This document shows positions 1 through 64,000 of a stretch of DNA of 64,000 nt, piece after piece. Numbering within the stretch: the stretch's first letter is position 1; each line of letters starts with the position of its first letter. A program made the translations under genes and the position numbers. This DNA comes from Deltaproteobacteria bacterium. GTDB lineage: Bacteria; Desulfobacterota; GWC2-55-46; DRQE01. The notes beneath the pieces are model-generated. The model was not told the DNA's origin. It searched no databases and saw only the letters and a list, made by a program, of their open reading frames with translations. The stretch covers positions 13,418 through 77,417 of the forward strand of contig WGFM01000006.1 in the NCBI GenBank assembly GCA_015492245.1, written 5' to 3'.

Positions 1-316
1 GGGGATCATTCTGCCCATCTCCGTCGAGGGTTGCCACCACTTTGCCCCTTACATGCCTGAAGCCTGCCATAAGGGCTGTGGACTGTCCATAGTTACGATC
101 AAGTGAGATAAACTGATGCCTCTCATCCAGCGCATGAAGGCTTTCGAGAAGAGACAGGGTAGAGTCCGTGGAGCCATCATCCACCCATATACACTCCCAG
201 CTGCCTTCCCATTTGTCGAGCACACCGGTAATCTCACTGGCGAGAGGTTCTATATTTGCCTCTTCATCCTTGACCGGAACAACTATGCTGAGGTATGTAT
301 CGCCACGGATTACCAT
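1..316 (-). CDS. GT2 family glycosyltransferase (polyprenyl-phosphate sugar synthase, DPM1/ArnC/GtrB-like), N-terminal part; continues past the window start
   Basis: Hand translation of the minus strand from ATG (+314..316) leftward gives MVIRGDTYLSIVVPVKDEEANIEPLASEITGVLDKWEGSWECIWVDDGSTDSTLSLLESLHALDERHQFISLDRNYGQSTALMAGFRHVRGKVVATLDGDGQNDP with no stop before position 1. It carries the SIVVPV..E, DDGS.D and D.D.Q.DP motifs typical of GT2. The ORF track misses it because there is no in-window stop. Confidence 0.6.
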   Translation of the reverse strand, partial: MVIRGDTYLSIVVPVKDEEANIEPLASEITGVLDKWEGSWECIWVDDGSTDSTLSLLESLHALDERHQFISLDRNYGQSTALMAGFRHVRGKVVATLDGDGQNDP

Positions 317-444
317 ATCATCTGCTAACAGACATCCTTATGCGTAAAATATCCTTTTGGATATATCATATTATTTTACCCTTTAAAAGTCTACATTTGC
401 AAGGAAAAACCCCCACCATGGAGGCCAAATACATGAAAAAAACT

Positions 445-2193
445 CTACCCCTTGTGGCCTATCTCGTAGAGGCTGAACCCCCGTGCACTGTAGAGCATTG
501 TAAGGTGATCTCTAAAGAGGCCTGAAAGAAGGGCAAGCCCTCTGACATCGAAGTTGTCATAGGAGAACTTCTCGAAAAGATGGTTGTTTATGAATATATG
601 CGTGAATCCCTTTCTGGACAGCTTATCCCTTAGTTCATCTGATGTCCTGCTCCCCATTACAAGCCTTATAAGGTTTTCTCCAAGCCTTCCTTCGTAGTAG
701 TAATCTCTCTGCCAGTAGTAACCCCTCTCGCCTGTAAAGAAGAATATGACCCTTGCATCTTCTGGAAGATTTCTGTTTGCCCACAGGACAACCTCATAGT
801 CGGGCAGCACCCTCAAAAGGTAGGCATCCCTGGTCTCCCTGCCGGTAACATATCCCAGAGGTCTGTACCTCTCATACAATCCATATACATAAGAGAGGTT
901 GAACAGAAACATGGCTGCCAGAAGCAGGACCACCACATGCCTTGCATACCTCCTTTCAAGTCCCTCCTTTATGGCAAGGGCAACCAATATGATGAAAACG
1001 GCAAGGGCAGGCAGTACATATCTTGTGACGAGATCTGTAGTGAAAAAGGCTACATAAAGGTATAAAAAACAAAAACACACAAGATAGCCGAACCACCCCT
1101 TCTTTTTTCCTACCAGAAACATCAGGGGGATGAAGGCAACAAACACAGGGTTGAGCACCCCATCGAAGTGCTGCATGCTTGAATCCCTTCCCTCGAGAAA
1201 GATCCTGAAAGGCACAAGGAGTATGTCCAGTGTATTCTCTCCATACAGGATATACCTCTTCTCAACAGGTGAGAGTGCCTCACCTATATAAAGCCTGTCT
1301 ACACCCTTTATCATGCCACCCATCAGGGGATGGAAGGGGTTGCCCACCCATATATAATTTCTTATAAGATATGGCAGAAACAACAGAGCAGGCACAAGAG
1401 AGTAAAGAGAAAACTCCTTGATACCAGTGAGCAGGCCCTTTTTTCTCGTGGAATACCAGAGCACAAAGACCGAAAGGATAAAGACCGTTACCGCCCCGTT
1501 ATACTTTACCCCCACGGCAAACCCACCGGCCATGGCAGAAAACAGTAGATACCTCTTTCTATCCTCATCCATCCACTTAAGCAGAGCCACCACAGAGAGG
1601 GTCGAGTAGAATGTAACTCCGAGATCAACATAGGCACTTGCAGATAGCTTCACCACCACAGGGGTGGAGAGAAAGACGAGGGCAGCCACAAGCCCATAGA
1701 AGGTGGACACCTTCTCTCTTATATAGTCGTATATGAGCAATGCCGTAAGAAGGGCGAATCCAAAGTGTATATACCTGGCAGCTGTGTCTATACCCAGGTA
1801 GAGGGGTATGATATAGAGGTAGTCCAGATTCATGGGCAGGTAAGAAAAACCCATGAATGGTATCTCGTAGATACCGCCTGCCTCAAGATATAGCTCTGGG
1901 ACGGCAAGGTGGTGTATGAGGGCATCCCTTGAGACAGGTGGCGTGGATACAAGGGGCAAGATGAGAAGAATCACCCCCACTATAGAGGCTGAAAGTGCGG
2001 CCTCCCTTGCACCCGATCCTCTGAAGTATGAAGGCAGGCCACCAGATAGCACTGCTATTGCGGCAATCACTGCCAGCCCTGGCAGAACAACGAACCCACC
2101 CCGCAGAATACCCAGATGCCCTACAAGGAAGACATACATGCTTGCAAGCCACAGAAAAGAACCAGTGGCGAAGAGTCTATGGAAAAGCGACAT
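445..2193 (-). CDS. GT-C fold membrane glycosyltransferase (GT39/GT83 ArnT/PMT-like), polytopic with a C-terminal soluble domain
   Basis: 582 aa with about 11-13 hydrophobic segments. The first loop has an R-D-A-L-I-H-H acidic/His motif, and a ~150-aa hydrophilic domain sits at the C-terminus. It lies directly upstream (same strand) of the GT2 gene. Confidence 0.5.
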   Translation of the reverse strand: MSLFHRLFATGSFLWLASMYVFLVGHLGILRGGFVVLPGLAVIAAIAVLSGGLPSYFRGSGAREAALSASIVGVILLILPLVSTPPVSRDALIHHLAVPELYLEAGGIYEIPFMGFSYLPMNLDYLYIIPLYLGIDTAARYIHFGFALLTALLIYDYIREKVSTFYGLVAALVFLSTPVVVKLSASAYVDLGVTFYSTLSVVALLKWMDEDRKRYLLFSAMAGGFAVGVKYNGAVTVFILSVFVLWYSTRKKGLLTGIKEFSLYSLVPALLFLPYLIRNYIWVGNPFHPLMGGMIKGVDRLYIGEALSPVEKRYILYGENTLDILLVPFRIFLEGRDSSMQHFDGVLNPVFVAFIPLMFLVGKKKGWFGYLVCFCFLYLYVAFFTTDLVTRYVLPALAVFIILVALAIKEGLERRYARHVVVLLLAAMFLFNLSYVYGLYERYRPLGYVTGRETRDAYLLRVLPDYEVVLWANRNLPEDARVIFFFTGERGYYWQRDYYYEGRLGENLIRLVMGSRTSDELRDKLSRKGFTHIFINNHLFEKFSYDNFDVRGLALLSGLFRDHLTMLYSARGFSLYEIGHKG

Positions 2194-2259
2194 GGATGCA
2201 CCTGCTCATCATTGTGTGCACACAGAAAGATGGGGCTTACAGTGCCTGTTGGGGTCGGG

Positions 2260-2448
2260 TCAGGCCATCTTTCCCTGTCTTGCCAGAAAATCCCCCACTG
2301 CCAGCCTCACCATGGCACTAACGCTCCAGCGCTGTCCGAGCCTTCTGGTATACTCGCTGGCAAGTTCCCTGAGAAGTGCGAGCTGGTCTTCCTCTATGTT
2401 CACACTTATCTTTACGAGTTTCTCTTCGTGATGGTGGTGTTCTTTCAT
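2260..2448 (-). CDS. Ribbon-helix-helix (CopG/Arc family) DNA-binding protein with His-rich N-terminus
   Basis: 62 aa. MKEHHHHEEK, then an RHH-like beta-strand/helix pattern (KISVNIEEDQLALLRELASEY..). It overlaps the upstream gene by 4 nt. Confidence 0.45.
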   Translation of the reverse strand: MKEHHHHEEKLVKISVNIEEDQLALLRELASEYTRRLGQRWSVSAMVRLAVGDFLARQGKMA

Positions 2449-2843
2449 CTTTCCTCCGCCTTGAGTAGTTTAAGCCCCCTTCTGGCATCCTCTGCAAGTG
2501 GACTTTCGGGATACTCCCTGAGGAGTCTCTCCATATTCTCTATGGCCTTCTTCCTCTCTCCTTTTTCGATGTGCTCCAGGGCATCCTCCATGAGGGTGAG
2601 TTCCTCCTTGCTTATGCTGATGTCCTTCCAGTAAAGCCCTTCGTCCACATTCTGTTCCGCTCCCTTGACTCCTGCTATGGCCTCTCTGTTCTCCTTCTTA
2701 TCATCCTTGCCCTTGGTAACCATCTTTAGTTTGTGGGACACATTCTTGAGCCACACACTCAGTGCATCCTTAATACCTTCAGAAGCCATTGCCCCGGCCG
2801 AAAGAAAAAGCATAAGGATTGCAAACACGACTAACCTTTTCAT
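2445..2843 (-). CDS. Secreted hypothetical protein (signal peptide, Lys/Glu-rich helical)
   Basis: The N-terminus MKRLVVFAILMLFLSAGAMA is a type I signal. No recognisable domain. Confidence 0.4.
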   Translation of the reverse strand: MKRLVVFAILMLFLSAGAMASEGIKDALSVWLKNVSHKLKMVTKGKDDKKENREAIAGVKGAEQNVDEGLYWKDISISKEELTLMEDALEHIEKGERKKAIENMERLLREYPESPLAEDARRGLKLLKAEER

Positions 2844-2861
2844 CCCTGCAAACCTCCTTCT

Positions 2862-5327
2862 TTAACCATTTATATCTGTATACAGTGTTATGTATCTGTC
2901 TTTCAGTTTTCCGTCTATCTCAACAGCCTTCATAAAATAATACTTTGCCATCTTGCGGTTGCCAAGCCTCATGTAGGCCCGTGCAATGTTTACAAGTATG
3001 TTGCCATCCTCCTTGTCCAGATTATGTGCCATCTTGTAGTACTTGATGGCCCTTTCGTATCTTCTTTTAAGGTAGTATATATTGCCCATGTTGTTCAACA
3101 GTGCTGGCTTTCTATCAAGTTCCGGAATGCTTCTTGCCACTTTCAGCGCTTCGTCGAGCATTTCCTCCATGGCATAGAATCTTACCAGTCTAACAAGCCC
3201 CGGGGTTCCGAGCCCTTCGAGTTCTTTCCTTACATGTTGAAGCCTCTTTTTGCGGAACCTTTCGAGTTGCCTGGAAAGTCTCTTCTCTACAGCTCCTCTG
3301 TCCAGCTTTACAACAGCTGTTCTTGCTGGCAGGTTGGGGGCAAGGTAGAGGGCGCGTGCCTTTTCAAACTCCATTATCCTGGGCTTGTTGCTCAACCTCC
3401 TGTAGTTTTCCACACCTTTCTTCCATGCCTCGGTAAAGGATGCTCCCACAACTGTTGTCTCCACAGGTATCCATATGGCACCCCCATAGGGCACATAGCT
3501 TTCTTCTGGAAAGCCGAAGTATATGCTTTCATCTTCTGATACACCGGTATCAAACATGACGAACACATGGCCTGGCACATCCACAATGGCTGTCCTTATG
3601 CCCACGGCCTCGAGCAATGAGGAATAAAGGCTTGTAAGGTCATCGCAGTCGCCAACCTTTCTTACGATGGTCTCCCGTGGAAACTGCACAAAATCAACCA
3701 CCCCCTTGAGTCCAGATACAACGCTGTAGGGTGAATTCGGGTCCTCCATGTAGGATATGCCAAGAACCCCCATGGCCTCAAAGAGGGCGGCTGCCTTGAC
3801 GAGATTACGGCCGAGCCCTCTATCGCTGTAACCTACCACGGCATCTGTAGCAATATCAACTACAACAGGGTCCCTCGGTGTTATAAAAGAGGCTATCTTC
3901 CCCTTGTCATCCCACAGGAGGGCATGTTTCTCATACACATATATGGGACTGTTGAGAGTAACCACACCTCTCTTTCCCCTGTCCATATAGGTTACCTTTA
4001 TCTCGGACTGTATGAATGTGTTGTCTGTTATGTCGAGTATCTTGCTGTTGAAGACTATGTTCAGGGTTTTCTTTACAGTCTTTCCGGGTGGAAGCTTGCC
4101 TACGGTTATCCTTGTGGGATAGTCTATATACTTTTTGACAGCTATGGATATGGTTACATCACCCAGGGGGTTAGATGTTGTATTCTTAAGTACTATCGTT
4201 CCTGCAGGATGAATTGCATAGTATTTGTAGTTACTGGAGAAGACCTTATCGAAACTGACCTCTACTTTAAGTGGTGGCTCTGCACCCCCATGTTCTGAAA
4301 GCCGTTTCTTTACAGAGCCCATGGTGGTATGAAATCTATCGAACAGTTTCGCATAGGAGTTCTTTATGGCTGTCTTCCTGCCCATCGCATCGTCCACATG
4401 GATTATTCTGGTTCTGTCCCTGAGATGGGCAAGTGGTTTGAAGGGGTGCACACTGTAGAGGGTCATCTCAACCCTACCATCAAACTCCTTGAAGTTACCA
4501 CCGAGCACCTGCTCGCCTATCTTTATATCCTCTACAAGTTCCACAGCCACATCCACAGCCTTAAGTTTATCCTGTATCTTGTAGAACTCTCCCCTGCCAA
4601 GGTCCTCCACCCTGTATCCATGTGAGGCAAGCTCTTTTATAAAGTCCTTTCTATATCTATCGCTTCCCCTGTGGGTTATAACCCCTATCCTCAACCCCTT
4701 CTTTTCTGTTCTTGAGTCCACCTTCTCCTTGAGTCTTCCCGTATCAACAAACATCATGTAGATGGCACCATCTTCTGTCTGATGGATGGTCTCTCCTGTA
4801 AGCACATAGTCGGGGATATGTGGAAGCACCTTTTCTCTGAACAGTCTTATCTCCTCTGTGGTGGGCTCTTTTATGAGTTCATAGAAGGCCTGCTTGAGTG
4901 CCTTCATTTCCACCACCTTTGATACCACACCAAGACTTGTGCCACCTTTAGGCCTGTTCTCTACGAATACCACGGCCACCCCTCCAGGAGGCTTTTTGAG
5001 AAAAGGCAGCCTCACCCCTGATGAGCCTTTTATGGCAGCCATGGTAAGAAGGCTTATATGTTCACTTCTACCCTTGAGTCTTTCAATGGCTTCCATCTTT
5101 CTGCCTGTTCTGAAAAGTGAATAGGCGAGCGTAGCATTCAGAGCCGGGTTATCCTTCTCTTTGAGCAACTCTGTGGCAGAATCTGCTGCCTGCGCCCAGT
5201 TTCCGTCGAGAAGGGCTCTGGCAAATCTATCCTTTGTGTCTGTATCAGGGCTGGCTGGTATTGCCTGGGTTGTCCAGATAACGAGGAGAAAGGTTAAAGG
5301 GATTAGAAGCCCCCTTATTCCATGCAT
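2862..5327 (-). CDS. Secreted transglutaminase-like cysteine protease domain protein with C-terminal TPR repeats
   Basis: 821 aa with a signal peptide. The motif GDCDDLTSLYSSLLEAVGIRTAIVDVPGHVFVMFD is the Cys-His-Asp transglutaminase-like core. The C-terminus has TPR-like repeats (GNIYYLKRRYERAIKYYKMA..ARAYMRLGNRKMAKYYF). Confidence 0.6.
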   Translation of the reverse strand: MHGIRGLLIPLTFLLVIWTTQAIPASPDTDTKDRFARALLDGNWAQAADSATELLKEKDNPALNATLAYSLFRTGRKMEAIERLKGRSEHISLLTMAAIKGSSGVRLPFLKKPPGGVAVVFVENRPKGGTSLGVVSKVVEMKALKQAFYELIKEPTTEEIRLFREKVLPHIPDYVLTGETIHQTEDGAIYMMFVDTGRLKEKVDSRTEKKGLRIGVITHRGSDRYRKDFIKELASHGYRVEDLGRGEFYKIQDKLKAVDVAVELVEDIKIGEQVLGGNFKEFDGRVEMTLYSVHPFKPLAHLRDRTRIIHVDDAMGRKTAIKNSYAKLFDRFHTTMGSVKKRLSEHGGAEPPLKVEVSFDKVFSSNYKYYAIHPAGTIVLKNTTSNPLGDVTISIAVKKYIDYPTRITVGKLPPGKTVKKTLNIVFNSKILDITDNTFIQSEIKVTYMDRGKRGVVTLNSPIYVYEKHALLWDDKGKIASFITPRDPVVVDIATDAVVGYSDRGLGRNLVKAAALFEAMGVLGISYMEDPNSPYSVVSGLKGVVDFVQFPRETIVRKVGDCDDLTSLYSSLLEAVGIRTAIVDVPGHVFVMFDTGVSEDESIYFGFPEESYVPYGGAIWIPVETTVVGASFTEAWKKGVENYRRLSNKPRIMEFEKARALYLAPNLPARTAVVKLDRGAVEKRLSRQLERFRKKRLQHVRKELEGLGTPGLVRLVRFYAMEEMLDEALKVARSIPELDRKPALLNNMGNIYYLKRRYERAIKYYKMAHNLDKEDGNILVNIARAYMRLGNRKMAKYYFMKAVEIDGKLKDRYITLYTDING

Positions 5328-5328
5328 A

Positions 5329-7320
5329 TTATATTACACCTTCTGCCAGTATTTTCTGCATCTGCCGTTTTATTTGTGTGGCATCCACACCCTTGTTTTC
5401 TGCTATAAAGCGTGCCCTTACCAGCTCTATCAGGGATTTTCTAAGGTTGCCACTTTCTTCAAGTCTCAAGGCCTTCTGGAACAGTCGCTTTTCCGCTTCT
5501 GAGAAGATGGCCTTAAGCTTTCCTCCCATCTCTCTTACCACTTCGTCTTCGACGGTTTTAAGGAGTTCCGAGTCGGCAGGTAGATTTGGCAGCCTCTCCT
5601 CTATGTTTATGTCTCCTATGCTGACGCCCTCTCTTCCCTCAGAGGTTCTGGCCTCCTTCTTCTCCACCACATCCACATATATGATGTTACCGTTCGAGTC
5701 CACTACCCTCCATCCAACCGACACGCTGGCCACCTTTTTGTAGTGTGTAATCCTGTATTTCACATTTTCGAACACTGGTTCATCAATATACTTTGGTGGC
5801 TCACTGCCTGTCCTTCCCTTTGCGGCCCATTCCTCGTATGCAGGATTAAGTGCTTTTCTGGTGCCCACCTTTGCCCTCATGGTCTTGAAGTTGTTGAGAA
5901 CAGAGTTCTCCACCCTGTAATCCGTAACACTTCCTATGATCAGATAATCAGCCCCTATGAGTTTCAGTATATCCCTTCTCAGCTCTCCTCCCTGCAGTGC
6001 CTTCACCTCTTTCTCCTTTATTATTGCCTCCATGGCACTTCTCTCGAGTATCTTCACATCCTTTCCCAGTTCATTGTATACATAATAGAGTATCCGTGTT
6101 GCGAGCATATTGCCTGCGTCCACATTGTAGGAGGGTCCGCTGAAGGGTATTATCGCAAGGGTTGGATGGGAATATCTTTCGAGCTCTTCCTTCCAGCCAT
6201 CCTTGAGGGCTATTATCTCTGGATAATCGGGCTCTATCATTGAGACAACATCGACATAGAGGTATGCTATCTCCTTTTCACCATTCTGCCACTCCTCTTT
6301 TGCCCGCACAAACATCTCGTCAACCACCCTTTTTATCTCTCCTGCTGGCACGGAGACATGTCTTCTCTTCTCGTAGGGCAATCTCTTGATCAGGGATATG
6401 GCCTTAAGGAATGTTGCACCAGAAGAGAGCAGGAGGTCCTCTCTTGAGAACTCCATCCCTGCCCTTAGAAGCCTTTCTGCCCACATCTGCAGTGTGGTAT
6501 TTATCAATTCTGTTGCCTCTTTCGTATCGCTGTAGGCAATGGAAAGTTCGGCAAACCTCAAGGCGCGCTCGAAGTCTTCCTTCCTGAAGGCCCTCTTTGC
6601 CTCTTCAATGTGATACCTGTAGGAGTCCCTGTCTTTTGTCAATGCCAGTTCTTCTTTTACATCCCTGAAGGCAGGGTCTATCTCGTAGATGGTGCCGAAG
6701 ATCCTGTGTGCAACCTGCCATCTCTCTTCTTTCCTTGCCCTTAGACCCTCTTCATAGAGTGTGCTGAGAGTTCTTGCCCTGTATTCCTCAACAACTGTCT
6801 GCCTCGATGGATCAAGCCTTACAGCCTTCTCAAAAAGGACAAATGCCTCCTTAATCCTCTTTGCTTTCTCCTCTGTGTAGGCCTTTTCCATGAGGTCTCT
6901 TACTGTCTTAATGGTATTCTCTCTCTTCTTCTCTATCAGGGCTTTCACCCCTGTAATATCCACAGAGGGGTTTATCTTTACAACCTCATCAAGCTCTTTT
7001 TCGAACTGTGCGAGCCTTTCCATTGGCACGGGCTCTGGGGTATCTTCTACAGCCATCGTCAATGTCCTGAGCCTCTGGCCTGCGTACTTGCGGCTTGTCT
7101 CTTCCATCTTGTTGCAGAGAAAATCCGAAGGATTCTTTGCACAGAGCTCTTTGAGTATTCCATATGCGTCTGCGTATCTACCCTGCTTGATGGCACTGTA
7201 GTAGTCTTCCCTCTGTTTGAGCGCCACACAACTGTAGAGGAATGCCACAAGGGTTATAAGTATGATACCTCTCACCATGCTTTCTTCTATAAGCCCCCTG
7301 TCTCCTTTATATATATTCAT
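5329..7320 (-). CDS. Lipoprotein with long helical (TPR-like) N-terminal region and C-terminal CsgG/LpoB-fold domain
   Basis: 663 aa. Lipobox-like LVAFLYSC. The C-terminal half reads LAIIPFSG..NMLATRI..ADYLIIGSVTDY..VSVGWRVVD, which resembles the CsgG family. A 2-nt gap separates it from the downstream transglutaminase-like gene. Confidence 0.5.
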   Translation of the reverse strand: MNIYKGDRGLIEESMVRGIILITLVAFLYSCVALKQREDYYSAIKQGRYADAYGILKELCAKNPSDFLCNKMEETSRKYAGQRLRTLTMAVEDTPEPVPMERLAQFEKELDEVVKINPSVDITGVKALIEKKRENTIKTVRDLMEKAYTEEKAKRIKEAFVLFEKAVRLDPSRQTVVEEYRARTLSTLYEEGLRARKEERWQVAHRIFGTIYEIDPAFRDVKEELALTKDRDSYRYHIEEAKRAFRKEDFERALRFAELSIAYSDTKEATELINTTLQMWAERLLRAGMEFSREDLLLSSGATFLKAISLIKRLPYEKRRHVSVPAGEIKRVVDEMFVRAKEEWQNGEKEIAYLYVDVVSMIEPDYPEIIALKDGWKEELERYSHPTLAIIPFSGPSYNVDAGNMLATRILYYVYNELGKDVKILERSAMEAIIKEKEVKALQGGELRRDILKLIGADYLIIGSVTDYRVENSVLNNFKTMRAKVGTRKALNPAYEEWAAKGRTGSEPPKYIDEPVFENVKYRITHYKKVASVSVGWRVVDSNGNIIYVDVVEKKEARTSEGREGVSIGDINIEERLPNLPADSELLKTVEDEVVREMGGKLKAIFSEAEKRLFQKALRLEESGNLRKSLIELVRARFIAENKGVDATQIKRQMQKILAEGVI

Positions 7321-8006
7321 TTCTTCTCAAACTTCTTCCTAATATCCTCTTTCCAGTCTCTGTGCTTGTTCATTATTCTGAGCACCTCAAGGGGATCGTC
7401 TGTAACCTTTATTATATTGAGCTCTTCCCTGTCTATGGTACCATATTTTAGCATAGTATTTTCCATGAAGTCGAGTATAGGTGCCCAGTACTCTATACCG
7501 AACAGTATGAGAGGGAATGGATATATCTTGTGTGTCTGTATGAGTGTCAGTGCCTCGAAGAACTCATCGAGGGTTCCGAACCCACCTGGCATACACACAT
7601 ATCCCATGGCATATTTTACGAACATCACCTTTCTTGCAAAGAAGTATCTGAAGTGGAGGGATCTGTTCTGGTAGGGATTTGGTTTCTGTTCTTTTGGCAG
7701 TGTTATGTTGAGTCCGACAGATAGCCCTCCACCGAGCATGGCACCCCTGTTTGCGGCCTCCATGAGGCCAGGGCCTCCACCTGTTATGATCGTATAGCCA
7801 TTTTCTGCAAGTATTTTTGCAACCTCAACGGTCTTCCTGTAGAACTTGTTCCTTGGCTTGAACCTTGCAGAACCAAATATGCTCACCGCTGGTCCTATGT
7901 CTGCAAGCTCTTCGAAGCCTTCTACGAACTCACTCAGTATACGAAAGAGCCGCCATGTTTCTTTCCCCTTAAGGTCATCTATGGTTGCCATTCCATCTAC
8001 TCCCAC
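7317..8006 (-). CDS. LOG family protein (cytokinin riboside 5'-monophosphate phosphoribohydrolase-like / nucleotide nucleosidase)
   Basis: Has the GGGPGLMEA and PGGFGTLDE motifs characteristic of the LOG/TIGR00730 family. Confidence 0.8.
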
Positions 8007-9547
8007 TCTATGGTGCTTGGTGGTTTTGAGCTTATGTCGTATACCACCCTGTTGATGCCTCTTGCCTCGTTTATAACCCTTGATGATATGCGCTCGAGCA
8101 CATCATACGGCACCCTTGTCCAGTCTGCGGTCATGCCATCCACACTGTCGACTATCCTTACGGCAAGGGTATTCTCGTAGGTTCTCTCATCTCCCATAAC
8201 ACCCACTGTCTTTACAGGAAGGAGCACCGCAAATGCCTGCCACACCTTTCCATAAAGGCCTGCCTTCTTTATCTCCTCGAGCACTATTGCATCTGCCTTG
8301 CGCAGTATGGCGCACTTTCTTGGGGTAACCTCTCCGATTATCCTTATGGCAAGCCCAGGGCCTGGGAAGGGATGCCTCTCTACAAGCTCTGCTGGAAGGC
8401 CAAGTTCTCTACCAAGCACCCTCACCTCGTCCTTGAACAGCTCCCTCAGTGGTTCCACAAGCTCAAGACACATCCTCTTTAGAAGTCCTCCCACATTGTG
8501 GTGGCTCTTTATGGTGGCAGAGGGTCCCTTGTGGGACACACTCTCTATCACATCGGGATAGAGGGTGCCCTGTGCAAGGAACTTGACCCTCTTTATCTTT
8601 CGTGCCTCCTCTTCGAACACCCTTATGAACTCGTTGCCTATGAGCTTGCGTTTTCTCTCGGGGTCTACGACACCCCGGAGTTTTTCGAAGAACCTCTTTC
8701 TGGCGTTTATCCTCTTTATTCGCATGTGGAAGTTCTCTCTCAGTGTTGAGTATACCTTCTCTGGCTCACCCTTTCTCAGAACCCCGTTATCCACGAATAT
8801 GCAGGTAAGCCTGTCTCCCACCGCCCTGTGCACAAGGGCGGCGGTAACCGCAGAGTCCACCCCACCACTTATTCCACATACCACCCTGTGGCCATCCACC
8901 TGCTCTCTTATCCCTTCCACCGCATTCTCTATGAAAGAGCCCATGGTCCACAGTGGCCTGCAGCCACATATCCTGAAAAGAAAGTTCTTCAGTATCTTCT
9001 TACCCTTCGGGGTATGCACCACCTCTGGATGAAACTGCACACCAAAGAACCTTCTTTTTTTATCCTTCATGGCCCCTATTACACCCCTTTCGGTATGTGC
9101 AATGGCCGTAAATCCAGCTGGAAGCCTCTCAACCCCATCGCCATGGCTCATCCACACCTTTATGGGTTCATCCCTGAACCCACTGAAGAGGTCTTCTGTG
9201 TCTTCTATGGTGAGATAGGCCGGGCCGTACTCTCGCCTCTCACTTCTTTCCACCTTTCCGCCAAAGAGCCTTGCCGTAAACTGCATGCCGTAGCATATAC
9301 CGAGCACAGGTATGCCGAGATCAAAGAGTACCTTTGAGACCTTCGGGGCACCCCTATCGTGCACACTCGATGGCCCGCCTGAAAGGATTATCCCCTTTGG
9401 ATTAAACCTTTTTATAGCAGACAGTGGTTTGTTGTATGGGTGTATCTCGCAGTATACATGGGCCTCCCTCACCCTTCTTGCTATGAGCTGGGTATACTGG
9501 GAGCCGAAGTCAAGTATAAGTATTCTGTGCCGGTGTATGTCCTTCAT
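7997..9547 (-). CDS. guaA: GMP synthase (glutamine-hydrolysing)
   Basis: 516 aa. N-terminal class I glutamine amidotransferase ([17 protein letters not shown]), a central ATP-PPase with the SGGVDS P-loop, and a C-terminal dimerisation domain ending ..IEWE. Confidence 0.95.
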
Positions 9548-9548
9548 C

Positions 9549-11012
<1,464 letters not shown>

Positions 11013-11972
11013 TTAACCCACACCCCCTTTTCTGTAATATTCTTTTTTCAATGCATCTATTATTATCCCTTCCAGAAGCCCCGCATCGCTTACCTTCATG
11101 GTATAGATGCCAAAGGCCTCCATGCAGGCAAGCACTATGGCTGTGCCCGGGATTATAAGGTCCTCCCTGCCCTTCTCAAGGGAGAGTATCTTATTTCTCT
11201 CCGAGAGTCTCATGCTGGAAAGCCTCTTGTATATATCCTCAACACCCTCATGGGTCAGGATATGGTTGTTTATCCTTTCTGGCTGGTAGACCTCGAGGCC
11301 CTGGGCTATACTTGCAAGTGTGGTTACAGTGCCAGCGGTGCCACAGAGCTCACACCTTTCGGCCGAAAAAAAACCTGAAAGGGCCTCCTTCACCCCCTGC
11401 ACAAACCCCTCTACTTTCTTCTCCAGCCCTTCAAGCTCCTCCCTATCCGGTGGGTCAGACCTCATGAACCCTTCTGTAAGGTGCACCACCCCCATATTCT
11501 CGATACTGATCGATTTCAGTATCCTCTTTTTTCTACAGTATACAAACTCTGTGCTTCCCCCGCCTATATCCACCACAAGGATGTCCTCTTTCTCGCTGGA
11601 TACAACAGAGAGCACCCCCTCTACCGAAAGATGGGCCTCCTCTGTGCCATCTATCACCCTTGCATCTATACCTGTCTCTTCTTTGACCCTTCCAAGGAAT
11701 GCCTCCCTGTTCTTTGCCCTCCTTACCACACTCGTTGCAACCGAGAGTATTTGGTCTGCACCATTTCTGTCTGCGATGGCTTTGAACTCCTTGAGGGCTA
11801 CGATGGTTCTTGTGATGGCATCCTCTGTGAGCCCTTCCTTTTCTGTAAACCCGCCACCGAGCCTTGTTATCCTGCGGCCACGGGCGACATCCTTTGTTCT
11901 TCCTTCATGGTCCACCTCTGCAACCAGCAGCCTCAATGTATTGGAGCCTATGTCTATGGAGGCAAGCCTCAC
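11013..11972 (-). CDS. Ppx/GppA family exopolyphosphatase / guanosine pentaphosphate phosphohydrolase
   Basis: It has the [21 protein letters not shown]-terminal actin-like ATPase motif. The likely start is a GTG preceded by GGAGAAGAAAAG, overlapping the TGA of the upstream gene (GTGA). The longer ORF-track start is probably spurious. Confidence 0.75.
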
Positions 11973-12484
11973 CTTTTCTTCTCCATATAGTCCTTTGCGT
12001 ATTCCACATAGTTTCCTGCAGAGCGCACTATTCTCTCCACCTCTTCGTCCTCGAGCCTTCTTACAACCCTTGCAGGAACTCCAAGTGCAAGGCTTCTGGG
12101 AGGAATCCTTGCACCCTCTGTTACTATGGCACCTGCCCCTATTATGGAGCACTCGCCTATATGGGCATTATCGAGCACAATGGCACCCATGCCCACAAGT
12201 ATCCTGTCCTCAAGGGTGCATCCGTGGAGTATCACGCCATGGCCTATGGTAACCTCACTGCCTACTATGAGTGGGTATATCTCTTTGGTTACATGGAGGG
12301 TGGAGTTGTCCTGCACATTGGTCTTCTCGCCTATCCTTATGTAGTTTACATCCCCCCTTATCACCACATTGAACCACACACTGGAAAAGTCTCCAACCCT
12401 TACATCACCTACAACCCTTGCACTCTCTTCTATGAAGACAGATTCTCCGAGCTCCGGGTATACCCCTCTGTATGGAAATATCAT
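11969..12484 (-). CDS. Gamma-class carbonic anhydrase family / hexapeptide-repeat protein (YrdA/PaaY-like)
   Basis: 171 aa with left-handed beta-helix hexapeptide repeats (VGDVRVGDFSSVWFNVVIRGDVNYIRIGEKTNVQDNSTLHV) and conserved His residues. Confidence 0.8.
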   Translation of the reverse strand: MIFPYRGVYPELGESVFIEESARVVGDVRVGDFSSVWFNVVIRGDVNYIRIGEKTNVQDNSTLHVTKEIYPLIVGSEVTIGHGVILHGCTLEDRILVGMGAIVLDNAHIGECSIIGAGAIVTEGARIPPRSLALGVPARVVRRLEDEEVERIVRSAGNYVEYAKDYMEKKR

Positions 12485-12641
12485 AAGGTGGCCTCCCTTG
12501 AAAGAAACCCATTAAACTATTAAAATTTATCAGAATAGCCACTTTTATGCAACGAGATTATGGAACAGGCGAGAAGGCACGGAATATATAATATGGGTGA
12601 AATCCGGCTTAAATAAAAACAACAGTTGACCCCCACAGAGT

Positions 12642-14027
12642 TTATGGCCTGTCCTCCCTGAGGAGTTCTATCCTCAACACCTTTCTTGTATCGTCCCTTA
12701 CCCTGAACTCCTCGGACTGCCTCATACCTGCAACCCAGATTATCCTTCCATCTGCCACAACAACGGGTATCCTTCTTCTCTCCTCAAGGGGGAGCTTCTC
12801 GTCTATGAAGAGCTCCTTAAGCTTCTTTGTGCCATCCATACCAAGTGGATGGATTCTGTCGCCTGGCCTGAAGGTTCTTACCACAAGGTGGCTGGGAAGA
12901 TGTTCATGATCGAAGTATGCCACATTCCTTCCTTCATTCAGCCTTTCGGGCCTTGCCACAACCTCTGTTTTGAGCAGATAGCCTGTCCCCTCGATGGTTG
13001 TAACCCCTGGCACCTTCAGCATGGTCTCCTCGGGCACCGGTGTTCCTGATGGCCTGCCCATTGAAACTACAATCTCACCATACACCCTTTTAAGATATAG
13101 CCCTCCGCCGAGTGATACAGTAAGGTTGGGTCTTTCTGTCCTGAGTGCCCATAGAAACTCTTCTACCTGTGGTGTCTCCATAAGGTCTCTTCTGTGGCAG
13201 AGTGTCTCCACCGCCTTCAGAAAGAGCCTTGCAAGAAGGGCCTCGTCCACACAGAGAAGCTCTCTCCTTCTAAAGCGCACCTCCTCTTTGTTAACTGTTG
13301 CAAGCCTTTCGAAAAGCTCTGTGGCCTGGCCTTCCATATAGTGGGCATCCCTTCTGAGAAGTCCTGAAATCCTCGAGAGGGTCTCCACTATAGAGGGGTT
13401 GTAGTGTGCCTTGAGATAAGGCAGGAGCTCAAGCCTTATCCTGTTTCTAAGGTATCTTGTCGAACGATTCGTTGAGTCCTCCACATACTCTATGGAGTGG
13501 CCTCTTGCGAACTCCTCTATCTCCTCTCTACGCACCTCTATGAGGGGTCTTACAAATGGACCTCTTACAGGCTCGATACCCTTGAGCCCCTCAAGGGATG
13601 TCCCCCTTATAAGCCTCATAAGGATTGTCTCTGCGTTGTCGTCCATGTTGTGTCCCAGGGCCATTCTGTGGAGTGCGTGTTTCTTGATGGTCTCATGGAA
13701 GAACCCGAGCCTTTCCCCTCTTGCCCAGCTCTGGGTTGATACACCAGGGGGCATTGTTCCCTGCCTGAGGGTTCTGGATACAAGCTTAAGTCCCAGCCTT
13801 TCTGCCACCCTCTTTACAAAGTGGGCATCCCGCAGGGATTCCTCACCCCTCAGGTTGTGGTTAAGGTGGCATACTGTAAGCTCAAGCCCCCACCTTCTGG
13901 CAAGTTCTGTGAGTATGTGCAGAACCACCATGGAGTCCACCCCACCCGAGACTGCCACACCAACCCTCTGGCCTGCAGATAGCATGGCGTATCTCTCAAT
14001 CGTCTTTTCAACCTTTTCAAGAAGCAT
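12642..14027 (-). CDS. tilS: tRNA(Ile)-lysidine synthetase
   Basis: PP-loop SGGVDSMVVLHIL and a C-terminal TilS domain. The likely start is the internal Met (MLLEKVEK..) rather than the long ORF-track start. Confidence 0.8.
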   Translation of the reverse strand: MLLEKVEKTIERYAMLSAGQRVGVAVSGGVDSMVVLHILTELARRWGLELTVCHLNHNLRGEESLRDAHFVKRVAERLGLKLVSRTLRQGTMPPGVSTQSWARGERLGFFHETIKKHALHRMALGHNMDDNAETILMRLIRGTSLEGLKGIEPVRGPFVRPLIEVRREEIEEFARGHSIEYVEDSTNRSTRYLRNRIRLELLPYLKAHYNPSIVETLSRISGLLRRDAHYMEGQATELFERLATVNKEEVRFRRRELLCVDEALLARLFLKAVETLCHRRDLMETPQVEEFLWALRTERPNLTVSLGGGLYLKRVYGEIVVSMGRPSGTPVPEETMLKVPGVTTIEGTGYLLKTEVVARPERLNEGRNVAYFDHEHLPSHLVVRTFRPGDRIHPLGMDGTKKLKELFIDEKLPLEERRRIPVVVADGRIIWVAGMRQSEEFRVRDDTRKVLRIELLREDRP

Positions 14028-14117
14028 GCCCTCTATTTTACCCCATAACCACCCTGAAAACCAACCCCCCATGGTGGCCTTTATATGTTCGGGGATATAT
14101 GCTAAAATCCATACTGT

Positions 14118-15575
14118 ATGGGTAATACAGGAAGCATAACAAAAAGGGTTCTTCTTGCCACGGCACTGATCCTCTATCTTACAGGCCCATCTTACGGTAA
14201 GGACATGTTTGATGACATACCCCTTGCCGCCCATCTCAAGGAGCGATATGCCCATGACCTTCCCGAGCTTGTAAAGAGAAGACACATAAGGGTTCTTACC
14301 ACCTTCAACAGGACCAACTTCTTTATAGCCAACTCACGCACATACGGGTTTGAGTACTCACTGCTCAGGGATTACGAGAAGTTCATAAATCGTGGCATAA
14401 AGAGGCAGGAGTTAAGGATAACCCTTGAGTTCATACCCGTAAGCAGGGACCGCCTCATACCACTTCTTCTCGAAGGCTATGGGGATATAGCTGCCGCAGG
14501 GCTCACCATAACGGCAGAAAGGCTCAAGAAGGTGGCCTTTACGACCCCCTATCTTACCAGTGTGGACGAGGTGGTGGTGGTGCACCGTTCGGTGAAGGAC
14601 ATAAAGAAGGCAGAGGACCTTTCTGGAAAGAGTGTGTATGTAAGGCGCACGAGCAGTTACCATGAGAGCCTCAAGCTCCTGAACAGCAAACTCACCCTTA
14701 TGGGGCTCAAACCTGTAAGGGTAGTTGCAGCTGATGGGAGCCTTGAGACGGAAGACATCCTCGAGATGGTGAACACAGGTGCCATAAAGATAACCATAGC
14801 AGATAGCCACATGGCCCGCATATGGTCGAAGGTCTTCAAGAACATCCGTGTACTCGAGGATGCTACCATAAGAGAAGGTGGCAAGATAGCCTGGATGGTG
14901 AGAAAAGACAGCCCCCTACTCAAAGAGAGTCTCAACAGGTTTATAAAGAGCCATCGCAAGGGCACCCGCATAGGCAACATATATTTCAACAGATACTTTG
15001 AGAACACCCGCTGGATAAAGAACCCCCTGGATAAGGATATTGCAAGAAAGCCCTATGTAAGGCTCTTCAAGAAGTATGGCAAGAAATACGGTTTCGACTG
15101 GCTCTTTCTCATGGCCGTTGCCTACCAGGAATCGGGCCTCGACCAGAAGAAACGAAGCCCCTCTGGGGCCATAGGTATCATGCAGGTCAGGCCTGCCACC
15201 GCAAGGGATAGAAACATAAGGATAAAGCGGATCCACCTTCTTGAGAACAACATCCATGCGGGCACAAAGTATCTTGCCTTCTTGAGGGACCGTTACTTTT
15301 CAGACCCCTCGCTCAAAGAGAGAGACCGCCTGAGGCTTACCCTTGCAGCCTACAACGCAGGCCCTGTCAAGATAAGGAAGGCCCGCCTTGCGGCCAAAAA
15401 GATGGGGCTTGCCCCAAACAGATGGTTCCGCAATGTGGAGATAGCCGTGCTCAAGACCATAGGGCAGGAAACGGTTCAGTATGTGAGCAACATAAACAAA
15501 TACTACATACTCTACAAACTGCACTTCGAGAATGTGGAAAAAAGAAAGGCCATTAAAAAGCAGGCCGTAAAATAG
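14118..15575 (+). CDS. mltF: Membrane-bound lytic murein transglycosylase F-like (periplasmic solute-binding-like domain plus SLT domain)
   Basis: Signal peptide. The N-terminal domain resembles an amino-acid ABC substrate-binding fold. The C-terminal FDWLFLMAVAYQESGLDQ..GAIGIMQV is the SLT catalytic motif. Confidence 0.7.
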   Translation: MGNTGSITKRVLLATALILYLTGPSYGKDMFDDIPLAAHLKERYAHDLPELVKRRHIRVLTTFNRTNFFIANSRTYGFEYSLLRDYEKFINRGIKRQELRITLEFIPVSRDRLIPLLLEGYGDIAAAGLTITAERLKKVAFTTPYLTSVDEVVVVHRSVKDIKKAEDLSGKSVYVRRTSSYHESLKLLNSKLTLMGLKPVRVVAADGSLETEDILEMVNTGAIKITIADSHMARIWSKVFKNIRVLEDATIREGGKIAWMVRKDSPLLKESLNRFIKSHRKGTRIGNIYFNRYFENTRWIKNPLDKDIARKPYVRLFKKYGKKYGFDWLFLMAVAYQESGLDQKKRSPSGAIGIMQVRPATARDRNIRIKRIHLLENNIHAGTKYLAFLRDRYFSDPSLKERDRLRLTLAAYNAGPVKIRKARLAAKKMGLAPNRWFRNVEIAVLKTIGQETVQYVSNINKYYILYKLHFENVEKRKAIKKQAVK

Positions 15576-15582
15576 GTGGGTG

Positions 15583-15981
15583 TTACTGCTGTGCCTCTTC
15601 TATGAGCCTTTTTAGTATAGAGCGGTGGCAGAGGGCCTCATCCCTGCAGTAGCAACCTATGGCAAGGGGCACCCTTCTTGCCATCTCTTTCAGCAGGTAG
15701 AGCACAGCCCTTGCATCCCTGCTGGCAAGGATTTCCCTTTCGTAGCTTCTTCTAAACTCCTTCCACCTTGTGGCAGGCTCTTTTCTCAGCTCCTTCACAA
15801 GCTCACTGCGAGGCGCAAGAAGGGGCAGCCATACATCGAAGTAGCCTTTGTCCTGGTAGTCCTCCTTCTTGACCCCTCTTGGCAGGAACCTTACGGCACC
15901 TATCCTCAAGGCATCCTTGAGGGTGCCGCCCTCTTCTCCAAATCTGTATGTGGTAAGCCTGATCTTTTCAGAACCTGCCAT
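15583..15981 (-). CDS. DUF488 family protein
   Basis: About 130 aa from the internal Met (MAGSEKIRLTTYRF..). It has the W..F...Y pattern and the C-terminal CYC..C.R motif typical of DUF488. Confidence 0.55.
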   Translation of the reverse strand: MAGSEKIRLTTYRFGEEGGTLKDALRIGAVRFLPRGVKKEDYQDKGYFDVWLPLLAPRSELVKELRKEPATRWKEFRRSYEREILASRDARAVLYLLKEMARRVPLAIGCYCRDEALCHRSILKRLIEEAQQ

Positions 15982-16675
15982 GGCACTTCTTGTATTTCTT
16001 CCCGCTTCCACAGAAACAGGGCTCATTTCTGCCAGGACTCTTCTCTATCCTTCGGGGGTTCAGTTGTGGCAGTTTTTCCCTTGCAAGCCTTCTTATCTCC
16101 GGGATGAGCTCTTCTACTGCCTCTTCCACTGTCCCGAAGCCCCTCTGAAAGTGTGAATCATTCACCTTCCTTTCGATCTCCACAGCCTTCTTTATCTTTT
16201 CCATGTCCATATCTGATGAGACCGCGGTATCCACTATCCTGCAGAACCCTTCATGGCCCGGCTTCCGCCCGGGGGTGCCAAGCTCCCTGCACCAGCGGGG
16301 CCTTATATCCACACCCTTTATAGCAGGGTGTATCAGGCAGAACCCCTCTTCTCCCTCGAAGGCACACCTGAATGCAAACATGGCACGAAGCCTTATGTTG
16401 AGAAAGCCCTGCCCCTGGGCCACATCCTCCACATGGAGGCATATCCTTTCCGGCCTTGCAAAAAGTCGGCGTGGGGTGGGCTCTGTGGTTACATAATTGG
16501 TTACCACCCTGTCTATCCTCTCACGAACACTTCGGGCTATGGTCTTTTTGATGTCCCCAAGCCCTGAAATCCCACCATTTTTCCTGAGGGTATAGACTAT
16601 GATGGCCCACCAGGGCCTGCAACATATACCACCACAGAGTTCCGTGCATACCCTGATCACATCATTTGAAACCAT
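15968..16675 (-). CDS. YkgJ/UPF0153-like Cys-cluster (CxxxCGxCC) protein with C-terminal SEC-C zinc-binding motif
   Basis: The N-terminus has VCTELCGGICC. The C-terminus has PCFCGSGKKYKKCHG (SEC-C motif). Confidence 0.5.
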   Translation of the reverse strand: MVSNDVIRVCTELCGGICCRPWWAIIVYTLRKNGGISGLGDIKKTIARSVRERIDRVVTNYVTTEPTPRRLFARPERICLHVEDVAQGQGFLNIRLRAMFAFRCAFEGEEGFCLIHPAIKGVDIRPRWCRELGTPGRKPGHEGFCRIVDTAVSSDMDMEKIKKAVEIERKVNDSHFQRGFGTVEEAVEELIPEIRRLAREKLPQLNPRRIEKSPGRNEPCFCGSGKKYKKCHGRF

Positions 16676-16733
16676 GATGATAATGTAACATTTCTTCCCT
16701 CTCATTTACAAGAAGTGCTGAGAAGCAGGAGAT

Positions 16734-16757
16734 ATTGACTCATCAGGACATGTCAAT
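16734..16757. promoter_or_regulatory. Inverted repeat ATTGAC-N12-GTCAAT immediately upstream of a -35-like TTGACA (16767..16772) in a divergent promoter region
   Basis: A perfect 6-bp inverted repeat, read directly. TTGACA, a 16-nt spacer and TAAACT (16789..16794) lie downstream, facing the FmdE-like gene. Confidence 0.35.
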
Positions 16758-16832
16758 ATCTTTCCCTTGACATTTATTTTCGGTCTGTTAAACTTGAACG
16801 GTTATATCTTTCTGAAATGGGGGGGTAATATT

Positions 16833-17489
16833 GTGGAAGAACAGACACGCTGGAAACACGGTTTTTACAGGGATGTGGAGCCCATACGGCTCAAGGACCC
16901 GCTTGCCTATATCCTTGGTGCACTCGATGAGGGTGAGCCCTTTGTGTTCACCTATGGAGATGCGGTAAAGCTTGCAGGACATTCCTGTCCTGCAGTGGCA
17001 GGTGCCTATAAACTTACTGCAAAGGCACTCGAGTTCCTTTATGGAGAAGAGTTGCCTGTAAGGGGAGAGATAAGGGTGCTCATAAAGGGAGATCCCACAC
17101 AGCTTTCCTATGGCCCGCAGTCGCAGGTAATCTCGCTTATAACAGGTGCCTCTGGGGTTACAGGGTTCAAGGGGCTTGGCGGAAGATACAGCAGATACAA
17201 CAAGCTTCTCTTCGATAGCGAGGACTTCCATTACAGCACCTTCATATTCCAGCGCGAGGATACAGAAGAGACGGTGAAGGTGGTATACGACCCTGGTGTC
17301 ATAGAGCAACCGAAAGAGCTGACCGAGCTCGCCCCAAAGGTTATCGGCCTGCTTGCAACAGAAGAGGAGAAAGAAAGGTTCATAACCCTGTGGCAGGAAA
17401 GGGTAAGAAAGATACTCCTTGAAGACGAGAGCTACCCCGGGCTCTTCAAACTGGAAGAACTGGAGGGTTTTGTTTTTCCTTCTGAGTAA
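16833..17489 (+). CDS. FmdE/FwdE family protein (formylmethanofuran dehydrogenase subunit E-like)
   Basis: The motif AGHSCPAVAGAYKLTAKALEFL matches the FmdE G-H-x-C-P-G signature. The likely start is a GTG at 16833 preceded by a GGGGGG RBS. The ORF-track start at 16767 would lie inside the promoter. Confidence 0.5.
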   Translation: MEEQTRWKHGFYRDVEPIRLKDPLAYILGALDEGEPFVFTYGDAVKLAGHSCPAVAGAYKLTAKALEFLYGEELPVRGEIRVLIKGDPTQLSYGPQSQVISLITGASGVTGFKGLGGRYSRYNKLLFDSEDFHYSTFIFQREDTEETVKVVYDPGVIEQPKELTELAPKVIGLLATEEEKERFITLWQERVRKILLEDESYPGLFKLEELEGFVFPSE

Positions 17490-17513
17490 AGGCCTTTCTG
17501 GCAACCATTTTTT

Positions 17514-18191
17514 ATGACCCTTAAGGAGCTTGCAAACTCTATAGATCTTTCCCTGTTGAGGCCAGATACCAAAGAGGAAGAACTCTGCTCTATCATAGAG
17601 ACGGCACGCCACCATCCCTTTGCGGGTATATGCGTGCCACCCATCTATACGGCCACGGCAAAAAACCTCCTTGAAGAAACAGGAATACATGTTATAACCG
17701 TTATAGGGTTTCCCCTTGGCTACCAGAAGCCCGAGGTAAAGCTTAAAGAGGCAGAAGAGGCGCTCAAGGATGGAGCCTGTGAGGTGGACATGGTGCTGAA
17801 CATATCTGCGCTGAAGTCCCGTAGGCTTGAGGCCATAAGAGAAGAGATAGGCGGCACAGTATCCCTGGGGCAGGGGCTTGTGGTAAAGGTGATAATCGAG
17901 TGCTGTTACCTGTCGCAGGAAGAGAAACTCCTCTCTCTACGGCTGATTGAAGAATGTGGGGCACACTTTGTAAAAACATCCACAGGGTTTGCCCCACAGG
18001 GTGCAACCATAGAGGATGCAAGGCTCCTGAAGGAACACACACAGTGGCTGAAGGTGAAGGCAGCCGGAGGCATAAAGGGGCTCGATGAGGCACTGAGGTT
18101 TCTCGAAGCTGGTGCAGACAGAATCGGCACAAGCTCGGGGCTTGAAATACTCAAGGAGTTTGAAGAAAGATATGGAGATAAAAGAGTCTGA
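17514..18191 (+). CDS. deoC: Deoxyribose-phosphate aldolase
   Basis: 225 aa. HFVKTSTGF carries the Schiff-base Lys motif, in a TIM-barrel-sized protein. Confidence 0.85.
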   Translation: MTLKELANSIDLSLLRPDTKEEELCSIIETARHHPFAGICVPPIYTATAKNLLEETGIHVITVIGFPLGYQKPEVKLKEAEEALKDGACEVDMVLNISALKSRRLEAIREEIGGTVSLGQGLVVKVIIECCYLSQEEKLLSLRLIEECGAHFVKTSTGFAPQGATIEDARLLKEHTQWLKVKAAGGIKGLDEALRFLEAGADRIGTSSGLEILKEFEERYGDKRV

Positions 18192-20316
18192 CATACTGGA
18201 ATTTATGAACACAGGTGCCCACAGGCCCCTTTCGGTAAAGGAGCTTATGAAGGCACTGGATGTCCCACAGCAGGAGAGGAGAACATTCCTAAGGCTCCTC
18301 AAGGAGATGGTCCTGCGTGGAGAACTTGTGCGCATAAGGGGTGGTAGATACGGGCTTCCCTCGAGGATGAACCTTGTTGCAGGCGAGCTCACATGCCATC
18401 CCGATGGATTCGGCTTCGTAACACCGGATGAGGGTGGAGCCGATATATTCATCCCCCCGAGAAGGCTCAATGGAGCCATGCATGGCGACAGGGTGGTGGT
18501 AAGGATAGAGGCGAGGAGAAGGGGTGGGGAAAAGAGAGAGGGCTCCATAATAAGGGTTCTCTCGAGGGCACACAAACGGATTGTGGGAAGGTTTGTTAGG
18601 CTCAAGGGGGTGAGGTTTGTCATACCATCCAACGAGAGGATACTGGAACGCATAATAATACCGCCTGGAAAGAGCGACAGGGCAAAGGACGGCGAGATTG
18701 TGGAAGCTGAAATCACAAAATGGCCCACCAGCTGGCAGGCCCCGCTGGGCAGAGTCGTAGAGATACTGGGCGATAGCACAGACCCTGATGTGGAAATAGA
18801 TATTATCGCAAGGAAGTATGATCTTCCAAGAAGGTTTCCACGCCAGGTCATAAAAGAGGCAAAGAAGATTCCTCCAGAGCCACTTCCAGAGGATTTGGCT
18901 GGAAGGGTGGATCTACGCCCACTCAACATATGCACCATAGATGGAGAAAAGGCAAGGGACTTCGACGATGCCGTTGCCATAGAGAAGAAGGATGGGCACT
19001 ACCTCCTCTATGTATCCATAGCAGATGTGAGCCACTATGTGAAGGAGGACTCCCCCCTCGACAAGGAGGCATATCTTCGGGGCACAAGTGTCTACTTTCC
19101 CGACAGGTGTATCCCCATGCTTCCAGAAAACCTGTCAAACGGCATATGCAGCCTCAACCCGGGCGAAGACCGCCTTACCCTGACCGTGGAGATAGGGTTC
19201 TCAAAAAGAGGGGTGCCTGTTGATGTGAAGTTTTACGAAAGTGTCATAAGGAGCCGCCACAGGCTCACCTACACCGAGGTAACCGAGATGCTCGAGAACA
19301 GGAACACCTCGGTCATAGAGAAGTATTCCTCCATATACGAGGAGCTGAAGCTCATGGAGGAGCTTGCCAGAAAACTCAACCGAGAGCGAATAAAACTTGG
19401 CTCCATAGACTTCGACCTTCCTGAGCCAGAGATAATCATAGACATAGAGGGCAGACCCCAGGACATAGTGAAGGCTCCGCGCACCATAGCCCACAGGATA
19501 GTTGAGGAGTTCATGCTCGCTGCGAACAGAAAGGTGGCAGAGCTGTTCGAGAAGGGTAATTACCCCGCCCTTTACAGGGTGCATGAGACCCCGGCACCTG
19601 AAAAGATCGATGCCCTCAGGGAGTTCCTTTCAGGCTTTGGCTACACCATTGACAGGAAGGTTACCCCCCGCACCTTCCAGAAGCTCCTTGATTCTGTAAA
19701 GGGTAGGCCCGAGGAGCAGCTTATAAACCATGTCATGCTACGGGCCATGCAGCAGGCCGTATACTCTGATGAGAATATCGGCCACTTCGGGCTCGCCTTT
19801 CCCACATATACCCATTTTACCTCTCCCATAAGGAGGTATCCTGACCTTGTGGTGCACAGGCTGCTCAAAAGGCTCCTTCACAAAAGATACACCCCCAAGG
19901 AACAGCGCCGTATGGCAAGACTTCTTCCACAGATAGCAGACAACTCTTCAAGGTGCGAACGCCGTGCCATGGAGGCCGAAAGAGAATGTGTGGACCTCAA
20001 GAAGGCCCAATTCATGCAGGACAAGATCGGCGAGGTCTTCGAAGGTCTCATATCAGGGGTGGAAAGCTTTGGCTTCTTCGTTGAGCTCAAAGATTACTTC
20101 GTTGAGGGCCTTGTGCACATTACAACCCTGCGGGATGACTTCTACCTGTTCGATGAAAGACGGCATGCCCTCATCGGCGAGAACACGAGGAAGAGATACT
20201 ACATCGGCAAAGAGGTGCTCGTAAGGGTTAGAGATGTGGACATAGAGCGCAGGAGGATAGAGCTTGAGCCTGTGGAAAGACGAAGCAGGAAGAGAAAGAA
20301 CAAACCTGTAATATGA
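18172..20316 (+). CDS. rnr: Ribonuclease R
   Basis: RNB catalytic domain and C-terminal S1 domain (KIGEVFEGLISGVESFGFFVEL). The likely start is the internal Met MEIKESD. Confidence 0.85.
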   Translation: MEIKESDILEFMNTGAHRPLSVKELMKALDVPQQERRTFLRLLKEMVLRGELVRIRGGRYGLPSRMNLVAGELTCHPDGFGFVTPDEGGADIFIPPRRLNGAMHGDRVVVRIEARRRGGEKREGSIIRVLSRAHKRIVGRFVRLKGVRFVIPSNERILERIIIPPGKSDRAKDGEIVEAEITKWPTSWQAPLGRVVEILGDSTDPDVEIDIIARKYDLPRRFPRQVIKEAKKIPPEPLPEDLAGRVDLRPLNICTIDGEKARDFDDAVAIEKKDGHYLLYVSIADVSHYVKEDSPLDKEAYLRGTSVYFPDRCIPMLPENLSNGICSLNPGEDRLTLTVEIGFSKRGVPVDVKFYESVIRSRHRLTYTEVTEMLENRNTSVIEKYSSIYEELKLMEELARKLNRERIKLGSIDFDLPEPEIIIDIEGRPQDIVKAPRTIAHRIVEEFMLAANRKVAELFEKGNYPALYRVHETPAPEKIDALREFLSGFGYTIDRKVTPRTFQKLLDSVKGRPEEQLINHVMLRAMQQAVYSDENIGHFGLAFPTYTHFTSPIRRYPDLVVHRLLKRLLHKRYTPKEQRRMARLLPQIADNSSRCERRAMEAERECVDLKKAQFMQDKIGEVFEGLISGVESFGFFVELKDYFVEGLVHITTLRDDFYLFDERRHALIGENTRKRYYIGKEVLVRVRDVDIERRRIELEPVERRSRKRKNKPVI

Positions 20317-21230
20317 AGGTAGTAAGAACCCCTGAAGAGATAGACGGCCCGGGTGGTGTAGTGCTTACCCTTGGCAACTTCGACGGCATACACCTTGGGC
20401 ACCAGGAGATACTCAGAACCCTCTCTGAAAGGGCAAAGAAGAGGGGACTGCCCTCTGTCGTCTACACCTTCGAGCCTCATCCCCGCAAGGTGGTCTCCCC
20501 CGAGAAGAGCCCACCACTTATAATCACACAGGAAGAGAAGATAGCACTTATAGGTGGTTTTGGCATAGACTATCTGCTCATAGCCAGTTTTACAAAGGAA
20601 TTTGCAGCAACCCACCCACGCGAGTTTGTGGAAAAAATACTGGCAGGAAGGCTTGGGGTGAAGGAGGTGTGGGTGGGACACGACTATTCCTTCGGCAGGG
20701 GCAGAGAGGGAAGTGTAGAGTATCTCGAAGAGATGGCAGAAAGACTTGGCTTTAAGGTGGGTATCATACCTGCCTTCAGGAAAGAGGGGATAGTTGTAAG
20801 TAGCTCACTTATAAGAAGACTCGTAAAAGAGGGCGATGTTAAAAGGACTGCCACCTTCCTTGGAAGACCCTTTGCCCTTACAGGCAAGGTGGTCAGGGGT
20901 GAGGACAGGGGCACAGGACTGGGTTTTCCAACGGCAAACATAGAGGTAAGAGAAGAACTCCTCCCGAAAGAAGGCGTGTATGCAGGGTTCTCCACCATGG
21001 AAGGGAAAGAGTATCCATCTGTCATAAACATAGGCAGGGCGCCCACATTCAACAGGGAAAAGACCATGGTGGAGACACATATACTTGACTTTTCAGGTAT
21101 CATCTATGGTAAAGATATAAGGGTAACCCTTGTGGATCGAATACGGGACGAGAAGAGATTCTCTACAGCCCGGGAGCTTGCAGACCAGATAGAAAAAGAC
21201 ACCATTATGGCGAGAAGGCTTCTTAGATGA
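20313..21230 (+). CDS. ribF: Bifunctional riboflavin kinase / FMN adenylyltransferase
   Basis: VLTLGNFDGIHLGHQ N-terminal FAD synthetase motif, then a C-terminal riboflavin kinase domain. The start overlaps the rnr stop (ATGA). Confidence 0.9.
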   Translation: MKVVRTPEEIDGPGGVVLTLGNFDGIHLGHQEILRTLSERAKKRGLPSVVYTFEPHPRKVVSPEKSPPLIITQEEKIALIGGFGIDYLLIASFTKEFAATHPREFVEKILAGRLGVKEVWVGHDYSFGRGREGSVEYLEEMAERLGFKVGIIPAFRKEGIVVSSSLIRRLVKEGDVKRTATFLGRPFALTGKVVRGEDRGTGLGFPTANIEVREELLPKEGVYAGFSTMEGKEYPSVINIGRAPTFNREKTMVETHILDFSGIIYGKDIRVTLVDRIRDEKRFSTARELADQIEKDTIMARRLLR

Positions 21231-22084
21231 AGATAACAGGACGGACCAAGGTTGTGGGTATCTTTGGAGACCCTGTGGAACACTCCATATCTCCCTATGT
21301 ACACAATGCCTCTTTTGAGGCCATGGGCCTGGATTATGTCTATGTGCCATTCCGTGTAAAAAGGGAGATGCTCTCACACTGTGTGGTGGCCATAAGGGCC
21401 CTCCATATAAGAGGGATGAATGTAACCATACCCCACAAGGAGACCATCATGGCATTCCTTGACGAGCTGGATGAAGAGGCGGAAGAGATAGGGGCCATAA
21501 ACACTATCGTAAATACAGAGGGAAGGCTCAAGGGCTACAACACCGATAGCCTGGGCTATCTCAACAGCCTTACCGAGGAGATGGGGTTCGAACCCTCGGG
21601 AAAGAACATAATAGTGATAGGTGCAGGGGGTGCAGGAAGGGCTGTGGTATACGGGCTTGTCAAAAGGAGACCCCGCAATATCACAATAGCCAACAGGACA
21701 TGTGAGCGGGCTGTGGCACTTGCCGAAGAGGTGGGCGGAAAATACCGGTCTACAAGGCTTGTTGCTACAGGTCTTGACATAAAAGAGCATGTTAGAGACT
21801 GTCATCTCCTTGTCAACACCACATCCGTGGGTATGCAGGGTGCAAAAGGTGGGCTGGTGGTATCCATAGATGGATTGCCACGGGATGCCATAGTGTCGGA
21901 CATAGTCTACAGGCCCCTGGACACCCCCCTCATAAAAGAGGCCGAAAGGCTTGGGCTCAGGGTCCACAGGGGACTGGGCATGCTCGTCCATCAGGCAGCA
22001 CTCAGCTTCGAGCTATGGACAGGCAAAAAACCATCCATCGATGCCATGAGGTTTACAGCAGTCCAGTCGATGGAGGCACCATGA
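21227..22084 (+). CDS. aroE: Shikimate dehydrogenase
   Basis: VVGIFGDPVEHSISP and NTDSLG motifs, and a GAGGAGRA NADP-binding loop. Confidence 0.9.
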   Translation: MKITGRTKVVGIFGDPVEHSISPYVHNASFEAMGLDYVYVPFRVKREMLSHCVVAIRALHIRGMNVTIPHKETIMAFLDELDEEAEEIGAINTIVNTEGRLKGYNTDSLGYLNSLTEEMGFEPSGKNIIVIGAGGAGRAVVYGLVKRRPRNITIANRTCERAVALAEEVGGKYRSTRLVATGLDIKEHVRDCHLLVNTTSVGMQGAKGGLVVSIDGLPRDAIVSDIVYRPLDTPLIKEAERLGLRVHRGLGMLVHQAALSFELWTGKKPSIDAMRFTAVQSMEAP

Positions 22085-22797
22085 GGATAGTCTTCGTTGC
22101 AGATGCACATCTTCGTGGCATGGAGGATGAAAACCAGAGAAGGCTCGTGGAGTTTCTTGACTGGCTTGCCACCTATAGGCCCCACAAGCTCATAATCCTT
22201 GGAGACCTCTTCGAGTTCTGGACAGGACTAAACGGCGTCATCTACTCACACTATTTTCCCGTGCTGAAGGGCTTTGAACACCTCAAAGAGGGTGGCACAG
22301 AGATAATCTACCTTGAAGGCAACCACGATTTCTCCCTTGGCCAGTTCTTCACAGGCTTTCTGGGGGCAAAGGTGTATCGTGATTCCGCAACACTTGAGCT
22401 CGATGGCAAGAGGTTCTACCTCGCCCATGGAGATATTGCGGACCCAAGCCCTGGCTACAACCTCTGGAGATGGTTCCTGCGTAGCCCGCTTTTCAGGTTC
22501 ATCCTCATGGTGTTGCATCCATCGCTGGTGTGGAAGATAGCCCTGAGGCTTTCGGAAAGGGGCAGGCTCTATCCCGAGAGGGCATCCACAATAGAACGAC
22601 GCCACAGGGAGTTTGCAAAAAGAAGGATACTGAGCGGTTACGATGTGGTGGTGCTCGCCCACTCCCACATTCAGGGCATGGAAAGACTCGCCACACCCAG
22701 AAAAGAGGGCCTATATGCCAACCCGGGTGGCTGGAGAGAAGAGTTCAACTACATGGTCTACGAGGATGGACAATTTCTACTAAAAAAATACTCTTGA
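22081..22797 (+). CDS. lpxH: UDP-2,3-diacylglucosamine hydrolase-like metallophosphoesterase
   Basis: MRIVFVADAHL..ILGDLFEFW and GNHD motifs of calcineurin-like phosphoesterases, at LpxH length. The start overlaps the aroE stop. Confidence 0.65.
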   Translation: MRIVFVADAHLRGMEDENQRRLVEFLDWLATYRPHKLIILGDLFEFWTGLNGVIYSHYFPVLKGFEHLKEGGTEIIYLEGNHDFSLGQFFTGFLGAKVYRDSATLELDGKRFYLAHGDIADPSPGYNLWRWFLRSPLFRFILMVLHPSLVWKIALRLSERGRLYPERASTIERRHREFAKRRILSGYDVVVLAHSHIQGMERLATPRKEGLYANPGGWREEFNYMVYEDGQFLLKKYS

Positions 22798-22815
22798 AAG
22801 GAGGTATACCGCACT

Positions 22816-23190
22816 ATGAAGTTTGTAACCGCAATAAACTGCATGGATGGAAGAACACAGTTACCGGTCTCAGAACATCTTAAGACAAAATATGGTGCAA
22901 CCTATGTGGATACCATAACAGAGCCTGGTGTGGACAGGATAGTTGCTGAAGAGCCAGAAGATAGCCCTGTTATAGAGGCATTGAAGAAGAAGTGCAACAT
23001 ATCCATAGAACACCACAAATCTGACCTCATAGCCCTGGTTGGCCACCATGGTTGCGCGGGAAACCCTGTTGAGAAGGCCGAACACCTGGAGCACATAAAA
23101 AAGGCGGTTGAAAGGCTCAAGGGCTGGTACCCGCAGCTCAGGGTAATAGGCATATGGGTGGATGAAGAGTGGAAGGCAAATGAACTTTAA
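22816..23190 (+). CDS. Small (124 aa) protein with beta-carbonic-anhydrase-like zinc-ligand motifs (C-x-D-x-R ... H-x-x-C)
   Basis: NCMDGRTQ near the N-terminus and GHHGCAGN about 65 aa later. It is shorter than canonical beta-CAs (about 170-220 aa). Confidence 0.4.
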   Translation: MKFVTAINCMDGRTQLPVSEHLKTKYGATYVDTITEPGVDRIVAEEPEDSPVIEALKKKCNISIEHHKSDLIALVGHHGCAGNPVEKAEHLEHIKKAVERLKGWYPQLRVIGIWVDEEWKANEL

Positions 23191-23205
23191 AAGACAGGGG
23201 GAGTC

Positions 23206-23520
23206 ATGAAGGGCTTTAAGGCCATCTGTGGGATTGCGGCCTTTGTTCTCTCTTCAAGTGTTGCCGTGGCAGGGGATATATCCTTCAGAACCATAGAGGA
23301 GAAGGTGCTTGCAGCTGACAGGCGGTGCACCGCCTGTCATGGCACCGAAGGCCCAGAGGTGGAACTAACCTATGAGGCCATGAAGGGTTATCTCGAGGAT
23401 GCCACGGAAGAGGAAATCTTAAACGACGAGTGGTTTCCCATGACATACTGTAACGGCCCACTGGATGAGGCAGGTAAAGACCTCATTATCCAGTGGCACA
23501 GGGCAGGGCTTCCACAGTAA
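23206..23520 (+). CDS. Small secreted monoheme c-type cytochrome
   Basis: Signal peptide, then a single CTACH (CxxCH) heme-binding motif. Confidence 0.6.
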   Translation: MKGFKAICGIAAFVLSSSVAVAGDISFRTIEEKVLAADRRCTACHGTEGPEVELTYEAMKGYLEDATEEEILNDEWFPMTYCNGPLDEAGKDLIIQWHRAGLPQ

Positions 23521-23525
23521 CGGCC

Positions 23526-24005
23526 TTAGACCCGGTGGTCCTTCTTTATCACCATTGTGGCTGCAAGTCTGTCTCCTATTCGCATGCCATGATCATCCTC
23601 ATACATGGTGTAGACCTCGAGAAGGACCACCACGACCCCTGCCACCGCCACAAGGAGAATGCCCACATAGGGTATCCATCCCACCACCACACACAGGACA
23701 AAGGGGACGGCAAAGAGTGAGTTGCGCTTTATGGACTCAAGGAAATCACAGGCACTGCCATCCCTCAGGAGGCTTATGGTCATAAGCCCTGCAAGCCTTT
23801 TGCCCACACTCTGGCCGCCACTGAATCCATCGGATATCAGGATGTAGGTAACAGCTGCCACAGGGCCTGTAATTGCTGTGAGCTCAAAGAGAAATCCAGC
23901 AATGATGAAGTCCATAAGCTTTGCAAGGGCTCTGTCCAGTGGAGGAACCTTGCTGTAGGGTAGCTCACCGAATCCTTCTTCCAGTATGTCCTCTTCCATA
24001 ATCAC
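23526..24005 (-). CDS. RDD family membrane protein
   Basis: Three TM segments and a GQSVGKRLAGL motif typical of the RDD family. Confidence 0.55.
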   Translation of the reverse strand: MIMEEDILEEGFGELPYSKVPPLDRALAKLMDFIIAGFLFELTAITGPVAAVTYILISDGFSGGQSVGKRLAGLMTISLLRDGSACDFLESIKRNSLFAVPFVLCVVVGWIPYVGILLVAVAGVVVVLLEVYTMYEDDHGMRIGDRLAATMVIKKDHRV

Positions 24006-24205
24006 CCGTCCGTGTCGTCCACCTCTTTTGTGAATAGTATGAAGGCCATGGCAGGCCTTTTAGATGCCTCACGCATGGCAAAGTGTATACCATCGAGTGT
24101 CCAGCCATCCTGAATGGTGGTGTTTATGGCCTCTTCGAGGTCCCTGTCTGTAACGGTGGATAGCTCCACCACCCTGTACTCGAGTCTCTTGTTTTTTTTC
24201 ACCAT
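24002..24205 (-). CDS. DUF4177-like small protein
   Basis: 67 aa. The K..EYRVVEL start is typical of DUF4177. It overlaps the downstream RDD gene by 4 nt. Confidence 0.45.
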   Translation of the reverse strand: MVKKNKRLEYRVVELSTVTDRDLEEAINTTIQDGWTLDGIHFAMREASKRPAMAFILFTKEVDDTDG

Positions 24206-24225
24206 GGTGTCTGTTGTATCGGTCT

Positions 24226-25374
24226 TTACTCACCCGAGGCCTTCTTCTTTCTCAGCTGGTGGGCGCGTTTGGCCTCTTCACTGGGCTGGTATGTGCAGAA
24301 GGGCTCTTCCTCCATGTAGTCTCCTGTGAAGGCATAGGCCCTTGCCCTGCAACCACCGCAGACACTACGGAACTCGCAGTAGCCGCATCTACCCTTGTAG
24401 TCGTCCCATGCACGCATCTCCTGGAAGACCTTCGAGGTGTGCCATATCCTGCTGAAGGGCTCCTTCCTTATATCTCCACACTCGACCTCCAGGAATCCAC
24501 ATATCTGCACCTTTCCCATATGGGACAGGAAGGCAAAGGTCTGCCCACCCATGCAGCCCTTGCTCATGGCATCGAGCCCATGGGTCTGCTTTGTAACGGT
24601 TCGGCCCTTCTTCTTCTCCCCCTGGCGAAATATCCTGTAATAATGTGGTGCACAGGTGGGTTTGAACTGTATGGGCACCTTCTCACGCATCTGGTAGAAC
24701 CACTCGAGGGTACGCTCGTACTCTTCAGGGGGTATCTCAAGGTGTTTCAGGTTTGCTCCCCTGCCAGTGGGCACAAGCAGGAAGGGATGATGTGCCTTTG
24801 CACCGAGTCTTATCACAAGCTCGAGTATCTCGGGCAGCTCATCTATGTTGTGCTTCGATATGGTTGTGTTCACCTGGAACTCAAGGCCCACCTTCTTGCA
24901 GTTCTCGATGGCCTTTATGACACTGTCGAAAGAGCCTGGCACCCGGCGGAAGTTGTCATGGGTCTCGGCTGTGGCGCCATCTATGGAGAAGCTCACCCGT
25001 TTTATGCCCACCTCGAGCATCTTTCTTGCGGCCTCCTCTGTTACAAGAAAACCGCATGGTGCCATGACCATCCTGAGACCGAGCTCTGTACCGTGGCGGG
25101 CTATATCCCATATGTCCTCTCTCAACATGGGCTCACCGCCGGTCATTATGATTATTGGGCTTGAAAATGATGCCACATCGTCGAGAAATTCAAGACACTC
25201 CTCTGTGGTGAGCTCATTGGGGTATGGACCAAAGCGTGCCGCCGCACGGCAGTGTATGCAATCGAGGTTACAGGAGCGTGTTAGCTCCCATGCTATGAGC
25301 CTTGGAAGCCATACTTTTCTACCTTCCTGCCCACCGTGGCCTCCATGTGTATGTTCAGCCTGTTTTTTGGTCAT
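24226..25374 (-). CDS. ahbD: Radical SAM/SPASM protein, AhbD/NirJ family (candidate heme synthase of the alternative heme pathway)
   Basis: CNLDCIHC radical SAM triad and a C-terminal SPASM Cys cluster (CGYCEFRSVCGGCRARAY). It is the last gene of a hemA-hemC-hemD-hemB operon that also has sirC. Confidence 0.55.
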   Translation of the reverse strand: MTKKQAEHTHGGHGGQEGRKVWLPRLIAWELTRSCNLDCIHCRAAARFGPYPNELTTEECLEFLDDVASFSSPIIIMTGGEPMLREDIWDIARHGTELGLRMVMAPCGFLVTEEAARKMLEVGIKRVSFSIDGATAETHDNFRRVPGSFDSVIKAIENCKKVGLEFQVNTTISKHNIDELPEILELVIRLGAKAHHPFLLVPTGRGANLKHLEIPPEEYERTLEWFYQMREKVPIQFKPTCAPHYYRIFRQGEKKKGRTVTKQTHGLDAMSKGCMGGQTFAFLSHMGKVQICGFLEVECGDIRKEPFSRIWHTSKVFQEMRAWDDYKGRCGYCEFRSVCGGCRARAYAFTGDYMEEEPFCTYQPSEEAKRAHQLRKKKASGE

Positions 25375-25390
25375 GGTTTCTGACTCCTCT

Positions 25391-26365
25391 TTAACCGTTG
25401 AGTATCTTTGCAGCATCCTCTGCAAAGTATGTGAGTATGAGCCCCGCACCTGCCCTCTTTATGGAAATAAGGGTCTCCATCATGACCTTCTCTTCGTCTA
25501 TCCAGCCCTTCTGGGCTGCGGCCTTTATCATGGAGTATTCCCCGCTTACATTGTATGCGGCCACAGGATAACCCGTCTCTTCCTTGACCCTTCTTATTAT
25601 GTCAAGATAGGGCAGTGCAGGCTTTACCATCACTATATCTGCACCTTCCTCTATATCGAGCATGACCTCCCTTAGGGCCTCTTCACTGTTGGGAGGGTCC
25701 ATCTGATAGCCCTTTCTGTCCCCGAACCCCGGGGTGGACCCGGCTGCCTCCCTGAAGGGCCCATAGAAGGCACTTGCATATTTGGCAGAGTAACTCATTA
25801 TGGGTATGTGGCTGTAACCACTCTCATCGAGCACACCCCTTATGGCAGCCACCCTTCCATCCATCATGTCCGAGGGGGATACCATATCACAACCTGCCCT
25901 TGCATGGGACAGGGCCATCTCGCGCAGGACCTCAAGGGTGGCATCGTTGTCCACATCCCTTCCCTTTATGATACCACAATGGCCATGCGTTGTATACTCG
26001 CAGAGGCATACATCGGTTATGACCACCATGTCTGGTGCCTTGTCCTTTATCTCTTTTATTGCAAGCTGCACAGGGCCAGAGGGATCGAGGGCGGAACTGC
26101 CCACCTCGTCCTTGCGCTCTGGTATGCCGAAAAGCATTACCCCCGGGATACCGAGCCCTCTGGCCTCAAGCGCCCTTGAGGCTGCAAGCTCAGGGGAAAG
26201 CTGTGAATGGCCTGGCATGGAGGGAATGGGGTTTTCAACCCCTCTGCCGTATATGACAAAAAGGGGCAGTATGAAATCCCTGGGGGTGAGCACAGTTTCT
26301 GCAACCATCTCTCTTATGACCTTGTTCCTTCTCAACCTTCTCGGTCTGTACATGGGAAAACGCAT
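25391..26365 (-). CDS. hemB: Porphobilinogen synthase (delta-aminolevulinic acid dehydratase)
   Basis: 324 aa. YRPRRLRRN start, a Cys-rich metal site ([14 protein letters not shown]) and an active-site Lys region. Confidence 0.95.
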
Positions 26366-26367
26366 GT

Positions 26368-27918
26368 CTAACTGCCCTCCTTTCTTCTTGCATCTGTTCC
26401 GAAATACTCTGCTATGGCCCCTGCAAATGCAGGTATGGTGTATTCCCGTGGTACTATGTGAACCTCAAGCCCGAGGGAGCGTGCCCTCTCTTCTGTTATA
26501 GGGCCTATGCAGGCTATCTTCGTGTCTTCAAGTAGTTCTGTGAGTTCTCCCTTTCTGAATGCGGCAACGAAGTTGCTTACCGTTGAAGAGGATGTGAATG
26601 TTACGACATCCACCCTCTCTTTCCTGAGGAACTCCCTAAGTGAGGCCGCCTCCTTGCGTGGCCTCACCGTTCTATAGACAGGCACCACATCGATGCTTCC
26701 GCCAAGGTGTCTTATCTCCTCAGGCAGCACCTCTCTTGCCTTCTCTGCCCTGGGCAGAAGAAACCTCTTGCCCCCTATCCTCCTTCTACCCAGTGCCTCG
26801 AGGATGCCCTCTGCCCTGTACTCTTCTGGCACCACATCCACATTGAACCCCCTTTCTACGAGGGCACCCTCTGTGGCAGGCCCTATGGCACAGAGTTTCG
26901 CACAACCCAGTCTTCTTACATCGTAACCAAGTTTATAGAGCCTTTCGAAGAAAAACCTCACCCCGTTAACGCTGGTGAATATGATGTAGTCATAGACGGA
27001 AAGCCTTTTTATGGCCCTATCGAGGGGCTTCCATGTAACAGGTGCTGCCATCTTTATGGTGGGAAAGGTTATGACATCTGCGCCCATCTCCTCAAGAAGA
27101 CGGGAGAAGCGGCCTGCCTGCTCCTGGGTGCGTGTTACAACAATCCTTCTTCCAAAAAGGGGCCTTCTCTCATACCAGTTTAGTTTCTCTCTGAGCCCCA
27201 CTATCTCTCCCACAACTATTATGACAGGTGGTTTTATACCCTCTCTTTCCACCCTCTCTGCAATATCCTCAAGGCTTCCCGCTATACAACGCTGTTTTGC
27301 AAGGGTGCCCCACCTTATGACAGCAACAGGCGTGGCAGCGGGTCTGCCTTCTTCGATGAGTTTTTTCGTTATCTCCCCGAGTCTCTTCCACCCCATAAGG
27401 ATCACAAGGGTGCCATCCTTTATGGAAAGGCTCTCCCACAGCCTCTTTACGGCCCTCTTGCCCTCGCCTTCCTGTCCGGTAAGGAATGTAACAGAGGATG
27501 CATAGTCTCTGTGTGTAAGGGGTATCCCTGCATAGGCTGGCACAGATATGGCAGAGGTAACCCCTGGTACCACCTCGAAGGTTATGCCTTCTTCTACAAG
27601 TGCCAGGGCCTCCTCTGCCCCACGGCCGAATACGAAGGGGTCGCCACCCTTAAGCCTTACAACCCTCCTACCCCTCTTTGCATGGTCTATCATGAGCCCT
27701 GTTATCTCGTCCTGCTGGATGTGGCGGAACCTTCCCTTCTTGCCCACATATATCTTCTCTGTCCCCTTTCTTGCATATTCCAGCAGACGCTCGTTCGCAA
27801 GAAAGTCGTATATAACCACATCTGCCCTGCCAAGGGCCTCGATCCCCTTTAGAGTTATAAGCCCTGCATCTCCAGGGCCTGCACCTACAAGGTATACCTG
27901 TGGAGTATTCATAAACAT
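26368..27918 (-). CDS. cobA/hemD: Bifunctional uroporphyrinogen-III C-methyltransferase / uroporphyrinogen-III synthase
   Basis: The N-terminus [18 protein letters not shown] is a SUMT motif, and the C-terminal ~240 aa is HemD-like. Confidence 0.9.
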
Positions 27919-27927
27919 CTATATTAT

Positions 27928-29265
27928 CTACTCGCCTCCTTCTGGTTCCATGCGGAATGTCATCCTTAATCCACCAACCTCTATTGTGTCGCCATCCTGG
28001 AGGACCTTCTCGGCGAGCTTCTCTCCGTTTATCTTAAGGGAGCTGAGCCCACCTTTTCTTATAATCTTGTAAACATCTCTACCCTTTATTATTACGGCAT
28101 GCCTTCTGGCAACCAGTATGCCCTCCACCCTTATGTCTGCCTCTTCATCCTTGCCTATGGTGGTGATGCTGCCAAGCCTGTGGGTGGAGCCATCCTCAAA
28201 CTCGAGGTATGCCCTGCTGTATGCCTTCGATTCCTTTACCTCGAGAGCGGGCTCGAGCTCGAGCACATCTGTGCCGGATGGGCTCTGAGAGGTGGAAGAA
28301 CCCGCCTCTTCGGGATCCTCTTTCTTCTCTGGCATATGAAATCTCAGCGTGTAGCGCCTTATCTTTATCTCGTCTCCATCGAAGAGTTCCTTCGTCTCTA
28401 TCCTTATGCCCTTGAAGTATGTGCCGTTGGCACTGTCAAGGTCTTTTATCATGTATCTGTCCCCCTTCTTCTCTATTGTGGCATGTTCTCTCGAGACCCC
28501 TGCCTCCTCGAGCACAATGGCGTTGGTGGTCTCCCTTCCTATGGTGAGCCCTTCTCCCACAGGGAAACTTCCCCTCACAGCACCTTCCTCCAAAACATCC
28601 ACCCAGGCTCCTTCCATGCCTTCATCTTCCCTGTCTTTATAATAGGATGTAAGGCCACTATCGTTCAGCAGTATGGAGTCCTCTGCGGGCCTGACCTTTA
28701 TGTCTCTATATACCTCAACGGAGAGGGGTCTTCCAAGGGACTCCACATAAAGAAGAAGCCTTTCAAGGGGTGAACCCTCTGTGCCCACATCCTCTGGCAG
28801 AAAGAGGGATACAGGCTTACCCTTTATGAATATGACAAAGGATAGCCTGCCCTCTGCAAGAAGGCTCATTATAACATCCTCTTCCCCCTGCTCTATCCTC
28901 TTTACCATGTCTTCAAGTGCCACCTTGTCTGTGGAGAAACCCTCCGAGGGGGTGCGGCTGAGCATGACGAGGAAACAGAGGAGGAGCTTTTTATCTGCAG
29001 TGTAGAGGCTTACATCAGCCCTCTCTGCTTCTTTATACCACTGGAAGAACTCCTTTACCGATGTGGGCAGTCTGGTCCCGGCCTCTACAAGGGCTCCACA
29101 GTAGAGCCTCTCTGCTATAACGAAGAGGTAGCGCCTTTCTCTGTCCCTTCTTGCGAGCACATAGCCATCGGCAACATCCTGCCCGAGCCTCTCAATCAGT
29201 TCATCTATTCTCGAGAAGGGATAATCCTCTTCAGAAAACATCTTTTTTATGTAAGAGCCTTCCAT
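27928..29265 (-). CDS. Double FHA-domain protein with uncharacterised N-terminal domain
   Basis: Two FHA cores (GRETTNAIVLEEAGVSREHATIEKKGDRYMIKDLDSANGTY and IGKDEEADIRVEGILVARRHAVIIKGRDVYKIIRKGGLSSLKING). The ~220-aa N-terminal domain is unassigned. Confidence 0.65.
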   Translation of the reverse strand: MEGSYIKKMFSEEDYPFSRIDELIERLGQDVADGYVLARRDRERRYLFVIAERLYCGALVEAGTRLPTSVKEFFQWYKEAERADVSLYTADKKLLLCFLVMLSRTPSEGFSTDKVALEDMVKRIEQGEEDVIMSLLAEGRLSFVIFIKGKPVSLFLPEDVGTEGSPLERLLLYVESLGRPLSVEVYRDIKVRPAEDSILLNDSGLTSYYKDREDEGMEGAWVDVLEEGAVRGSFPVGEGLTIGRETTNAIVLEEAGVSREHATIEKKGDRYMIKDLDSANGTYFKGIRIETKELFDGDEIKIRRYTLRFHMPEKKEDPEEAGSSTSQSPSGTDVLELEPALEVKESKAYSRAYLEFEDGSTHRLGSITTIGKDEEADIRVEGILVARRHAVIIKGRDVYKIIRKGGLSSLKINGEKLAEKVLQDGDTIEVGGLRMTFRMEPEGGE

Positions 29266-29292
29266 AGCGTATCCTCTCTCCTTGCAATGCCA

Positions 29293-30237
29293 CTATCCTG
29301 CCCCTTCACTGCCATAGAGTTCTTCGAGGACCCTGTCTGCTCCCATACTGAGGAGCCTTTCTGCAAGCTCCATGCCGAGCCCTTCTGCCCCATCAAGACT
29401 ACCCTCCGTGGAATCCTTATAGATCGTCCTGCCATCCACAGTGCCAACAAGGCCTGAAAGCCTGATTCTGCCTTCTTCTACCGTGGCATGGGCAGCTATT
29501 GGCACCTGGCATCCACCCTCGAGCCTTTCGAGAAAGGCCCTCTCAGCCCTTACACTTACAGAGGTCTCCCTGTGGTCAAGGAATGTCACAAGCTCGTTTA
29601 TGAACCCATCTGACACCCTTGTCTCTATACCCAGTGCACCCTGGCCTATGGCAGGCAGCATAACATCTTTCGGTATGTATTCGGTTACATGGTCCTCGAA
29701 GCCGAGCCTTTTCATGCCTGCACCTGCAAGAACTATTGCATCGTAGAGTCCCTGACGGAGCTTTCTTAAGCGGGTGTCCAGGTTTCCCCTGAGGGTTGAG
29801 ATTTTAAGATCCCTCCTTATGTGCCAGAGCTGACACTGCCTTCTGAGGCTTGATGTGCCTATATGTGCACCCTCTGGAAGCTCCTTAAGGGTGGTTCCAT
29901 CCTTTGATACAAGCACATCCCGTGGGTCCTCCCTCTCTGTTATGGCCTTAAGATGAAGCCCTGCTGGAAGGGCTGTGGGCACATCCTTCATGGAGTGGAC
30001 TGCAAGGTCAACCATTCCTGAGAGCAATGCCTCCTCTATCTCCTTTACAAAAAGCCCCTTTCCACCTATCTTTGCAAGGGGAGAATCGAGAATCTTGTCC
30101 CCCGTGGTCTTTATCTTCACGAGCTCAACACTGAGTTGGGGGTATCTTTTTTCAAGCTCTCTCTTCACCCATTCTGCCTGCCAGAGGGCGAGCTTGCTAC
30201 TCCGTGTGCCTATCCTTACAGTCTTTTCAGTTTCCAC
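29293..30237 (-). CDS. hemC: Hydroxymethylbilane synthase (porphobilinogen deaminase)
   Basis: 314 aa. VRIGTRSSKLALWQAEWV N-terminal motif and a dipyrromethane cofactor Cys region. Confidence 0.95.
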   Translation of the reverse strand: METEKTVRIGTRSSKLALWQAEWVKRELEKRYPQLSVELVKIKTTGDKILDSPLAKIGGKGLFVKEIEEALLSGMVDLAVHSMKDVPTALPAGLHLKAITEREDPRDVLVSKDGTTLKELPEGAHIGTSSLRRQCQLWHIRRDLKISTLRGNLDTRLRKLRQGLYDAIVLAGAGMKRLGFEDHVTEYIPKDVMLPAIGQGALGIETRVSDGFINELVTFLDHRETSVSVRAERAFLERLEGGCQVPIAAHATVEEGRIRLSGLVGTVDGRTIYKDSTEGSLDGAEGLGMELAERLLSMGADRVLEELYGSEGAG

Positions 30238-31531
30238 CAGCTTCCCTCGCCTTCTTTATTATTTCTTCCTCTTCAAGACCGAAGAGTTTGATGGCCGCCT
30301 CTATGAAGGTATCGCCTTCCACAGAGTGCGCCTCCTGCTTTATGCAGGTAACAGGGTTGTGGAGTATCTTCTTTACCATGGCCTGCGTCATGGCATCGAG
30401 GACCTTTCTTTCCCTGTCTGAAAGGTTCTTAAGTTGCGAGAGTGCCCTTTCAAGCTCTGCCTTTCTTATGCCCTCAAGCCTCTGCTGGAGTGCTATTATC
30501 GTGGGCACCACATCGAGGGACCTGACCCATCGGTATAGACCATCTATCTCTTCTGTCACTATGAGTTCTGCCTGCTCGGCCTCCTTGAGCCTTTCTTTAA
30601 GGTTTGCCTCCACCACGCCCTGAAGGTCGTCTATATCGAACACATAGGCATTGTCTATGTTGTTTACCAGCGGGTCTATGTTCCTCGGCACAGCAATATC
30701 TATGAAGAACATGGGGCAGTGCTTTCTTTCTTTCATCACGCCTGCCACATCCTCGGGCCTTATTATGAACTTTGGTGAGCCTGTGGATGCTATAACTATG
30801 TCTGTGTACTTCAGGTAATGGGAAAACTCTCTGAACATTATGGCCCTTCCCCTGAACTCTTTTGCAAGCTCCACCGCTCTCTCGTATGTCCTGTTGGCTA
30901 TTATGATTTCCTTTACCCCTGCCCCAAGAAGGCTCCGTGCCGAGAGCTCTGCCATCTCACCAGCACCTATGAGCATAACGGTTCTGCCTGTAAGCTCACC
31001 GAATATCTTCTTTGCAAGCTCCACTGCAACGGAGCTTACAGAAACGCTGGATGCACCTATGCGGGTCTCTGTTCTCACCCTTTTTGCAACAGAGAATGCC
31101 TTGTGGAAGAGCTTGTTTATGACCGTGCCTGCCGTATTGCTCTGGACAGCCATACCATAGGCATCTTTCACCTGCCCCAGTATCTGTGGCTCACCCATAA
31201 CCATGGAATCGAGCCCGCAGGCAACCCTGAAAAGATGCCTTGCACAGTCCTCACCTGCATGCACATAAAGATGGTCCTTTATATCATCATAGGGTATGTC
31301 GTGGTATTCGGAAAGAAACTTCTTTACCTCCCACACACCCTTTTCCATATCGTGCACCACACCTATGACCTCTACCCTGTTGCAGGTGGATATGATAACC
31401 GCCTCGTTTATGTTGTAATGGTTAACAAGCCTCCTGAGTGCACGAGGAAGCTCTTCTTCTCTGAAGGCAAACTGCTCCCTTATCTCAACAGGGGCTGTTC
31501 TGTGGTTGAGTCCTACAGTTACTATATTCAT
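30227..31531 (-). CDS. hemA: Glutamyl-tRNA reductase
   Basis: 434 aa. VGLNHRTAPVEIRE start, a catalytic Cys (STCNRVE) and an NADPH-binding GAGEMA. Confidence 0.95.
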   Translation of the reverse strand: MNIVTVGLNHRTAPVEIREQFAFREEELPRALRRLVNHYNINEAVIISTCNRVEVIGVVHDMEKGVWEVKKFLSEYHDIPYDDIKDHLYVHAGEDCARHLFRVACGLDSMVMGEPQILGQVKDAYGMAVQSNTAGTVINKLFHKAFSVAKRVRTETRIGASSVSVSSVAVELAKKIFGELTGRTVMLIGAGEMAELSARSLLGAGVKEIIIANRTYERAVELAKEFRGRAIMFREFSHYLKYTDIVIASTGSPKFIIRPEDVAGVMKERKHCPMFFIDIAVPRNIDPLVNNIDNAYVFDIDDLQGVVEANLKERLKEAEQAELIVTEEIDGLYRWVRSLDVVPTIIALQQRLEGIRKAELERALSQLKNLSDRERKVLDAMTQAMVKKILHNPVTCIKQEAHSVEGDTFIEAAIKLFGLEEEEIIKKAREAGGN

Positions 31532-31540
31532 CTCAAGCCC

Positions 31541-32359
31541 TCATCCCAGGAGCCCATGGGCTCCTCCTATCAAAAAATTTATAAAAAGAAACGAGCCGAG
31601 CAGCACCACAAAGGCTGCCACAGAGAATATGGCGGACTTTCTACCCCTCCATCCCGTGGTAAGTCTTCCATGCAGAAGTGCTGCATATAGAAACCATGTT
31701 ATAAGCGACCATATCTGCCTTGCCCCCCAGAACCAGTAGGTTCCAAAGGCATACTCAGACCATATTGCACCTGTTATTATTGCAAGTGTGAGAAGAGGAA
31801 ATCCATAGGTAAGACACCTGTAGTTGAGCTCATCGAGAATCTCAAGAGATGGTAGCACAAAATAAAGCCCTCTTATTTTGCGGCTTTTAAGGTAGCGTTC
31901 CTGTATAAGATACATTATGCCAAATATACATGCCATGGCAAAGAAGGCATTACCGAGGAACGCAAGCCCCACATGCACCGGCAACCAGTAGCTTTCGAGC
32001 ACCGGTGCAAGGGGCACAATCTCTTTGGGAAGGAAAGAGGCGGTTATAAGAAGAAACAATGCAAAGGGCGCCACAAACGCACCGAGCACCATCACCCTGT
32101 ACCTGTAGGAGAGCACTATGTAAAGAAGTATGGAGAGCCAGGCAAACAGTGTGAGGGACTCGTGCATGGTGGCGGCAGGAGTTCTGCCCGCCTCGAACCA
32201 TCGGCTGATGATGGTTATGCTATGGGCAACGAACCCACCATATACCATATACCCACCTGCCCTTGCAAACCCCTCACGATGAGTAAGTAGATATATTATG
32301 TAGATGATGGTTGCAAAAAAATAGAATGCCGCGGTTATATGGAAAAACAGAATGTCCAC
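31541..32359 (-). CDS. hemX: CcsA-like cytochrome c assembly family membrane protein (HemX-type, as in hemAXCDB operons)
   Basis: 272 aa with 8 TM segments and a Trp-rich WFWGARQIWSLITW segment of the CcsA/CcmC family. Confidence 0.65.
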   Translation of the reverse strand: MDILFFHITAAFYFFATIIYIIYLLTHREGFARAGGYMVYGGFVAHSITIISRWFEAGRTPAATMHESLTLFAWLSILLYIVLSYRYRVMVLGAFVAPFALFLLITASFLPKEIVPLAPVLESYWLPVHVGLAFLGNAFFAMACIFGIMYLIQERYLKSRKIRGLYFVLPSLEILDELNYRCLTYGFPLLTLAIITGAIWSEYAFGTYWFWGARQIWSLITWFLYAALLHGRLTTGWRGRKSAIFSVAAFVVLLGSFLFINFLIGGAHGLLG

Positions 32360-32363
32360 CGAT

Positions 32364-33038
32364 TTATGGCTTTCTTTCCTCTATCTTTATGCCCAGTTTT
32401 GAAAGGGTCATGTCAAGCCCTGTAACCTCTCTTAAAAGAGCGTTTATGTTTCTTCTGTCTCCTCGCCTTATGTATTCCAGCAATGGCGATTCCAGAAGCT
32501 GCTTGAATATCCTTAACTTTTTATCATCATTCGGTTTTTCTTTCAACATCATCTTTCTCACTGCCCCCACAATCTCCACAACCTTTGCGAACTCTTCTGG
32601 CAGAAACTCCTCGATCCTTTCACGAAGCCACCTTGCGGTGTAAGGGCTGCTGCCAGATGTGGATATTGCTATGGTTACATCGCCTCTCCTTACAACAGAG
32701 GGAACTATGAAGTTGCAGAGCCCGGGCCTGTCAACAACATTTATAAGCAGCCCCTCCTTTTCTGCCTCACCGAAAACCTTCTCGTTGAGCGATTGAGAAT
32801 CCGTGGCACTCACAACCAGGAAGGCACCCTCAAGGTCTCCACCACGGTATCTTCTGTTTATATGCTCTACAAGCCCCTTTCTTTTGAGCCCCTTAAGGCG
32901 CTCCGTAAGGGCAGGGCTTACAACCACCACATCCGCACCACACTCAAGTAGTGCCAGCACCTTCCTTTCGGCAACCCTTCCGCCACCAACCACCACACAT
33001 CTTTTGCCCTCTATATTGATGAAAACAGGATAAAACTT
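32364..33038 (-). CDS. sirC: Precorrin-2 dehydrogenase / sirohydrochlorin ferrochelatase (siroheme synthase N-terminal domain type)
   Basis: VVVGGGRVAERKVLALLECGADVVVVSP Rossmann motif, at CysG-N/Met8 family length. The likely start is the internal Met MKFYPVF. Confidence 0.8.
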   Translation of the reverse strand, partial: KFYPVFINIEGKRCVVVGGGRVAERKVLALLECGADVVVVSPALTERLKGLKRKGLVEHINRRYRGGDLEGAFLVVSATDSQSLNEKVFGEAEKEGLLINVVDRPGLCNFIVPSVVRRGDVTIAISTSGSSPYTARWLRERIEEFLPEEFAKVVEIVGAVRKMMLKEKPNDDKKLRIFKQLLESPLLEYIRRGDRRNINALLREVTGLDMTLSKLGIKIEERKP

Positions 33039-33230
33039 CATATCAACTAAGATTATAACCTTCTTATATATCAAAAACCATTAATTTCTTATTAAAAGGG
33101 CTTAAAGCACAAAATATCCTTTTTTCGAGGACAAACAGGCAGCTTCTGTCTCCATATATGGCCTGCCAAACATCCTTGACCACCTTCTGGTTAACTGTTA
33201 GAATTAGAAAAACTATTCATTTCTTTTACG

Positions 33231-34949
33231 GTGTGGAAGGGGATGGAGAAGCGCTGGAAGATTAGTCCTGCCAACGATGTGGTCAAGAAGAGGTTAGAAG
33301 ATGAGCTTAACATCCTTCCTGTAACCGCAGAGCTTCTGGTAAAAAGAGGTATGGCAGAGCCCGAAAGGGCATATTCCTTCCTCTCACCTGATCTCAAGGA
33401 CCTGTATGACCCTTTCTCCATGAAGGACATGGACAGGGCGGTAGAGCGTATCCTCCGTGCCATCCAGAGGGGGGAGAAGATATGCATCTGGGGAGACTAC
33501 GATGTGGATGGCACCACGGGCACCGCACTCTTCTACCTGTTCTTCAGAGAACTGGGCATAGATACAGGCTGCCATATACCCCACAGGCTGAAAGATGGCT
33601 ATGGACTCAATGCAGAGGGGGTAAAAAAACTCCATGCAGATGGTGTGAACCTTGTCATAACGGTTGATTGTGGTATATCCAGCCATGAGGAGATAGGGCT
33701 TGCCCGCTCCCTGGGTATGGACTGCATAGTGGTGGACCACCATGAGGTTCCACCCCGCATACCCCCTGCATGTGCGGTGCTGAACCCCAAGCAGAAAGAC
33801 TGCGACTATCCCTTCAAGGCCCTTGCAGGCGTTGGGGTTGCCTTCAACCTTGTAATAGCCATAAGGGCAAGGTTGCGCAAGCTTGGCTGGCACATGGAGC
33901 TACCGAACCTCAAGCGCTATCTCGATGTGGTAGCCATAGGGACCGTTGCAGATGTGGTGCCCCTCGTGGATCAGAACAGGATCCTTGTAAGCTACGGGCT
34001 CAAGGAGCTTGCATCAACCAGAAGGGTGGGGCTGGCAAGCCTCATGGATGTGGCAGGCATAAGCGGGCTCAAACCCACTGCAGAACAGATCGCCTTCCAG
34101 CTTGCACCCCGGATAAACGCCTCCGGCAGGATGGACAGTGCAGACACGGCTCTCAGGCTTCTTGTAACCCGGGACCCACAGGAGGCAAGAAAACTTGCAG
34201 GGCTTCTCAACAGAGAGAATTCGAAACGCCAGAGTGTGGAAGAAAGGATTCTGCGGGAAGCCGTCTCGATGGTAGAAGAACCCCTTGAAGACAGGGCCAT
34301 GGTGCTTGCCCGTGAAGGCTGGCACCCGGGTGTCATAGGTATAGTCGCCTCGCGCCTGATGGAAAGGTTTACAAGGCCTGCCATACTTCTCTCCATAGAT
34401 GGTAATACCGTGAAGGGCTCTGCACGGGGAACCGCTGGTTGCAATATCATAGATACACTCCATAGATGCGAGGCATACCTTGAAAAATACGGGGGACACC
34501 GCTCGGCAGCTGGCCTCACGCTCAAAAGAGAGAACCTCGATGCATTCAGAAAAGAATTCATAGGGCTTGTGAACTCCACCCTTACCGCTGAAGACCTGGT
34601 TCCACTGGTAGAGCTGGATGCACAGGTTACACTGGATGAACTCAAGCCACGCCTTGTGGATGAGATAGAAAGGCTGTCTCCCTTTGGCCACAAGAACGAA
34701 AGGCCGCTTCTCTGTATTATGGGGGCAAACATACTCCATACCGAAGTGGTGAAGGACAGACACCTGCGGGTGATGATAAAACACAACGGCACACTGCAAA
34801 ACGGCATAGCCTTCGACATGGCAGGATACCATCCCATAAGGGAGGGGCTTTTCGACATAGCATTCTACCCTTACATAGATGACTGGCAGGGGCTCAGAAA
34901 AGTAAGGCTTCGTATAGAAGAGCTGAAACCTTCCTTGCAAACATCTTGA
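33231..34949 (+). CDS. recJ: Single-stranded-DNA-specific exonuclease RecJ
   Basis: DHH motifs (IWGDYDVDGTTG, DHH) and a DHHA1 domain. Confidence 0.9.
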   Translation: MWKGMEKRWKISPANDVVKKRLEDELNILPVTAELLVKRGMAEPERAYSFLSPDLKDLYDPFSMKDMDRAVERILRAIQRGEKICIWGDYDVDGTTGTALFYLFFRELGIDTGCHIPHRLKDGYGLNAEGVKKLHADGVNLVITVDCGISSHEEIGLARSLGMDCIVVDHHEVPPRIPPACAVLNPKQKDCDYPFKALAGVGVAFNLVIAIRARLRKLGWHMELPNLKRYLDVVAIGTVADVVPLVDQNRILVSYGLKELASTRRVGLASLMDVAGISGLKPTAEQIAFQLAPRINASGRMDSADTALRLLVTRDPQEARKLAGLLNRENSKRQSVEERILREAVSMVEEPLEDRAMVLAREGWHPGVIGIVASRLMERFTRPAILLSIDGNTVKGSARGTAGCNIIDTLHRCEAYLEKYGGHRSAAGLTLKRENLDAFRKEFIGLVNSTLTAEDLVPLVELDAQVTLDELKPRLVDEIERLSPFGHKNERPLLCIMGANILHTEVVKDRHLRVMIKHNGTLQNGIAFDMAGYHPIREGLFDIAFYPYIDDWQGLRKVRLRIEELKPSLQTS

Positions 34950-34975
34950 CACAAAGGGTTTGAAACATATATATT
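34946..34975 (+). promoter_or_regulatory. Sigma70-like promoter (TTGACA, 17-18 nt, TATATT) for the polyamine/ATP-grasp operon
   Basis: TTGACA overlaps the recJ stop. An AT-rich -10 sits at 34969..34975. Confidence 0.4.
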
Positions 34976-35080
34976 AGTTTGTTGCATCGTCTTCGAGTTC
35001 AAAAAAGACAGATGGGGGGCAGACAGCCATGTGCAGGCTGTGTCCAGCATCTTCAAAAAACTTAATTGAGGAGGCTTAAG

Positions 35081-36136
35081 TTGGCAAAAGAAGTTTTTGA
35101 CATGGAAAAGAGGAAGAAGTTTATAAAAAGACCTGTCAGGCCCATACCCATAGAGCCAAAGGCGAGCATATCAGAGCTTGTCGAAAGGATGGGCCATACG
35201 GCCTTCCAGGCAAAGAACCTCTCCCATGCAGCAGATATATGGGAGGAGATGATTCGTGGCCGGACAACCATATTCTTTGGTTTCGCAGGTGCCATGATAC
35301 CAGCCGGTATGCGTGAGCTCATGGTCTTCCTCATAAAGAACAGATACATCGATTGTCTCGTGTCCACCGGGGCGAACCTCTTCCACGATATACACGAGAC
35401 CCTTGGCTGGAAACACTGGCAGGGTAGCCACATGGTAAACGACAGGGATCTGCGTAGCGCCGGGGTGGACAGAATATACGATGTGTTCGCCATAGAAGAG
35501 GAGTTCAACTCATCGGATGAATACATCTACAACTTCTCATACACACTGGAAGAACGCCCGTACACCACGAGGGAGTTTTTCCATCTCATGGGCAAAGACC
35601 TTGCAGGACGCACAAGAAACGAGGGCATACTCACCGCGGCATACAGGGCTGGTGTTCATGTCTACTGCCCTGCCCTTGGAGACTCATCGATAGGAATAGC
35701 CCTCGCATTGAGGGATGGCGATGACAACTTCATGTTCGACATAATAGCCGATGTTAAAGAGACTGCATATCTTACGGCAAGGGCAAAGAACTCGGGCATC
35801 GTGTTCATAGGCGGTGGGGTGCCGAAGAACTTCATACAGCAGTCAGAGGTAACGGCAAACATGATGTGCAAGAGAACCCCTGGGCACAAGTATGCACTGC
35901 AGATTACGACCGACTCTCCACACTGGGGCGGGCTCAGCGGCTGCACCTTCGAGGAGGCCCAGAGCTGGGGCAAGATAGCGAGAAGGTCAAAGAGGGTAAC
36001 TGTGAACTGTGAGTCCACAATAGCACTACCACTTATAGTGAGTGCACTGGCACAGAGGCTCAAGGGGTTCAGGAGAACGCTGCCAGAGCTTTCGGTAAAG
36101 GGTGCGCAGAGGGTAAAAAAGAGGATATGGGATTGA
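35081..36136 (+). CDS. Deoxyhypusine synthase-like protein (candidate homospermidine synthase)
   Basis: DHS family motifs (IFFGFAGAMIPAGMRELMVFLIKNRYIDCLVSTGANL). Start ambiguous: TTG at 35081 follows GAGGAGG by 6 nt, ATG at 35102 is an alternative, and the ORF track uses TTG 35066. Confidence 0.7.
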   Translation: MAKEVFDMEKRKKFIKRPVRPIPIEPKASISELVERMGHTAFQAKNLSHAADIWEEMIRGRTTIFFGFAGAMIPAGMRELMVFLIKNRYIDCLVSTGANLFHDIHETLGWKHWQGSHMVNDRDLRSAGVDRIYDVFAIEEEFNSSDEYIYNFSYTLEERPYTTREFFHLMGKDLAGRTRNEGILTAAYRAGVHVYCPALGDSSIGIALALRDGDDNFMFDIIADVKETAYLTARAKNSGIVFIGGGVPKNFIQQSEVTANMMCKRTPGHKYALQITTDSPHWGGLSGCTFEEAQSWGKIARRSKRVTVNCESTIALPLIVSALAQRLKGFRRTLPELSVKGAQRVKKRIWD

Positions 36137-37041
36137 TCCAGAGAGAAGAGGGCAGTTTCAGCTTCGGTGGCATAGGCAAAGAGGGGGTGGCTAAAAGCCC
36201 GCTCTTTTCCGTGTTGCCTGTGCCCTATGACCTTACCACCTCCTACATGGGTGGGGCAAGAAGGGGGGCCTATGCCATAATAGATGCATCGATGAACATG
36301 GAACTGTACGATGAAGAGCTTTGTTGCGAGCCCTGGAAGGCAGGCATAGAAACACTCACACCACTTGAGGCAACCACCCTGGGGCCAGAGAGGATGGTCG
36401 AAAGGGTTGAGGAGGCCTGTGGGGAAATCCTGGGACTCGGTAGAATCCCGGTTGTGCTCGGTGGAGAACACAGCATAACAACAGGCACAGTGAGGGCACT
36501 CGAGAAGAGGTATCCCGGGCTTTCGGTCCTCCAGCTCGATGCACACGCGGACATGCGTAACTCCTACCAGGAAAGCCCCTACAACCACGCATGTGTTGCA
36601 AGAAGAATCAGTGAGATATGTGGGCTCGTGCAGGTCGGTACAAGAAGCCTGAGTGCCGAGGAGGCAGAGTTCCTCGACACTACGGATACGGTCAGGACAC
36701 ACTTTGCAAAGGATATTGTGGAAAGAGGCATGCCCTGTGAGGACATCCTCCGTAATCTTACAGGGGATGTATTCATAACCATAGACCTGGATGTGTTCGA
36801 TCCGGCCATAATGCCATCCACAGGCACGCCTGAGCCAGGTGGGCTCGGCTGGTATGATGTTACAGGGCTTCTCAAGTATATAGCAGAAGGCAGAAACATC
36901 GTTGGCTTCGATGTGGTGGAGCTGAGCCCCGTGGCTGGTAATGTAGCGCCCGACTTTCTTGCCGCAAGACTTGTATACAAGCTCATGGGGTATATAATAA
37001 AAAACAGGCAGAAGGGAATGAGCAGTGCTGTATGTTCCTAA
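36127..37041 (+). CDS. speB: Agmatinase (arginase family)
   Basis: [16 protein letters not shown] and IDLDVFDP Mn-binding motifs. It overlaps the upstream gene by 10 nt. Confidence 0.85.
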
Positions 37042-37573
37042 GAGGATATTCTTTACAAAGGGTGTGGGCTGCCACAAGGAAGAACTGCACTCCTTTGAGC
37101 TCGCCCTGCGAGACGCAGGAATAGAGAAGTTCAACCTCGTGCAGGTCTCGAGCATATTCCCTCCGGGCTGCAGGATAATACCTCGAAGCCAGGGGGTAAA
37201 AAGACTCGCCCCGGGGCAGATAACCTTCTGTGTTATGAGTAAACTCTCGAGCAACGAGCCACGCCGCCTCATAGCTGCAAGCGTGGGCTGTGCCATACCG
37301 ATGGACAAAAAACTCTATGGATACCTGAGCGAGCATCATGCCTACGGGCAGACCGAGGCAATCGCAGGTGATTACGCAGAAGACCTTGCAGCGGCAATGC
37401 TTGCCTCCACACTGGGTATAGAGCTCGATGAAAATCTGGGATGGGATGAAAAAAAAGAGATATACAGAATAAGTGATAAGATAGTGAAAACCTCGAATGT
37501 TACGCAGTCTGCCATAGTCAAGGGTGATGGCAAATACACCACAGTGGTTGCAGCGGCAGTGCTTCTGTTCTGA
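37025..37573 (+). CDS. pdaD: Pyruvoyl-dependent arginine decarboxylase (archaeal type)
   Basis: FFTKGVG...VSS self-cleavage region. 182 aa, the typical PdaD size. Confidence 0.8.
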
Positions 37574-37599
37574 AACAGAAAATCCCGTCTCAAGAAACC

Positions 37600-38604
37600 A
37601 TGAAGATAGCCATAACATGCAACATAAAGGCAGAGGTTCCGCCTCATCTCGAAGAATGCTATGCCGAATGGGACGACCAGGAGACCATAGAGAGTGTCAG
37701 AGAGGCACTGCTTGAAAGATGCCAGGAGGTCTTCATCGTAGAGGCAGACCAGCATGCCCCCGCAAGGCTTCAGGGTCTCATGCCCAATATGGTCTTCAAC
37801 ATGGCCGAAGGTATGGGCGGAGACAGCAGGGAATCATTCATCCCGGCAATCCTCGAGGTTCTGGGAATACCCTATACAGGCTCACCACCACTCACCCTGG
37901 GGCTGTGTCTCAATAAACTGAGGACAAAACAGATACTCTCCTGCTACGGGATACCAACGCCACGCTGTTTCGTGGTAGAAAGTGAATACAGGGGTATGGA
38001 AGGAGGGCTTGAGTTTCCCCTGATAGTCAAGCCTGTCCACGAGGGCTCGAGCAAGGGGATAAGGGATGACTCCCTTGTCCGTAGTGAAGAGGAACTTGTC
38101 GAGAGGATACACAGGGTCATTGACACCTACGGGCAGCCCGCCCTTGTGGAGGAATACCTCGATGGAAGGGAGTTCACCGTGGCCATTCTTGGCAACGCAG
38201 ATGATATAAGGGTCTTGCCCATAGTGGAGATAGACTACTCCACCATACCAGAGGGGGCAAACCCCATATACTCCTATGAGGCCAAATGGATCTTCGATCG
38301 GCCTGAGGACCCGCTCGACATATTCCGCTGTCCCGCACCGATAGACAAGGAGCTTGAAAGGGCGGTATCAAACATGGCACTGGACTCTTTCCGTGCCCTT
38401 GGTGTGAGAGACTGGTGCAGAATAGACATAAGATGCGACTCTCGGGGCAGACCCCATGTGCTGGAGCTCAATCCCCTGCCCGGAATCCTGCCTGCTCCAC
38501 AATGTAACTCCTGCTTTCCCAAGGCCGCAAGGGCTGCGGGGCTTACTTTCAGCGAGCTTGTAAACACCGTGGTTGATATTGCAAGAAAAAGGCATGGAAT
38601 ATGA
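37600..38604 (+). CDS. ATP-grasp ligase, D-alanine-D-alanine ligase-like (paralog 1)
   Basis: N-terminal Ddl-type domain (KIAITCNIK..), a central ATP-grasp (PLIVKPVHEGSSKGI, EEYLDGREFTV) and C-terminal ELNPLPG. Confidence 0.7.
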   Translation: MKIAITCNIKAEVPPHLEECYAEWDDQETIESVREALLERCQEVFIVEADQHAPARLQGLMPNMVFNMAEGMGGDSRESFIPAILEVLGIPYTGSPPLTLGLCLNKLRTKQILSCYGIPTPRCFVVESEYRGMEGGLEFPLIVKPVHEGSSKGIRDDSLVRSEEELVERIHRVIDTYGQPALVEEYLDGREFTVAILGNADDIRVLPIVEIDYSTIPEGANPIYSYEAKWIFDRPEDPLDIFRCPAPIDKELERAVSNMALDSFRALGVRDWCRIDIRCDSRGRPHVLELNPLPGILPAPQCNSCFPKAARAAGLTFSELVNTVVDIARKRHGI

Positions 38605-39617
38605 GTGTAGATACCATAAGGATAATATTCAACGACGAAGGGGCCGACACATTCGTGGTGGACGACGAAGAGATAGAATACGGCGATATAAGGGAGAGCG
38701 TGGAGGATATAGGGGAGTGTCTCGAAAGGCTGGGGTATCGCACCATACTGACACCCCTGACACAGGAAGGGTTCGATGGGTTCCTCAAAGAACTCACCGA
38801 TGGCAGGGCTGAGCTTGTGTTCAACCTCTGTGAAGGTGCCTTCCTCAACAGCAAGTTCGAGATGAACATTGCAGCCCTCCTCGAGCTCTATGGCATAAGG
38901 TTCACCGGAAACACCTCTATAACACTTGGGGTGGCGCTGAACAAGGGATGGACAAAGGACATCCTCAAAGGGGCTGGAATAAAGACCCCTGCCCACTTCG
39001 TAACAGATGAGCCAGGCACATGGCTCCCAGAGGGACTTGAGTTCCCACTCATAGTGAAGCCACTCTCAGAGGATGCAAGCCTTGGCATAGAGACAGACTC
39101 TGTGGTATATACCGCAGGTGAGCTCTCGAAAAGGATAGAGCACATACTGGAGGAGTATTCTCACCAGGCCCTTGTGGAAAGATTCATAGATGGCCGTGAG
39201 TTCAACATATCCATAATGGGTAACGATGATGCGGTGGTGGTGCTTCCACCTTCAGAGATAGACTTCTCCGAGTACCCGGAAGAACTGCCACGAATATGCT
39301 CCTACGAGGCAAAATGGATAGAGATAAGCCCCCTGTATCGCAAGACCCTTCCTGTGTGCCCTGCCCCTGTATCAGAGGAGCTTAAAAAGGGGCTCGAGGC
39401 AACTGCCATCAGGGCATACAGGGCGCTCTCCTGCAGGGACTATGCACGGGTCGATATGAGACTCGACCAGGAAGACAACCTCTGGGTGCTCGAGGTAAAT
39501 CCGAATCCCGACATATCGAAAGATGCGGGCTTTGCAAGGGCAGCCAGGGCGGCAGGAATGGAGTATCACCAGTTCATAGGAGAACTCGTAAGTATTGCGG
39601 CAAAAAGATACGACTAA
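38601..39617 (+). CDS. ATP-grasp ligase, D-alanine-D-alanine ligase-like (paralog 2)
   Basis: Same architecture as paralog 1 (PLIVKPLSEDASLGI, ERFIDGREFNI, LEVNPNPD). Its start overlaps the paralog 1 stop (ATGA). Confidence 0.7.
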   Translation: MSVDTIRIIFNDEGADTFVVDDEEIEYGDIRESVEDIGECLERLGYRTILTPLTQEGFDGFLKELTDGRAELVFNLCEGAFLNSKFEMNIAALLELYGIRFTGNTSITLGVALNKGWTKDILKGAGIKTPAHFVTDEPGTWLPEGLEFPLIVKPLSEDASLGIETDSVVYTAGELSKRIEHILEEYSHQALVERFIDGREFNISIMGNDDAVVVLPPSEIDFSEYPEELPRICSYEAKWIEISPLYRKTLPVCPAPVSEELKKGLEATAIRAYRALSCRDYARVDMRLDQEDNLWVLEVNPNPDISKDAGFARAARAAGMEYHQFIGELVSIAAKRYD

Positions 39618-40089
39618 ACCCATCATACGCAGCACCACCAGAGAGGACAGGGAACACTTCCTCTCCATACTCAAGGGGTTCGAACACTTTACAGATGAAG
39701 AAAAGGATTGTGCCATAGAGCTACTTGATATATACTTAAAAGAGCCGTTTGAATATCTATGGCTTACAGCCCTTGTGGAAGGTCAACCCGTGGGCTTCGC
39801 CTGCTATGGAGAGGCAGCCCTTTCCTACGGAGCATACGATATATACTGGATAATGGTAGAGCCCGCCTGGCATCACCGCGGGGTAGGTAAACGCCTTATG
39901 GAACAGGTGGAAGAAGAGGCCCTCAAGGCAGGTGGAAGGAAGCTCATAATAGAGACCTCAAGCCTTCCCCTTTATGCAGGAGCAAGGCGTTTCTACAGAG
40001 TCTGTGGCTTCACAGAAGAGGCAAAAATAAGAGATTACTACAGACCAGGAGACCACAAGCTCATATACACGAAAACCCTGAGGAGGTAA
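39595..40089 (+). CDS. GNAT family N-acetyltransferase
   Basis: Acetyl-CoA binding motif HHRGVGKRLMEQVEEEA. Confidence 0.65.
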   Translation: MRQKDTTKPIIRSTTREDREHFLSILKGFEHFTDEEKDCAIELLDIYLKEPFEYLWLTALVEGQPVGFACYGEAALSYGAYDIYWIMVEPAWHHRGVGKRLMEQVEEEALKAGGRKLIIETSSLPLYAGARRFYRVCGFTEEAKIRDYYRPGDHKLIYTKTLRR

Positions 40090-40095
40090 GAAACC

Positions 40096-40713
40096 TTGGA
40101 AATAGAAGCAGTAAAGAAGATATACAATGGTTATTCCAGTGTATACGAGGCCCTGTTCAAACGGTTCTTCTACCCCAGGATAAAACATGCCATACAGTCC
40201 ATGAATATACAGCCCGGGGAATGGGTGCTCGATGTGGGGATAGGTACAGGGCTTTCGCTGAATGTATTTCCAGGGCACTGCAAGATAGTTGGCATAGATC
40301 TGTCAAGGGAGATGCTCAAAAAGGCCCAGGAGAAGGTAAGAATCCTTGGACTCCACAATGTACAGCTGTTCGAGATGGATGCCATGAACCTCAACTTTGC
40401 AGACGATAGCTTCGATAAGGTCTTTATCTCCCATGTGGTGAGTGTGGTGCCAGACCCCTACAGGGTGATGAACGAGGTAAAGAGGGTCTGCAAAAAGGGT
40501 GGCAGGATAGTCATAGTGAATCACTTCCGCAGCAGCAACAAACTCATAGGGAATCTCGAAAAGTTCATAACACCACTCAGTAAAAGGATGGGCTGGCGGA
40601 GTGATCTTGCCATGGATGAGTTCATAGCGAAGAGCGACATCAGGGTTGAAAAAAAATTCAAGCTCAAGAAGATAGACTTCTGGCACCTTATATTTGCAAC
40701 CAACGAAAAATAA
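40096..40713 (+). CDS. Class I SAM-dependent methyltransferase
   Basis: VLDVGIGTG glycine-rich motif I. D at the end of the IVGIDLS strand. Confidence 0.7.
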   Translation: MEIEAVKKIYNGYSSVYEALFKRFFYPRIKHAIQSMNIQPGEWVLDVGIGTGLSLNVFPGHCKIVGIDLSREMLKKAQEKVRILGLHNVQLFEMDAMNLNFADDSFDKVFISHVVSVVPDPYRVMNEVKRVCKKGGRIVIVNHFRSSNKLIGNLEKFITPLSKRMGWRSDLAMDEFIAKSDIRVEKKFKLKKIDFWHLIFATNEK

Positions 40714-40727
40714 AACCGGTACAAGAC

Positions 40728-41225
40728 TTGCATGCAACGGACAGACAGAGGCCCCTCTCTGTAAGGATCCTTCCCATGAGCGAGGAAGACATGGACGAAG
40801 TGATAAGGATCGAAGGGCTCTCTTTTCCCAACCCCTGGCGGCGGGAGTTCTTCGAGCGGGAGCTCAAAAACCCTGTATCCTACGCCTTTGTTGAGAAGAT
40901 AGAAGAACGGGGCAGACCAAGGCTTGTTGCATACATTGTCTTCTGGATAGTTACAGGAGAGGCACATATACTCAACATAGCCGTTGACCCGGAGCTGCGC
41001 AGGCAGGGCCTTGCAAGAAGACTCCTTGCAACGGCACTGGCCTTCATGGAAGAACGGGGGGTGGAAGTGGTCCACCTCGAGGTAAGGAGGTCCAACAGGG
41101 CAGCGATAAGCCTTTACAGAAAGTTCGGCTTCGAAGAGGTATACATAAGAGAAAACTACTACGGCAACGAAGATGCCATAGTGATGAGGCTTGTCTTCAG
41201 ATACAAAAGCCGTATCATCCCATAA
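40728..41225 (+). CDS. GNAT acetyltransferase, RimI-like (ribosomal-protein-alanine N-acetyltransferase family)
   Basis: IRIEGLSFPNPW and HILNIAVDPELRRQGLARRLL RimI-like motifs. The real start may be the internal Met at about 40776. Confidence 0.65.
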   Translation: MHATDRQRPLSVRILPMSEEDMDEVIRIEGLSFPNPWRREFFERELKNPVSYAFVEKIEERGRPRLVAYIVFWIVTGEAHILNIAVDPELRRQGLARRLLATALAFMEERGVEVVHLEVRRSNRAAISLYRKFGFEEVYIRENYYGNEDAIVMRLVFRYKSRIIP

Positions 41226-41234
41226 GAGAGCTTT

Positions 41235-41993
41235 ATGACCACCATCAGTATAACGGAGACCGTAGAGGTAATATCCAACATAGCCATATCCCCGGGTTAC
41301 CACAGGATAACCCTGGGCTGGACCCCCCTTGAGGTAAGGCCTGGCCAGTTCGTGATGCTCAAGACAAGCCCCACCATGGACCCACTTCTCAGAAGACCCT
41401 TTGCCATATACAACATCCATGACGATGGGACGGAGATACTCTACAGGGTGGTTGGTAGAGGCACCGCCCTTCTGTCCAGACTCAAAAGAGGAGACAGGCT
41501 TGATGTGCTCGGCCCCCTTGGCAAGGGGTTCGAGCTACCAGAGGACAGGGAGACCATCATGGTTGCAGGTGGTATGGGCATCGTGCCATTCTACATGGTG
41601 GCAAAGGAACTCCTTAAGATGGGCAAGACCACGCAGCTCATCTACGGTGTACGAAGGGAAGAAGAGTTGATACTTGCAGATGATATAATAGGGCTCGGCA
41701 CAGAGGCACACCTTGTGGTAGAGGAAAGGGACAACATGCTGCCCACAGACATACTGGAAGAGATGACCATAGGCGACAGAAGAGTGCTTGCATGTGGGCC
41801 AGGGGGGATGCTCAAGAAGGTGGCCTCCCTGTGTGAGGCCAGGGGTGCAGAGTGTATGGTATCTGTCGAGACCAGCATGGCCTGTGGCATGGGTGTGTGC
41901 ATGGGATGTGCAGTGAAGACCACAGATGGATACAGGATGGTATGTGCCGATGGGCCTGTCTTCGATGCGAAGGAGCTTGGATGGAAGGGCTGA
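41235..41993 (+). CDS. pyrK: Dihydroorotate dehydrogenase electron transfer subunit
   Basis: FAD/NAD-binding FNR-like fold and a C-terminal 2Fe-2S Cys cluster (CGMGVCMGCAVK). Confidence 0.9.
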   Translation: MTTISITETVEVISNIAISPGYHRITLGWTPLEVRPGQFVMLKTSPTMDPLLRRPFAIYNIHDDGTEILYRVVGRGTALLSRLKRGDRLDVLGPLGKGFELPEDRETIMVAGGMGIVPFYMVAKELLKMGKTTQLIYGVRREEELILADDIIGLGTEAHLVVEERDNMLPTDILEEMTIGDRRVLACGPGGMLKKVASLCEARGAECMVSVETSMACGMGVCMGCAVKTTDGYRMVCADGPVFDAKELGWKG

Positions 41994-42910
41994 ACACCAC
42001 GGTCCAGATAGCAGGGGGGTTCGTGCTCAAGAACCCGGTGATGGTCGCCTCGGGCACCTTTGGTTACGGGCTTGAGTTCGCAGGGCTCATGGACATCTCC
42101 CTGCTCGGGGCTGTCGTTGTAAAGGGGCTCAGCCTCAGGCCCAGGGAGGGAAACCCTCCACCCCGTATCATCGAGACCCCCGCAGGTCTCATAAACGCCA
42201 TAGGGTTACAGAACATAGGGGTGGAACGCTTCCTGAAGGACAAACTCCCAGAGATTAAAAGGCTCGGTGCCACCGTTGTGGCGAACATCTTTGGCGAGTC
42301 CATAGATGAATACAGTGAGGTTGCCCGCCTGCTCAGCGGGGCAGAGGGCGTAAGTGCCATAGAGATAAACATATCCTGCCCGAATGTGAAAAAGGGGGGG
42401 CTCAGGTTCGGTCAGGACCCTGCCTCTGCCAGAGAGGTGGTGGAGGCCGTAAGAAAATCCACAGAGCTACCGATTATAACCAAGCTCTCTCCGGATGCAC
42501 CTGATCTCAAGGCGATGGTAGAGGCGGTGGAGTCTGCAGGCACGGATGCCATATCCCTCATAAACACCATACCTGCCATGGCCATAGATGTGGAAAGAAG
42601 GCGCCCCGTCTTATCGACCATGACAGGGGGACTATCAGGGCCTGCCATAAAGCCCATAGCCTTGAGGCTTGTGTGGCAGGTTGCAGGATTCGCGAAGGTG
42701 CCTGTAATAGGCATGGGCGGGATAATGACAGGCCGTGATGCCCTTGAGTTCATAATTGCAGGGGCCTGCGCCATTCAGGTGGGAACCCTCAACCTCGTAG
42801 AGCCAGATGGTGCACTCAGGGTGATAAGGGAGATGGAGGCCTACATGCACAAGAAGGGCATCAGAAGTATCGGAGAGCTTACTGGCTCGCTTGTCCTGCC
42901 AGAGAGATGA
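41981..42910 (+). CDS. pyrD: Dihydroorotate dehydrogenase catalytic subunit (class 1B)
   Basis: LKNPVMVASGTFGYG start and FMN-binding motifs. It overlaps the pyrK stop. Confidence 0.9.
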   Translation: MEGLNTTVQIAGGFVLKNPVMVASGTFGYGLEFAGLMDISLLGAVVVKGLSLRPREGNPPPRIIETPAGLINAIGLQNIGVERFLKDKLPEIKRLGATVVANIFGESIDEYSEVARLLSGAEGVSAIEINISCPNVKKGGLRFGQDPASAREVVEAVRKSTELPIITKLSPDAPDLKAMVEAVESAGTDAISLINTIPAMAIDVERRRPVLSTMTGGLSGPAIKPIALRLVWQVAGFAKVPVIGMGGIMTGRDALEFIIAGACAIQVGTLNLVEPDGALRVIREMEAYMHKKGIRSIGELTGSLVLPER

Positions 42911-43952
42911 CGCTTATCTTTCCGGCCACCTTCTTTGCAATCTCCATGAACGCCTTTGCCTGTGGAGAGTCTGGAAGGCCCTCCACAACCGGAATCCCCT
43001 TATCGCCACCTTCTCTTATGGATGGGTCTATCGGTATTGTGCCCAGAAGTTCCACGCCGTATCTTTCGGCCGTCTTTTCTCCTCCGCCGTGGCTGAATAT
43101 CTCTGTCTTCTCGCCACAGTGGAGACATACGAAACAGCTCATGTTTTCCACTATACCCAGTATGGGCACATTCACCTCTTTGAACATCCTTATGGCACGC
43201 CTTGCATCTATGAGGGCCACATCCTGCGGGGTGGTTACAACGACTGAACCTGTAAGTGGTATCGTCTGCACAAGGGTCAGCTGTGCATCACCTGTGCCTG
43301 GTGGAAGGTCTATAACGAGGTAGTCCAGCTCTCCCCATGCCACACCCTTGAGGAACTGCTGGACCAGCTGCATCACAAGGGGGCCTCTCCATATAAGTGG
43401 TGTCTCTTCATCGAGCATGAACCCCACGCTCATGAGCTTTACCTCATGGCTCTCCACGGGGATGAGCTTTTTATCCTCTGTGGTGTGCACCTCCTTGTGG
43501 ACACCCATCATCATGGGCACACTTGGCCCGTAGAGGTCTGTATCGAGAAGACCCACCTTCGCCCCTGTCTTTGCAAGAGACAGTGCGAGGTTTACCGAAA
43601 CGGTGGATTTTCCAACCCCACCCTTTCCACTTGCCACTGCTATGGTATTCTTTACCCCTTCTATGGGCTCTTTCTGTGGCACCCTCTTCGCCTTCGGCAC
43701 CTCTGAGGACACATCCACCGTAACCTCCTCCACCCCTGGCAGGGCCTCAACGGCCTTTCTTGCGCCCTCTTCGAGCTCCTTTTTGAGCGGACATGCAGGG
43801 GTTGTGAGCACAAGGCTGAACCTTACTTTACCGCCATCTATCCTTATGTTTCTTATCATGTTAAGCGTTACAAGATCCTTGCCCAGCTCAGGGTCCATAA
43901 CCTTCTTGAGTGCATCGAGCACCTGGGACTGTGTAACAGCAGGTCTTTCCAT
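42879..43952 (-). CDS. apbC: Mrp/NBP35 (ApbC) family Fe-S cluster carrier ATPase with N-terminal DUF59/MIP18 domain
   Basis: VASGKGGVGKST Walker A and the CxxC motif (CFVCLHC). It overlaps the convergent pyrD 3' end by about 30 nt. Confidence 0.9.
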   Translation of the reverse strand: MERPAVTQSQVLDALKKVMDPELGKDLVTLNMIRNIRIDGGKVRFSLVLTTPACPLKKELEEGARKAVEALPGVEEVTVDVSSEVPKAKRVPQKEPIEGVKNTIAVASGKGGVGKSTVSVNLALSLAKTGAKVGLLDTDLYGPSVPMMMGVHKEVHTTEDKKLIPVESHEVKLMSVGFMLDEETPLIWRGPLVMQLVQQFLKGVAWGELDYLVIDLPPGTGDAQLTLVQTIPLTGSVVVTTPQDVALIDARRAIRMFKEVNVPILGIVENMSCFVCLHCGEKTEIFSHGGGEKTAERYGVELLGTIPIDPSIREGGDKGIPVVEGLPDSPQAKAFMEIAKKVAGKISVISLAGQASQ

Positions 43953-43956
43953 CTTT

Positions 43957-44634
43957 CTATTCTCCTTTGGTCTTTAGCCATCTATCCTCGCAAAGTGTGT
44001 CTCCCTTTACAAGGCTCTTTGTCTTCACATGTTTTATGCCATCTATTGCATCACAGAAGCCATCCACCCATCTTGATAGATACTCGCACATGAGTCTTTC
44101 GTCAACATGTACATTCTGCCAGTATCTTCGATGCAGGCACCTTCTGTGTCTTTCTATGAATTCTCTGTTTGGCCTCTGCTCGATCTCTATTACATCATCA
44201 GAGGGCATACCATCGAGGAAGAAGTTTCTCAATATGGTATAGACCCTCTCTGGCAGGGGGTTACTAATCTCGTATTCTTCAGTTGCTTTTCTTCCTTTTG
44301 TTCTGCCGTGCCGGTATGCCACCTTCAGAACAAACTTTTCTGCCCTGTTGCCGAATTCTTCTATAAGGGCCTTTATTATGGCCGCCTCCCTGGTCTCCAC
44401 CCGTTCCACCGAATCTACAAGGAACTCCTGTACAGGCATGTTTGCCACCAGTCTTTCCAGAGGTTCATCAAGGTATCTGCCGTATTTTCTGGCCATCTCA
44501 GCCACCACACCGGTAGCCCTGTTGCCAAACCTCTCTGTGAATTCTCTGCGCAAGAACCTTTCCCTCTCTTCCACTATGAGTATCTTTCCAAACAGCCACT
44601 GATGAACAGGCCCCAGAAAAAGACTCATCGGCAA
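43957..44634 (-). CDS. Hypothetical Cys-rich protein (four C-terminal Cys, C-x16-C-x10-C-x20-C)
   Basis: 225 aa. No confident family assignment. It ends 4 nt before apbC. Confidence 0.35.
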   Translation of the reverse strand: MPMSLFLGPVHQWLFGKILIVEERERFLRREFTERFGNRATGVVAEMARKYGRYLDEPLERLVANMPVQEFLVDSVERVETREAAIIKALIEEFGNRAEKFVLKVAYRHGRTKGRKATEEYEISNPLPERVYTILRNFFLDGMPSDDVIEIEQRPNREFIERHRRCLHRRYWQNVHVDERLMCEYLSRWVDGFCDAIDGIKHVKTKSLVKGDTLCEDRWLKTKGE

Positions 44635-44702
44635 TGCTCCTTACTGTGGTATTGCCAGGGCTTCGTGTCTGTATTTGGTAGGGTAAGGTAGACGGTTCCC
44701 TC

Positions 44703-44909
44703 TCAAGATATCTCTTCTGATGCAACCCTGTTGAGTTCTTCTAAGAGTTCCTCGAGGGGGGCCCCGTCTCTACGGGCTGCCTCTTCGAGGGTTGCCATGC
44801 CTCCACAGCACGAATCTATGTTGAACCTGGTAAACACCCCTATGGTTTTAGGATGGTCCCTTATCACATCGTTGACTATCCTGTCTTTGGTTATCTTTGC
44901 AACCTTCAT
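44703..44909 (-). CDS. DUF1858 (hybrid-cluster-protein-associated redox disulfide domain) protein
   Basis: 68 aa. IGVFTRFNIDSCCGGMATLEEAA matches the DUF1858 pattern. Confidence 0.55.
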   Translation of the reverse strand: MKVAKITKDRIVNDVIRDHPKTIGVFTRFNIDSCCGGMATLEEAARRDGAPLEELLEELNRVASEEIS

Positions 44910-45124
44910 TGTGCCTCTTCACTCTCCTCTGCCACTTCGTTCAGTTCTTTGAGTATCTCCTCCACATCCACCCCGTGCATCGTTGCACCAAAGGCTATGT
45001 CTTCTGTTTTTGCTCCCGGGCATGTAAAACATCCTGCCCCGAAGTACTTCATAAATACCTTCTCTGTTGCAGGATATTTTTCGAGCACCTCACCTATGCT
45101 CATCTCTTTTGTTATCTTCGACAT
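44906..45124 (-). CDS. DUF1858 family protein with CxxC (CFTCPG)
   Basis: 72 aa. IGEVLEKYPATEKVFMKYFGAGCFTCPG..MHGVDVEEILKELN is typical of DUF1858. It overlaps its paralog by 4 nt. Confidence 0.55.
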   Translation of the reverse strand: MSKITKEMSIGEVLEKYPATEKVFMKYFGAGCFTCPGAKTEDIAFGATMHGVDVEEILKELNEVAEESEEAQ

Positions 45125-45147
45125 ATCTTTAAACCTCCTTTAAATTT

Positions 45148-45561
45148 TTATTGCGGTTTTCTGAAGGCCGGTGCTGGTTTTATGGTCATGAACATGTTCA
45201 ACACAAACAACACGACAGACACCCCCTCGATGAGTGCGAACACATGAAGCACCGTTATTCCTCCATTACCTGTTCCCATTATAATCCAGCCCAGCGCCAT
45301 GCCTACAAGGCCTATGTTCGCCGTCCATAGCTGAACCATTGCGAGCCTGTCGCTCCACAGCGGTGTTCCGCTGAACCTTGGCAGTATATGGTAGCCCACA
45401 CCATATATCATCATGCTCATCCATCCAAGCAGATTGAAGTGTGTATGTATGGGCCTCATGGGATACACCGGGCCAGAGATGGTCATGTATATACCCATCA
45501 ACATGGCTATCACAAAGTATACCATTGCACATTTTATGAACCATACCGTAACCTTGCTCAT
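45148..45561 (-). CDS. Four-TM membrane protein with conserved His motifs (H-T-H, G-Y-H)
   Basis: 137 aa. HTHFNLLGWMSMMIYGVGYHILPRFSG. Confidence 0.4.
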   Translation of the reverse strand: MSKVTVWFIKCAMVYFVIAMLMGIYMTISGPVYPMRPIHTHFNLLGWMSMMIYGVGYHILPRFSGTPLWSDRLAMVQLWTANIGLVGMALGWIIMGTGNGGITVLHVFALIEGVSVVLFVLNMFMTIKPAPAFRKPQ

Positions 45562-45582
45562 GGTAATTCTCCACCTTCTATG

Positions 45583-45774
45583 TTATTTTGCTCCTTCTGC
45601 CTTTTCGGGCATGGGCATACAGGCTTCCACCGGACATACCTCTGCACAGGCACCACACTCGGTACATAGAGAAGGGTCTATCCTGTATGGACTACCCTCT
45701 GTTATGGCACCTTCGGGACACTCGTTCATACAGGCACCACACTCGATGCAGTTATCCAGAATATAGTAAGCCAT
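45583..45774 (-). CDS. 2[4Fe-4S] ferredoxin
   Basis: Two CxxCxxCxxxCP motifs (CIECGACMNECP, CTECGACAEVCP). A strong AAGGAGGG RBS. Confidence 0.85.
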   Translation of the reverse strand: MAYYILDNCIECGACMNECPEGAITEGSPYRIDPSLCTECGACAEVCPVEACMPMPEKAEGAK

Positions 45775-45831
45775 CTACCCTCCTTGCAAGGGAATTCTTA
45801 ATATATACTCCTTATATCCATACTCAACGAG

Positions 45832-46059
45832 TTATACAGAGAGGACCTCTTTTATCTCAGGCACCCTCTCCTTTATCGCCCTTTCAACGCCCATAACCAG
45901 TGTTATCTGGGCACTGGGACAACCTGCACAGGCCCCCTGAAGCTGAACCTTTACGATACCATTCTCCTCGTCCACATCCACAAGGCTCACATCGCCTCCA
46001 TCCGCCTGGAGCGCAGGACGAATACTGTTAAGTGCCTCTTCTACCCTCTCTCTCAACAT
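45832..46059 (-). CDS. NifU-like (Nfu-type) Fe-S cluster scaffold domain protein
   Basis: 75 aa. GGDVSLVDV..GACAGCPSA motif of NifU C-terminal domains. Confidence 0.8.
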   Translation of the reverse strand: MLRERVEEALNSIRPALQADGGDVSLVDVDEENGIVKVQLQGACAGCPSAQITLVMGVERAIKERVPEIKEVLSV

Positions 46060-46288
46060 ATTGTATGTACCTCCTTGTTTATTACAAAAGTGTTCGATTA
46101 TTATAACAAATTATATCTCCCTTTCAACCACTAAAAAATGATACATGTCAAAATTCGAAAGATTTTCCGTCCCAACCCTGTGGCAGACAGTCTTCCCTTG
46201 CATATGTACTTCATTATTTTTTGTGGTAAATACAGGGTATTATGTGCTATCATCTGGAATTATTCCTTTGTAAAAGGAGGAATTTTCC

Positions 46289-47647
46289 GTGGCAACTCTC
46301 GATTCTTCAAAGAGGCTTGCCTATGGCTGGCTCGCCTATGCGGTGGGTTCATTGATATTTGCGGGCATATTCGCCCTTATGGTTGCACTGGCAAGGACAC
46401 CCTACATAAAGGACATGCTGCCGGGGGGGGATTACTTCTACATAGCCCTTGTGGGGCATGTCATACTTGCGGTGGTCATATGGTTTCTTGCCTTCGAGGG
46501 GTTTTTGTGGCTACTTACCTCTGCCATGGATACATCCACCCCTGTGATAAGCCCTCTTGTTGGCTGGTTCTCGCTTGTGCTTTCGGCAGGGGGGACAACC
46601 CTCATAGTAATATGCGCACTTTTGGGGCTTGGCTATCCAGAGCTTGCAAACTATGTGCCTGTCATAATCCATCCACTGTTTTTCACAGGGCTTTCTCTGT
46701 TTACAGCAGGCATTATACTTATCCTTTTGAATACCTTTCTCACCCTTGGGAGCGCACTCGGAAGGGGTGCATCATTTCCCATCGTAACCCGTGGTATGGC
46801 CGTGGCAGCGGTTACCGTTACAGTCGCCCTCGTCTGTTTTTTCCTTGCAGGTTACCTGCAGTATACTCGCAAGGGGTTCTTCGACTTCGAAAGGTTCTTC
46901 TGGGGTGGTGGGCACATACTGCAGTTTGCAAATACCATGGCGATGGTCGTCAGCTGGCTCTATCTGGTAAAGATAGTCTTTAGAAAAGATGCCATAGGAT
47001 TGAGGCTGGGCACCGGGGCCTTTCTGTTCTATCTTGTCTTTGTGCTACCCGCACCGGTTATATACTTCCTGTACGATACAGCCTCATACGAATACAAGAC
47101 CGCCTTCACCATGCTCATGCAATGGGGCATAGGGCCTCCAACGGCATTCTTCCTAATAGCCATACTGTATCTTCTCTACCGATACAGGAACAAGGGGCTG
47201 CCCTGGGCAAGGCCGGGGTTTTCTTCCCTTGTGCTCTCGGTCGCCATATTCCTTCTTGGCGGGCTTATAGCACTGGATATAAGCGGGGTGAACACCAAGA
47301 TTCCAGCGCACTACCACTGTGCAATAGGGGCTGTAACAATAGCATTCATGGGGCTTTTCTACGAGGTGGTTCCCTTCTTCGGGCTTCGTATATACAGTGA
47401 GAAGATGGCCCGCATCCAGCCCTACCTCTACGGGCTGGGTATACTGCTATTTGCCATGGGACTCTACATAGCAGGCTGGTATGGTGCCATGCGAAAGGTC
47501 TATGGACAGGACCAGGCCTTCGAAAGCGTGGGAGAACTCGTGGGAATGGGTATAATGGGGGTGGGCGGGCTCGTTGCCATAGCAGGTGGAATATACTTCG
47601 TCCTGAATGCACTGCTCACATTCCTTGGGGGCAGAAGGAATACTTGA
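46289..47647 (+). CDS. 12-TM membrane protein with heme-copper-oxidase subunit I-like His motifs (incomplete ligand set)
   Basis: GTG start with AAGGAGG 8 nt upstream. Motifs VGHVIL (helix II-like His), FWGGGHIL (W..GH as in HCO helix VI) and HYHCAIGAVTIAFMGLFY (compare COX1 helix X H-x-H..GAV..MGGF). No adjacent H-H pair is present. Confidence 0.45.
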   Translation: MATLDSSKRLAYGWLAYAVGSLIFAGIFALMVALARTPYIKDMLPGGDYFYIALVGHVILAVVIWFLAFEGFLWLLTSAMDTSTPVISPLVGWFSLVLSAGGTTLIVICALLGLGYPELANYVPVIIHPLFFTGLSLFTAGIILILLNTFLTLGSALGRGASFPIVTRGMAVAAVTVTVALVCFFLAGYLQYTRKGFFDFERFFWGGGHILQFANTMAMVVSWLYLVKIVFRKDAIGLRLGTGAFLFYLVFVLPAPVIYFLYDTASYEYKTAFTMLMQWGIGPPTAFFLIAILYLLYRYRNKGLPWARPGFSSLVLSVAIFLLGGLIALDISGVNTKIPAHYHCAIGAVTIAFMGLFYEVVPFFGLRIYSEKMARIQPYLYGLGILLFAMGLYIAGWYGAMRKVYGQDQAFESVGELVGMGIMGVGGLVAIAGGIYFVLNALLTFLGGRRNT

Positions 47648-47659
47648 CAATTTTAATAG

Positions 47660-47679
47660 GGTATATTAAATTATATACC
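47660..47679. promoter_or_regulatory. Palindromic operator candidate GGTATAT-TAAATT-ATATACC upstream of the rrf2/iscR-like gene
   Basis: A perfect 7-bp inverted repeat with a 6-bp AT spacer, about 45 nt upstream of the Rrf2 ATG. A TTGACA lies at 47644..47649. Confidence 0.4.
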
Positions 47680-47725
47680 ATATCTTCCTGCTGTGGTGGC
47701 TCAGAAAAGGGGAAAGAACCATACC

Positions 47726-48214
47726 ATGAGGCTTACAACAAGAGGTCAATATGCCGTAAGGGCCATGGTGAACCTTGCCGCTCATCCGGATGGCAAGCCT
47801 GTGGCATTGAGGGATATATCGACTGAAGAGGGCATATCCCTCGCCTACCTGGAGCAACTGTTTGTCAAGCTCAGAAGGGGCAAGATGGTAAGAAGCGTGC
47901 GTGGGCCAGGCGGTGGATATGTGCTTGCAAAGAACCCCGCATCGATCAGTGTGGGAGAGGTAATATCTGTTGTGGAAGAACCGCTAAACCCGGTTGCCTG
48001 TCTCGATGAGGACTCCAAGGGCTGCGAGAGGGCAGAAAACTGCATAACACAGAAGGTATGGAAGGGCCTTGGTGAGAGGATAAAAGAGTTTCTCGGCTCG
48101 ATAACACTGAAGGACCTTGTGGAGGAACTCCACTCCATAAAAGACAGAGAGGATTCCCACAGGTGCGATATGAATAAACCCAGAGGAGGTAGTCTTGAAA
48201 AGAGTATACTTTGA
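47726..48214 (+). CDS. iscR: Rrf2 family transcriptional regulator (IscR-like)
   Basis: MRLTTRGQYAVRAM winged-helix N-terminus, a Cys ligand (CLDEDSKGC) and a position directly before iscS. Confidence 0.8.
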   Translation: MRLTTRGQYAVRAMVNLAAHPDGKPVALRDISTEEGISLAYLEQLFVKLRRGKMVRSVRGPGGGYVLAKNPASISVGEVISVVEEPLNPVACLDEDSKGCERAENCITQKVWKGLGERIKEFLGSITLKDLVEELHSIKDREDSHRCDMNKPRGGSLEKSIL

Positions 48215-49394
48215 TCATAATGCAACCACACCGGTGCACCCTGAGGTGCTCGATGCACTCCTGCCGTATCTGAAGGATGCCTGGGGCAACCCATCGAGTA
48301 TACACTGGGCTGGCAGAGACCCGAGGAAGGCCATCGATGGGGCAAGAGAACAGGTTGCACAGTTTCTGGGCTGCTCGCCTGTAGAGATAGTGTTCACAAG
48401 CTCTGGCTCAGAGAGTGATAACTTCGCCATAAAGGGTACAGCACTTGCAAAAAGGTCCAGGGGCAACCACATCATAACCACCCAGGTGGAGCACCCTGCT
48501 GTGCTGAATACCTGCAGGTATCTCGAAAAAGAGGGGTTCAGGGTTACATACCTTGGTGTGGACCAGTCCGGTACGATAGACCTTGAAGAGCTCGAAGAGG
48601 CCATAACAGACGAGACAATCCTCATGACCATGATGTATGCCAACAACGAGACAGGTGTCATCTTCCCTGTAGAAGAGATAGGCAGGATTGCCAGACAGAG
48701 GGGCATAACATTCCACACAGATGCGGTGCAGGCCGCAGGAAAACTGCCCCTCGATGTTACAAAACTCAACTGCGACCTTCTGAGTATTTCAGGGCACAAG
48801 ATATATGCACCAAAGGGTGTGGGTGCATTGTATATAAGAAGGGGGGTGAGGGTTGTTCCCCTCATCCATGGTGGACACCACGAGCGAAACCGCCGCGCAG
48901 GCACAGAGAATGTGGCAGGTATCGTGGGGCTTGGCAAGGCATGCGAGATAGCCATGCGTGATATGGACACAGAGGTGGCTCACATCAGAAGCCTGCGGGA
49001 TAGACTCGAGAAAGGACTCATGGAAAAGATACCACATGTGAGGCTCAACGGACATCCTGAAAAAAGGATACCCAACACCACAAACCTGGGGTTCGATTTT
49101 GTGGAAGGAGAATCGCTTCTTTTGAACCTGGACATGCTGGGTATAGCTGCCTCAAGTGGTTCTGCCTGCACATCCGGTAGCCTCGAGCCCTCCCATGTGC
49201 TCGTTGCCATGGGCATACCCCCAGAGCTATCACATGGCTCGGTAAGGTTCAGCCTCGGTAGATTCAATACCGAAGAGGATGTGGACTATCTTCTAGAAAA
49301 CATGCCACCCATAGTGGAGAGGATGCGCAGCATGTCGCCACTGTGGAACGAGGCAGAGAAAAAGGGTATGTTCATGGCCCTGGAAGAGAAATAA
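48195..49394 (+). CDS. iscS: Cysteine desulfurase (IscS/NifS family)
   Basis: PLP-binding SGHKIYAPKG and active-site SSGSACTSG. Confidence 0.9.
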   Translation: MKRVYFDHNATTPVHPEVLDALLPYLKDAWGNPSSIHWAGRDPRKAIDGAREQVAQFLGCSPVEIVFTSSGSESDNFAIKGTALAKRSRGNHIITTQVEHPAVLNTCRYLEKEGFRVTYLGVDQSGTIDLEELEEAITDETILMTMMYANNETGVIFPVEEIGRIARQRGITFHTDAVQAAGKLPLDVTKLNCDLLSISGHKIYAPKGVGALYIRRGVRVVPLIHGGHHERNRRAGTENVAGIVGLGKACEIAMRDMDTEVAHIRSLRDRLEKGLMEKIPHVRLNGHPEKRIPNTTNLGFDFVEGESLLLNLDMLGIAASSGSACTSGSLEPSHVLVAMGIPPELSHGSVRFSLGRFNTEEDVDYLLENMPPIVERMRSMSPLWNEAEKKGMFMALEEK

Positions 49395-49421
49395 GTAAAA
49401 CAGGAGAGGAGAACAGACACC

Positions 49422-49802
49422 ATGTACAGTGAGAAGGTTATGGATCACTTTACAAACCCTCGGAATGTGGGTGAAATAGAAGATGCCAATGGCGTGGGCA
49501 TGGTGGGCAACCCTGCATGCGGGGATATAATGAAGCTCACCATAAAAGTGGTGGAAGGAGTCATAAGGGACATAAAGTTCAAGACCTTCGGCTGTGGAGC
49601 AGCCATTGCAACGAGTTCCATGGTTACAGAGCTGGTGAAGGGCAAACCACTCGATGAGGCAGAAAAGATAACCAACAAGACCGTTGCAGAGGCCCTCGAT
49701 GGACTGCCTCCTGTAAAGATGCATTGCTCCAACCTTGCAGCAGACGCCCTCCATGCAGCCATAGAGGACTACAAAAAACGCCTTAAAGAGAAACAACAGT
49801 AA
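49422..49802 (+). CDS. iscU: Fe-S cluster assembly scaffold (IscU/NifU N-terminal type)
   Basis: Conserved Cys ligands in GNPACGD, FKTFGCGAAIA and a later HC. Confidence 0.9.
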   Translation: MYSEKVMDHFTNPRNVGEIEDANGVGMVGNPACGDIMKLTIKVVEGVIRDIKFKTFGCGAAIATSSMVTELVKGKPLDEAEKITNKTVAEALDGLPPVKMHCSNLAADALHAAIEDYKKRLKEKQQ

Positions 49803-49844
49803 GACCGAAACATAAAAAAACCTGATACAAACAAAAGACCTTAT

Positions 49845-49872
49845 GCGGGCTCCGTGCCCGCACATCTTTTTT
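49845..49872 (+). terminator. Rho-independent terminator after iscU
   Basis: GCGGGC-tccgt-GCCCGC hairpin followed by ACATCTTTTTTG. Confidence 0.7.
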
Positions 49873-49883
49873 GTTTGAAAGCC

Positions 49884-51050
49884 ATGAAGAACAGACGCGT
49901 AATTGTGGCAATGAGCGGAGGGGTGGACTCCTCGGTGGCAGCCATCCTTCTGAAAAGGGCTGGCCACGAGGTGATAGGCATATCCATGCAGTTGTGGGAC
50001 TACTCGGAAAAGGAAGACCTGTCAGCAACCAGGGGTAGCTGCTGCTCACTTGAGGACATATGGGATGCCAGAAGGGTGGCCGAGACCATCGGCATACCAT
50101 TCTATGTGCTCAACATGGAGAAGGTCTTCTCCAAAGAGGTGGTGGACTACTTCGTGAAGAGCTACCTTACAGGTGAAACCCCAAACCCGTGTGTAAAGTG
50201 CAACTCGGAGATAAAGTTCAACATCCTCTTAAGAAAGGCATTTGAGCTCGGTGCAGAATATGTTGCAACAGGCCACTATGCAAGGATAGTAAAGGATGCA
50301 TCCGGCAGGTACCACCTCTTAAGTGGCGTGGACAGGACAAAAGACCAGTCCTACTTTCTGTTCAGCCTCACCCAGAATACCATGGCGCATGTGCTATTCC
50401 CTCTGGGAGAGCTGACAAAGACAGAGGTAAGAAAGATAGCAAAAGAGGCAGGGCTCAAGGTCTCAGAGAAGGGCGAAAGCCAGGAGATATGCTTCGTAGA
50501 AGATGGCAACTACCGTAACCTCCTTGCAGAGCGGGCAGGCACAAGGGAAGGCAGAATTGTGGACACCAGTGGCACTCTTCTGGGCCACCACACAGGGCTC
50601 TTTGGATACACCATAGGCCAGAGAAGAGGGCTCAACATAAAAGACGGCAAGGGGCCATACTATGTGGTCTCTATGGATACAGAGAGAAACGAGCTCATTG
50701 TGGGCAGAAAGGAAGAACTCCTTTCCTGTGGGCTTTATGCACGGGAGCTCAACTGGATAAAAGAGCCACCAGCGGCACCTCTTACCGTTGAGGCCAGGAT
50801 TCGCTACCGCCACAGCCCTGTGGATGCCATCGTTACACCACGCACCGACGGTGGGGCCGTGGTCAGGTTCTTGAGCCCACAGGGGGCTGTAACCCCGGGG
50901 CAGGCTGTGGTATTCTACAGGGATGAGGAGGTCCTCGGGGGCGGATGGATAGAAAGGGCCATAAGGGAGTCTGATGAAAAGGATGCAGAAGAGCTTTGCA
51001 ATCAAGACCCTCGGGTGCAGGGCAAACCAGTACGATTCCACAGCCCTTGA
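49884..51050 (+). CDS. mnmA: tRNA 2-thiouridine(34) synthase
   Basis: [15 protein letters not shown]-loop and catalytic Cys residues. The start is taken downstream of the terminator; the ORF-track start at 49854 lies inside the hairpin. Confidence 0.9.
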
Positions 51051-52329
51051 GGACATGCTCAAGGACCAGGGGCTTGAGAAGGTGGAGCTTCACGAAAGAG
51101 CGGATGTATACATAGTGAACACCTGCACCGTAACATCGAAGACAGACAGCGAGGCACGCCAGCTCATACGCAGGTTAAGGCGCACAGGCCCTGGCTCTGT
51201 CATAATAGTTACAGGCTGCTATGCACAGGTATATCCCGAGAGGATAAAGGAGCTGGGCTGTGTGGACTACATCCTCGGCAACCCTGACAAGGCACGAATC
51301 ATCGAGTGCATAAGGGCTGGTAGGACATCGGAAGGCCGCCTCATTGTGAGCGACTTCGAGGGGGGCACCCCCCTAACACTCCGTATAAGAAGACCCTCTG
51401 CAAGGACAAGGGTGAACCTCAAGGTGCAGGATGGATGCAACAGGAGTTGCTCCTACTGTATAATACCGAGGGCAAGGGGGAAATCGAAGAGCCTTCCCAT
51501 CGCAGATGTGCTGGAGGAGATAGAGACACTCATCGAGCAGGGAGTAAAGGAGTTTGTCCTTACGGGCATACACCTGGGGGGCTACGGGCCTGACCTTACC
51601 CCACCGATGGACATAACAGGGCTTGTGAGGACCATAGAGGAGCGTGGCTATCCTGCAAGGTTCAGGATAAGCTCCTTGGACCCAGATGAGCTTACAGACG
51701 AACTCATAGAGGTCCTCTCATCTGCAAGGACCATATGCCCCCATCTGCACCTGCCCCTTCAGAGCGGGGATGATAAAATACTGAGGCTTATGCGTAGACC
51801 CTATACAGCAGGTCTCTTCAGACAGAAGGTCTCAAGCCTTCTCGAAAGCGTAAGGGATATTGCCATAGGGGTGGACATCATGGTGGGTTTCCCGGGGGAA
51901 GGGGAAAGAGAGTTCCTTACCAGCGTAAGGCTCTTAGAAGAGCTGCCCATATCCTACATGCACATCTTTCCCTACTCAAAGCGGTCTGGAACAGTGGCAA
52001 CAAACCTTCCAGGCCAGGTAGACGGAAAAACAGTAAGGCAGAGGGTGGCACGGCTTAAAGAGCTTGACAGAGAAAAACGGCTCTCCTTCTGCAGGGCATC
52101 TGTAGGGTCCGTAAGAAAGGTCATAGTCGAGTCCACAAGGGACAAGAAGACCGGGCTTCTCTGTGGCAGGACGGAAAACTACATACCCACCCTGCTCGAT
52201 GGCGACGATACGCTTATGGGAAAGGAGGTAATGGTACGGCTCACAGGACCTGCCCCATCGGGCATGAGAGGCATGGTGTATGAGAAGACAGAGGCTTTTA
52301 AAGAGACTTCAAGAGAGGCTGCAGGTTGA
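50983..52329 (+). CDS. mtaB: Radical SAM methylthiotransferase, MtaB-like (tRNA t6A37 methylthiotransferase)
   Basis: MTTase N-terminal Cys triad (C..C..C in [16 protein letters not shown]), radical SAM CSYCIIP and a C-terminal TRAM-like domain. Confidence 0.75.
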
Positions 52330-52993
52330 GTTCAAAGACAGGGCTCTGCTTGAAGGTGTGTTTGTGCACAGCTCCTATGCAAACGAGAGGAAAGAGGATG
52401 GCCTGGAGTCGAACGAGCGGCTTGAGTTCCTGGGAGATGCCATACTCTCTGCAGTCATAAGTGATATGGTCTACAGGGCCTTTCCCCATCTTGACGAAGG
52501 CAGACTCACACGAATACGGGCACGGGTGGTCAACCGAAAGGTGCTGGCAGGTGTTTCAACAGGGCTTGGCCTGGGTGAACTGCTTCTACTCGGCAGGGGC
52601 GAGGAGAAGGCAGGCGGCAGGAAGAATGCAGCCATACTGGCCGACACACTTGAGGCACTCTTTGCAGCAATATATCTCCACAGGGGATACAGAAAGACCT
52701 GCCAGACCATAAAGAGGCTCTTTTCACCCCTTGTGGCCCTGTATTCAGAAAAAGAGGTCTACTTCGACTTCAAACCCATACTGCAGGAGATGGCACAGAA
52801 ACACTTCAAAGAGGCACCCACCTACAGGGTGGTAAAGGAAGAGGGGCCGTCTCACAGAAGGATATTCTCCGTGGAGGTGCTCCTTAAGGGCAGGGTGCTG
52901 GGCAGGGCAAGGGCAGGCAGAAAGAAGACTGCAGAGCAGCTTTCCGCACGCTCTGCCATAGAGGTTCTGAAAAAAGAGGGCTACACACTTTAG
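52280..52993 (+). CDS. rnc: Ribonuclease III
   Basis: ERLEFLGDAIL catalytic signature and a C-terminal dsRBD. Confidence 0.9.
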   Translation: MRRQRLLKRLQERLQVEFKDRALLEGVFVHSSYANERKEDGLESNERLEFLGDAILSAVISDMVYRAFPHLDEGRLTRIRARVVNRKVLAGVSTGLGLGELLLLGRGEEKAGGRKNAAILADTLEALFAAIYLHRGYRKTCQTIKRLFSPLVALYSEKEVYFDFKPILQEMAQKHFKEAPTYRVVKEEGPSHRRIFSVEVLLKGRVLGRARAGRKKTAEQLSARSAIEVLKKEGYTL

Positions 52994-53001
52994 ACTCTAC
53001 C

Positions 53002-53859
53002 ATGGCTCGAAAGAAACAACTCATAATACCCGTGTTCATACCCTTTGCAGGGTGCCCCCACAGGTGTATCTACTGCAACCAGCAAAAGATTACCTCAACC
53101 AGCGGACTGCCAGCCATAGAAGAGGTGGAAGAGATGGTATGGCGCTATCTTTCCACATGGAAGGGCAGCGGCAGGAAGGAGCTCGCCTTCTATGGTGGCA
53201 CATTCACAGCCCTGCCACATGTAGTGCAACAAGGCTATCTCGAGTGTGCCAGAAGACTCATGGAAAGAGGGGCTGTAGACTCTGTGCGCATCTCCACAAG
53301 GCCCGATTGTGTGGACAAGGGGACAGTCGAGTCTCTATGCTCCTATGGGGTGGAGACCGTGGAGCTTGGGGCACAGTCCATGGTGGATGAGGTGCTCAGG
53401 CTTATAGAGCGGGGCCATAGTGGCGCAGATACCATAGAGGCCGTTAAGGTGCTGAAAGCAGCGGACATGACCGTGGGCATACAGATTATGCCAGGGCTTC
53501 CAGGGGACACAGAAGATACGGTCCTCGAGACGGCACAAAAGGTTATGGCCCTGAGCCCCCAGCTTGTGAGGATATACCCTGCGCTGGTTATAAAGGATAC
53601 ACCCCTTGAAAGGCTGTTCAGAGAGGGCAGCTACACACCCTGGCCGCTTGAGAAGATGGTGCGTCTCTGTGCCCGCCTTTACAGGCTCTTTACGGCAGAG
53701 GGTATAAGGGTCATAAGGATGGGGCTGCAGCCCACAGAAGGGCTCCTAAGGAGCCTTATCTCTGGCCCATTCCATCCTGCCTTCGGTGGGCTCGTAAGAA
53801 AAAGGGCAGCATCAATGGCCTCCACCCCTTCTGTGCCATCTGTAGAGTATGGGAAGTAG
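53002..53859 (+). CDS. Radical SAM protein, ELP3-like family (no acetyltransferase domain)
   Basis: VFIPFAGCPHRCIYCNQ Cys triad near the N-terminus, about 285 aa. Confidence 0.5.
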   Translation: MARKKQLIIPVFIPFAGCPHRCIYCNQQKITSTSGLPAIEEVEEMVWRYLSTWKGSGRKELAFYGGTFTALPHVVQQGYLECARRLMERGAVDSVRISTRPDCVDKGTVESLCSYGVETVELGAQSMVDEVLRLIERGHSGADTIEAVKVLKAADMTVGIQIMPGLPGDTEDTVLETAQKVMALSPQLVRIYPALVIKDTPLERLFREGSYTPWPLEKMVRLCARLYRLFTAEGIRVIRMGLQPTEGLLRSLISGPFHPAFGGLVRKRAASMASTPSVPSVEYGK

Positions 53860-54480
53860 CGAGACAAGGGCCACAAGCCCGAGACCTGCCAGGAACTCCC
53901 ACCGCACCTCGCCCTCCACAAGCAGTGCAAAGAAGGAGTCTGAAAACACCACATATGCCACAACCCCTGGCAGCATGAATATGAATGATGCCACCACATA
54001 GTGGCTCAACCTTATACCTGTAAGCCCGAAGGCATAGTTAAGAAGGTTGAAAGGGAAGAGGGGTATGAGCCTTGTAAATGCCACCACCTTCCAGCCCTGT
54101 CTTTCCACCTCTCTGTCGAGCCCCTCAAGGTGGGTGCCCCTTATCTTCTCTTCCACCCATTCTCTTCCAAGGTGTCTTGCAACGAGGAACGCCACAGTTG
54201 CCCCCATGGTAGCCCCAATGGAGGCATAGACCACACCCCAGAGGGGACCAAACAGTATACCACCTGTAACGGTAAGTGGCAGCCCCGGGCTCATAAGGGC
54301 AGGGGCAACAGAGTATATGAGTATGTATATTAGGGGGCCCCACATGCCGTATCCCTCTATCCACCCCTTGAGGCCTTCTTCATCGAGGTATCCGCTGGCA
54401 CCAAGCCATCGCACAAAGAGCGCACCACCTATCGCAAGGGTTGCAAGTGCCATGAACTTAAGCCCTGCCCTGTTCATCAT
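53812..54480 (-). CDS. TVP38/TMEM64 (DedA-related) family membrane protein
   Basis: About 5 TM segments and the G..Y.....P motif region of the TVP38/YdjX family. Confidence 0.65.
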   Translation of the reverse strand: MMNRAGLKFMALATLAIGGALFVRWLGASGYLDEEGLKGWIEGYGMWGPLIYILIYSVAPALMSPGLPLTVTGGILFGPLWGVVYASIGATMGATVAFLVARHLGREWVEEKIRGTHLEGLDREVERQGWKVVAFTRLIPLFPFNLLNYAFGLTGIRLSHYVVASFIFMLPGVVAYVVFSDSFFALLVEGEVRWEFLAGLGLVALVSLLPILYRWHRRGGGH

Positions 54481-54609
54481 GGCAGACCCCTATTTATAAG
54501 CCATCTGGGCGGCCAGTCGCTGAAAAGTCTCTCCATACGATACTACTCCAGCCCTGCAATCTCTGTGCTGGTGTGGACAGAATATGCCAGACCAATTATA
54601 CCAGGCTGT

Positions 54610-55527
54610 TCAGGGCTTGTGTGGCTTTGCCGTCTCCATAAACCGGAGGGTCTCTTCCAGCGTGGGTATCCCCTTTCTGCCGGTAAGACTTCTGCACTTA
54701 AGGGCTGCAAAGGCAGAGGCAAACCTCAGGACTCTTTCCATCTCCCAGCCCATGAGTAACCCATAGATGTAACCACCATGGAACACATCGCCTGCCCCTG
54801 TGGTGTCCACCACATCCTCCACCATGTAGGCAGGCTGTTCTATGAGCCTGCCCCTGTAGAGGGTAATGCTTCCTCTCAAGCCAATGGTTATGGTTATGGC
54901 ACAGGAGTCTGGATATTTGCGCGAAAGCCTCTCGGCTGCCTTTACAGGGTCTGGCTCCACCTGACAGGCAAAGTCCTCTGAGCCCACAATATAGTCCACA
55001 AGGGGAAGGAGCTCTTCCATACCTGGATACATCCTGTCTGCATCTATCATGGCGGGTATGCCCTCTCTTCTTGCAATCCCGAGGGCCTTTAGGATTGCCT
55101 CCTTCATGTAGCCATCTGCAAGTAGAAAGCCAACCCCACAGAAGGCCTCTTCTTTTACATCCTCACTTGAGAGCACACCCACCGTTGGCCTCTGCCACAG
55201 GATCGTTCTTGTGCCGTTCTGCCTGTTTACTATTATGAAGGAACGCTGTGAGACGCCGCCATCTCTTACCACCATGAACTCTGTTGATACCCCTTCTTTC
55301 CTGAACCGCTCTATTATCTCAGAGCCATCCCTGTCGGCGGCAACTATACCGATCATCCTTGTGTTCACACCAAGCCTTGCAAGGCTTACAAGGGCCGTTG
55401 CAACCTGCCCACCACCTTCGATCGCAAGCTCTATGGCCTCCCTTTTCGTATTCTCATCGGGGAAGCCATCGGAAAGGGCAAAGTAGTCCATACAGCATTG
55501 TCCAACCCCGAGCACAACCTTTTCCAC
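54610..55527 (-). CDS. PfkB family carbohydrate/nucleoside kinase (ribokinase-like)
   Basis: N-terminal GG dipeptide motif and C-terminal DTTGAGDVFHGG. Confidence 0.75.
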   Translation of the reverse strand: MEKVVLGVGQCCMDYFALSDGFPDENTKREAIELAIEGGGQVATALVSLARLGVNTRMIGIVAADRDGSEIIERFRKEGVSTEFMVVRDGGVSQRSFIIVNRQNGTRTILWQRPTVGVLSSEDVKEEAFCGVGFLLADGYMKEAILKALGIARREGIPAMIDADRMYPGMEELLPLVDYIVGSEDFACQVEPDPVKAAERLSRKYPDSCAITITIGLRGSITLYRGRLIEQPAYMVEDVVDTTGAGDVFHGGYIYGLLMGWEMERVLRFASAFAALKCRSLTGRKGIPTLEETLRFMETAKPHKP

Positions 55528-55530
55528 AGG

Positions 55531-55956
55531 TTATTCTCCCACAAGCTGCACTACTATGCGTCTCTTTCTGGGACGGTTGTCGAAGTCCATGAAGACTATC
55601 TGCTGCCATGTGCCGAGAAGGAGTGCTCTGTCCAGAAAGGGGATGGTAATGCCGGGCTTGAGAAGGGCTGCACGCACATGGGAGAACCCGTTGCCATCGT
55701 GCCAGCGCTCATCATGGCGATAGGCCACATCAGAGGGCACAAGCCTCTCTATGGCCTGCCTCAGGTCCTCTATGACACCCTCTTCGTACTCTATGGTGGT
55801 TACAGAGGCGGTTGAGCCTGGCACAAAGACAGAGAGAAGCCCCTCTGTGAGCCCGCTCTCAAGAAGAGCCCTTCTCACACTCTCTGTTATGTCCACAATG
55901 TGGGTGAACCCACGGGAGCTCAGCTCTATGAAAGCTGTGTGAACCATGGTATTCAT
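55531..55956 (-). CDS. YjbQ family protein (UPF0047, secondary thiamine-phosphate synthase enzyme)
   Basis: 141 aa. The H.R..L.....IP pattern typical of the YjbQ family. Confidence 0.75.
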   Translation of the reverse strand: MNTMVHTAFIELSSRGFTHIVDITESVRRALLESGLTEGLLSVFVPGSTASVTTIEYEEGVIEDLRQAIERLVPSDVAYRHDERWHDGNGFSHVRAALLKPGITIPFLDRALLLGTWQQIVFMDFDNRPRKRRIVVQLVGE

Positions 55957-56060
55957 ATAGATAGCACATAGCCCACCATTTAATCAACAATTGTCTTGCC
56001 TTTGTGGGGCAGTCTCTATTATGATAGAAAATATCCTGCAGTAAAGGAGGTGTTCCTGCC

Positions 56061-56792
56061 ATGAAGAAGGTGGCATTGTTGACCATCCTGCTGTGCACTA
56101 TTGTGTCTACAGAGCTACTTGCAGGCATGTATATCAAAAAGGAGGTTGGCAGAGACCAGACCGAAGAACTGTTCCTTGAAGGCGGCAGGATGAAGATAGT
56201 GCTTGGTTATGCCGGTATGGGCCCCATACAGGTAAGTATTGTTGACACCCGAAAGGAGCGGTTCGTCCTCGTCCAGCCGGCAAGGAAGGTGTATCTTGTT
56301 ACCACATTCGAGGAATACATGAAATTTCTTAAAGACATGCAGAAGCAGATGAAGATGCCCAATCCCTCTGAGATACCCTTTGCAGCCGGGGAGGATGAAG
56401 AAAAAAGAAGCTACAGGGGCAAGGGCGAGACCATTGCAGGATACTCGACCAGGGTGCTCGTAGTAGAGAAAGGGGGCAGGGAGATAGAGCGCAGATGGGT
56501 ATCTGAGAAGTTCATAAGGGACATGTTGAAAGAGATAGACTTCGAAAGACTTGGCACCCTGGGTGCTTCGGCCGGCACACTGGCAGACATATCGAAGGCA
56601 GAGAGCATAAAGGCCATGGCAGAAGAGATGCCACTTAAGGAGGTAAACCTTCTTAACAGAATGGCCACCACCGTTGTAAAGGTGGAACACAAGAGCCTGC
56701 CTGCCTCCACATTCAATCCCCCGAAGGGATACAAAAAGGTTGGCATGAAGGAATACTTCTTCCCCGGTGGAAATATGCCCTTTGGGCACTGA
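56061..56792 (+). CDS. Secreted hypothetical protein (signal peptide, possible DUF4412-like)
   Basis: MKKVALLTILLCTIVSTELLA signal. An AAAGGAGGTG RBS. Confidence 0.4.
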   Translation: MKKVALLTILLCTIVSTELLAGMYIKKEVGRDQTEELFLEGGRMKIVLGYAGMGPIQVSIVDTRKERFVLVQPARKVYLVTTFEEYMKFLKDMQKQMKMPNPSEIPFAAGEDEEKRSYRGKGETIAGYSTRVLVVEKGGREIERRWVSEKFIRDMLKEIDFERLGTLGASAGTLADISKAESIKAMAEEMPLKEVNLLNRMATTVVKVEHKSLPASTFNPPKGYKKVGMKEYFFPGGNMPFGH

Positions 56793-56920
56793 TTATTCGA
56801 ACCTTGCGAACTCATCCACATCCATGCGAAATGTCCGTGGCAGAGGCTCCGTGCCCTTTTTCAGGTAGCCCACTGCATCTGAAATACGGCAGGTGTCAAG
56901 AAATCGTGCCAGAGATTTTG

Positions 56921-56929
56921 TGGTATAAT
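56921..56929 (+). promoter_or_regulatory. Extended -10 promoter element TGgTATAAT upstream of the rhomboid gene
   Basis: Consensus TATAAT at 56924..56929 with TG at -15/-14, 14 nt upstream of the ATG. Confidence 0.45.
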
Positions 56930-56943
56930 CTGAATCAGAAGAG

Positions 56944-57606
56944 ATGATACCACTTAAAGATGACAATCCAACCTACAGCTATCCCTATGTTACTGTAGGA
57001 CTCATTACAATGAACACCCTCATATTCCTGTTCCAGCTCCTTCTCGGCCCCGAGCGCTTTGCCATATTTGTGCTCATAACGGGTGCCATACCCTATGAGA
57101 TTGTCAACCTTGTTGACATCTATCCAGAAGACCTTGTGCCCCCGCCCTTTACCCTTCTTACTGCCATGTTTGTTCACGGAGGCCTGTTTCATCTTCTTGG
57201 CAACATGCTTTATCTGTGGATATTTGGCGACAACATAGAGGACAGGCTGGGACACTTGAGGTTTCTCATCTTCTATCTCTTTACAGGTGTTATGGCAAGC
57301 CTTGCACATATACTCATCAACCCTGGCTCCACGGTGCCGATGATAGGCGCCAGTGGTGCCATAGCAGGCATACTGGGGGCCTATTTTGTGCTCTTTCCCA
57401 GGGCAGGTGTCATAACGCTGCTGTGGTTCTTCTTCTTTATAGAGATAGTAAGGATACCGGCCCTGGTCTTCCTGGGACTGTGGTTCGCATTCCAGCTTTT
57501 GAGCTCAGGACTTGGCGGTGGAATAGCCTGGTATGCACACATAGGCGGGTTCATAGTAGGGGCCATACTCATCCTTCTTGTCAGGCCACGACGAGGCAGA
57601 AGATAA
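56944..57606 (+). CDS. Rhomboid family intramembrane serine protease
   Basis: GASGAIAGILGAYF catalytic Ser motif and a downstream AHIGG catalytic His. Confidence 0.8.
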   Translation: MIPLKDDNPTYSYPYVTVGLITMNTLIFLFQLLLGPERFAIFVLITGAIPYEIVNLVDIYPEDLVPPPFTLLTAMFVHGGLFHLLGNMLYLWIFGDNIEDRLGHLRFLIFYLFTGVMASLAHILINPGSTVPMIGASGAIAGILGAYFVLFPRAGVITLLWFFFFIEIVRIPALVFLGLWFAFQLLSSGLGGGIAWYAHIGGFIVGAILILLVRPRRGRR

Positions 57607-57674
57607 AAAGGGCTTGACAGCCTTCTCTTTTTGAATTAGAATTGTTCAAAAGTTGGAATCGTTCTAAACAGTCG

Positions 57675-58100
57675 ATGCAAAAACAGATAGAGAAATACAG
57701 GAAGAAGGGGATGAAACTCACCCCCCAGAGGCTTGCCATACTCGAATACCTCGATGGCAACACAGCGCATCCCACTGCGGAGGACATCTACAGGGCTGTA
57801 AAGAAAAAACACCCCACCCTGTCCTTTGCAACTGTATACAACACCCTGCAGGCACTCGTAAACATGGGCGAGGTCATGGAGCTTACCATAGACCCTGAAC
57901 GCAAACACTTTGACCCAGACACCACACCACATCATCATGTCATATGCACCAGATGTGGCAGGATAGGCGATGTGTTCGTCGACTACTCGAGGAGGCTCGA
58001 ACTTCCAGAGGAGGTAACCAGGAGCTTCACCGTAACATCAAACCATATAGACTTCTATGGAGTATGTAAGAACTGTGAAAGAAAAAGGAGGACAAAATGA
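57675..58100 (+). CDS. perR: Fur family transcriptional regulator (PerR-like)
   Basis: LTPQRLAILEYL DNA-binding helix, HHHVIC, and CxxC..CxxC Zn sites (CTRCG, CKNCERK). It precedes a peroxidase operon. Confidence 0.75.
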   Translation: MQKQIEKYRKKGMKLTPQRLAILEYLDGNTAHPTAEDIYRAVKKKHPTLSFATVYNTLQALVNMGEVMELTIDPERKHFDPDTTPHHHVICTRCGRIGDVFVDYSRRLELPEEVTRSFTVTSNHIDFYGVCKNCERKRRTK

Positions 58101-59101
58101 TTCGCAAAGGCATCGAAACAGTGGCAATACTTGTTTTCATACTTGCTCCATATCTACCTTTACAGGCAGAGGACATCACAGAGATGTTCGCCCCCCTTCC
58201 AGAGATTGCACAGAGCAGGGAAAACCCTGTAACCCCGGAGAAGGTGGAACTTGGCAAACTCCTTTACTTCGAGCCAAGGCTCTCAAAAAGCGCTCTTATA
58301 AGTTGCAACAGCTGCCACAGCCTCACAACGGCCGGGGTGGACAACCTTCCAACCTCTGTTGGCCATGGCTGGCAGATAGGTGGACGCAATGCACCTACTG
58401 TGCTCAATGCAGCGGTGCTGGGCAGCCAGTTCTGGGATGGAAGAGCGAAGACGGTAGAGGAACAGGCAAAGGGACCAATAACCAACCCCATAGAGATGGC
58501 AGCCACAGAAGAGCTTGTGGTGAAAAGACTGAAGTCCATACCAGAGTATGTGGCCCTTTTCAAAAAAGTATTTCCCCAGGAAAAGGACCCCATAACACTG
58601 GACAACATGGCAAGGGCCATTGCCGCCTTCGAGAGAACCCTTATGACCCCCTCGCCTTTCGATGCCTATCTTAAAGGCGATAAAGAGGCACTCACAGAGG
58701 ATGCCAGAAAGGGGCTCAAGCTCTTTGTAAAAAAGGGTTGTGTCTTCTGTCATAACGGGGTTGGTGTGGGGGGCGATAGCTTTCAGAAGTTCGACTACGG
58801 CACAGACCAGGGTAGATACACCGTTACAAAGGACGAAAAGGATAAAAAGGTCTTCAGGGTGGCATCCCTCAGGAATGTGGCCATCACATACCCCTACTTC
58901 CATGATGGCAGCGTATGGAGCCTCGAAGAGGCGGTGAAGATAATGGCAAGAAAACAACTGGGCGTAAGGCTTGAAGACAGAGAGGTCAAATACATGGTGG
59001 CATTCCTTGAATCCCTTACAGGCAAGAGGCCAGATATAATTGTGCCAGTGCTTCCACCATCCACAGCCGAAACACCGAGACCAGATGTGAGCACAAACTA
59101 A
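58097..59101 (+). CDS. ccp: Di-heme cytochrome c peroxidase (CcpA/MauG family)
   Basis: Signal peptide and two CxxCH motifs (CNSCH, CVFCH). Conserved PFDAYLKGD region. Confidence 0.85.
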   Translation: MIRKGIETVAILVFILAPYLPLQAEDITEMFAPLPEIAQSRENPVTPEKVELGKLLYFEPRLSKSALISCNSCHSLTTAGVDNLPTSVGHGWQIGGRNAPTVLNAAVLGSQFWDGRAKTVEEQAKGPITNPIEMAATEELVVKRLKSIPEYVALFKKVFPQEKDPITLDNMARAIAAFERTLMTPSPFDAYLKGDKEALTEDARKGLKLFVKKGCVFCHNGVGVGGDSFQKFDYGTDQGRYTVTKDEKDKKVFRVASLRNVAITYPYFHDGSVWSLEEAVKIMARKQLGVRLEDREVKYMVAFLESLTGKRPDIIVPVLPPSTAETPRPDVSTN

Positions 59102-59121
59102 AACTATATCAAAGGAGGTAG

Positions 59122-59721
59122 TTGACCATGTCAGAAACAGCGGTACAGAAACCAGCACCAGACTTTACGGCACAGGCCGTGATGCCAGAGGGCTCTATAA
59201 AAGAGCTCAAGCTCTCTGACTACAGGGGCAATTATGTGGTCTTGTTTTTCTATCCCCTTGATTTCACCTTTGTATGTCCAACAGAAATCATCGCCTTCAG
59301 CGACAGGATAGAGGAGTTCAAAGAGCGCAACACAGAGGTCATCGGTGTGTCTGTGGACAGTGTCTACACCCATACAGCCTGGCGCAATACACCAAGAAAA
59401 AAGGGAGGCATAGGCGAGATAACCTACCCGCTTGTGGCAGACCTCAACAAGAGGATAGCCAGGAGCTACGGAGTCCTCCTTGAAGAGGCAGGCATAGCGC
59501 TTCGTGGACTCTTTGTGCTCGACCGTGATGGGGTGGTCAGACACATAACGGTAAACGACCTCCCGATAGGTAGGAATGTGGACGAGGTATTGAGAGTCAT
59601 AGATGCCGTACAGTTCTACGAGAAACATGGCGAGGTGTGTCCCGCAAACTGGGAGAAAGGAAAAGAAGGCATGAAGCCAGACCCAGAAGGACTTGAAGAG
59701 TATGCTAAATCACACTTCTAA
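59122..59721 (+). CDS. ahpC: Peroxiredoxin (typical 2-Cys, AhpC/Prx1 family)
   Basis: FTFVCPTEI peroxidatic Cys motif and a resolving Cys near the C-terminus (VCPANW). Confidence 0.9.
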
Positions 59722-59753
59722 AACATGAAACAATCCAAGGAGGTAACAGGAAG

Positions 59754-59855
59754 ATGGCTCTATGGAAGTGTCAGAAATGCGGATACTCCAAGGAATCCAG
59801 GTGCAAACCGAGAAAGTGCCCCGAGTGCGAGGGCAGAGAGTTTGCCAAGGACTAA
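59754..59855 (+). CDS. 33-aa Cys4 (CxxC-x10-CxxC) rubredoxin/zinc-ribbon-like small protein
   Basis: ATG 7 nt after AAGGAGGT. Translation MALWKCQKCGYSKESRCKPRKCPECEGREFAKD*. It is not in the ORF track because it is under 60 aa. Confidence 0.5.
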   Translation: MALWKCQKCGYSKESRCKPRKCPECEGREFAKD

Positions 59856-59908
59856 AAGGGTCAGCTAACCAGGGCTGACATCAACTCAACCAAAACCCCT
59901 CAGCCCAT

Positions 59909-59968
59909 GGGGACGGCTTCCCAGAAATCCCGCCTTATCGAAAGTGGCCGTCCCCGCCGCTCTTTTTG
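59909..59968 (+). terminator. Terminator-like long stem (GGGGACGGC ... GCCGTCCCC) followed by CTCTTTTTG
   Basis: A 9-bp GC-rich inverted repeat with a 29-nt loop, then a T-run. A second 6-bp hairpin (GTCAGC/GCTGAC) lies at 59860..59879. Confidence 0.4.
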
Positions 59969-60001
59969 CCTGAACTTGCCCTGTGTGGCAAAAATAAATG
60001 G

Positions 60002-60030
60002 TTGACATTTCTCTACAAAAAGGGTAATAA
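60002..60030 (+). promoter_or_regulatory. Sigma70-like promoter TTGACA-17-TAATAA upstream of the 60042 gene
   Basis: Read directly. The ATG is at 60042 with a GTAGGAA RBS. Confidence 0.35.
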
Positions 60031-60041
60031 AAAGTAGGAAA

Positions 60042-60440
60042 ATGCAAAGAGTGGCCTTCATAACAGCGATGATAATGATGCTCCCTCTTGTGGTGCAGGC
60101 AGAGGTGATAAGTGAATCCCTGGTACCTGTAAAGAGGGTCGTGATCCTATCGGGCGAGACCATCCCACTGATAGGACCAAACACAACCCAGCTCGTATTC
60201 TCAACAGCAGGTGGTATAGGGCTTAAGAATCTTGAAAGGCTGGACATAGTCGTAGACAGATACGAGCAGGTTCAGGGCATAAGGGTTACCTACAGAACAG
60301 GCGCAACCCTTCTGCGCAGCCTGTATATTACAAACATAAAAACCATTGTGCTTGAAAAGGCTTCGACCCAGGTAGGTGCAAAAAGGGATACTGTACATAT
60401 AAGAGTTGTTACAGCCGATGAACTGACAGAACCATGGTAA
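60042..60440 (+). CDS. Small secreted beta-rich hypothetical protein
   Basis: Signal MQRVAFITAMIMMLPLVVQA. It lies immediately upstream of, and is probably co-transcribed with, the CsgG-like gene. Confidence 0.4.
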   Translation: MQRVAFITAMIMMLPLVVQAEVISESLVPVKRVVILSGETIPLIGPNTTQLVFSTAGGIGLKNLERLDIVVDRYEQVQGIRVTYRTGATLLRSLYITNIKTIVLEKASTQVGAKRDTVHIRVVTADELTEPW

Positions 60441-60457
60441 AGGAGGTATTCTGGATT

Positions 60458-61873
60458 ATGAACATAGAAATACGCAATTTCATCCCTGTCGTCTTTCTAC
60501 TCATTGTGGGGCTCTCCCTTTCCTCATGTGTAACACCTGTAACCACAGAGGTAAAGGGTGGGGGGCCATCGGTCCAGCAGGTTACTGCCTACACAGGGCC
60601 AAAGGCACGAATATCGGTTGCACGGATAAAGTGTAAGGCAGCAAAATGCTCGGGTGCGATAGGCAATGGCTTGAGGGACATACTCATAAGCGGGCTGTTC
60701 AAGACAAACAAGTTCATAGTGCTCGGTGGGAAAGAAGAGATGCAGGAGATGATGGAAGAGCTTGATCTTTCAGCCAGTGGCTATGTAAAAGAGAAGAGCG
60801 CAATCCAGGCCGGCGGCTGGGAGGCAGCAGACCTTATAATATTCGGCTCTGTAACAGCCTTCGAGCCCGATGCCGGTGGCATGGATGTCGGTGGCGGAGG
60901 ACTCGTGCCGGGTCTCCTCGGGGGAGTAAAGTTCGGCAAGAAGGAGGCTTACATATCGATGGACCTAAGACTCGTGGATGTTAGAACCAGAAGGATTGTG
61001 AACACCACCACCGTGGAGGGCAAGGCCTCTTCCTTCAATGTTGGTGGGCTCGGAGTGGGATGGGGTGCAGCAGGAATACTCGGTGGAGGGCTCGGTGTCT
61101 ACAAGAACACACCAATGGAAAAGGCCGTAAGGGTGCTCATAGAGAATGCGGTAAACTATGTGGCAAGCCAGACACCGGAGAACTACTTCAGATACACACC
61201 TGAAGGCACAGAAGTATCCCCAGAAGGGGTTAAAAAGGTCTCCAGCGGACTAAAAAGGACCGGCGGCCCAGCAGGTGGTGGAGGACTCAAAAGGCTTTCA
61301 ACAGGTTTTGAGCCCGGCTCAGAGGTGCTCTTTGCAGAGGACTTCTCAGAGTGCACAGAGAAACCGAAGACCCTCAGAATAGTAAATGGCAACGCAGAGT
61401 GTGTAGATTACGACGACAGGCGCTGGCTTGTGAACATAACGCCACAGTCAACTCTGAAAAGAAAACTGGACCTCAAAGGAGACTTTGCGATAGAGTTCGA
61501 TGTATACCTTAACTGCAAGACCGTCGGCTGTTTCCTTGGTACAGGCTTCAGCCTCACCCTTGGACAGGCCGGAAAAGGCGAACAGGTGCTGCTGACAGGA
61601 AATTATGGTAACAATGGGAAGTTTTTCAATCTATACTTCCCAACCAAATCGAAACACATAAAGGTGCTGGCGAACAAGAGCTTCTACAAGTTCGCCATAC
61701 AGCAAAAGGATGGAAAGATACGGTTGTTCCTCGATGGCAAAAGGATAGCAACCGAAGAGCCCCATCCCTTCAAGGCAGGCAAAAACAGAAACGGCTTTCA
61801 TGTATGGCAGAAGGGCAACCTGGATGAAGAAAACTATGTGCTCATAACAAACATAAGGGTTACAAAGTATTGA
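60458..61873 (+). CDS. CsgG family lipoprotein with ~200-aa C-terminal extension
   Basis: Lipobox LSLSSC. CsgG-like motifs ISVARIKCKAA..GNGLRDILISGLFKTNKFIVLGG, ADLIIFGSVTAFE and YISMDLRLVDVRTRRIV. Gly-rich linkers, then an extra C-terminal beta-rich domain. AAGGAGG RBS. Confidence 0.6.
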   Translation: MNIEIRNFIPVVFLLIVGLSLSSCVTPVTTEVKGGGPSVQQVTAYTGPKARISVARIKCKAAKCSGAIGNGLRDILISGLFKTNKFIVLGGKEEMQEMMEELDLSASGYVKEKSAIQAGGWEAADLIIFGSVTAFEPDAGGMDVGGGGLVPGLLGGVKFGKKEAYISMDLRLVDVRTRRIVNTTTVEGKASSFNVGGLGVGWGAAGILGGGLGVYKNTPMEKAVRVLIENAVNYVASQTPENYFRYTPEGTEVSPEGVKKVSSGLKRTGGPAGGGGLKRLSTGFEPGSEVLFAEDFSECTEKPKTLRIVNGNAECVDYDDRRWLVNITPQSTLKRKLDLKGDFAIEFDVYLNCKTVGCFLGTGFSLTLGQAGKGEQVLLTGNYGNNGKFFNLYFPTKSKHIKVLANKSFYKFAIQQKDGKIRLFLDGKRIATEEPHPFKAGKNRNGFHVWQKGNLDEENYVLITNIRVTKY

Positions 61874-61928
61874 TCGAGTGCTTCTGAGCCCGAGACCGCA
61901 CTTGCAAAAAATGATGGAGGTTACATAG

Positions 61929-62255
61929 ATGGCTGAAAATGTCATAGAGGTTACAGATGCAAACTTCGAATCTGTAGTGCTCAAGTCCGAACTACCCGCA
62001 CTCGTTGACTTCTGGGCAGAATGGTGCGCACCATGCAGGGCGATCGCACCGCTCGTGGAAGAGATAGCGCAGGAGTATGCAGGGAAGATGAAAGTGGCAA
62101 AACTGAATGTGGATGAAAACCCCTCCACACCAGGGAAATACGGTGTAAGGGGTATCCCCACCCTCATACTCTTCAAAGGAGGCCAGGTGGTCGACCAGAT
62201 CGTGGGGGCAGTTCCAAAAGACCAGATAAAGGCCCTCGTTGACAGGGCACTGTAG
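61929..62255 (+). CDS. trxA: Thioredoxin
   Basis: WCAPCR active site, 108 aa. Confidence 0.9.
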
Positions 62256-62310
62256 TGTGGCCCATGTTATCCTCTGAATACGATGAGTGTATGAGACAAT
62301 TCCCTTCAAA

Positions 62311-62338
62311 AAAGCCCTTTACCTGAAGGGCTTTTTTT
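62311..62338 (+). terminator. Rho-independent terminator after trxA
   Basis: AAAGCCCTT-tacctg-AAGGGCTTT hairpin followed by TTTTTTATT. Confidence 0.75.
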
Positions 62339-62410
62339 ATTCTCCAGAGGGTTTGCACAGGGAAAGAAAGCCTGTTAAAATCTCTTTAAGACCTTATCGA
62401 GAAACTTTTT

Positions 62411-62926
62411 ATGGATGTAATGCAGGCTATCAGGCAGAGAAGGTCCATCAGAAGGTTCAGGCCACGGGCGATAGAGCCCGAGAAGATAGATGTTCTCAAG
62501 GATGCCCTTATATGGGCACCCAGTGCCGGTAACCTTCAGAGCAGGCGCTTCTACTTCGTGTACAACCAGAAGCTGAAAGACAGCCTCGTCTTTGCAGCCC
62601 TGGGACAGGGCTTTATAAGCGAGGCACCACTTGTGATTGTGGGCTGTGGGGACCTGAGGATATACCGCTATTACAGGGAAAGGGGGGTGGAACTCTACTC
62701 CATACAGGATGTGGCATGCAGCATGGAAAACCTGATGCTTGCAGCATACTCTGAAGGGCTTGGCACCGTGTGGGTAGGGGCATTCGATGAGGCCAGGGTC
62801 TCCACCATATTGAAACTCGACGACTATCTGCGCCCCCTCGCCATAGTGCCCGTTGGTTATCCCGATGAAAAACCTCTGCCACCCCAGAGGATACCACCCT
62901 CTGAGGCGATAGTTGAGCTCCCCTAG
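62411..62926 (+). CDS. Nitroreductase family protein
   Basis: IRQRRSIRRF FMN-binding N-terminal motif, 171 aa. Confidence 0.8.
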   Translation: MDVMQAIRQRRSIRRFRPRAIEPEKIDVLKDALIWAPSAGNLQSRRFYFVYNQKLKDSLVFAALGQGFISEAPLVIVGCGDLRIYRYYRERGVELYSIQDVACSMENLMLAAYSEGLGTVWVGAFDEARVSTILKLDDYLRPLAIVPVGYPDEKPLPPQRIPPSEAIVELP

Positions 62927-62944
62927 CACCTGTGGAGGAATGGT

Positions 62945-64000
62945 ATGAAACCCCGATTGAACGAAAATGCGATGACAGTGCTTGAACGACGATACCTGAA
63001 ACGAGACGAACAAGGCAACCTGACAGAAACCCCTGAGGAGATGTTCCAAAGGGTTGCAAAAAACATTGCCAGCGCAGAAGAACTCTACGGAAGTGAGCCT
63101 GAAGAGTACGAAGAACGATTCTTCGAGCTTATGAGCACACTCAGGTTCCTGCCAAACTCACCAACCCTCATGAACGCAGGAAGAAGGCTGCAGCAACTTT
63201 CGGCATGCTTCGTCCTGCCTGTAGAGGACTCCATAGAGAGCATATTCGAGGCGGTAAAGAACACCGCCATAATACACCAGTCAGGTGGGGGCACAGGGTT
63301 CTCCTTCTCAAGGCTTCGGCCTGCAAACGATATAGTGGCATCCACCGGCGGGCTGGCAAGTGGGCCTGTCTCGTTCATGAGGGTGTTCAACGCAGCAACA
63401 GAGGCGATAAAACAGGGAGGAACCCGCAGGGGTGCCAACATGGGTGTCCTCAGGGTGGACCACCCCGACATAATGGAGTTCATAAAGGCAAAGGAAGACC
63501 CCGAAGAGTTCACAAACTTCAACATATCCGTGGCACTTACGGATGCCTTCATGGAAGCCCTCCAGGAAGACAGAGAGTATCCTCTCATAAACCCACGCAC
63601 AGGCCGTATAACCGAAAAGAAACGGGCGAAAGAGGTCTTCCAGCTCATGGTGGAATGTGCATGGAAGGGTGGAGAGCCTGGCATACTCTTTATAGACAGG
63701 ATGAACCGCCACAACCCCACCCCGCTTCTTGGCCTCATAGAGGCCACAAACCCATGCGGAGAGCAACCGCTCCTGCCCTATGAGTCCTGCAACCTGGGGT
63801 CTGTAAACCTCAACATGGTGCTGCGCAAAAGCCCACAGGGAGGATACTCCATAGATTATGATGAGCTTGCAAACACCATAAGGCTTGCCGTAAGGTTCCT
63901 CGATAATGTCATAGACATGAACCGCTTTCCACTGCCAGAGATAGAGAAGATGACAAAGAACACAAGAAAGATAGGGCTCGGCATCATGGGCTTTGCAGAC
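62945..64000 (+). CDS. nrdJ: Ribonucleotide reductase, class II (adenosylcobalamin-dependent), 5' part; continues beyond the window end
   Basis: GGAGG RBS, then ATG. Translation [22 protein letters not shown].. and the class II signatures [17 protein letters not shown] and [18 protein letters not shown]. There is no stop in the window, so the ORF track does not list it. Confidence 0.85.

What the first reader, a model, noticed from the sequence alone, without database searches (positions are those of the whole stretch)
42879..46059. Seven-gene Fe-S / redox-disulfide operon (NifU-like, ferredoxin, His-rich membrane protein, DUF1858 x2, Cys-rich protein, Mrp/ApbC)
All genes are co-directional with gaps of 68 nt or less. 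The content is an Fe-S scaffold, an Fe-S carrier ATPase, a ferredoxin, two redox-disulfide DUF1858 proteins and two uncharacterised Cys- or His-rich proteins. This suggests a dedicated Fe-S cluster delivery or repair system, possibly for a membrane metalloprotein. It sits divergent from the HCO-like gene and next to iscRSU.
Basis: partly seen in the sequence, partly recalled or inferred. Interest (0 to 1): 0.6.

Follow-up and report, generated by a model that had tools for sequence, protein, structure and literature searches.

The report
Conserved Fe-S operon around mini-oxidase protein
Seven genes form one conserved, apparently switch-controlled operon that joins iron-sulfur cluster carriers to a previously undescribed small membrane protein, a free-standing one-third piece of a respiratory heme-copper oxidase; its function has never been tested.

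Summary
Seven co-directional minus-strand genes lie at 42879-46059, each with a Shine-Dalgarno sequence. Gaps are at most 74 nt and no internal terminator is predicted.

- **Standard parts:** Nfu-type NifU domain, 2x[4Fe-4S] ferredoxin and ApbC/Mrp all score above curated cut-offs.
- **"His-rich membrane protein":** a 137-aa, 4-TM copy (sHCO) of helices IX-XII of heme-copper oxidase subunit I. H39, H41 and H58 are invariant in 81 homologues.
- **"DUF1858 x2":** one DUF1858 (CxxC) and one ScdA_N (DSCCGG), the N-domain of RIC/YtfE repair proteins.
- **"Cys-rich protein":** 223 aa, with an H-NOX/Bet3/V4R-like fold (pLDDT 95.9).

**Synteny.** The order NifU-Fdx-sHCO-DUF1858-ScdA_N-(p223)-Mrp is kept in about 35 of 39 species-level genomes of one uncultured clade. 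sHCO with DUF1858, ScdA_N or NifU recurs in Nitrospirota.

**New finding.** A TGAY-N4-RTCA palindrome lies upstream of the cluster in 65 of 89 loci (0.04 expected per 300 nt). It is centred at about -41.5, the class II CRP/FNR position.

**Best reading (confidence 0.4).** This is an inducible Fe-S repair or re-supply operon that responds to O2 or NO.

**Verdict.** The system is undescribed in the searchable literature. Interest 0.65.

The parts
46139..46150 (-). 12-bp palindromic operator TGACATGTATCA (family consensus ATGAY-N4-RTCAT), a CRP/FNR/HcpR-type box
   Evidence: A TGAY-N4-RTCA match lies within 300 nt upstream of the first cluster gene in 65 of 89 loci. Background over 1 Mb of loci is 0.04 per 300 nt. 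The box sits a fixed 22-24 nt before a TATAnT element. The same box precedes separately transcribed DUF1858, p223-family and hemerythrin genes.
46110..46115 (-). -10 element TATAAT of the inferred class II promoter P1. It places the box centre at -41.5 and the inferred transcription start near 46103.
   Evidence: Read from the sequence. The geometry is conserved across 61 non-redundant loci, including Nitrospirota. The transcription start is inferred, not mapped.
46100..46127 (-). Sigma-70-like promoter P2: TTGAAA, 16 nt spacer, TG-n-TATAAT
   Evidence: Matches 11 of 12 consensus positions with an extended -10 TG. TTGAAA is conserved in the close clade.
45832..46059 (-). Nfu-type NifU C-terminal domain protein (75 aa) with a CxxC motif
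   Evidence: PF01106 E 7.8e-30. C44 and C47 are invariant in 45 homologues. Present in 36 of 39 close-clade loci.
45583..45774 (-). 2x[4Fe-4S] ferredoxin (63 aa)
   Evidence: NF058577 FdxA_fam 76.2 bits against a cut-off of 65. Two CxxCxxCxxxCP motifs are visible in the translation. Present in 34 of 39.
45148..45561 (-). sHCO: a 137-aa, 4-TM stand-alone homologue of the helix IX-XII arc of heme-copper oxidase subunit I, with invariant H39, H41 and H58
   Evidence: PF00115 E 2.5e-12. phmmer against the PDB hits cbb3 CcoN, best at residues 339-394 and more weakly at the other two 4-helix arcs. hhalign matches residues 327-397 of the neighbouring HCO (95% probability). The AF2 model has 4 helices and pLDDT 84.5. 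The best folds are CcoN, TM 0.54-0.56. More than 1000 clusters and 567 GTDB species carry it. The three His are invariant in 81 sequences.
44906..45124 (-). DUF1858 / TIGR03980 'hybrid-cluster-protein-associated redox disulfide' domain protein (72 aa) with a CxxC motif
   Evidence: PF08984 E 2.9e-17 and TIGR03980 67.2 bits against 44.95. C32, C35 and H50 are invariant in 48 homologues.
44703..44909 (-). Stand-alone ScdA_N domain protein (68 aa) with motif DSCCGG. Its start overlaps the DUF1858 stop codon (ATGA).
   Evidence: PF04405 56.7 bits against 32.5. D32-S-C-C-G-G37 is invariant in 47 homologues. The motif equals DfCCgG of RIC proteins (PMC9268430).
43957..44628 (-). p223: a 223-aa protein with an H-NOX/Bet3/V4R-like fold, from an unnamed family bordering PF14196. 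Conserved residues are C164, C181 and C213. Position 143 is Ser here and Cys in most relatives.
   Evidence: No Pfam or NCBIfam hit. There are 409 representatives at E<=1e-3, and 14 of 35 relatives hit ATC_hydrolase. AF2 pLDDT is 95.9. Foldseek finds H-NOX, Bet3 and PoxR/MopR at probability 1.0, TM 0.4-0.55. Relatives sit next to sHCO-DUF1858-ScdA_N, a NIR_SIR-DUF1858 fusion, NifU, or a cysteine desulfurase.
42879..43952 (-). ApbC/Mrp Fe-S carrier ATPase (357 aa) with an N-terminal DUF59 domain. Its 3' end overlaps convergent pyrD by 32 nt.
   Evidence: NF008669 ApbC 368 bits against 348. PF10609 E 3.7e-108 and PF01883 E 5.9e-27. GKGGVGKS and CFVCLHC motifs are visible in the translation. Present in 35 of 39.
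46289..47647 (+). Divergent neighbour HCO452: a B-family-like heme-copper oxidase subunit I homologue lacking two of the three CuB histidines and the cross-link tyrosine
   Evidence: PF00115 E 2.9e-24. The family profile matches T. thermophilus ba3 subunit I at E 2e-32, with HH282/283 aligned to Y/F and Tyr237 aligned to F. Only H57, H209, H341 and H343 are invariant in 33 homologues. Adjacent in 22 of 39.
47693..51050 (+). Neighbouring iscR (Rrf2) - iscS - iscU - mnmA block
   Evidence: Rrf2 PF02082 E 7.7e-41; the IscR model scores 161.8 bits, below its cut-off of 207.55. iscS, iscU and mnmA were assigned from the translations and from Aminotran_5 in the syntenic locus L005. They were not scanned here.

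Best explanation
**What it is.** The seven genes are one operon. It is transcribed from a promoter that carries a CRP/FNR/HcpR-type palindrome centred at about -41.5.

The operon is the extended form of a widespread core, found in an uncultured clade labelled Deltaproteobacteria or Thermodesulfobacteriota. The core has two parts:
- sHCO, a 4-TM membrane protein with three invariant His. It is a free-standing copy of the helix IX-XII arc of heme-copper oxidase subunit I. That arc carries the HxH pair that ligates both hemes in real oxidases.
- One or two ~70-aa thiol proteins of the DUF1858/ScdA_N superfamily. This is the N-terminal domain of the RIC/YtfE 'repair of iron centres' proteins.

**Proposed mechanism (inferred).** A CRP/FNR-family regulator that responds to O2, NO or nitrite switches the operon on.
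- The ferredoxin supplies low-potential electrons.
- The CxxC (DUF1858) and CC (ScdA_N) proteins act at the cytoplasmic face of sHCO on damaged or nitrosylated Fe-S centres, or on the iron released from them. sHCO plays the role that the four-helix di-iron hemerythrin domain plays in RIC.
- Nfu and ApbC/Mrp carry clusters rebuilt by the adjacent IscS/IscU to target proteins.
- p223, which has an H-NOX/D27-like fold with 3-4 Cys, is an accessory Fe-S-binding or small-ligand-binding component.

**Shown:** the gene anatomy, the family assignments, the folds, the synteny and the conserved operator.

**Inferred:** heme binding by sHCO, the physical association of the parts, the inducing signal and the repair chemistry.
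For: - **Operon structure.** Gaps are at most 74 nt, one start/stop overlap exists, every gene has a Shine-Dalgarno sequence, and there is no minus-strand terminator.
- **Synteny.** Of 39 species-level genomes, NifU is present in 36, Fdx in 34, DUF1858 in 32, ScdA_N in 35 and Mrp in 35. sHCO lies next to DUF1858, ScdA_N or NifU in roughly a third of the 41 more distant loci, mostly Nitrospirota-labelled.
- **Operator.** Present in 65 of 89 loci against 0.04 expected per 300 nt, with fixed -41.5 geometry. The same box precedes separately transcribed DUF1858 genes (L058, L070, L075, L087), a p223 homologue (L095), and a hemerythrin and a YwiC-ScdA_N-sHCO unit (L047).
- **Regulators.** CRP/FNR-family genes lie immediately next to sHCO in five Nitrospira-type loci. 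The box core TGAC-N4-GTCA equals the HcpR motif wyTTGACnnnnGTCAArw of Geobacter and Desulfuromonas. HcpR regulates hcp, frdX and, in some species, dnrN (the RIC gene) (PMC1274295).
- **RIC link.** The ScdA_N protein carries the RIC motif DSCCGG, invariant in 47 sequences. A stand-alone DUF1858 gene is among the most strongly NnrR-dependent genes in Bradyrhizobium (PMC6710368).
- **sHCO.** It has the HCO arc fold and an invariant HxH.
- **Carriers.** Nfu, ApbC and Fdx memberships pass curated cut-offs, and iscRSU-mnmA is adjacent.
- **p223 family.** It repeatedly neighbours DUF1858, NifU or a cysteine desulfurase. D27 is a precedent for a 4-Cys [4Fe-4S] cluster in this fold (PMC13254051).
Against: - No expression, genetic or biochemical data exist for any member; every functional step is inferred.
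- No hemerythrin, hcp, nor or CRP/FNR gene was detected in the 64-kb window. The jackhmmer search for CRP/FNR found none.
- Within this window alone the box, allowing one mismatch, is not enriched: 7 matches against 7.35 expected. Its significance rests on cross-genome conservation.
- A near-consensus sigma-70 promoter (P2) overlaps the region, so expression could be largely constitutive.
- Nfu, ApbC and ferredoxin next to iscRSU are equally what a housekeeping Fe-S pathway would look like.
- In Brocadia and Nitrospinota, sHCO neighbours quite different genes: BcrAD/HGD-D enzymes and mnmA.
- A lone 4-helix arc cannot by itself form a complete heme pocket of the HCO type.
- p223 in this window has Ser at one of the four conserved Cys positions.
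Confidence: 0.4

Rival explanations
1. Housekeeping late-acting branch of the ISC/MIS Fe-S pathway. Nfu, ferredoxin and ApbC/Mrp complete the neighbouring iscR-iscS-iscU-mnmA unit and are expressed constitutively. The small proteins and sHCO are auxiliary factors for routine cluster delivery, for example to membrane proteins.
For: - It lies directly beside iscRSU-mnmA.
- Nfu, ApbC and Fdx pass curated cut-offs.
- A strong sigma-70-like promoter matches 11 of 12 positions.
- mnmA lies directly upstream of sHCO in Nitrospinota.
- p223 relatives sit next to NifU and to a cysteine desulfurase-ThiI pair.
Against: - A phylum-spanning CRP/FNR-type box at the class II activator position argues for conditional control.
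- The same box precedes hemerythrin and stand-alone DUF1858 genes.
- ScdA_N is otherwise known only from the stress-induced RIC proteins.
- In most close-clade loci the cluster is not next to iscRSU; it is next to HCO452, UbiA, cytochrome c and a Bcr-like gene.
Confidence: 0.25
2. Assembly or accessory module for the divergently encoded HCO-like enzyme. sHCO and the thiol proteins insert or protect the cofactors of HCO452, or sHCO is an extra subunit of it. The Fe-S carriers serve its electron-input partners.
For: - HCO452 is divergent from the operon in 22 of 39 close-clade loci.
- In many of those loci it is followed by a UbiA-family gene and a small cytochrome c.
- sHCO is homologous to helices X-XII of HCO452.
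Against: - sHCO with DUF1858 or ScdA_N occurs in many genomes with no adjacent HCO452.
- L006 and L007 keep the operon but have no HCO452 next to it.
- HCO452 already has all 12 helices and its own HxH, so it does not need a complementing arc.
- No -10 element at class II spacing was seen by eye on the HCO452 side of the box (inspection of the sequence).
Confidence: 0.12
3. Gas-sensing or signalling module. sHCO (heme) and p223 (H-NOX-like) sense NO or O2 at the membrane and relay the signal through the thiol proteins to regulators. The Fe-S genes are merely co-regulated cargo.
For: - p223 has an H-NOX/V4R-like sensor fold.
- A sigma-54 activator follows NifU-sHCO-DUF1858 in the Nitrospirota-labelled locus tested (L070); ORFs of similar size follow in L058, L075 and L078.
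- CRP/FNR genes lie next to sHCO in Nitrospira-type loci.
Against: - p223 gives no HNOB Pfam hit and is absent from most clusters, being present in 5 of 39.
- No output domain is fused to any part.
- TM scores to H-NOX are only 0.4-0.5.
Confidence: 0.1
4. Dedicated electron and cluster supply for ATP-dependent BcrAD/HGD-D-type (activase/dehydratase-like) Fe-S enzymes.
For: - A protein of about 1400 aa (BcrAD_BadFG x2 plus DUF2229) lies on the divergent arm in about 20 close-clade loci.
- Brocadia loci have sHCO followed by a BcrAD/HGD-D fusion and an HGD-D gene.
- A box lies about 100 nt upstream of the Bcr-like gene in L027 and L041.
Against: - No Bcr-like gene is present in this window.
- Nitrospirota and Nitrospinota contexts lack it.
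Confidence: 0.08

Closest known systems
RIC / YtfE / ScdA / DnrN 'repair of iron centres' proteins
   Same: The 68-aa protein is an ScdA_N domain with the RIC signature DfCCgG (here DSCCGG). It is encoded next to a four-helix, His-bearing partner. The operator is CRP/FNR/HcpR-like, as for dnrN in some anaerobes.
   Different: There is no hemerythrin di-iron domain. The adjacent four-helix protein is an integral membrane HCO arc, and the ScdA_N domain is a separate polypeptide. It is not a RIC.
Late-acting Fe-S carriers NfuA and ApbC/Mrp with ferredoxin (ISC pathway)
   Same: The Nfu CxxC domain, the ApbC equivalog score above cut-off, the DUF59 N-domain and a 2x[4Fe-4S] ferredoxin are all present, and the cluster is adjacent to iscRSU.
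   Different: The Nfu protein is the 75-aa C-domain only. The carriers are interleaved with sHCO, DUF1858, ScdA_N and p223, an arrangement that none of my full-text searches turned up.
Heme-copper oxidase subunit I (cbb3 CcoN; ba3 subunit I)
   Same: sHCO passes the Pfam COX1 gathering score. It keeps the helix X HxH pair and the YH(I/L)(L/I)P(R/K) motif of CcoN. Its best structural matches are CcoN chains.
   Different: It has only 4 of the 12 core helices. It has no CuB ligands and no helix II or helix VI partner histidines. It cannot be an oxidase on its own.
HcpR / FNR-type regulons (hcp-frdX, dnrN)
   Same: The palindrome has the core TGAC-N4-GTCA at about -41.5. A ferredoxin and a RIC-domain gene are among its targets.
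   Different: The outer positions are usually A...T (ATGAC...GTCAT) rather than TTGAC...GTCAA. No hcp gene and no regulator gene were seen in the window, so the cognate regulator is unidentified.
D27 beta-carotene isomerase and the H-NOX / Bet3 / V4R fold group
   Same: p223 has the same helices-plus-four-stranded-sheet fold. Its family conserves four Cys in the C-terminal half of the protein. D27 binds a [4Fe-4S] cluster through four Cys in the cavity between the sheet and the helices.
   Different: There is no sequence-level membership in HNOB, V4R or D27. The Cys spacing differs, the window copy has Ser at one of the Cys positions, and the cofactor is unknown.
Desulfovibrio ORP cluster (MrpORP)
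   Same: Both have an ApbC/Mrp-type ATPase in a cluster of small metalloprotein genes. Sigma-54 activators are nearby in some related loci.
   Different: The MrpORP equivalog score is 327.9 against a cut-off of 450, so membership is not met. There is no orange protein.

Membership tests
Nfu / NifU C-terminal domain (PF01106) | HMM score above the gathering threshold | tested here: met
   103.3 bits against 27.
Nfu / NifU C-terminal domain (PF01106) | CxxC cluster-binding motif | tested here: met
   C44 and C47 are invariant in 45 homologues.
ApbC/Mrp Fe-S carrier ATPase (NF008669) | Equivalog HMM score above the curated cut-off | tested here: met
   368 bits against 348.
ApbC/Mrp Fe-S carrier ATPase (NF008669) | Deviant Walker A motif and C-terminal CxxC motif | tested here: met
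   GKGGVGKS and CFVCLHC are present in the translation.
MrpORP (NF041136) | Equivalog HMM score above the curated cut-off | tested here: not met
   327.9 bits against 450.
2x[4Fe-4S] ferredoxin (FdxA_fam NF058577) | HMM above cut-off and two CxxCxxCxxxCP motifs | tested here: met
   76.2 bits against 65. CIECGACMNECP and CTECGACAEVCP are present.
DUF1858 / TIGR03980 redox-disulfide domain | HMM above cut-off and a CxxC motif | tested here: met
   For the 72-aa protein: 67.2 bits against 44.95, with C32xxC35 invariant. The 68-aa protein fails DUF1858, scoring 31.2 against 32.2.
RIC (YtfE/ScdA) Fe-S repair di-iron protein | N-terminal ScdA_N domain with the DfCCgG motif | tested here: met
   PF04405 scores 56.7 bits against 32.5. 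DSCCGG is invariant (motif from PMC9268430).
RIC (YtfE/ScdA) Fe-S repair di-iron protein | C-terminal hemerythrin-like di-iron four-helix bundle | tested here: not met
   The protein is 68 aa. The RIC equivalog models score 32-48 bits against cut-offs of 205-259.
Heme-copper oxidase subunit I | Pfam COX1 score above gathering | tested here: met
   sHCO scores 46.8 bits against 34.8. HCO452 scores 86.2.
Heme-copper oxidase subunit I | 12-helix core with six canonical histidines (helix II, helix VI, helix VII x2, helix X x2) | tested here: not met
   sHCO has 4 helices and only the helix X-type HxH. HCO452 has 4 of the 6 His; the helix VII HH pair aligns to Y/F.
Heme-copper oxidase subunit I | Bound hemes and catalytic activity | not testable with these tools
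   This requires purification and spectroscopy.
H-NOX (HNOB) heme NO/O2 sensors | Fold similarity | tested here: inconclusive
   Foldseek gives probability 1.0 but E about 1e-3 and TM 0.40-0.55. Bet3 and V4R-type sensors match equally well.
H-NOX (HNOB) heme NO/O2 sensors | Sequence-family membership (Pfam HNOB hit) | tested here: not met
   There is no HNOB hit for p223 or for any of 35 relatives.
ATC_hydrolase (PF14196) | HMM match | tested here: not met
   The window protein has no hit at E<=0.01. Fourteen of 35 relatives hit, best at 2.5e-8. This makes it a bordering family, not a member.
CRP/FNR (HcpR-like) regulon | Palindromic TGA-N6-TCA-type operator conserved upstream, at an activator position | tested here: met
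   Present in 65 of 89 loci against 0.04 expected per 300 nt, centred at about -41.5.
CRP/FNR (HcpR-like) regulon | Cognate regulator identified and shown to bind | not testable with these tools
   CRP/FNR genes lie next to sHCO in 5 Nitrospira-type loci, but none is in this window. Binding is untested.

The most novel reading that the evidence does not exclude
sHCO is a free-living single 'arc' of the heme-copper oxidase fold that works as a homo-oligomer, most simply a trimer mimicking the pseudo-threefold 12-helix core. It would hold b-type hemes between H39 of one protomer and H41 of the next, just as helix II His and the second helix X His hold the low-spin heme in real oxidases.

It would then be either a surviving model of the pre-triplication ancestor of the whole oxidase/NO-reductase superfamily or a reductive derivative of it. 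Functionally it would be the membrane-embedded counterpart of the hemerythrin domain of RIC proteins. It would dock the DUF1858 and ScdA_N thiol proteins at its invariant cytoplasmic YHILPRFSG face to detoxify NO or O2, or to move iron or electrons for Fe-S repair.

The neighbouring HCO452, which has only one CuB His and no cross-link Tyr, would be a second undescribed branch of the superfamily.
Probability: 0.2. Interest if true: 0.85.

Novelty: new variant of a known kind. Interest (0 to 1): 0.65.

Why it matters
**Fe-S repair.** If the reading is right, repair or re-supply of Fe-S clusters in a large set of uncultured anaerobes and nitrogen-cycle bacteria runs through a membrane-associated module nobody has studied. 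Relatives of sHCO occur in at least 567 GTDB species, including Nitrospira, Nitrospina and Brocadia. The conserved operator defines a testable regulon.

**Oxidase evolution.** A strongly conserved, free-standing four-helix arc with the heme-ligating HxH bears directly on how the 12-helix pseudo-threefold core arose. It is small enough to express and characterise.

**The neighbouring gene.** HCO452 lacks two of the three active-site histidines. This goes beyond the diversity in the 2024 survey, where gNOR, with one histidine replaced, was called the first such case (PMC11214002).

**p223.** It adds a bacterial family with conserved Cys to the H-NOX/Bet3/V4R/D27 fold group.

Tried and rejected
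**Libraries that were unavailable**

**Searches that found nothing**
- Rfam over the whole window: no hit.
- Sequence and profile searches of p223 against the PDB: nothing meaningful.
- phmmer of HCO452 against the PDB: no oxidase. Only the family profile found ba3.
- The box within the window alone is not enriched, 7 against 7.35 expected. The second exact hit, at 41236, is the pyrK start codon region and was judged coincidental.
- Search for UbiA, cytochrome c and Bcr-like genes in the window: none found.
- Literature searches for DUF1858 with heme-copper, for ScdA_N/NifU/cbb3, and for four-helix/threefold HCO ancestry found no description of this system.
- Cluster look-up gave no organism or protein names.

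**Interpretations rejected**
- MrpORP/ORP system: score below cut-off.
- RIC proper: no hemerythrin domain.
- ATC hydrolase or H-NOX membership for p223: no HMM hit.
- sHCO as a gene fragment or pseudogene: it has more than 1000 conserved full-length clusters with invariant residues.
- sHCO as a recently split-off piece of HCO452: identity is only 30% over 71 aligned residues, and sHCO resembles the C family while HCO452 resembles the B family.
- Chance juxtaposition: refuted by synteny.

Full report
**1. Observation**

Seven ORFs lie head to tail on the minus strand between 46059 and 42879.

| Gene | Coordinates | Length |
|---|---|---|
| NifU-like | 45832-46059 | 75 aa |
| Ferredoxin | 45583-45774 | 63 aa |
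| Membrane protein (sHCO) | 45148-45561 | 137 aa |
| DUF1858 | 44906-45124 | 72 aa |
| ScdA_N | 44703-44909 | 68 aa |
| Unknown (p223) | 43957-44628 | 223 aa from ATG; 225 aa from TTG 44634 |
| ApbC/Mrp | 42879-43952 | 357 aa |

- Gaps are 57, 21, 23, -4, 74 (68 from the TTG start) and 4 nt. Every start has an AGGAG-type ribosome-binding site.
- No terminator-like hairpin lies on the minus strand inside the cluster. Promoter-like matches in the region are at background: 8 found against 6.7 +/- 2.6 in shuffles.
- The 3' end of mrp overlaps convergent pyrD by 32 nt. This overlap is conserved in L001, L002 and L004.

**2. What the parts are**

Curated models place five proteins securely:

| Protein | Model | Score against cut-off, or E-value |
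|---|---|---|
| NifU | PF01106 | E 7.8e-30 |
| Ferredoxin | NF058577 FdxA_fam | 76.2 against 65 |
| DUF1858 | TIGR03980 'hybrid-cluster-protein-associated redox disulfide domain' | 67.2 against 44.95 |
| ScdA_N | PF04405 | 56.7 against 32.5 |
| ApbC | NF008669 | 368 against 348, plus an N-terminal DUF59 domain |

- The MrpORP model fails: 327.9 against 450.
- The functional motifs are invariant across the related loci. These are Nfu C44xxC47, DUF1858 C32xxC35 with H50, and ScdA_N D-S-C-C-G-G.
- The ScdA_N motif is the DfCCgG signature of the N-domain of RIC/YtfE repair proteins (PMC9268430).

**3. The 137-aa protein (sHCO)**

- *Family.* It passes Pfam COX1: 46.8 bits against 34.8.
- *Match to solved oxidases.* Against solved structures it matches cbb3 CcoN. 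The best match is to residues 339-394 (helices X-XI). There it shares the heme-ligating HxH and the motif YH(L/I)(I/L)P: HTHFNLLGWMSMMIYGVGYHILPRFSG against [27 protein letters not shown]. It also matches, more weakly, the equivalent stretches of the first and second four-helix arcs.
- *Match to the neighbour.* Profile-profile alignment with the neighbouring 452-aa HCO places it on residues 327-397 (probability 95%, 30% identity), with its last helix on 419-445.
- *Structure.* The AF2 model has four TM helices, pLDDT 84.5. Its best Foldseek matches are CcoN chains, TM 0.54-0.56 and rmsd 3.4-3.7 A over about 118 columns, followed by NorB.
- *Spread and conservation.* The family has more than 1000 clusters at 90% identity and relatives in at least 567 GTDB species. 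H39, H41 and H58 are invariant in 81 sequences from several phyla.
- *Conclusion.* It is a conserved, free-standing copy of one arc (helices IX-XII) of the oxidase fold. It is neither a fragment nor an oxidase.

**4. The 223-aa protein (p223)**

- *Sequence searches.* It has no Pfam or NCBIfam hit. The word-indexed search found only three close clusters. A full HMMER search with the three-sequence profile found 409 representatives at E<=1e-3, mostly full-length proteins of 200-225 aa. Fourteen of 35 aligned relatives hit PF14196 ATC_hydrolase weakly. No solved relative was found by sequence.
- *Structure.* The AF2 model is very confident: pLDDT 95.9, pTM 0.92, six helices and a four-stranded sheet. 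It matches H-NOX proteins, TRAPP Bet3 and the V4R-type sensor domains of PoxR and MopR, at probability 1.0, E about 1e-3 and TM 0.4-0.55.
- *Conserved cysteines.* The family conserves Cys at 143, 164, 181 and 213. The window copy has Ser143.
- *Precedent.* The plant and cyanobacterial isomerase D27 has this same fold group and binds a [4Fe-4S] cluster through four Cys in the cavity where H-NOX holds heme (PMC13254051).
- *Genomic context of distant relatives.* One lies in sHCO-DUF1858-ScdA_N-CopD-p223. One follows a NIR_SIR-DUF1858 fusion. One precedes NifU. One lies next to a cysteine desulfurase-ThiI pair, with a hemerythrin gene nearby.
- *Conclusion.* p223 belongs to the same functional neighbourhood, although only 5 of 39 close-clade clusters carry it.

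**5. Synteny**

- The three closest lineages (70-74% identity on p223; those with source labels are hydrothermal-vent metagenomes) keep all seven genes, the divergent HCO and the Rrf2 gene.
- A pattern scan of one genome per GTDB species returned 80 loci. ORFs in these were classified with phmmer and jackhmmer profiles of the window proteins.
- In the 39 loci with sHCO at 50% identity or more, the counts within 3.5 kb are: NifU 36, Fdx 34, DUF1858 32, ScdA_N 35, Mrp 35, HCO452 22 and p223 5. The order is the same as in the window. These MAGs are labelled Deltaproteobacteria or Thermodesulfobacteriota. Most misses are contig ends.
- In the other 41 loci (Nitrospirota, Nitrospinota, Planctomycetota/Brocadia), sHCO is alone or with DUF1858, ScdA_N or NifU. 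Other recurrent neighbours there are:
  - a sigma-54 activator after NifU-sHCO-DUF1858;
  - mnmA directly upstream (Nitrospinota);
  - a NIR_SIR/Fer4 protein after sHCO-ScdA_N-DUF1858;
  - a BcrAD/HGD-D fusion plus an HGD-D gene (Brocadia).

**6. A conserved operator (new finding)**

- *Motif.* Aligning the regions upstream of nifU showed a palindrome with consensus AAnATGACnnAAATCATnTATTA.
- *Enrichment.* A TGAY-N4-RTCA match lies within 300 nt upstream of the first cluster gene in 65 of 89 loci. The background rate over 1 Mb of loci is 0.04 per 300 nt.
- *Geometry.* The box sits 22-24 nt before a TATAnT element. This holds in Nitrospirota as well and puts its centre at about -41.5, the class II position of CRP/FNR-family activators.
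- *Window coordinates.* The box is at 46150-46139 (TGACATGTATCA on the minus strand), the -10 at 46115-46110 and the inferred start near 46103. A near-consensus sigma-70 promoter overlaps it: TTGAAA 46127-46122, TG-n-TATAAT to 46100.
- *Other targets.* The same box precedes separately transcribed DUF1858 genes (L058, L070, L075, L087), a p223 homologue (L095), a hemerythrin gene and a YwiC-ScdA_N-sHCO unit (L047), and the large Bcr-like gene in two loci.
- *Candidate regulators.* CRP/FNR-family genes lie immediately downstream of sHCO in five Nitrospira-type loci.
- *Known motif.* The core equals the HcpR motif wyTTGACnnnnGTCAArw of Geobacter and Desulfuromonas, whose regulon includes hcp, frdX and, in some species, dnrN (RIC) (PMC1274295).
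- *Limits.* Within the window alone the motif is not enriched, and no CRP/FNR gene is in the window.

**7. The divergent neighbour (HCO452)**

- The 452-aa protein (46289-47647) passes COX1 at E 2.9e-24.
- Its family profile aligns end to end with T. thermophilus ba3 subunit I at E 2e-32:
  - H57 corresponds to the heme b ligand.
  - H209 corresponds to the helix VI CuB ligand.
  - H341 and H343 correspond to the helix X pair.
  - The helix VII HH pair aligns to Y/F.
  - The cross-link Tyr aligns to Phe.
- The window protein has no His at all between 209 and 341. Only four His are invariant in 33 homologues.
- The 2024 survey of the superfamily describes gNOR, with one histidine replaced, as the first such case (PMC11214002).
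- In about 20 close-clade loci this gene is followed by a UbiA-family gene, a small cytochrome c and a protein of about 1400 aa (BcrAD_BadFG x2 plus DUF2229). None of these is in the window, where iscR-iscS-iscU-mnmA follows instead.

**8. Interpretation**

*Shown:* one conserved operon with a conserved CRP/FNR-type operator; three standard Fe-S delivery and electron-transfer components; two RIC-N-domain-type thiol proteins; one oxidase-arc membrane protein; and one H-NOX/D27-fold protein with conserved Cys.

*Inferred:* the operon is induced by a redox, O2 or NO signal and rebuilds or re-supplies Fe-S clusters.
- sHCO, probably heme-binding through H39 and H41, would be the membrane partner of the thiol proteins. 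This is analogous to the hemerythrin domain tethered to ScdA_N in RIC.
- Ferredoxin would be the reductant.
- Nfu and ApbC would carry clusters made by the adjacent IscS/IscU.
- I put this reading at 0.4.

*Rivals:*
- housekeeping ISC branch, 0.25;
- accessory module of HCO452, 0.12;
- gas-sensing module, 0.1;
- supply line for Bcr/HGD-D enzymes, 0.08.

**9. Novelty**

Full-text searches found nine papers that mention DUF1858. None describes this cluster, the small oxidase-arc protein or the p223 family. The parts belong to known superfamilies, so I class the operon as a new variant of a known kind (Fe-S carrier/repair systems).

The most novel reading not excluded is that sHCO assembles as a homo-oligomer that re-creates oxidase-type heme sites. 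It would then be a living single-repeat model of the oxidase core. I give this probability about 0.2.

Noticed in passing
window 46289-47647 (+): The divergent 452-aa HCO homologue is B-family-like; its family profile matches ba3 subunit I at E 2e-32. It lacks both helix VII CuB histidines (they align to Y/F) and the cross-link tyrosine (aligns to F). Only four His are invariant in 33 homologues. This goes beyond the active-site variation described for gNOR in PMC11214002.
   Followed up: partly
L006-L008, L010-L044 (divergent arm); not in the window: In about 20 close-clade genomes the arm opposite the operon is HCO452, then a UbiA-family gene, a small cytochrome c and a protein of about 1400 aa (BcrAD_BadFG x2 plus DUF2229). 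The window lineage has iscR-iscS-iscU-mnmA there instead.
   Followed up: partly
L080, L081, L083, L086, L088, L089 (Planctomycetota/Brocadia): sHCO is followed co-directionally by a 638-aa BcrAD_BadFG/HGD-D fusion and, in four of the six loci, a 447-aa HGD-D protein. These are ATP-dependent activase/dehydratase-like Fe-S enzymes. No box was found upstream of sHCO in these loci.
   Followed up: partly
L057, L079 (Nitrospinota; L056 and L085 by ORF size); window 49854-51050: mnmA (tRNA 2-thiouridylase) lies directly upstream of sHCO in Nitrospinota. In the window mnmA closes the iscRSU block on the other side of HCO452. This is a recurring link between sHCO and sulfur-trafficking genes in different arrangements.
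   Followed up: no
L047:1957-8390: One locus combines a CRP/FNR regulator, a hemerythrin gene with the box 66 nt upstream, and a box-preceded YwiC-like membrane protein-ScdA_N-sHCO unit. This amounts to the two halves of a RIC protein encoded separately under the same operator.
   Followed up: partly
window 44200-44202 (codon 143 of p223): The window's p223 has Ser in the motif LDGMPSD. The 70-74%-identical relatives and most of the family have Cys there (LDGMPCD). One of four putative ligand cysteines is therefore missing in this lineage.
   Followed up: no
window 42879-42910: mrp and pyrD converge and overlap by 32 nt, leaving no room for a terminator. The overlap is conserved in L001, L002 and L004.
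   Followed up: no
window 37600-41225; L002:5357-11501: A conserved block lies upstream of pyrK/pyrD: two D-Ala-D-Ala-ligase-type ATP-grasp genes, a GNAT, a methyltransferase and a second GNAT. In L002 it is followed by pyruvoyl arginine decarboxylase, an arginase-family gene and a deoxyhypusine-synthase-like gene. This may be a polyamine-modification cluster.
   Followed up: no
L090:182-2422: A compact variant cluster reads sHCO-DUF1858-ScdA_N-CopD/UPF0093-like membrane protein-p223 homologue, with two boxes upstream of sHCO.
   Followed up: no
window 1-64000: No Rfam family reaches its gathering score anywhere in the window, so it holds no rRNA, riboswitch or other known RNA family. tRNAs were not scanned separately.
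   Followed up: yes

Follow-up and report, generated by a model that had tools for sequence, protein, structure and literature searches.

The window (the whole stretch of 64,000 nucleotides that was analysed) encodes a divergent subunit-I-like protein of the heme-copper oxidase (HCO) superfamily, which keeps the residues predicted to ligate both hemes and has lost two of the three histidines of the CuB/FeB site. This protein, here called HCO12, stands for what its sequences indicate to be a large, undescribed HCO clade, apparently paralogous to Tyr-less, NOR-like enzymes derived from the B family. Going by their descriptions, HCO12 fits into none of the 12 HCO families published so far, and no account of it was found in literature searches. 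The family comprises 675 representatives at E <= 1e-30. For conservation in the wider clade, 145 diverse representatives of 50%-identity clusters were used. In the source annotations, relatives are called ‘cbb3-type cytochrome c oxidase subunit I’. Methylomirabilis, Nitrospirota and Nitrospinota are among the hosts. The size of this family, its Tyr-less B-type NOR-like paralogue, its linkage to heme O synthase, SCO1 and cytochromes, and a one-third-size HCO paralogue in the divergent operon all go beyond the original prediction, which had been made for this gene from the sequence.

The gene and the DNA in front of it are organized as follows (positions in the window).

46289..47647, plus strand: HCO12 gene, a CuB-ligand-less homologue of HCO subunit I, 452 aa with 12 TM helices (ORF, PF00115, AF2, Foldseek).
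46274..46280, plus strand: Shine-Dalgarno sequence AAGGAGG, 8 nt before the GTG start, read directly.
46060..46288, no strand: AT-rich divergent intergenic region between the nfu-first operon and the HCO12 gene.
46127-46100, minus strand: strong promoter-like site TTGAAA-16-TATAAT within this region, by consensus match only.

The GTG start with a strong ribosome-binding site, already pointed out in the original prediction, is thus present, and the N-terminus lines up with those of the homologues. Decay into a pseudogene is ruled out by a dN/dS of 0.12 against the nearest relative, together with the family-wide invariance described below.

Membership of the superfamily, as originally proposed for this 12-TM protein, is supported by a Pfam match, the predicted fold, profile alignment and conservation among homologues, all of which agree, and the resemblance goes far beyond chance. 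The COX1 profile (PF00115) scores 86.2 bits (gathering score 34.8; E = 2.9e-24) over profile positions 3-429 of 436. The AF2 model (pLDDT 88.4, pTM 0.90) contains 12 long helices. Its best Foldseek match is subunit I of the ba3 oxidase of Thermus thermophilus (e.g., PDB 3s8f, 1ehk), with a TM of 0.82 at 18-20% identity, followed by A-family, cbb3 and cNOR structures at 0.69-0.78 (0.69 for cNOR 4xyd). No solved HCO was found at E <= 0.01 when the HCO12 protein and the family profile were compared with PDB sequences by sequence alone; homology to solved HCOs is therefore drawn from the Pfam match, the Foldseek comparison and a paralogue that serves as a bridge. This paralogue, called the companion below, is a ~504-aa B-type subunit I located upstream of HCO12 in 13 loci (e.g., L049:8203-9717). 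It is the closest paralogue of HCO12, to which it aligns in hhalign with a probability of 100% (E = 3e-53, 28% identity over 450 columns). The companion is a CuA-containing, Tyr-to-Gln, B-family-derived NOR-like HCO, probably of the eNOR or the sNOR type. The database names of its family, with at least 7,967 matches, are uninformative, and no description was found for orf1 of the norSY-senC-orf1 cluster of AOB. An NnrS-like identity, the other option of the original prediction, finds no footing, as PF05940 gives no match even at E <= 1.

HCO12 contains five histidines in total (57, 128, 209, 341 and 343) and no HH dipeptide. The three motifs on which the original prediction was built are present and were correctly assigned: VGH57VILAV to helix II, FWGGGH209IL to helix VI and H341-Y-H343CAIGAVTIAFMGLFY to helix X. 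The relevant sites are:

46457..46459, plus strand: codon of H57, the helix II axial ligand of the low-spin heme; invariant in 190/190 relatives and 145/145 representatives, block-aligned with the invariant helix II His of the companion, H68.
46901..46933, plus strand: helix VI motif W205-GGG-H209-IL-Q212-F213-A-N215 of the distal pocket, from alignment to CyoB and the companion.
47060..47065, plus strand: I258-Y259, where the His-His of helix VII has been lost, in ungapped hhalign register with companion H279-H280 (= ba3 H282/H283).
47309..47317, plus strand: H341-Y342-H343 in helix X, where H341 is the ligand for the high-spin and H343 for the low-spin heme; invariant, aligned to CyoB H419/H421 and companion H384/H386.
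47492..47497, plus strand: R402-K403, counterpart of the heme-propionate-binding Arg pair; invariant in 190/190, aligned to companion R447-R448.

The original prediction was to be given up if similarity to the HCO or NnrS families was lacking or if the histidines varied among orthologues. Similarity to HCOs is highly significant, and the four functional histidines (H57, H209, H341 and H343) are invariant in the 190 relatives, as is R402-K403. W205, H209 and Q212 of the distal pocket are invariant both in these relatives and in the 145 representatives of 50%-identity clusters. H209, which aligns to CyoB H284 and companion H230, is the sole retained ligand of the CuB/FeB type. F213 occupies the A/B-family position of the cross-link Tyr (CyoB Y288, companion Q234, equivalent to ba3 Y237), and this Tyr is thus absent.

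The lack of a His-His pair in helix VII, suspected from the first reading of the sequence, holds for the whole family. None of the 190 non-redundant relatives has the pair, and among the 145 diverse representatives, HH occurs at the aligned columns in only one. Across the family, position 258 is I/L/V/F and position 259 is Y/F. Because the pair is absent throughout the relatives, its loss is a family trait and not a sequencing accident. The spacing from H209 to I258/Y259 (49/50 residues) agrees with the hhalign register. Y259 would stand at a former His position. D263 corresponds to the conserved Asp of the B-family ‘HHxxxDP’ motif in the companion profile alignment and is Asp in only 51/145 representatives of the wider clade. 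A first alignment, with E. coli CyoB, had placed Y262/D263 at the His-His site and suggested a gNOR-like His-to-Asp change. This register was dropped in favor of the stronger ungapped companion profile alignment, which gives I258/Y259 and puts D263 on the ordinary B-family Asp; D263 is thereby ruled out as a substitute metal ligand.

HCO12 thus retains a bis-His site for the low-spin heme (H57, H343) and the proximal His of the high-spin heme (H341), from which binding of two hemes is predicted. With the helix VII His-His replaced by Ile-Tyr and the cross-link Tyr missing, a canonical CuB/FeB centre cannot be built. The original proposal of a protein able to bind heme while lacking the canonical tri-His binuclear centre stands in this form.

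As also foreseen, the HCO12 gene is divergent from an Fe-S operon on the opposite strand, with Nfu, ferredoxin and Mrp among its products:

45832..46059, minus strand: Nfu-type Fe-S carrier, with which the conserved divergent operon begins (PF01106, 103 bits; position kept in at least 23 loci).
45583..45774, minus strand: 2x[4Fe-4S] ferredoxin (NF058577, 76 bits), a conserved neighbour.
45148..45561, minus strand: 137-aa, 4-TM stand-alone paralogue of HCO helices IX-XII (PF00115, 46.8 bits).
44906..45124, minus strand: DUF1858 small protein with an invariant C32-x-x-C35-P-G (PF08984 and TIGR03980; conservation).
44703..44909, minus strand: ScdA_N small protein, like the RIC N-terminal domain, with an invariant C34-C35-G-G (PF04405, 56.7 bits; conservation).
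43957..44634, minus strand: 225-aa protein with no match in Pfam or NCBIfam (dN/dS ~0.13; present in only 4 related loci).
42879..43952, minus strand: Mrp/ApbC Fe-S cluster carrier ATPase, with which the operon ends (NF008669, 368 bits, above cut-off; 28 loci).

The start of the ScdA_N gene overlaps the stop of the gene upstream by 4 nt. The ScdA_N and DUF1858 domains are named for the RIC Fe-S repair protein and the hybrid-cluster-protein association. The 137-aa module has at least 1,054 homologues of 133-146 aa, and literature searches found no description of it. Two of its invariant residues, H39 and H41, match the heme ligands of helix X, and H58 is likewise invariant. Aligned with the HCO12 family, it reaches an hhalign probability of 94.9% (E = 4e-8), and its AF2 model consists of four helices with cbb3, ba3 and NOR as the top fold matches. 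A stand-alone module of one third of the size opens the origin of the pseudo-threefold HCO fold to experiment.

On the other side of the HCO12 gene, two features were located:

47644-47672: promoter-like site near the Rrf2/IscR-like gene.
47693..48214, plus strand: Rrf2/IscR-like regulator immediately downstream of HCO12 (PF02082, 140 bits; TIGR02010, 162 bits, below cut-off).

The regulator gene is followed by those for NifS, a NifU-type scaffold, MnmA and MtaB. A mobile-element context is ruled out, the flanking genes being housekeeping genes.

The gene neighbourhoods were counted over 84 loci of HCO12 relatives, where heme O synthase, SCO1 and a cytochrome c or b recur. The commonest neighbour is heme O synthase (TIGR01473, 271 bits; cut-off 210); its gene lies directly downstream of that of HCO12 in 43/84 loci, an order that matches the E. 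coli cyoABCDE arrangement. A monoheme cytochrome c with a signal peptide is found nearby in 18 loci, and a cytochrome b-FlpD fusion with a NuoF-like protein in 24. Directly upstream of HCO12, 13 loci carry a CuA subunit II and the Tyr-less B-type subunit I, in the order subunit II, subunit I, HCO12, CtaB, SCO1. A-type subunits II and I take this place in two loci, and one locus (L018) reads COX3, CoxB, CtaD, SCO1, HCO12, CtaB. Wherever subunit II is found, its CuA motif is complete and its partner is the companion subunit I. Some loci encode a CbbQ/NorQ-like AAA+ protein next to HCO12, and one (L076) a HemN/HemW-like radical-SAM protein. HCO12 is also found fused to heme O synthase (P0121), SCO1 (P0254), a CcmH/CycH-like TPR protein (P0143, P0258) and cytochrome b (P0131). 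The first four of these sequences are single metagenome cluster representatives, and these as well as P0131 could be merged adjacent genes. CtaA/COX15 was found on a single contig (L058), where it coexists with HCO12. At most loci, the window included, no client HCO lies within ±7-10 kb, and neither heme O synthase nor cytochrome c nor SCO1 was found within the 64-kb window.

The reading we prefer, tentatively and as possible rather than probable, is that of a redox enzyme that works with heme only and turns over NO or a similar oxidant. As heme O synthase is the neighbour found most often, HCO12 would bind heme b and heme o. The invariance of H209, Q212 and W205 (at least 145 representatives), with the dN/dS of 0.12, speaks for a reaction at the high-spin heme rather than for a copy in decay. 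A small oxidant would undergo heme-centred redox chemistry at the remodelled distal pocket (His/Gln/Tyr), and electrons would be delivered by the periplasmic monoheme cytochrome c or a membrane cytochrome b; redox partners of this kind are suggested by the loci with cytochrome c or with cytochrome b-FlpD and NuoF-like proteins, and by the cytochrome b::HCO12 fusion. Going purely by association, the substrate would most likely be NO or a related N- or O-oxide, and the enzyme a detoxifying or low-yield respiratory reductase. Three observations provide the link to NO: the closest paralogue is of a Tyr-to-Gln NOR type with the same helix VI H-x-x-Q-x-x-N, ScdA_N and DUF1858 are encoded in the divergent operon, and Methylomirabilis, Nitrospirota and Nitrospinota are hosts. 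In the lineage of the window, HCO12 may be co-regulated with the divergent operon, whose Fe-S carriers and small, RIC-like Cys proteins would rebuild the clusters damaged by the same oxidant. Against the enzyme reading, all characterised HCO catalysis needs a binuclear centre, FeB is described as essential in cNOR (PMC12067857), the three histidines are reported for every family but gNOR (PMC11214002), and the window has none of the three usual neighbours named above. The presence of SCO1 and CbbQ beside HCO12 in loci without any CuA protein also speaks against it, as a hint of an unrecognised metal site.

The fusions with heme O synthase, SCO1 and CcmH-like TPR proteins, and the position between SCO1 and CtaB in oxidase operons, point instead to biogenesis. 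HCO12 might be a non-catalytic factor that holds heme o or a, perhaps also a metal, and passes it to nascent HCO/NOR subunits. We regard this main rival as rather doubtful, and give the same weight to its elaboration by analogy, in which HCO12 would be a scaffold or chaperone comparable to NifEN for nitrogenase or Surf1 for oxidases and the 4-TM module a second heme-holding adaptor. Scaffold paralogues typically lose catalytic ligands and keep cofactor-binding ligands, which counts in its favor, as do the position of HCO12 inside the assembly block of operons (the 13 loci and L018), the AAA+ and radical-SAM neighbours, and the window itself, where the gene sits among Fe-S biogenesis genes only. 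However, most loci have no client HCO at hand, a passive carrier would not need an invariant distal pocket, the presence of dedicated cytochrome partners (c or b) speaks for electron flow, and the fusions carry the reservation given above.

The linkage to heme O synthase, adjoining HCO12 in about half of the loci and fused to it in P0121, allows another function, which we consider improbable. HCO12 could be a heme-modifying enzyme with a bis-His heme b as relay and heme O as the substrate at the ‘high-spin’ site, that is, an alternative and possibly O2-independent heme A/As synthase. Equally improbable in its details, heme O from the adjacent or fused synthase would be oxidised at the former catalytic site, with electrons passed on to cytochrome c or b, and the 137-aa module would be a heme-shuttling partner and a living example of the ancestral 4-helix unit of the pseudo-threefold HCO fold. 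The adjacency of ctaA and ctaB is a known arrangement, and CtaA/COX15 has one bis-His heme and a second, His-ligated heme site, which HCO12 parallels. The canonical enzyme is nearly missing from the 84 loci; this count covers the contigs of the loci, and CtaA could lie elsewhere in the genomes. Heme As is present in the published eNOR enzymes, and the O2-dependent CtaA is encoded in many of their operons (PMC11214002), whereas the companion NOR-like operons carry HCO12 instead. Nevertheless, HCO12 has no sequence or fold relation to CtaA, both proteins coexist on the L058 contig, the window has no CtaB nearby, and the case is drawn wholly from gene context.

The 13 B-type and two A-type loci with HCO12 directly downstream of subunits II and I would also fit an accessory, non-catalytic subunit of the adjacent NOR-like enzyme or oxidase, e.g., an extra di-heme subunit for electron entry or stabilisation. 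This is a shade less probable still: HCO12 is missing from most of the companion family, it stands alone in the majority of its own loci, and no 12-TM paralogous accessory subunit occurs among the solved HCO structures listed as matches. Very improbable is a divergent member of a named family (gNOR, cbb3 CcoN or NnrS), which could appeal to the ‘cbb3-type’ annotations, to the invariant Asp263 near helix VII and to Methylomirabilis, reported with a gNOR and also host to the HCO12 family, but gNOR is contradicted by two lost histidines, by D263 as an ordinary B-family Asp not conserved in the wider clade and by the lack of an adjacent cupredoxin subunit II, CcoN by no TIGR00780 match, 19 bits against a cut-off of 1080 for NF011053 and no ccoO/ccoP in any HCO12 locus, and NnrS by its unmatched profile. 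Membership of the ‘N2O red’ family was considered and rejected.

The three active-site histidines are treated as a defining constant of the heme-copper superfamily. The latest survey of 12 families describes them as universal outside gNOR, which alone among the published HCO families is said to replace an active-site His, and this at one position only (PMC11214002). HCO12, with hundreds of 50%-identity clusters under purifying selection, keeps both heme sites and drops two of the three ligands and the Tyr; the oxidase scaffold has therefore been re-used beyond binuclear O2/NO chemistry. A catalytic HCO12 would define a heme-only HCO mechanism, and one that serves in biogenesis or heme modification would bear on the maturation of heme-o/a enzymes in anaerobes. 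Its ‘cbb3-type’ label credits anaerobic groundwater Thermodesulfobacteriota, Nitrospirota, Nitrospinota and NC10 with a high-affinity oxidase and can distort metabolic reconstructions.

In comparison with known systems, CtaA/COX15 offers a functional analogy only: its gene is adjacent to that of heme O synthase, as the HCO12 gene is adjacent or fused to it, but PF02628 has no match in HCO12, the fold is another one and there is no homology. cNOR is comparable in how it works, pairing a 12-TM subunit with a monoheme cytochrome c in the absence of a cupredoxin subunit, and a NorQ-like AAA+ protein is present in some HCO12 loci. In contrast to HCO12, NorB has three His and a Glu on FeB, and NorC is membrane-anchored, whereas the HCO12-linked cytochrome c is soluble with a signal peptide; the fold match is also weaker (4xyd, as given above).

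In the B-family-related gNOR (Murali et al. 2024, PMC11214002), one His is replaced by Asp, the cupredoxin subunit II lacks CuA, and quinol-site residues are present. It occurs in uncultivated organisms and those of sulfidic habitats, including Methylomirabilis (Damo_1118-1119 in Ca. M. oxyfera) (PMC11214002). It keeps two His and the Asp, whereas HCO12 has lost two His with no substitute ligand conserved across the clade, and the cupredoxin subunit II found beside gNOR is missing next to the HCO12 gene of the window. With ba3, HCO12 shares the heme-ligand and propionate-binding positions, as deduced via the companion alignment. In ba3, H233, H282, H283 and Y237 form CuB and the cross-link, and only the H233 equivalent is kept in HCO12.

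The companion comes closest. Both proteins have the 12-TM fold, the heme ligands, the Arg/Lys propionate pair, the H-x-x-Q-x-x-N of helix VI and the Asp after helix VII, both lack the cross-link Tyr, and both share an operon with heme O synthase and SCO1. However, the companion keeps E-H-H in helix VII and a CuA subunit II, where HCO12 has I-Y and no subunit II. HCO12 is ~50 residues shorter, and its helix X motif is H-Y-H instead of the H-F-H of the companion.

The gene for HCO12, a 12-TM homologue of subunit I of the heme-copper oxidoreductases (HCOs), starts at a GTG with a strong ribosome-binding site, as in the original prediction, and the predicted N-terminus is in line with those of its aligned homologues.

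46289-47647, forward strand: HCO12 open reading frame, 452 codons, GTG start
46274-46280, forward strand: AAGGAGG, 8 nt 5' of the HCO12 start

All of the HCO-like motifs first quoted are found in the protein. The Pfam COX1 profile (PF00115) spans its whole length, scoring 86.2 bits (gathering score 34.8, E = 2.9e-24). The AlphaFold model, built from an input of 34 homologues, has 12 long helices (pLDDT 88.4, pTM 0.90). In a Foldseek search of the PDB with this model, HCO catalytic subunits are the sole matches, with Thermus ba3 ranked first (TM 0.82, 18-20% identity), followed by the A-family, cbb3 and cNOR. The COX1 and ba3 matches support membership in the HCO superfamily, and the modelled structure is that of a true subunit-I homologue with a complete HCO fold. 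The alternative first offered, an NnrS-like protein, finds no support, as the NnrS profile gives no match to HCO12 even at E ≤ 1. None of the NCBIfam equivalogs fits (the cbb3-related NF011053 reaches 19 bits, with a cut-off of 1080). HCO12 is remote from every solved enzyme, since searches of the PDB sequences with its sequence and profile find no HCO.

HCO12 contains five histidines (57, 128, 209, 341 and 343), and no two of them are adjacent. Among 190 non-redundant relatives (35-90% identity), H57, H209, H341 and H343 are present without exception, as are W205, Q212, Y342, R402 and K403, and H128 varies. The helix VII His-His, originally reported missing, is indeed absent from HCO12, which has I258-Y259 at these columns, and from all 190 relatives. 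Across 145 diverse representatives, the residues that never vary are H57, W205, G208, H209, Q212, H341-Y-H343 and R402-K403. Two heme sites are predicted from this ligand conservation, which supports the proposed heme-binding protein lacking a canonical binuclear centre; the distal His, Gln and Trp are invariant, and the cross-link Tyr is also missing. Purifying selection acts on the window gene, whose dN/dS against an 86%-identical relative is 0.12; decay of the gene was rejected on this value and the family-wide invariance. Searched exhaustively against 1.84 billion cluster representatives, the family HMM finds 675 matches at E ≤ 1e-30 and 1,216 at E ≤ 1e-10, rising to no more than 1,725 at E ≤ 1e-3, so the profile describes a sizeable separate clade, short of the canonical-HCO bulk. 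The weaker matches probably include the paralogous family of a ~504-aa subunit I, called here the companion.

At 13 loci, the HCO12 homologue lies directly 3' of a CuA subunit II and the companion. The operon of locus L049 (7644-13355) encodes CuA subunit II (~180 aa), the companion, the HCO12 homologue, heme O synthase and SCO1, and the same operon is found at L037, L041, L047, L048, L053, L054, L063, L064, L072, L073, L076 and L080. The companion matches ba3 (E = 5e-37), has a complete ligand set (GH-SSQQ-IN in helix VI, E-H-H…D-P in helix VII, H-F-H in helix X) and carries Gln at the cross-link Tyr position; it is therefore B-family-derived and of the NOR type. Its family is very large, with at least 7,967 matches. 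Profile-profile comparison of the two families (probability 100%, E = 3e-53, 28% identity, 450 columns) shows that HCO12 is paralogous to this Tyr-less B-type NOR-like enzyme, and the alignment has no gaps through helix VII.

H209 in HCO12, H230 in the companion: helix VI CuB/FeB ligand
Q212 in HCO12, Q233 in the companion: distal residue common to both
F213 in HCO12, Q234 in the companion: cross-link Tyr site
N215 in HCO12, N236 in the companion: distal residue common to both
I258 in HCO12, H279 in the companion: helix VII ligand lost in HCO12
Y259 in HCO12, H280 in the companion: helix VII ligand lost in HCO12
D263 in HCO12, D284 in the companion: ordinary B-family Asp
R402-K403 in HCO12, R447-R448 in the companion: heme propionate pair

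Positions 258 and 259, occupied in the family by I/L/V/F and Y/F, respectively, lie 49 and 50 residues from H209, the same spacing as in canonical HCOs. Alignment with E. coli CyoB equates H209 with H284, F213 with the cross-link Y288 and H341/H343 with H419/H421, and sets the His-His pair ambiguously near Y262/D263. A divergent family representative, P0159, reads 'PFHHLL', with His-His exactly at the 258/259 columns, which is evidence for this register and for a secondary loss of the pair. P0159 also has the HYH and RK motifs specific to the clade and is a possible evolutionary intermediate.

Reference genomes and assemblies supplied 84 non-redundant loci with HCO12 relatives, and the neighbouring genes there were clustered without bias. 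Nearly all hosts are uncultivated bacteria from groundwater or sediment, belonging to the Thermodesulfobacteriota ('Deltaproteobacteria'), Nitrospirota, Nitrospinota, NC10, SAR324 and, in some cases, the Pseudomonadota. Recurrent neighbours are heme O synthase (43 of the 84 loci), Mrp/ApbC (28), a cytochrome b-FlpD fusion (24), Nfu (23), SCO1/SenC (23), a 137-aa COX1-like protein (22) and a monoheme cytochrome c with a signal peptide and one CxxCH (18). HCO12 is tightly linked to heme O synthesis: the synthase, which passes TIGR01473 (271 bits, cut-off 210), is mostly encoded directly 3' of the HCO12 homologue. Canonical CtaA/COX15 was found on one contig only across all loci.

In type A loci, an operon of Nfu, ferredoxin, small HCO, DUF1858, ScdA_N and Mrp diverges from HCO12, heme O synthase and cytochrome c; the window is of this type, and the divergent Fe-S operon first noticed opposite HCO12 is this arrangement. 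A gene for a ~1,400-aa BcrAD_BadFG/DUF2229 protein, a double activator-ATPase-like fusion, lies consistently 3' of cytochrome c in type A loci (18 loci, for example L005, 11221-15429) and is absent from the window. In type B, HCO12 shares an operon with CuA subunit II and subunit I on one side and CtaB and SCO1 on the other; in other loci it adjoins SCO1, a rhodanese, an ATPase like CbbQ and modules resembling cytochrome b/NuoF. At two loci, an A-family oxidase replaces the B-type companion 5' of the HCO12 homologue. In Nitrospirota-type loci (L003, 1910-7376), two ~700-aa fusions of di-heme cytochrome b, ferredoxin-like and MvhD/FlpD domains flank a NuoF-like flavoprotein just 5' of the HCO homologue, in what looks like a self-contained membrane electron input tied to NAD(P)H.

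Heme O synthase and cytochrome c are missing from the HCO12 locus of the window and from that of L007, its closest relative. An IscR-like regulator comes next in both, followed in the window by NifS, a NifU-type scaffold, MnmA and MtaB; L007 stops partway through a NifS-like gene. The remainder of the window holds housekeeping genes.

From 47693, forward strand: IscR-like open reading frame, listed from a GTG; models align from residue 12 (MRLTTRGQY…)
45148-45561, reverse strand: small HCO module, 137 aa, 4 TM, passes Pfam COX1
44703-45124, reverse strand: DUF1858 and ScdA_N tandem, small cytoplasmic Cys proteins
43957-44634, reverse strand: 225-aa protein between ScdA_N and Mrp, no Pfam or NCBIfam match
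41852-42910, forward strand: PyrD, preceding the Mrp end of the divergent operon
41235-41993: open reading frame preceding PyrD

Because the alignments of family models begin at residue 12, the true IscR-like start is probably an ATG ~33 nt further 3'. A promoter-like site, TTGACA-17-TAAATT (47644-47672), overlaps the end of the HCO12 gene. The DUF1858 stop and ScdA_N start share 4 nt (44906-44909); the former protein has an invariant CxxCPG and the latter an invariant CCGG, and the pair is kept beside the small HCO module in ~30 loci. The 225-aa protein is restricted to close relatives of the window (4 loci), and its dN/dS of ~0.13 points to a real gene. Methylomirabilis and other MAG loci (L002, L005) have DHODB_Fe-S_bind (PyrK-like) and PyrD genes in the matching position, so synteny reaches past the HCO cluster.

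The small HCO module belongs to a family of at least 1,054 members, every one 133-146 aa long, with invariant H39, H41 and H58, and is more conserved than HCO12 (dN/dS 0.08). Its counterpart in the HCO12 family is helices IX-XII (alignment probability 94.9%, E = 4e-8), with H39/H41 on H341/H343, the helix X H-x-H heme ligands; the alignment to the canonical companion is weaker (63% probability). The best matches of its 4-helix model are subunit I of cbb3, ba3 and NOR. The protein is one third of an HCO, standing alone and derived from the HCO12 lineage. A tblastn match of the 137-aa protein within the 12-TM gene of L022, ~993 nt in, in the helix IX-XII region, independently confirms this internal paralogy. 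The module may bear on the origin of the pseudo-threefold HCO fold.

As to function, we tentatively infer that HCO12 is a heme-only redox enzyme. Its substrate would be NO or a comparable small oxidant, reduced by electrons drawn from cytochrome c or b. Four lines of evidence favour this reading: an invariant distal pocket, recurrent redox partners, a nearest paralogue of the NOR type, and a divergent operon in which Fe-S carriers stand beside small Cys proteins of RIC-like and Hcp-associated kinds. Less probable, and the main rival, is a biogenesis scaffold holding heme o/a, to which the position of the gene between SCO1 and CtaB and the apparent fusions to assembly factors point. Among longer family representatives, gene calls suggest extra domains: a C-terminal UbiA/heme O synthase in P0121, SCO1 in P0254, CcmH/CycH-like TPR repeats in P0143 and P0258, and an N-terminal di-heme cytochrome b in P0131. 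A bolder variant, in which HCO12 would tailor heme O in place of the O2-dependent CtaA, is improbable, and an accessory subunit slightly more so.

Source annotations call HCO12 relatives 'cbb3-type cytochrome c oxidase subunit I' or give them no name, and no description of the family was found in the literature searched. The most recent survey distinguishes 12 HCO families, including a putative N2O-reductase family in the cNOR branch and gNOR, where Asp replaces one His and the cupredoxin subunit II is without CuA (PMC11214002). It describes the three active-site histidines as constant in every family but gNOR. Compared with these families as described, rather than by curated HMMs, the HCO12 family fits none, and its belonging to an already named family is very unlikely. 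The gNOR of Ca. M. oxyfera is Damo_1118-1119. Whereas gNOR exchanges one His for Asp, two His are gone in the HCO12 family, whose wider clade has neither the conserved substitute ligand nor the subunit II of its own that gNOR possesses. The HCO12 family is a variant within a known superfamily, one that is large, conserved and mis-annotated.
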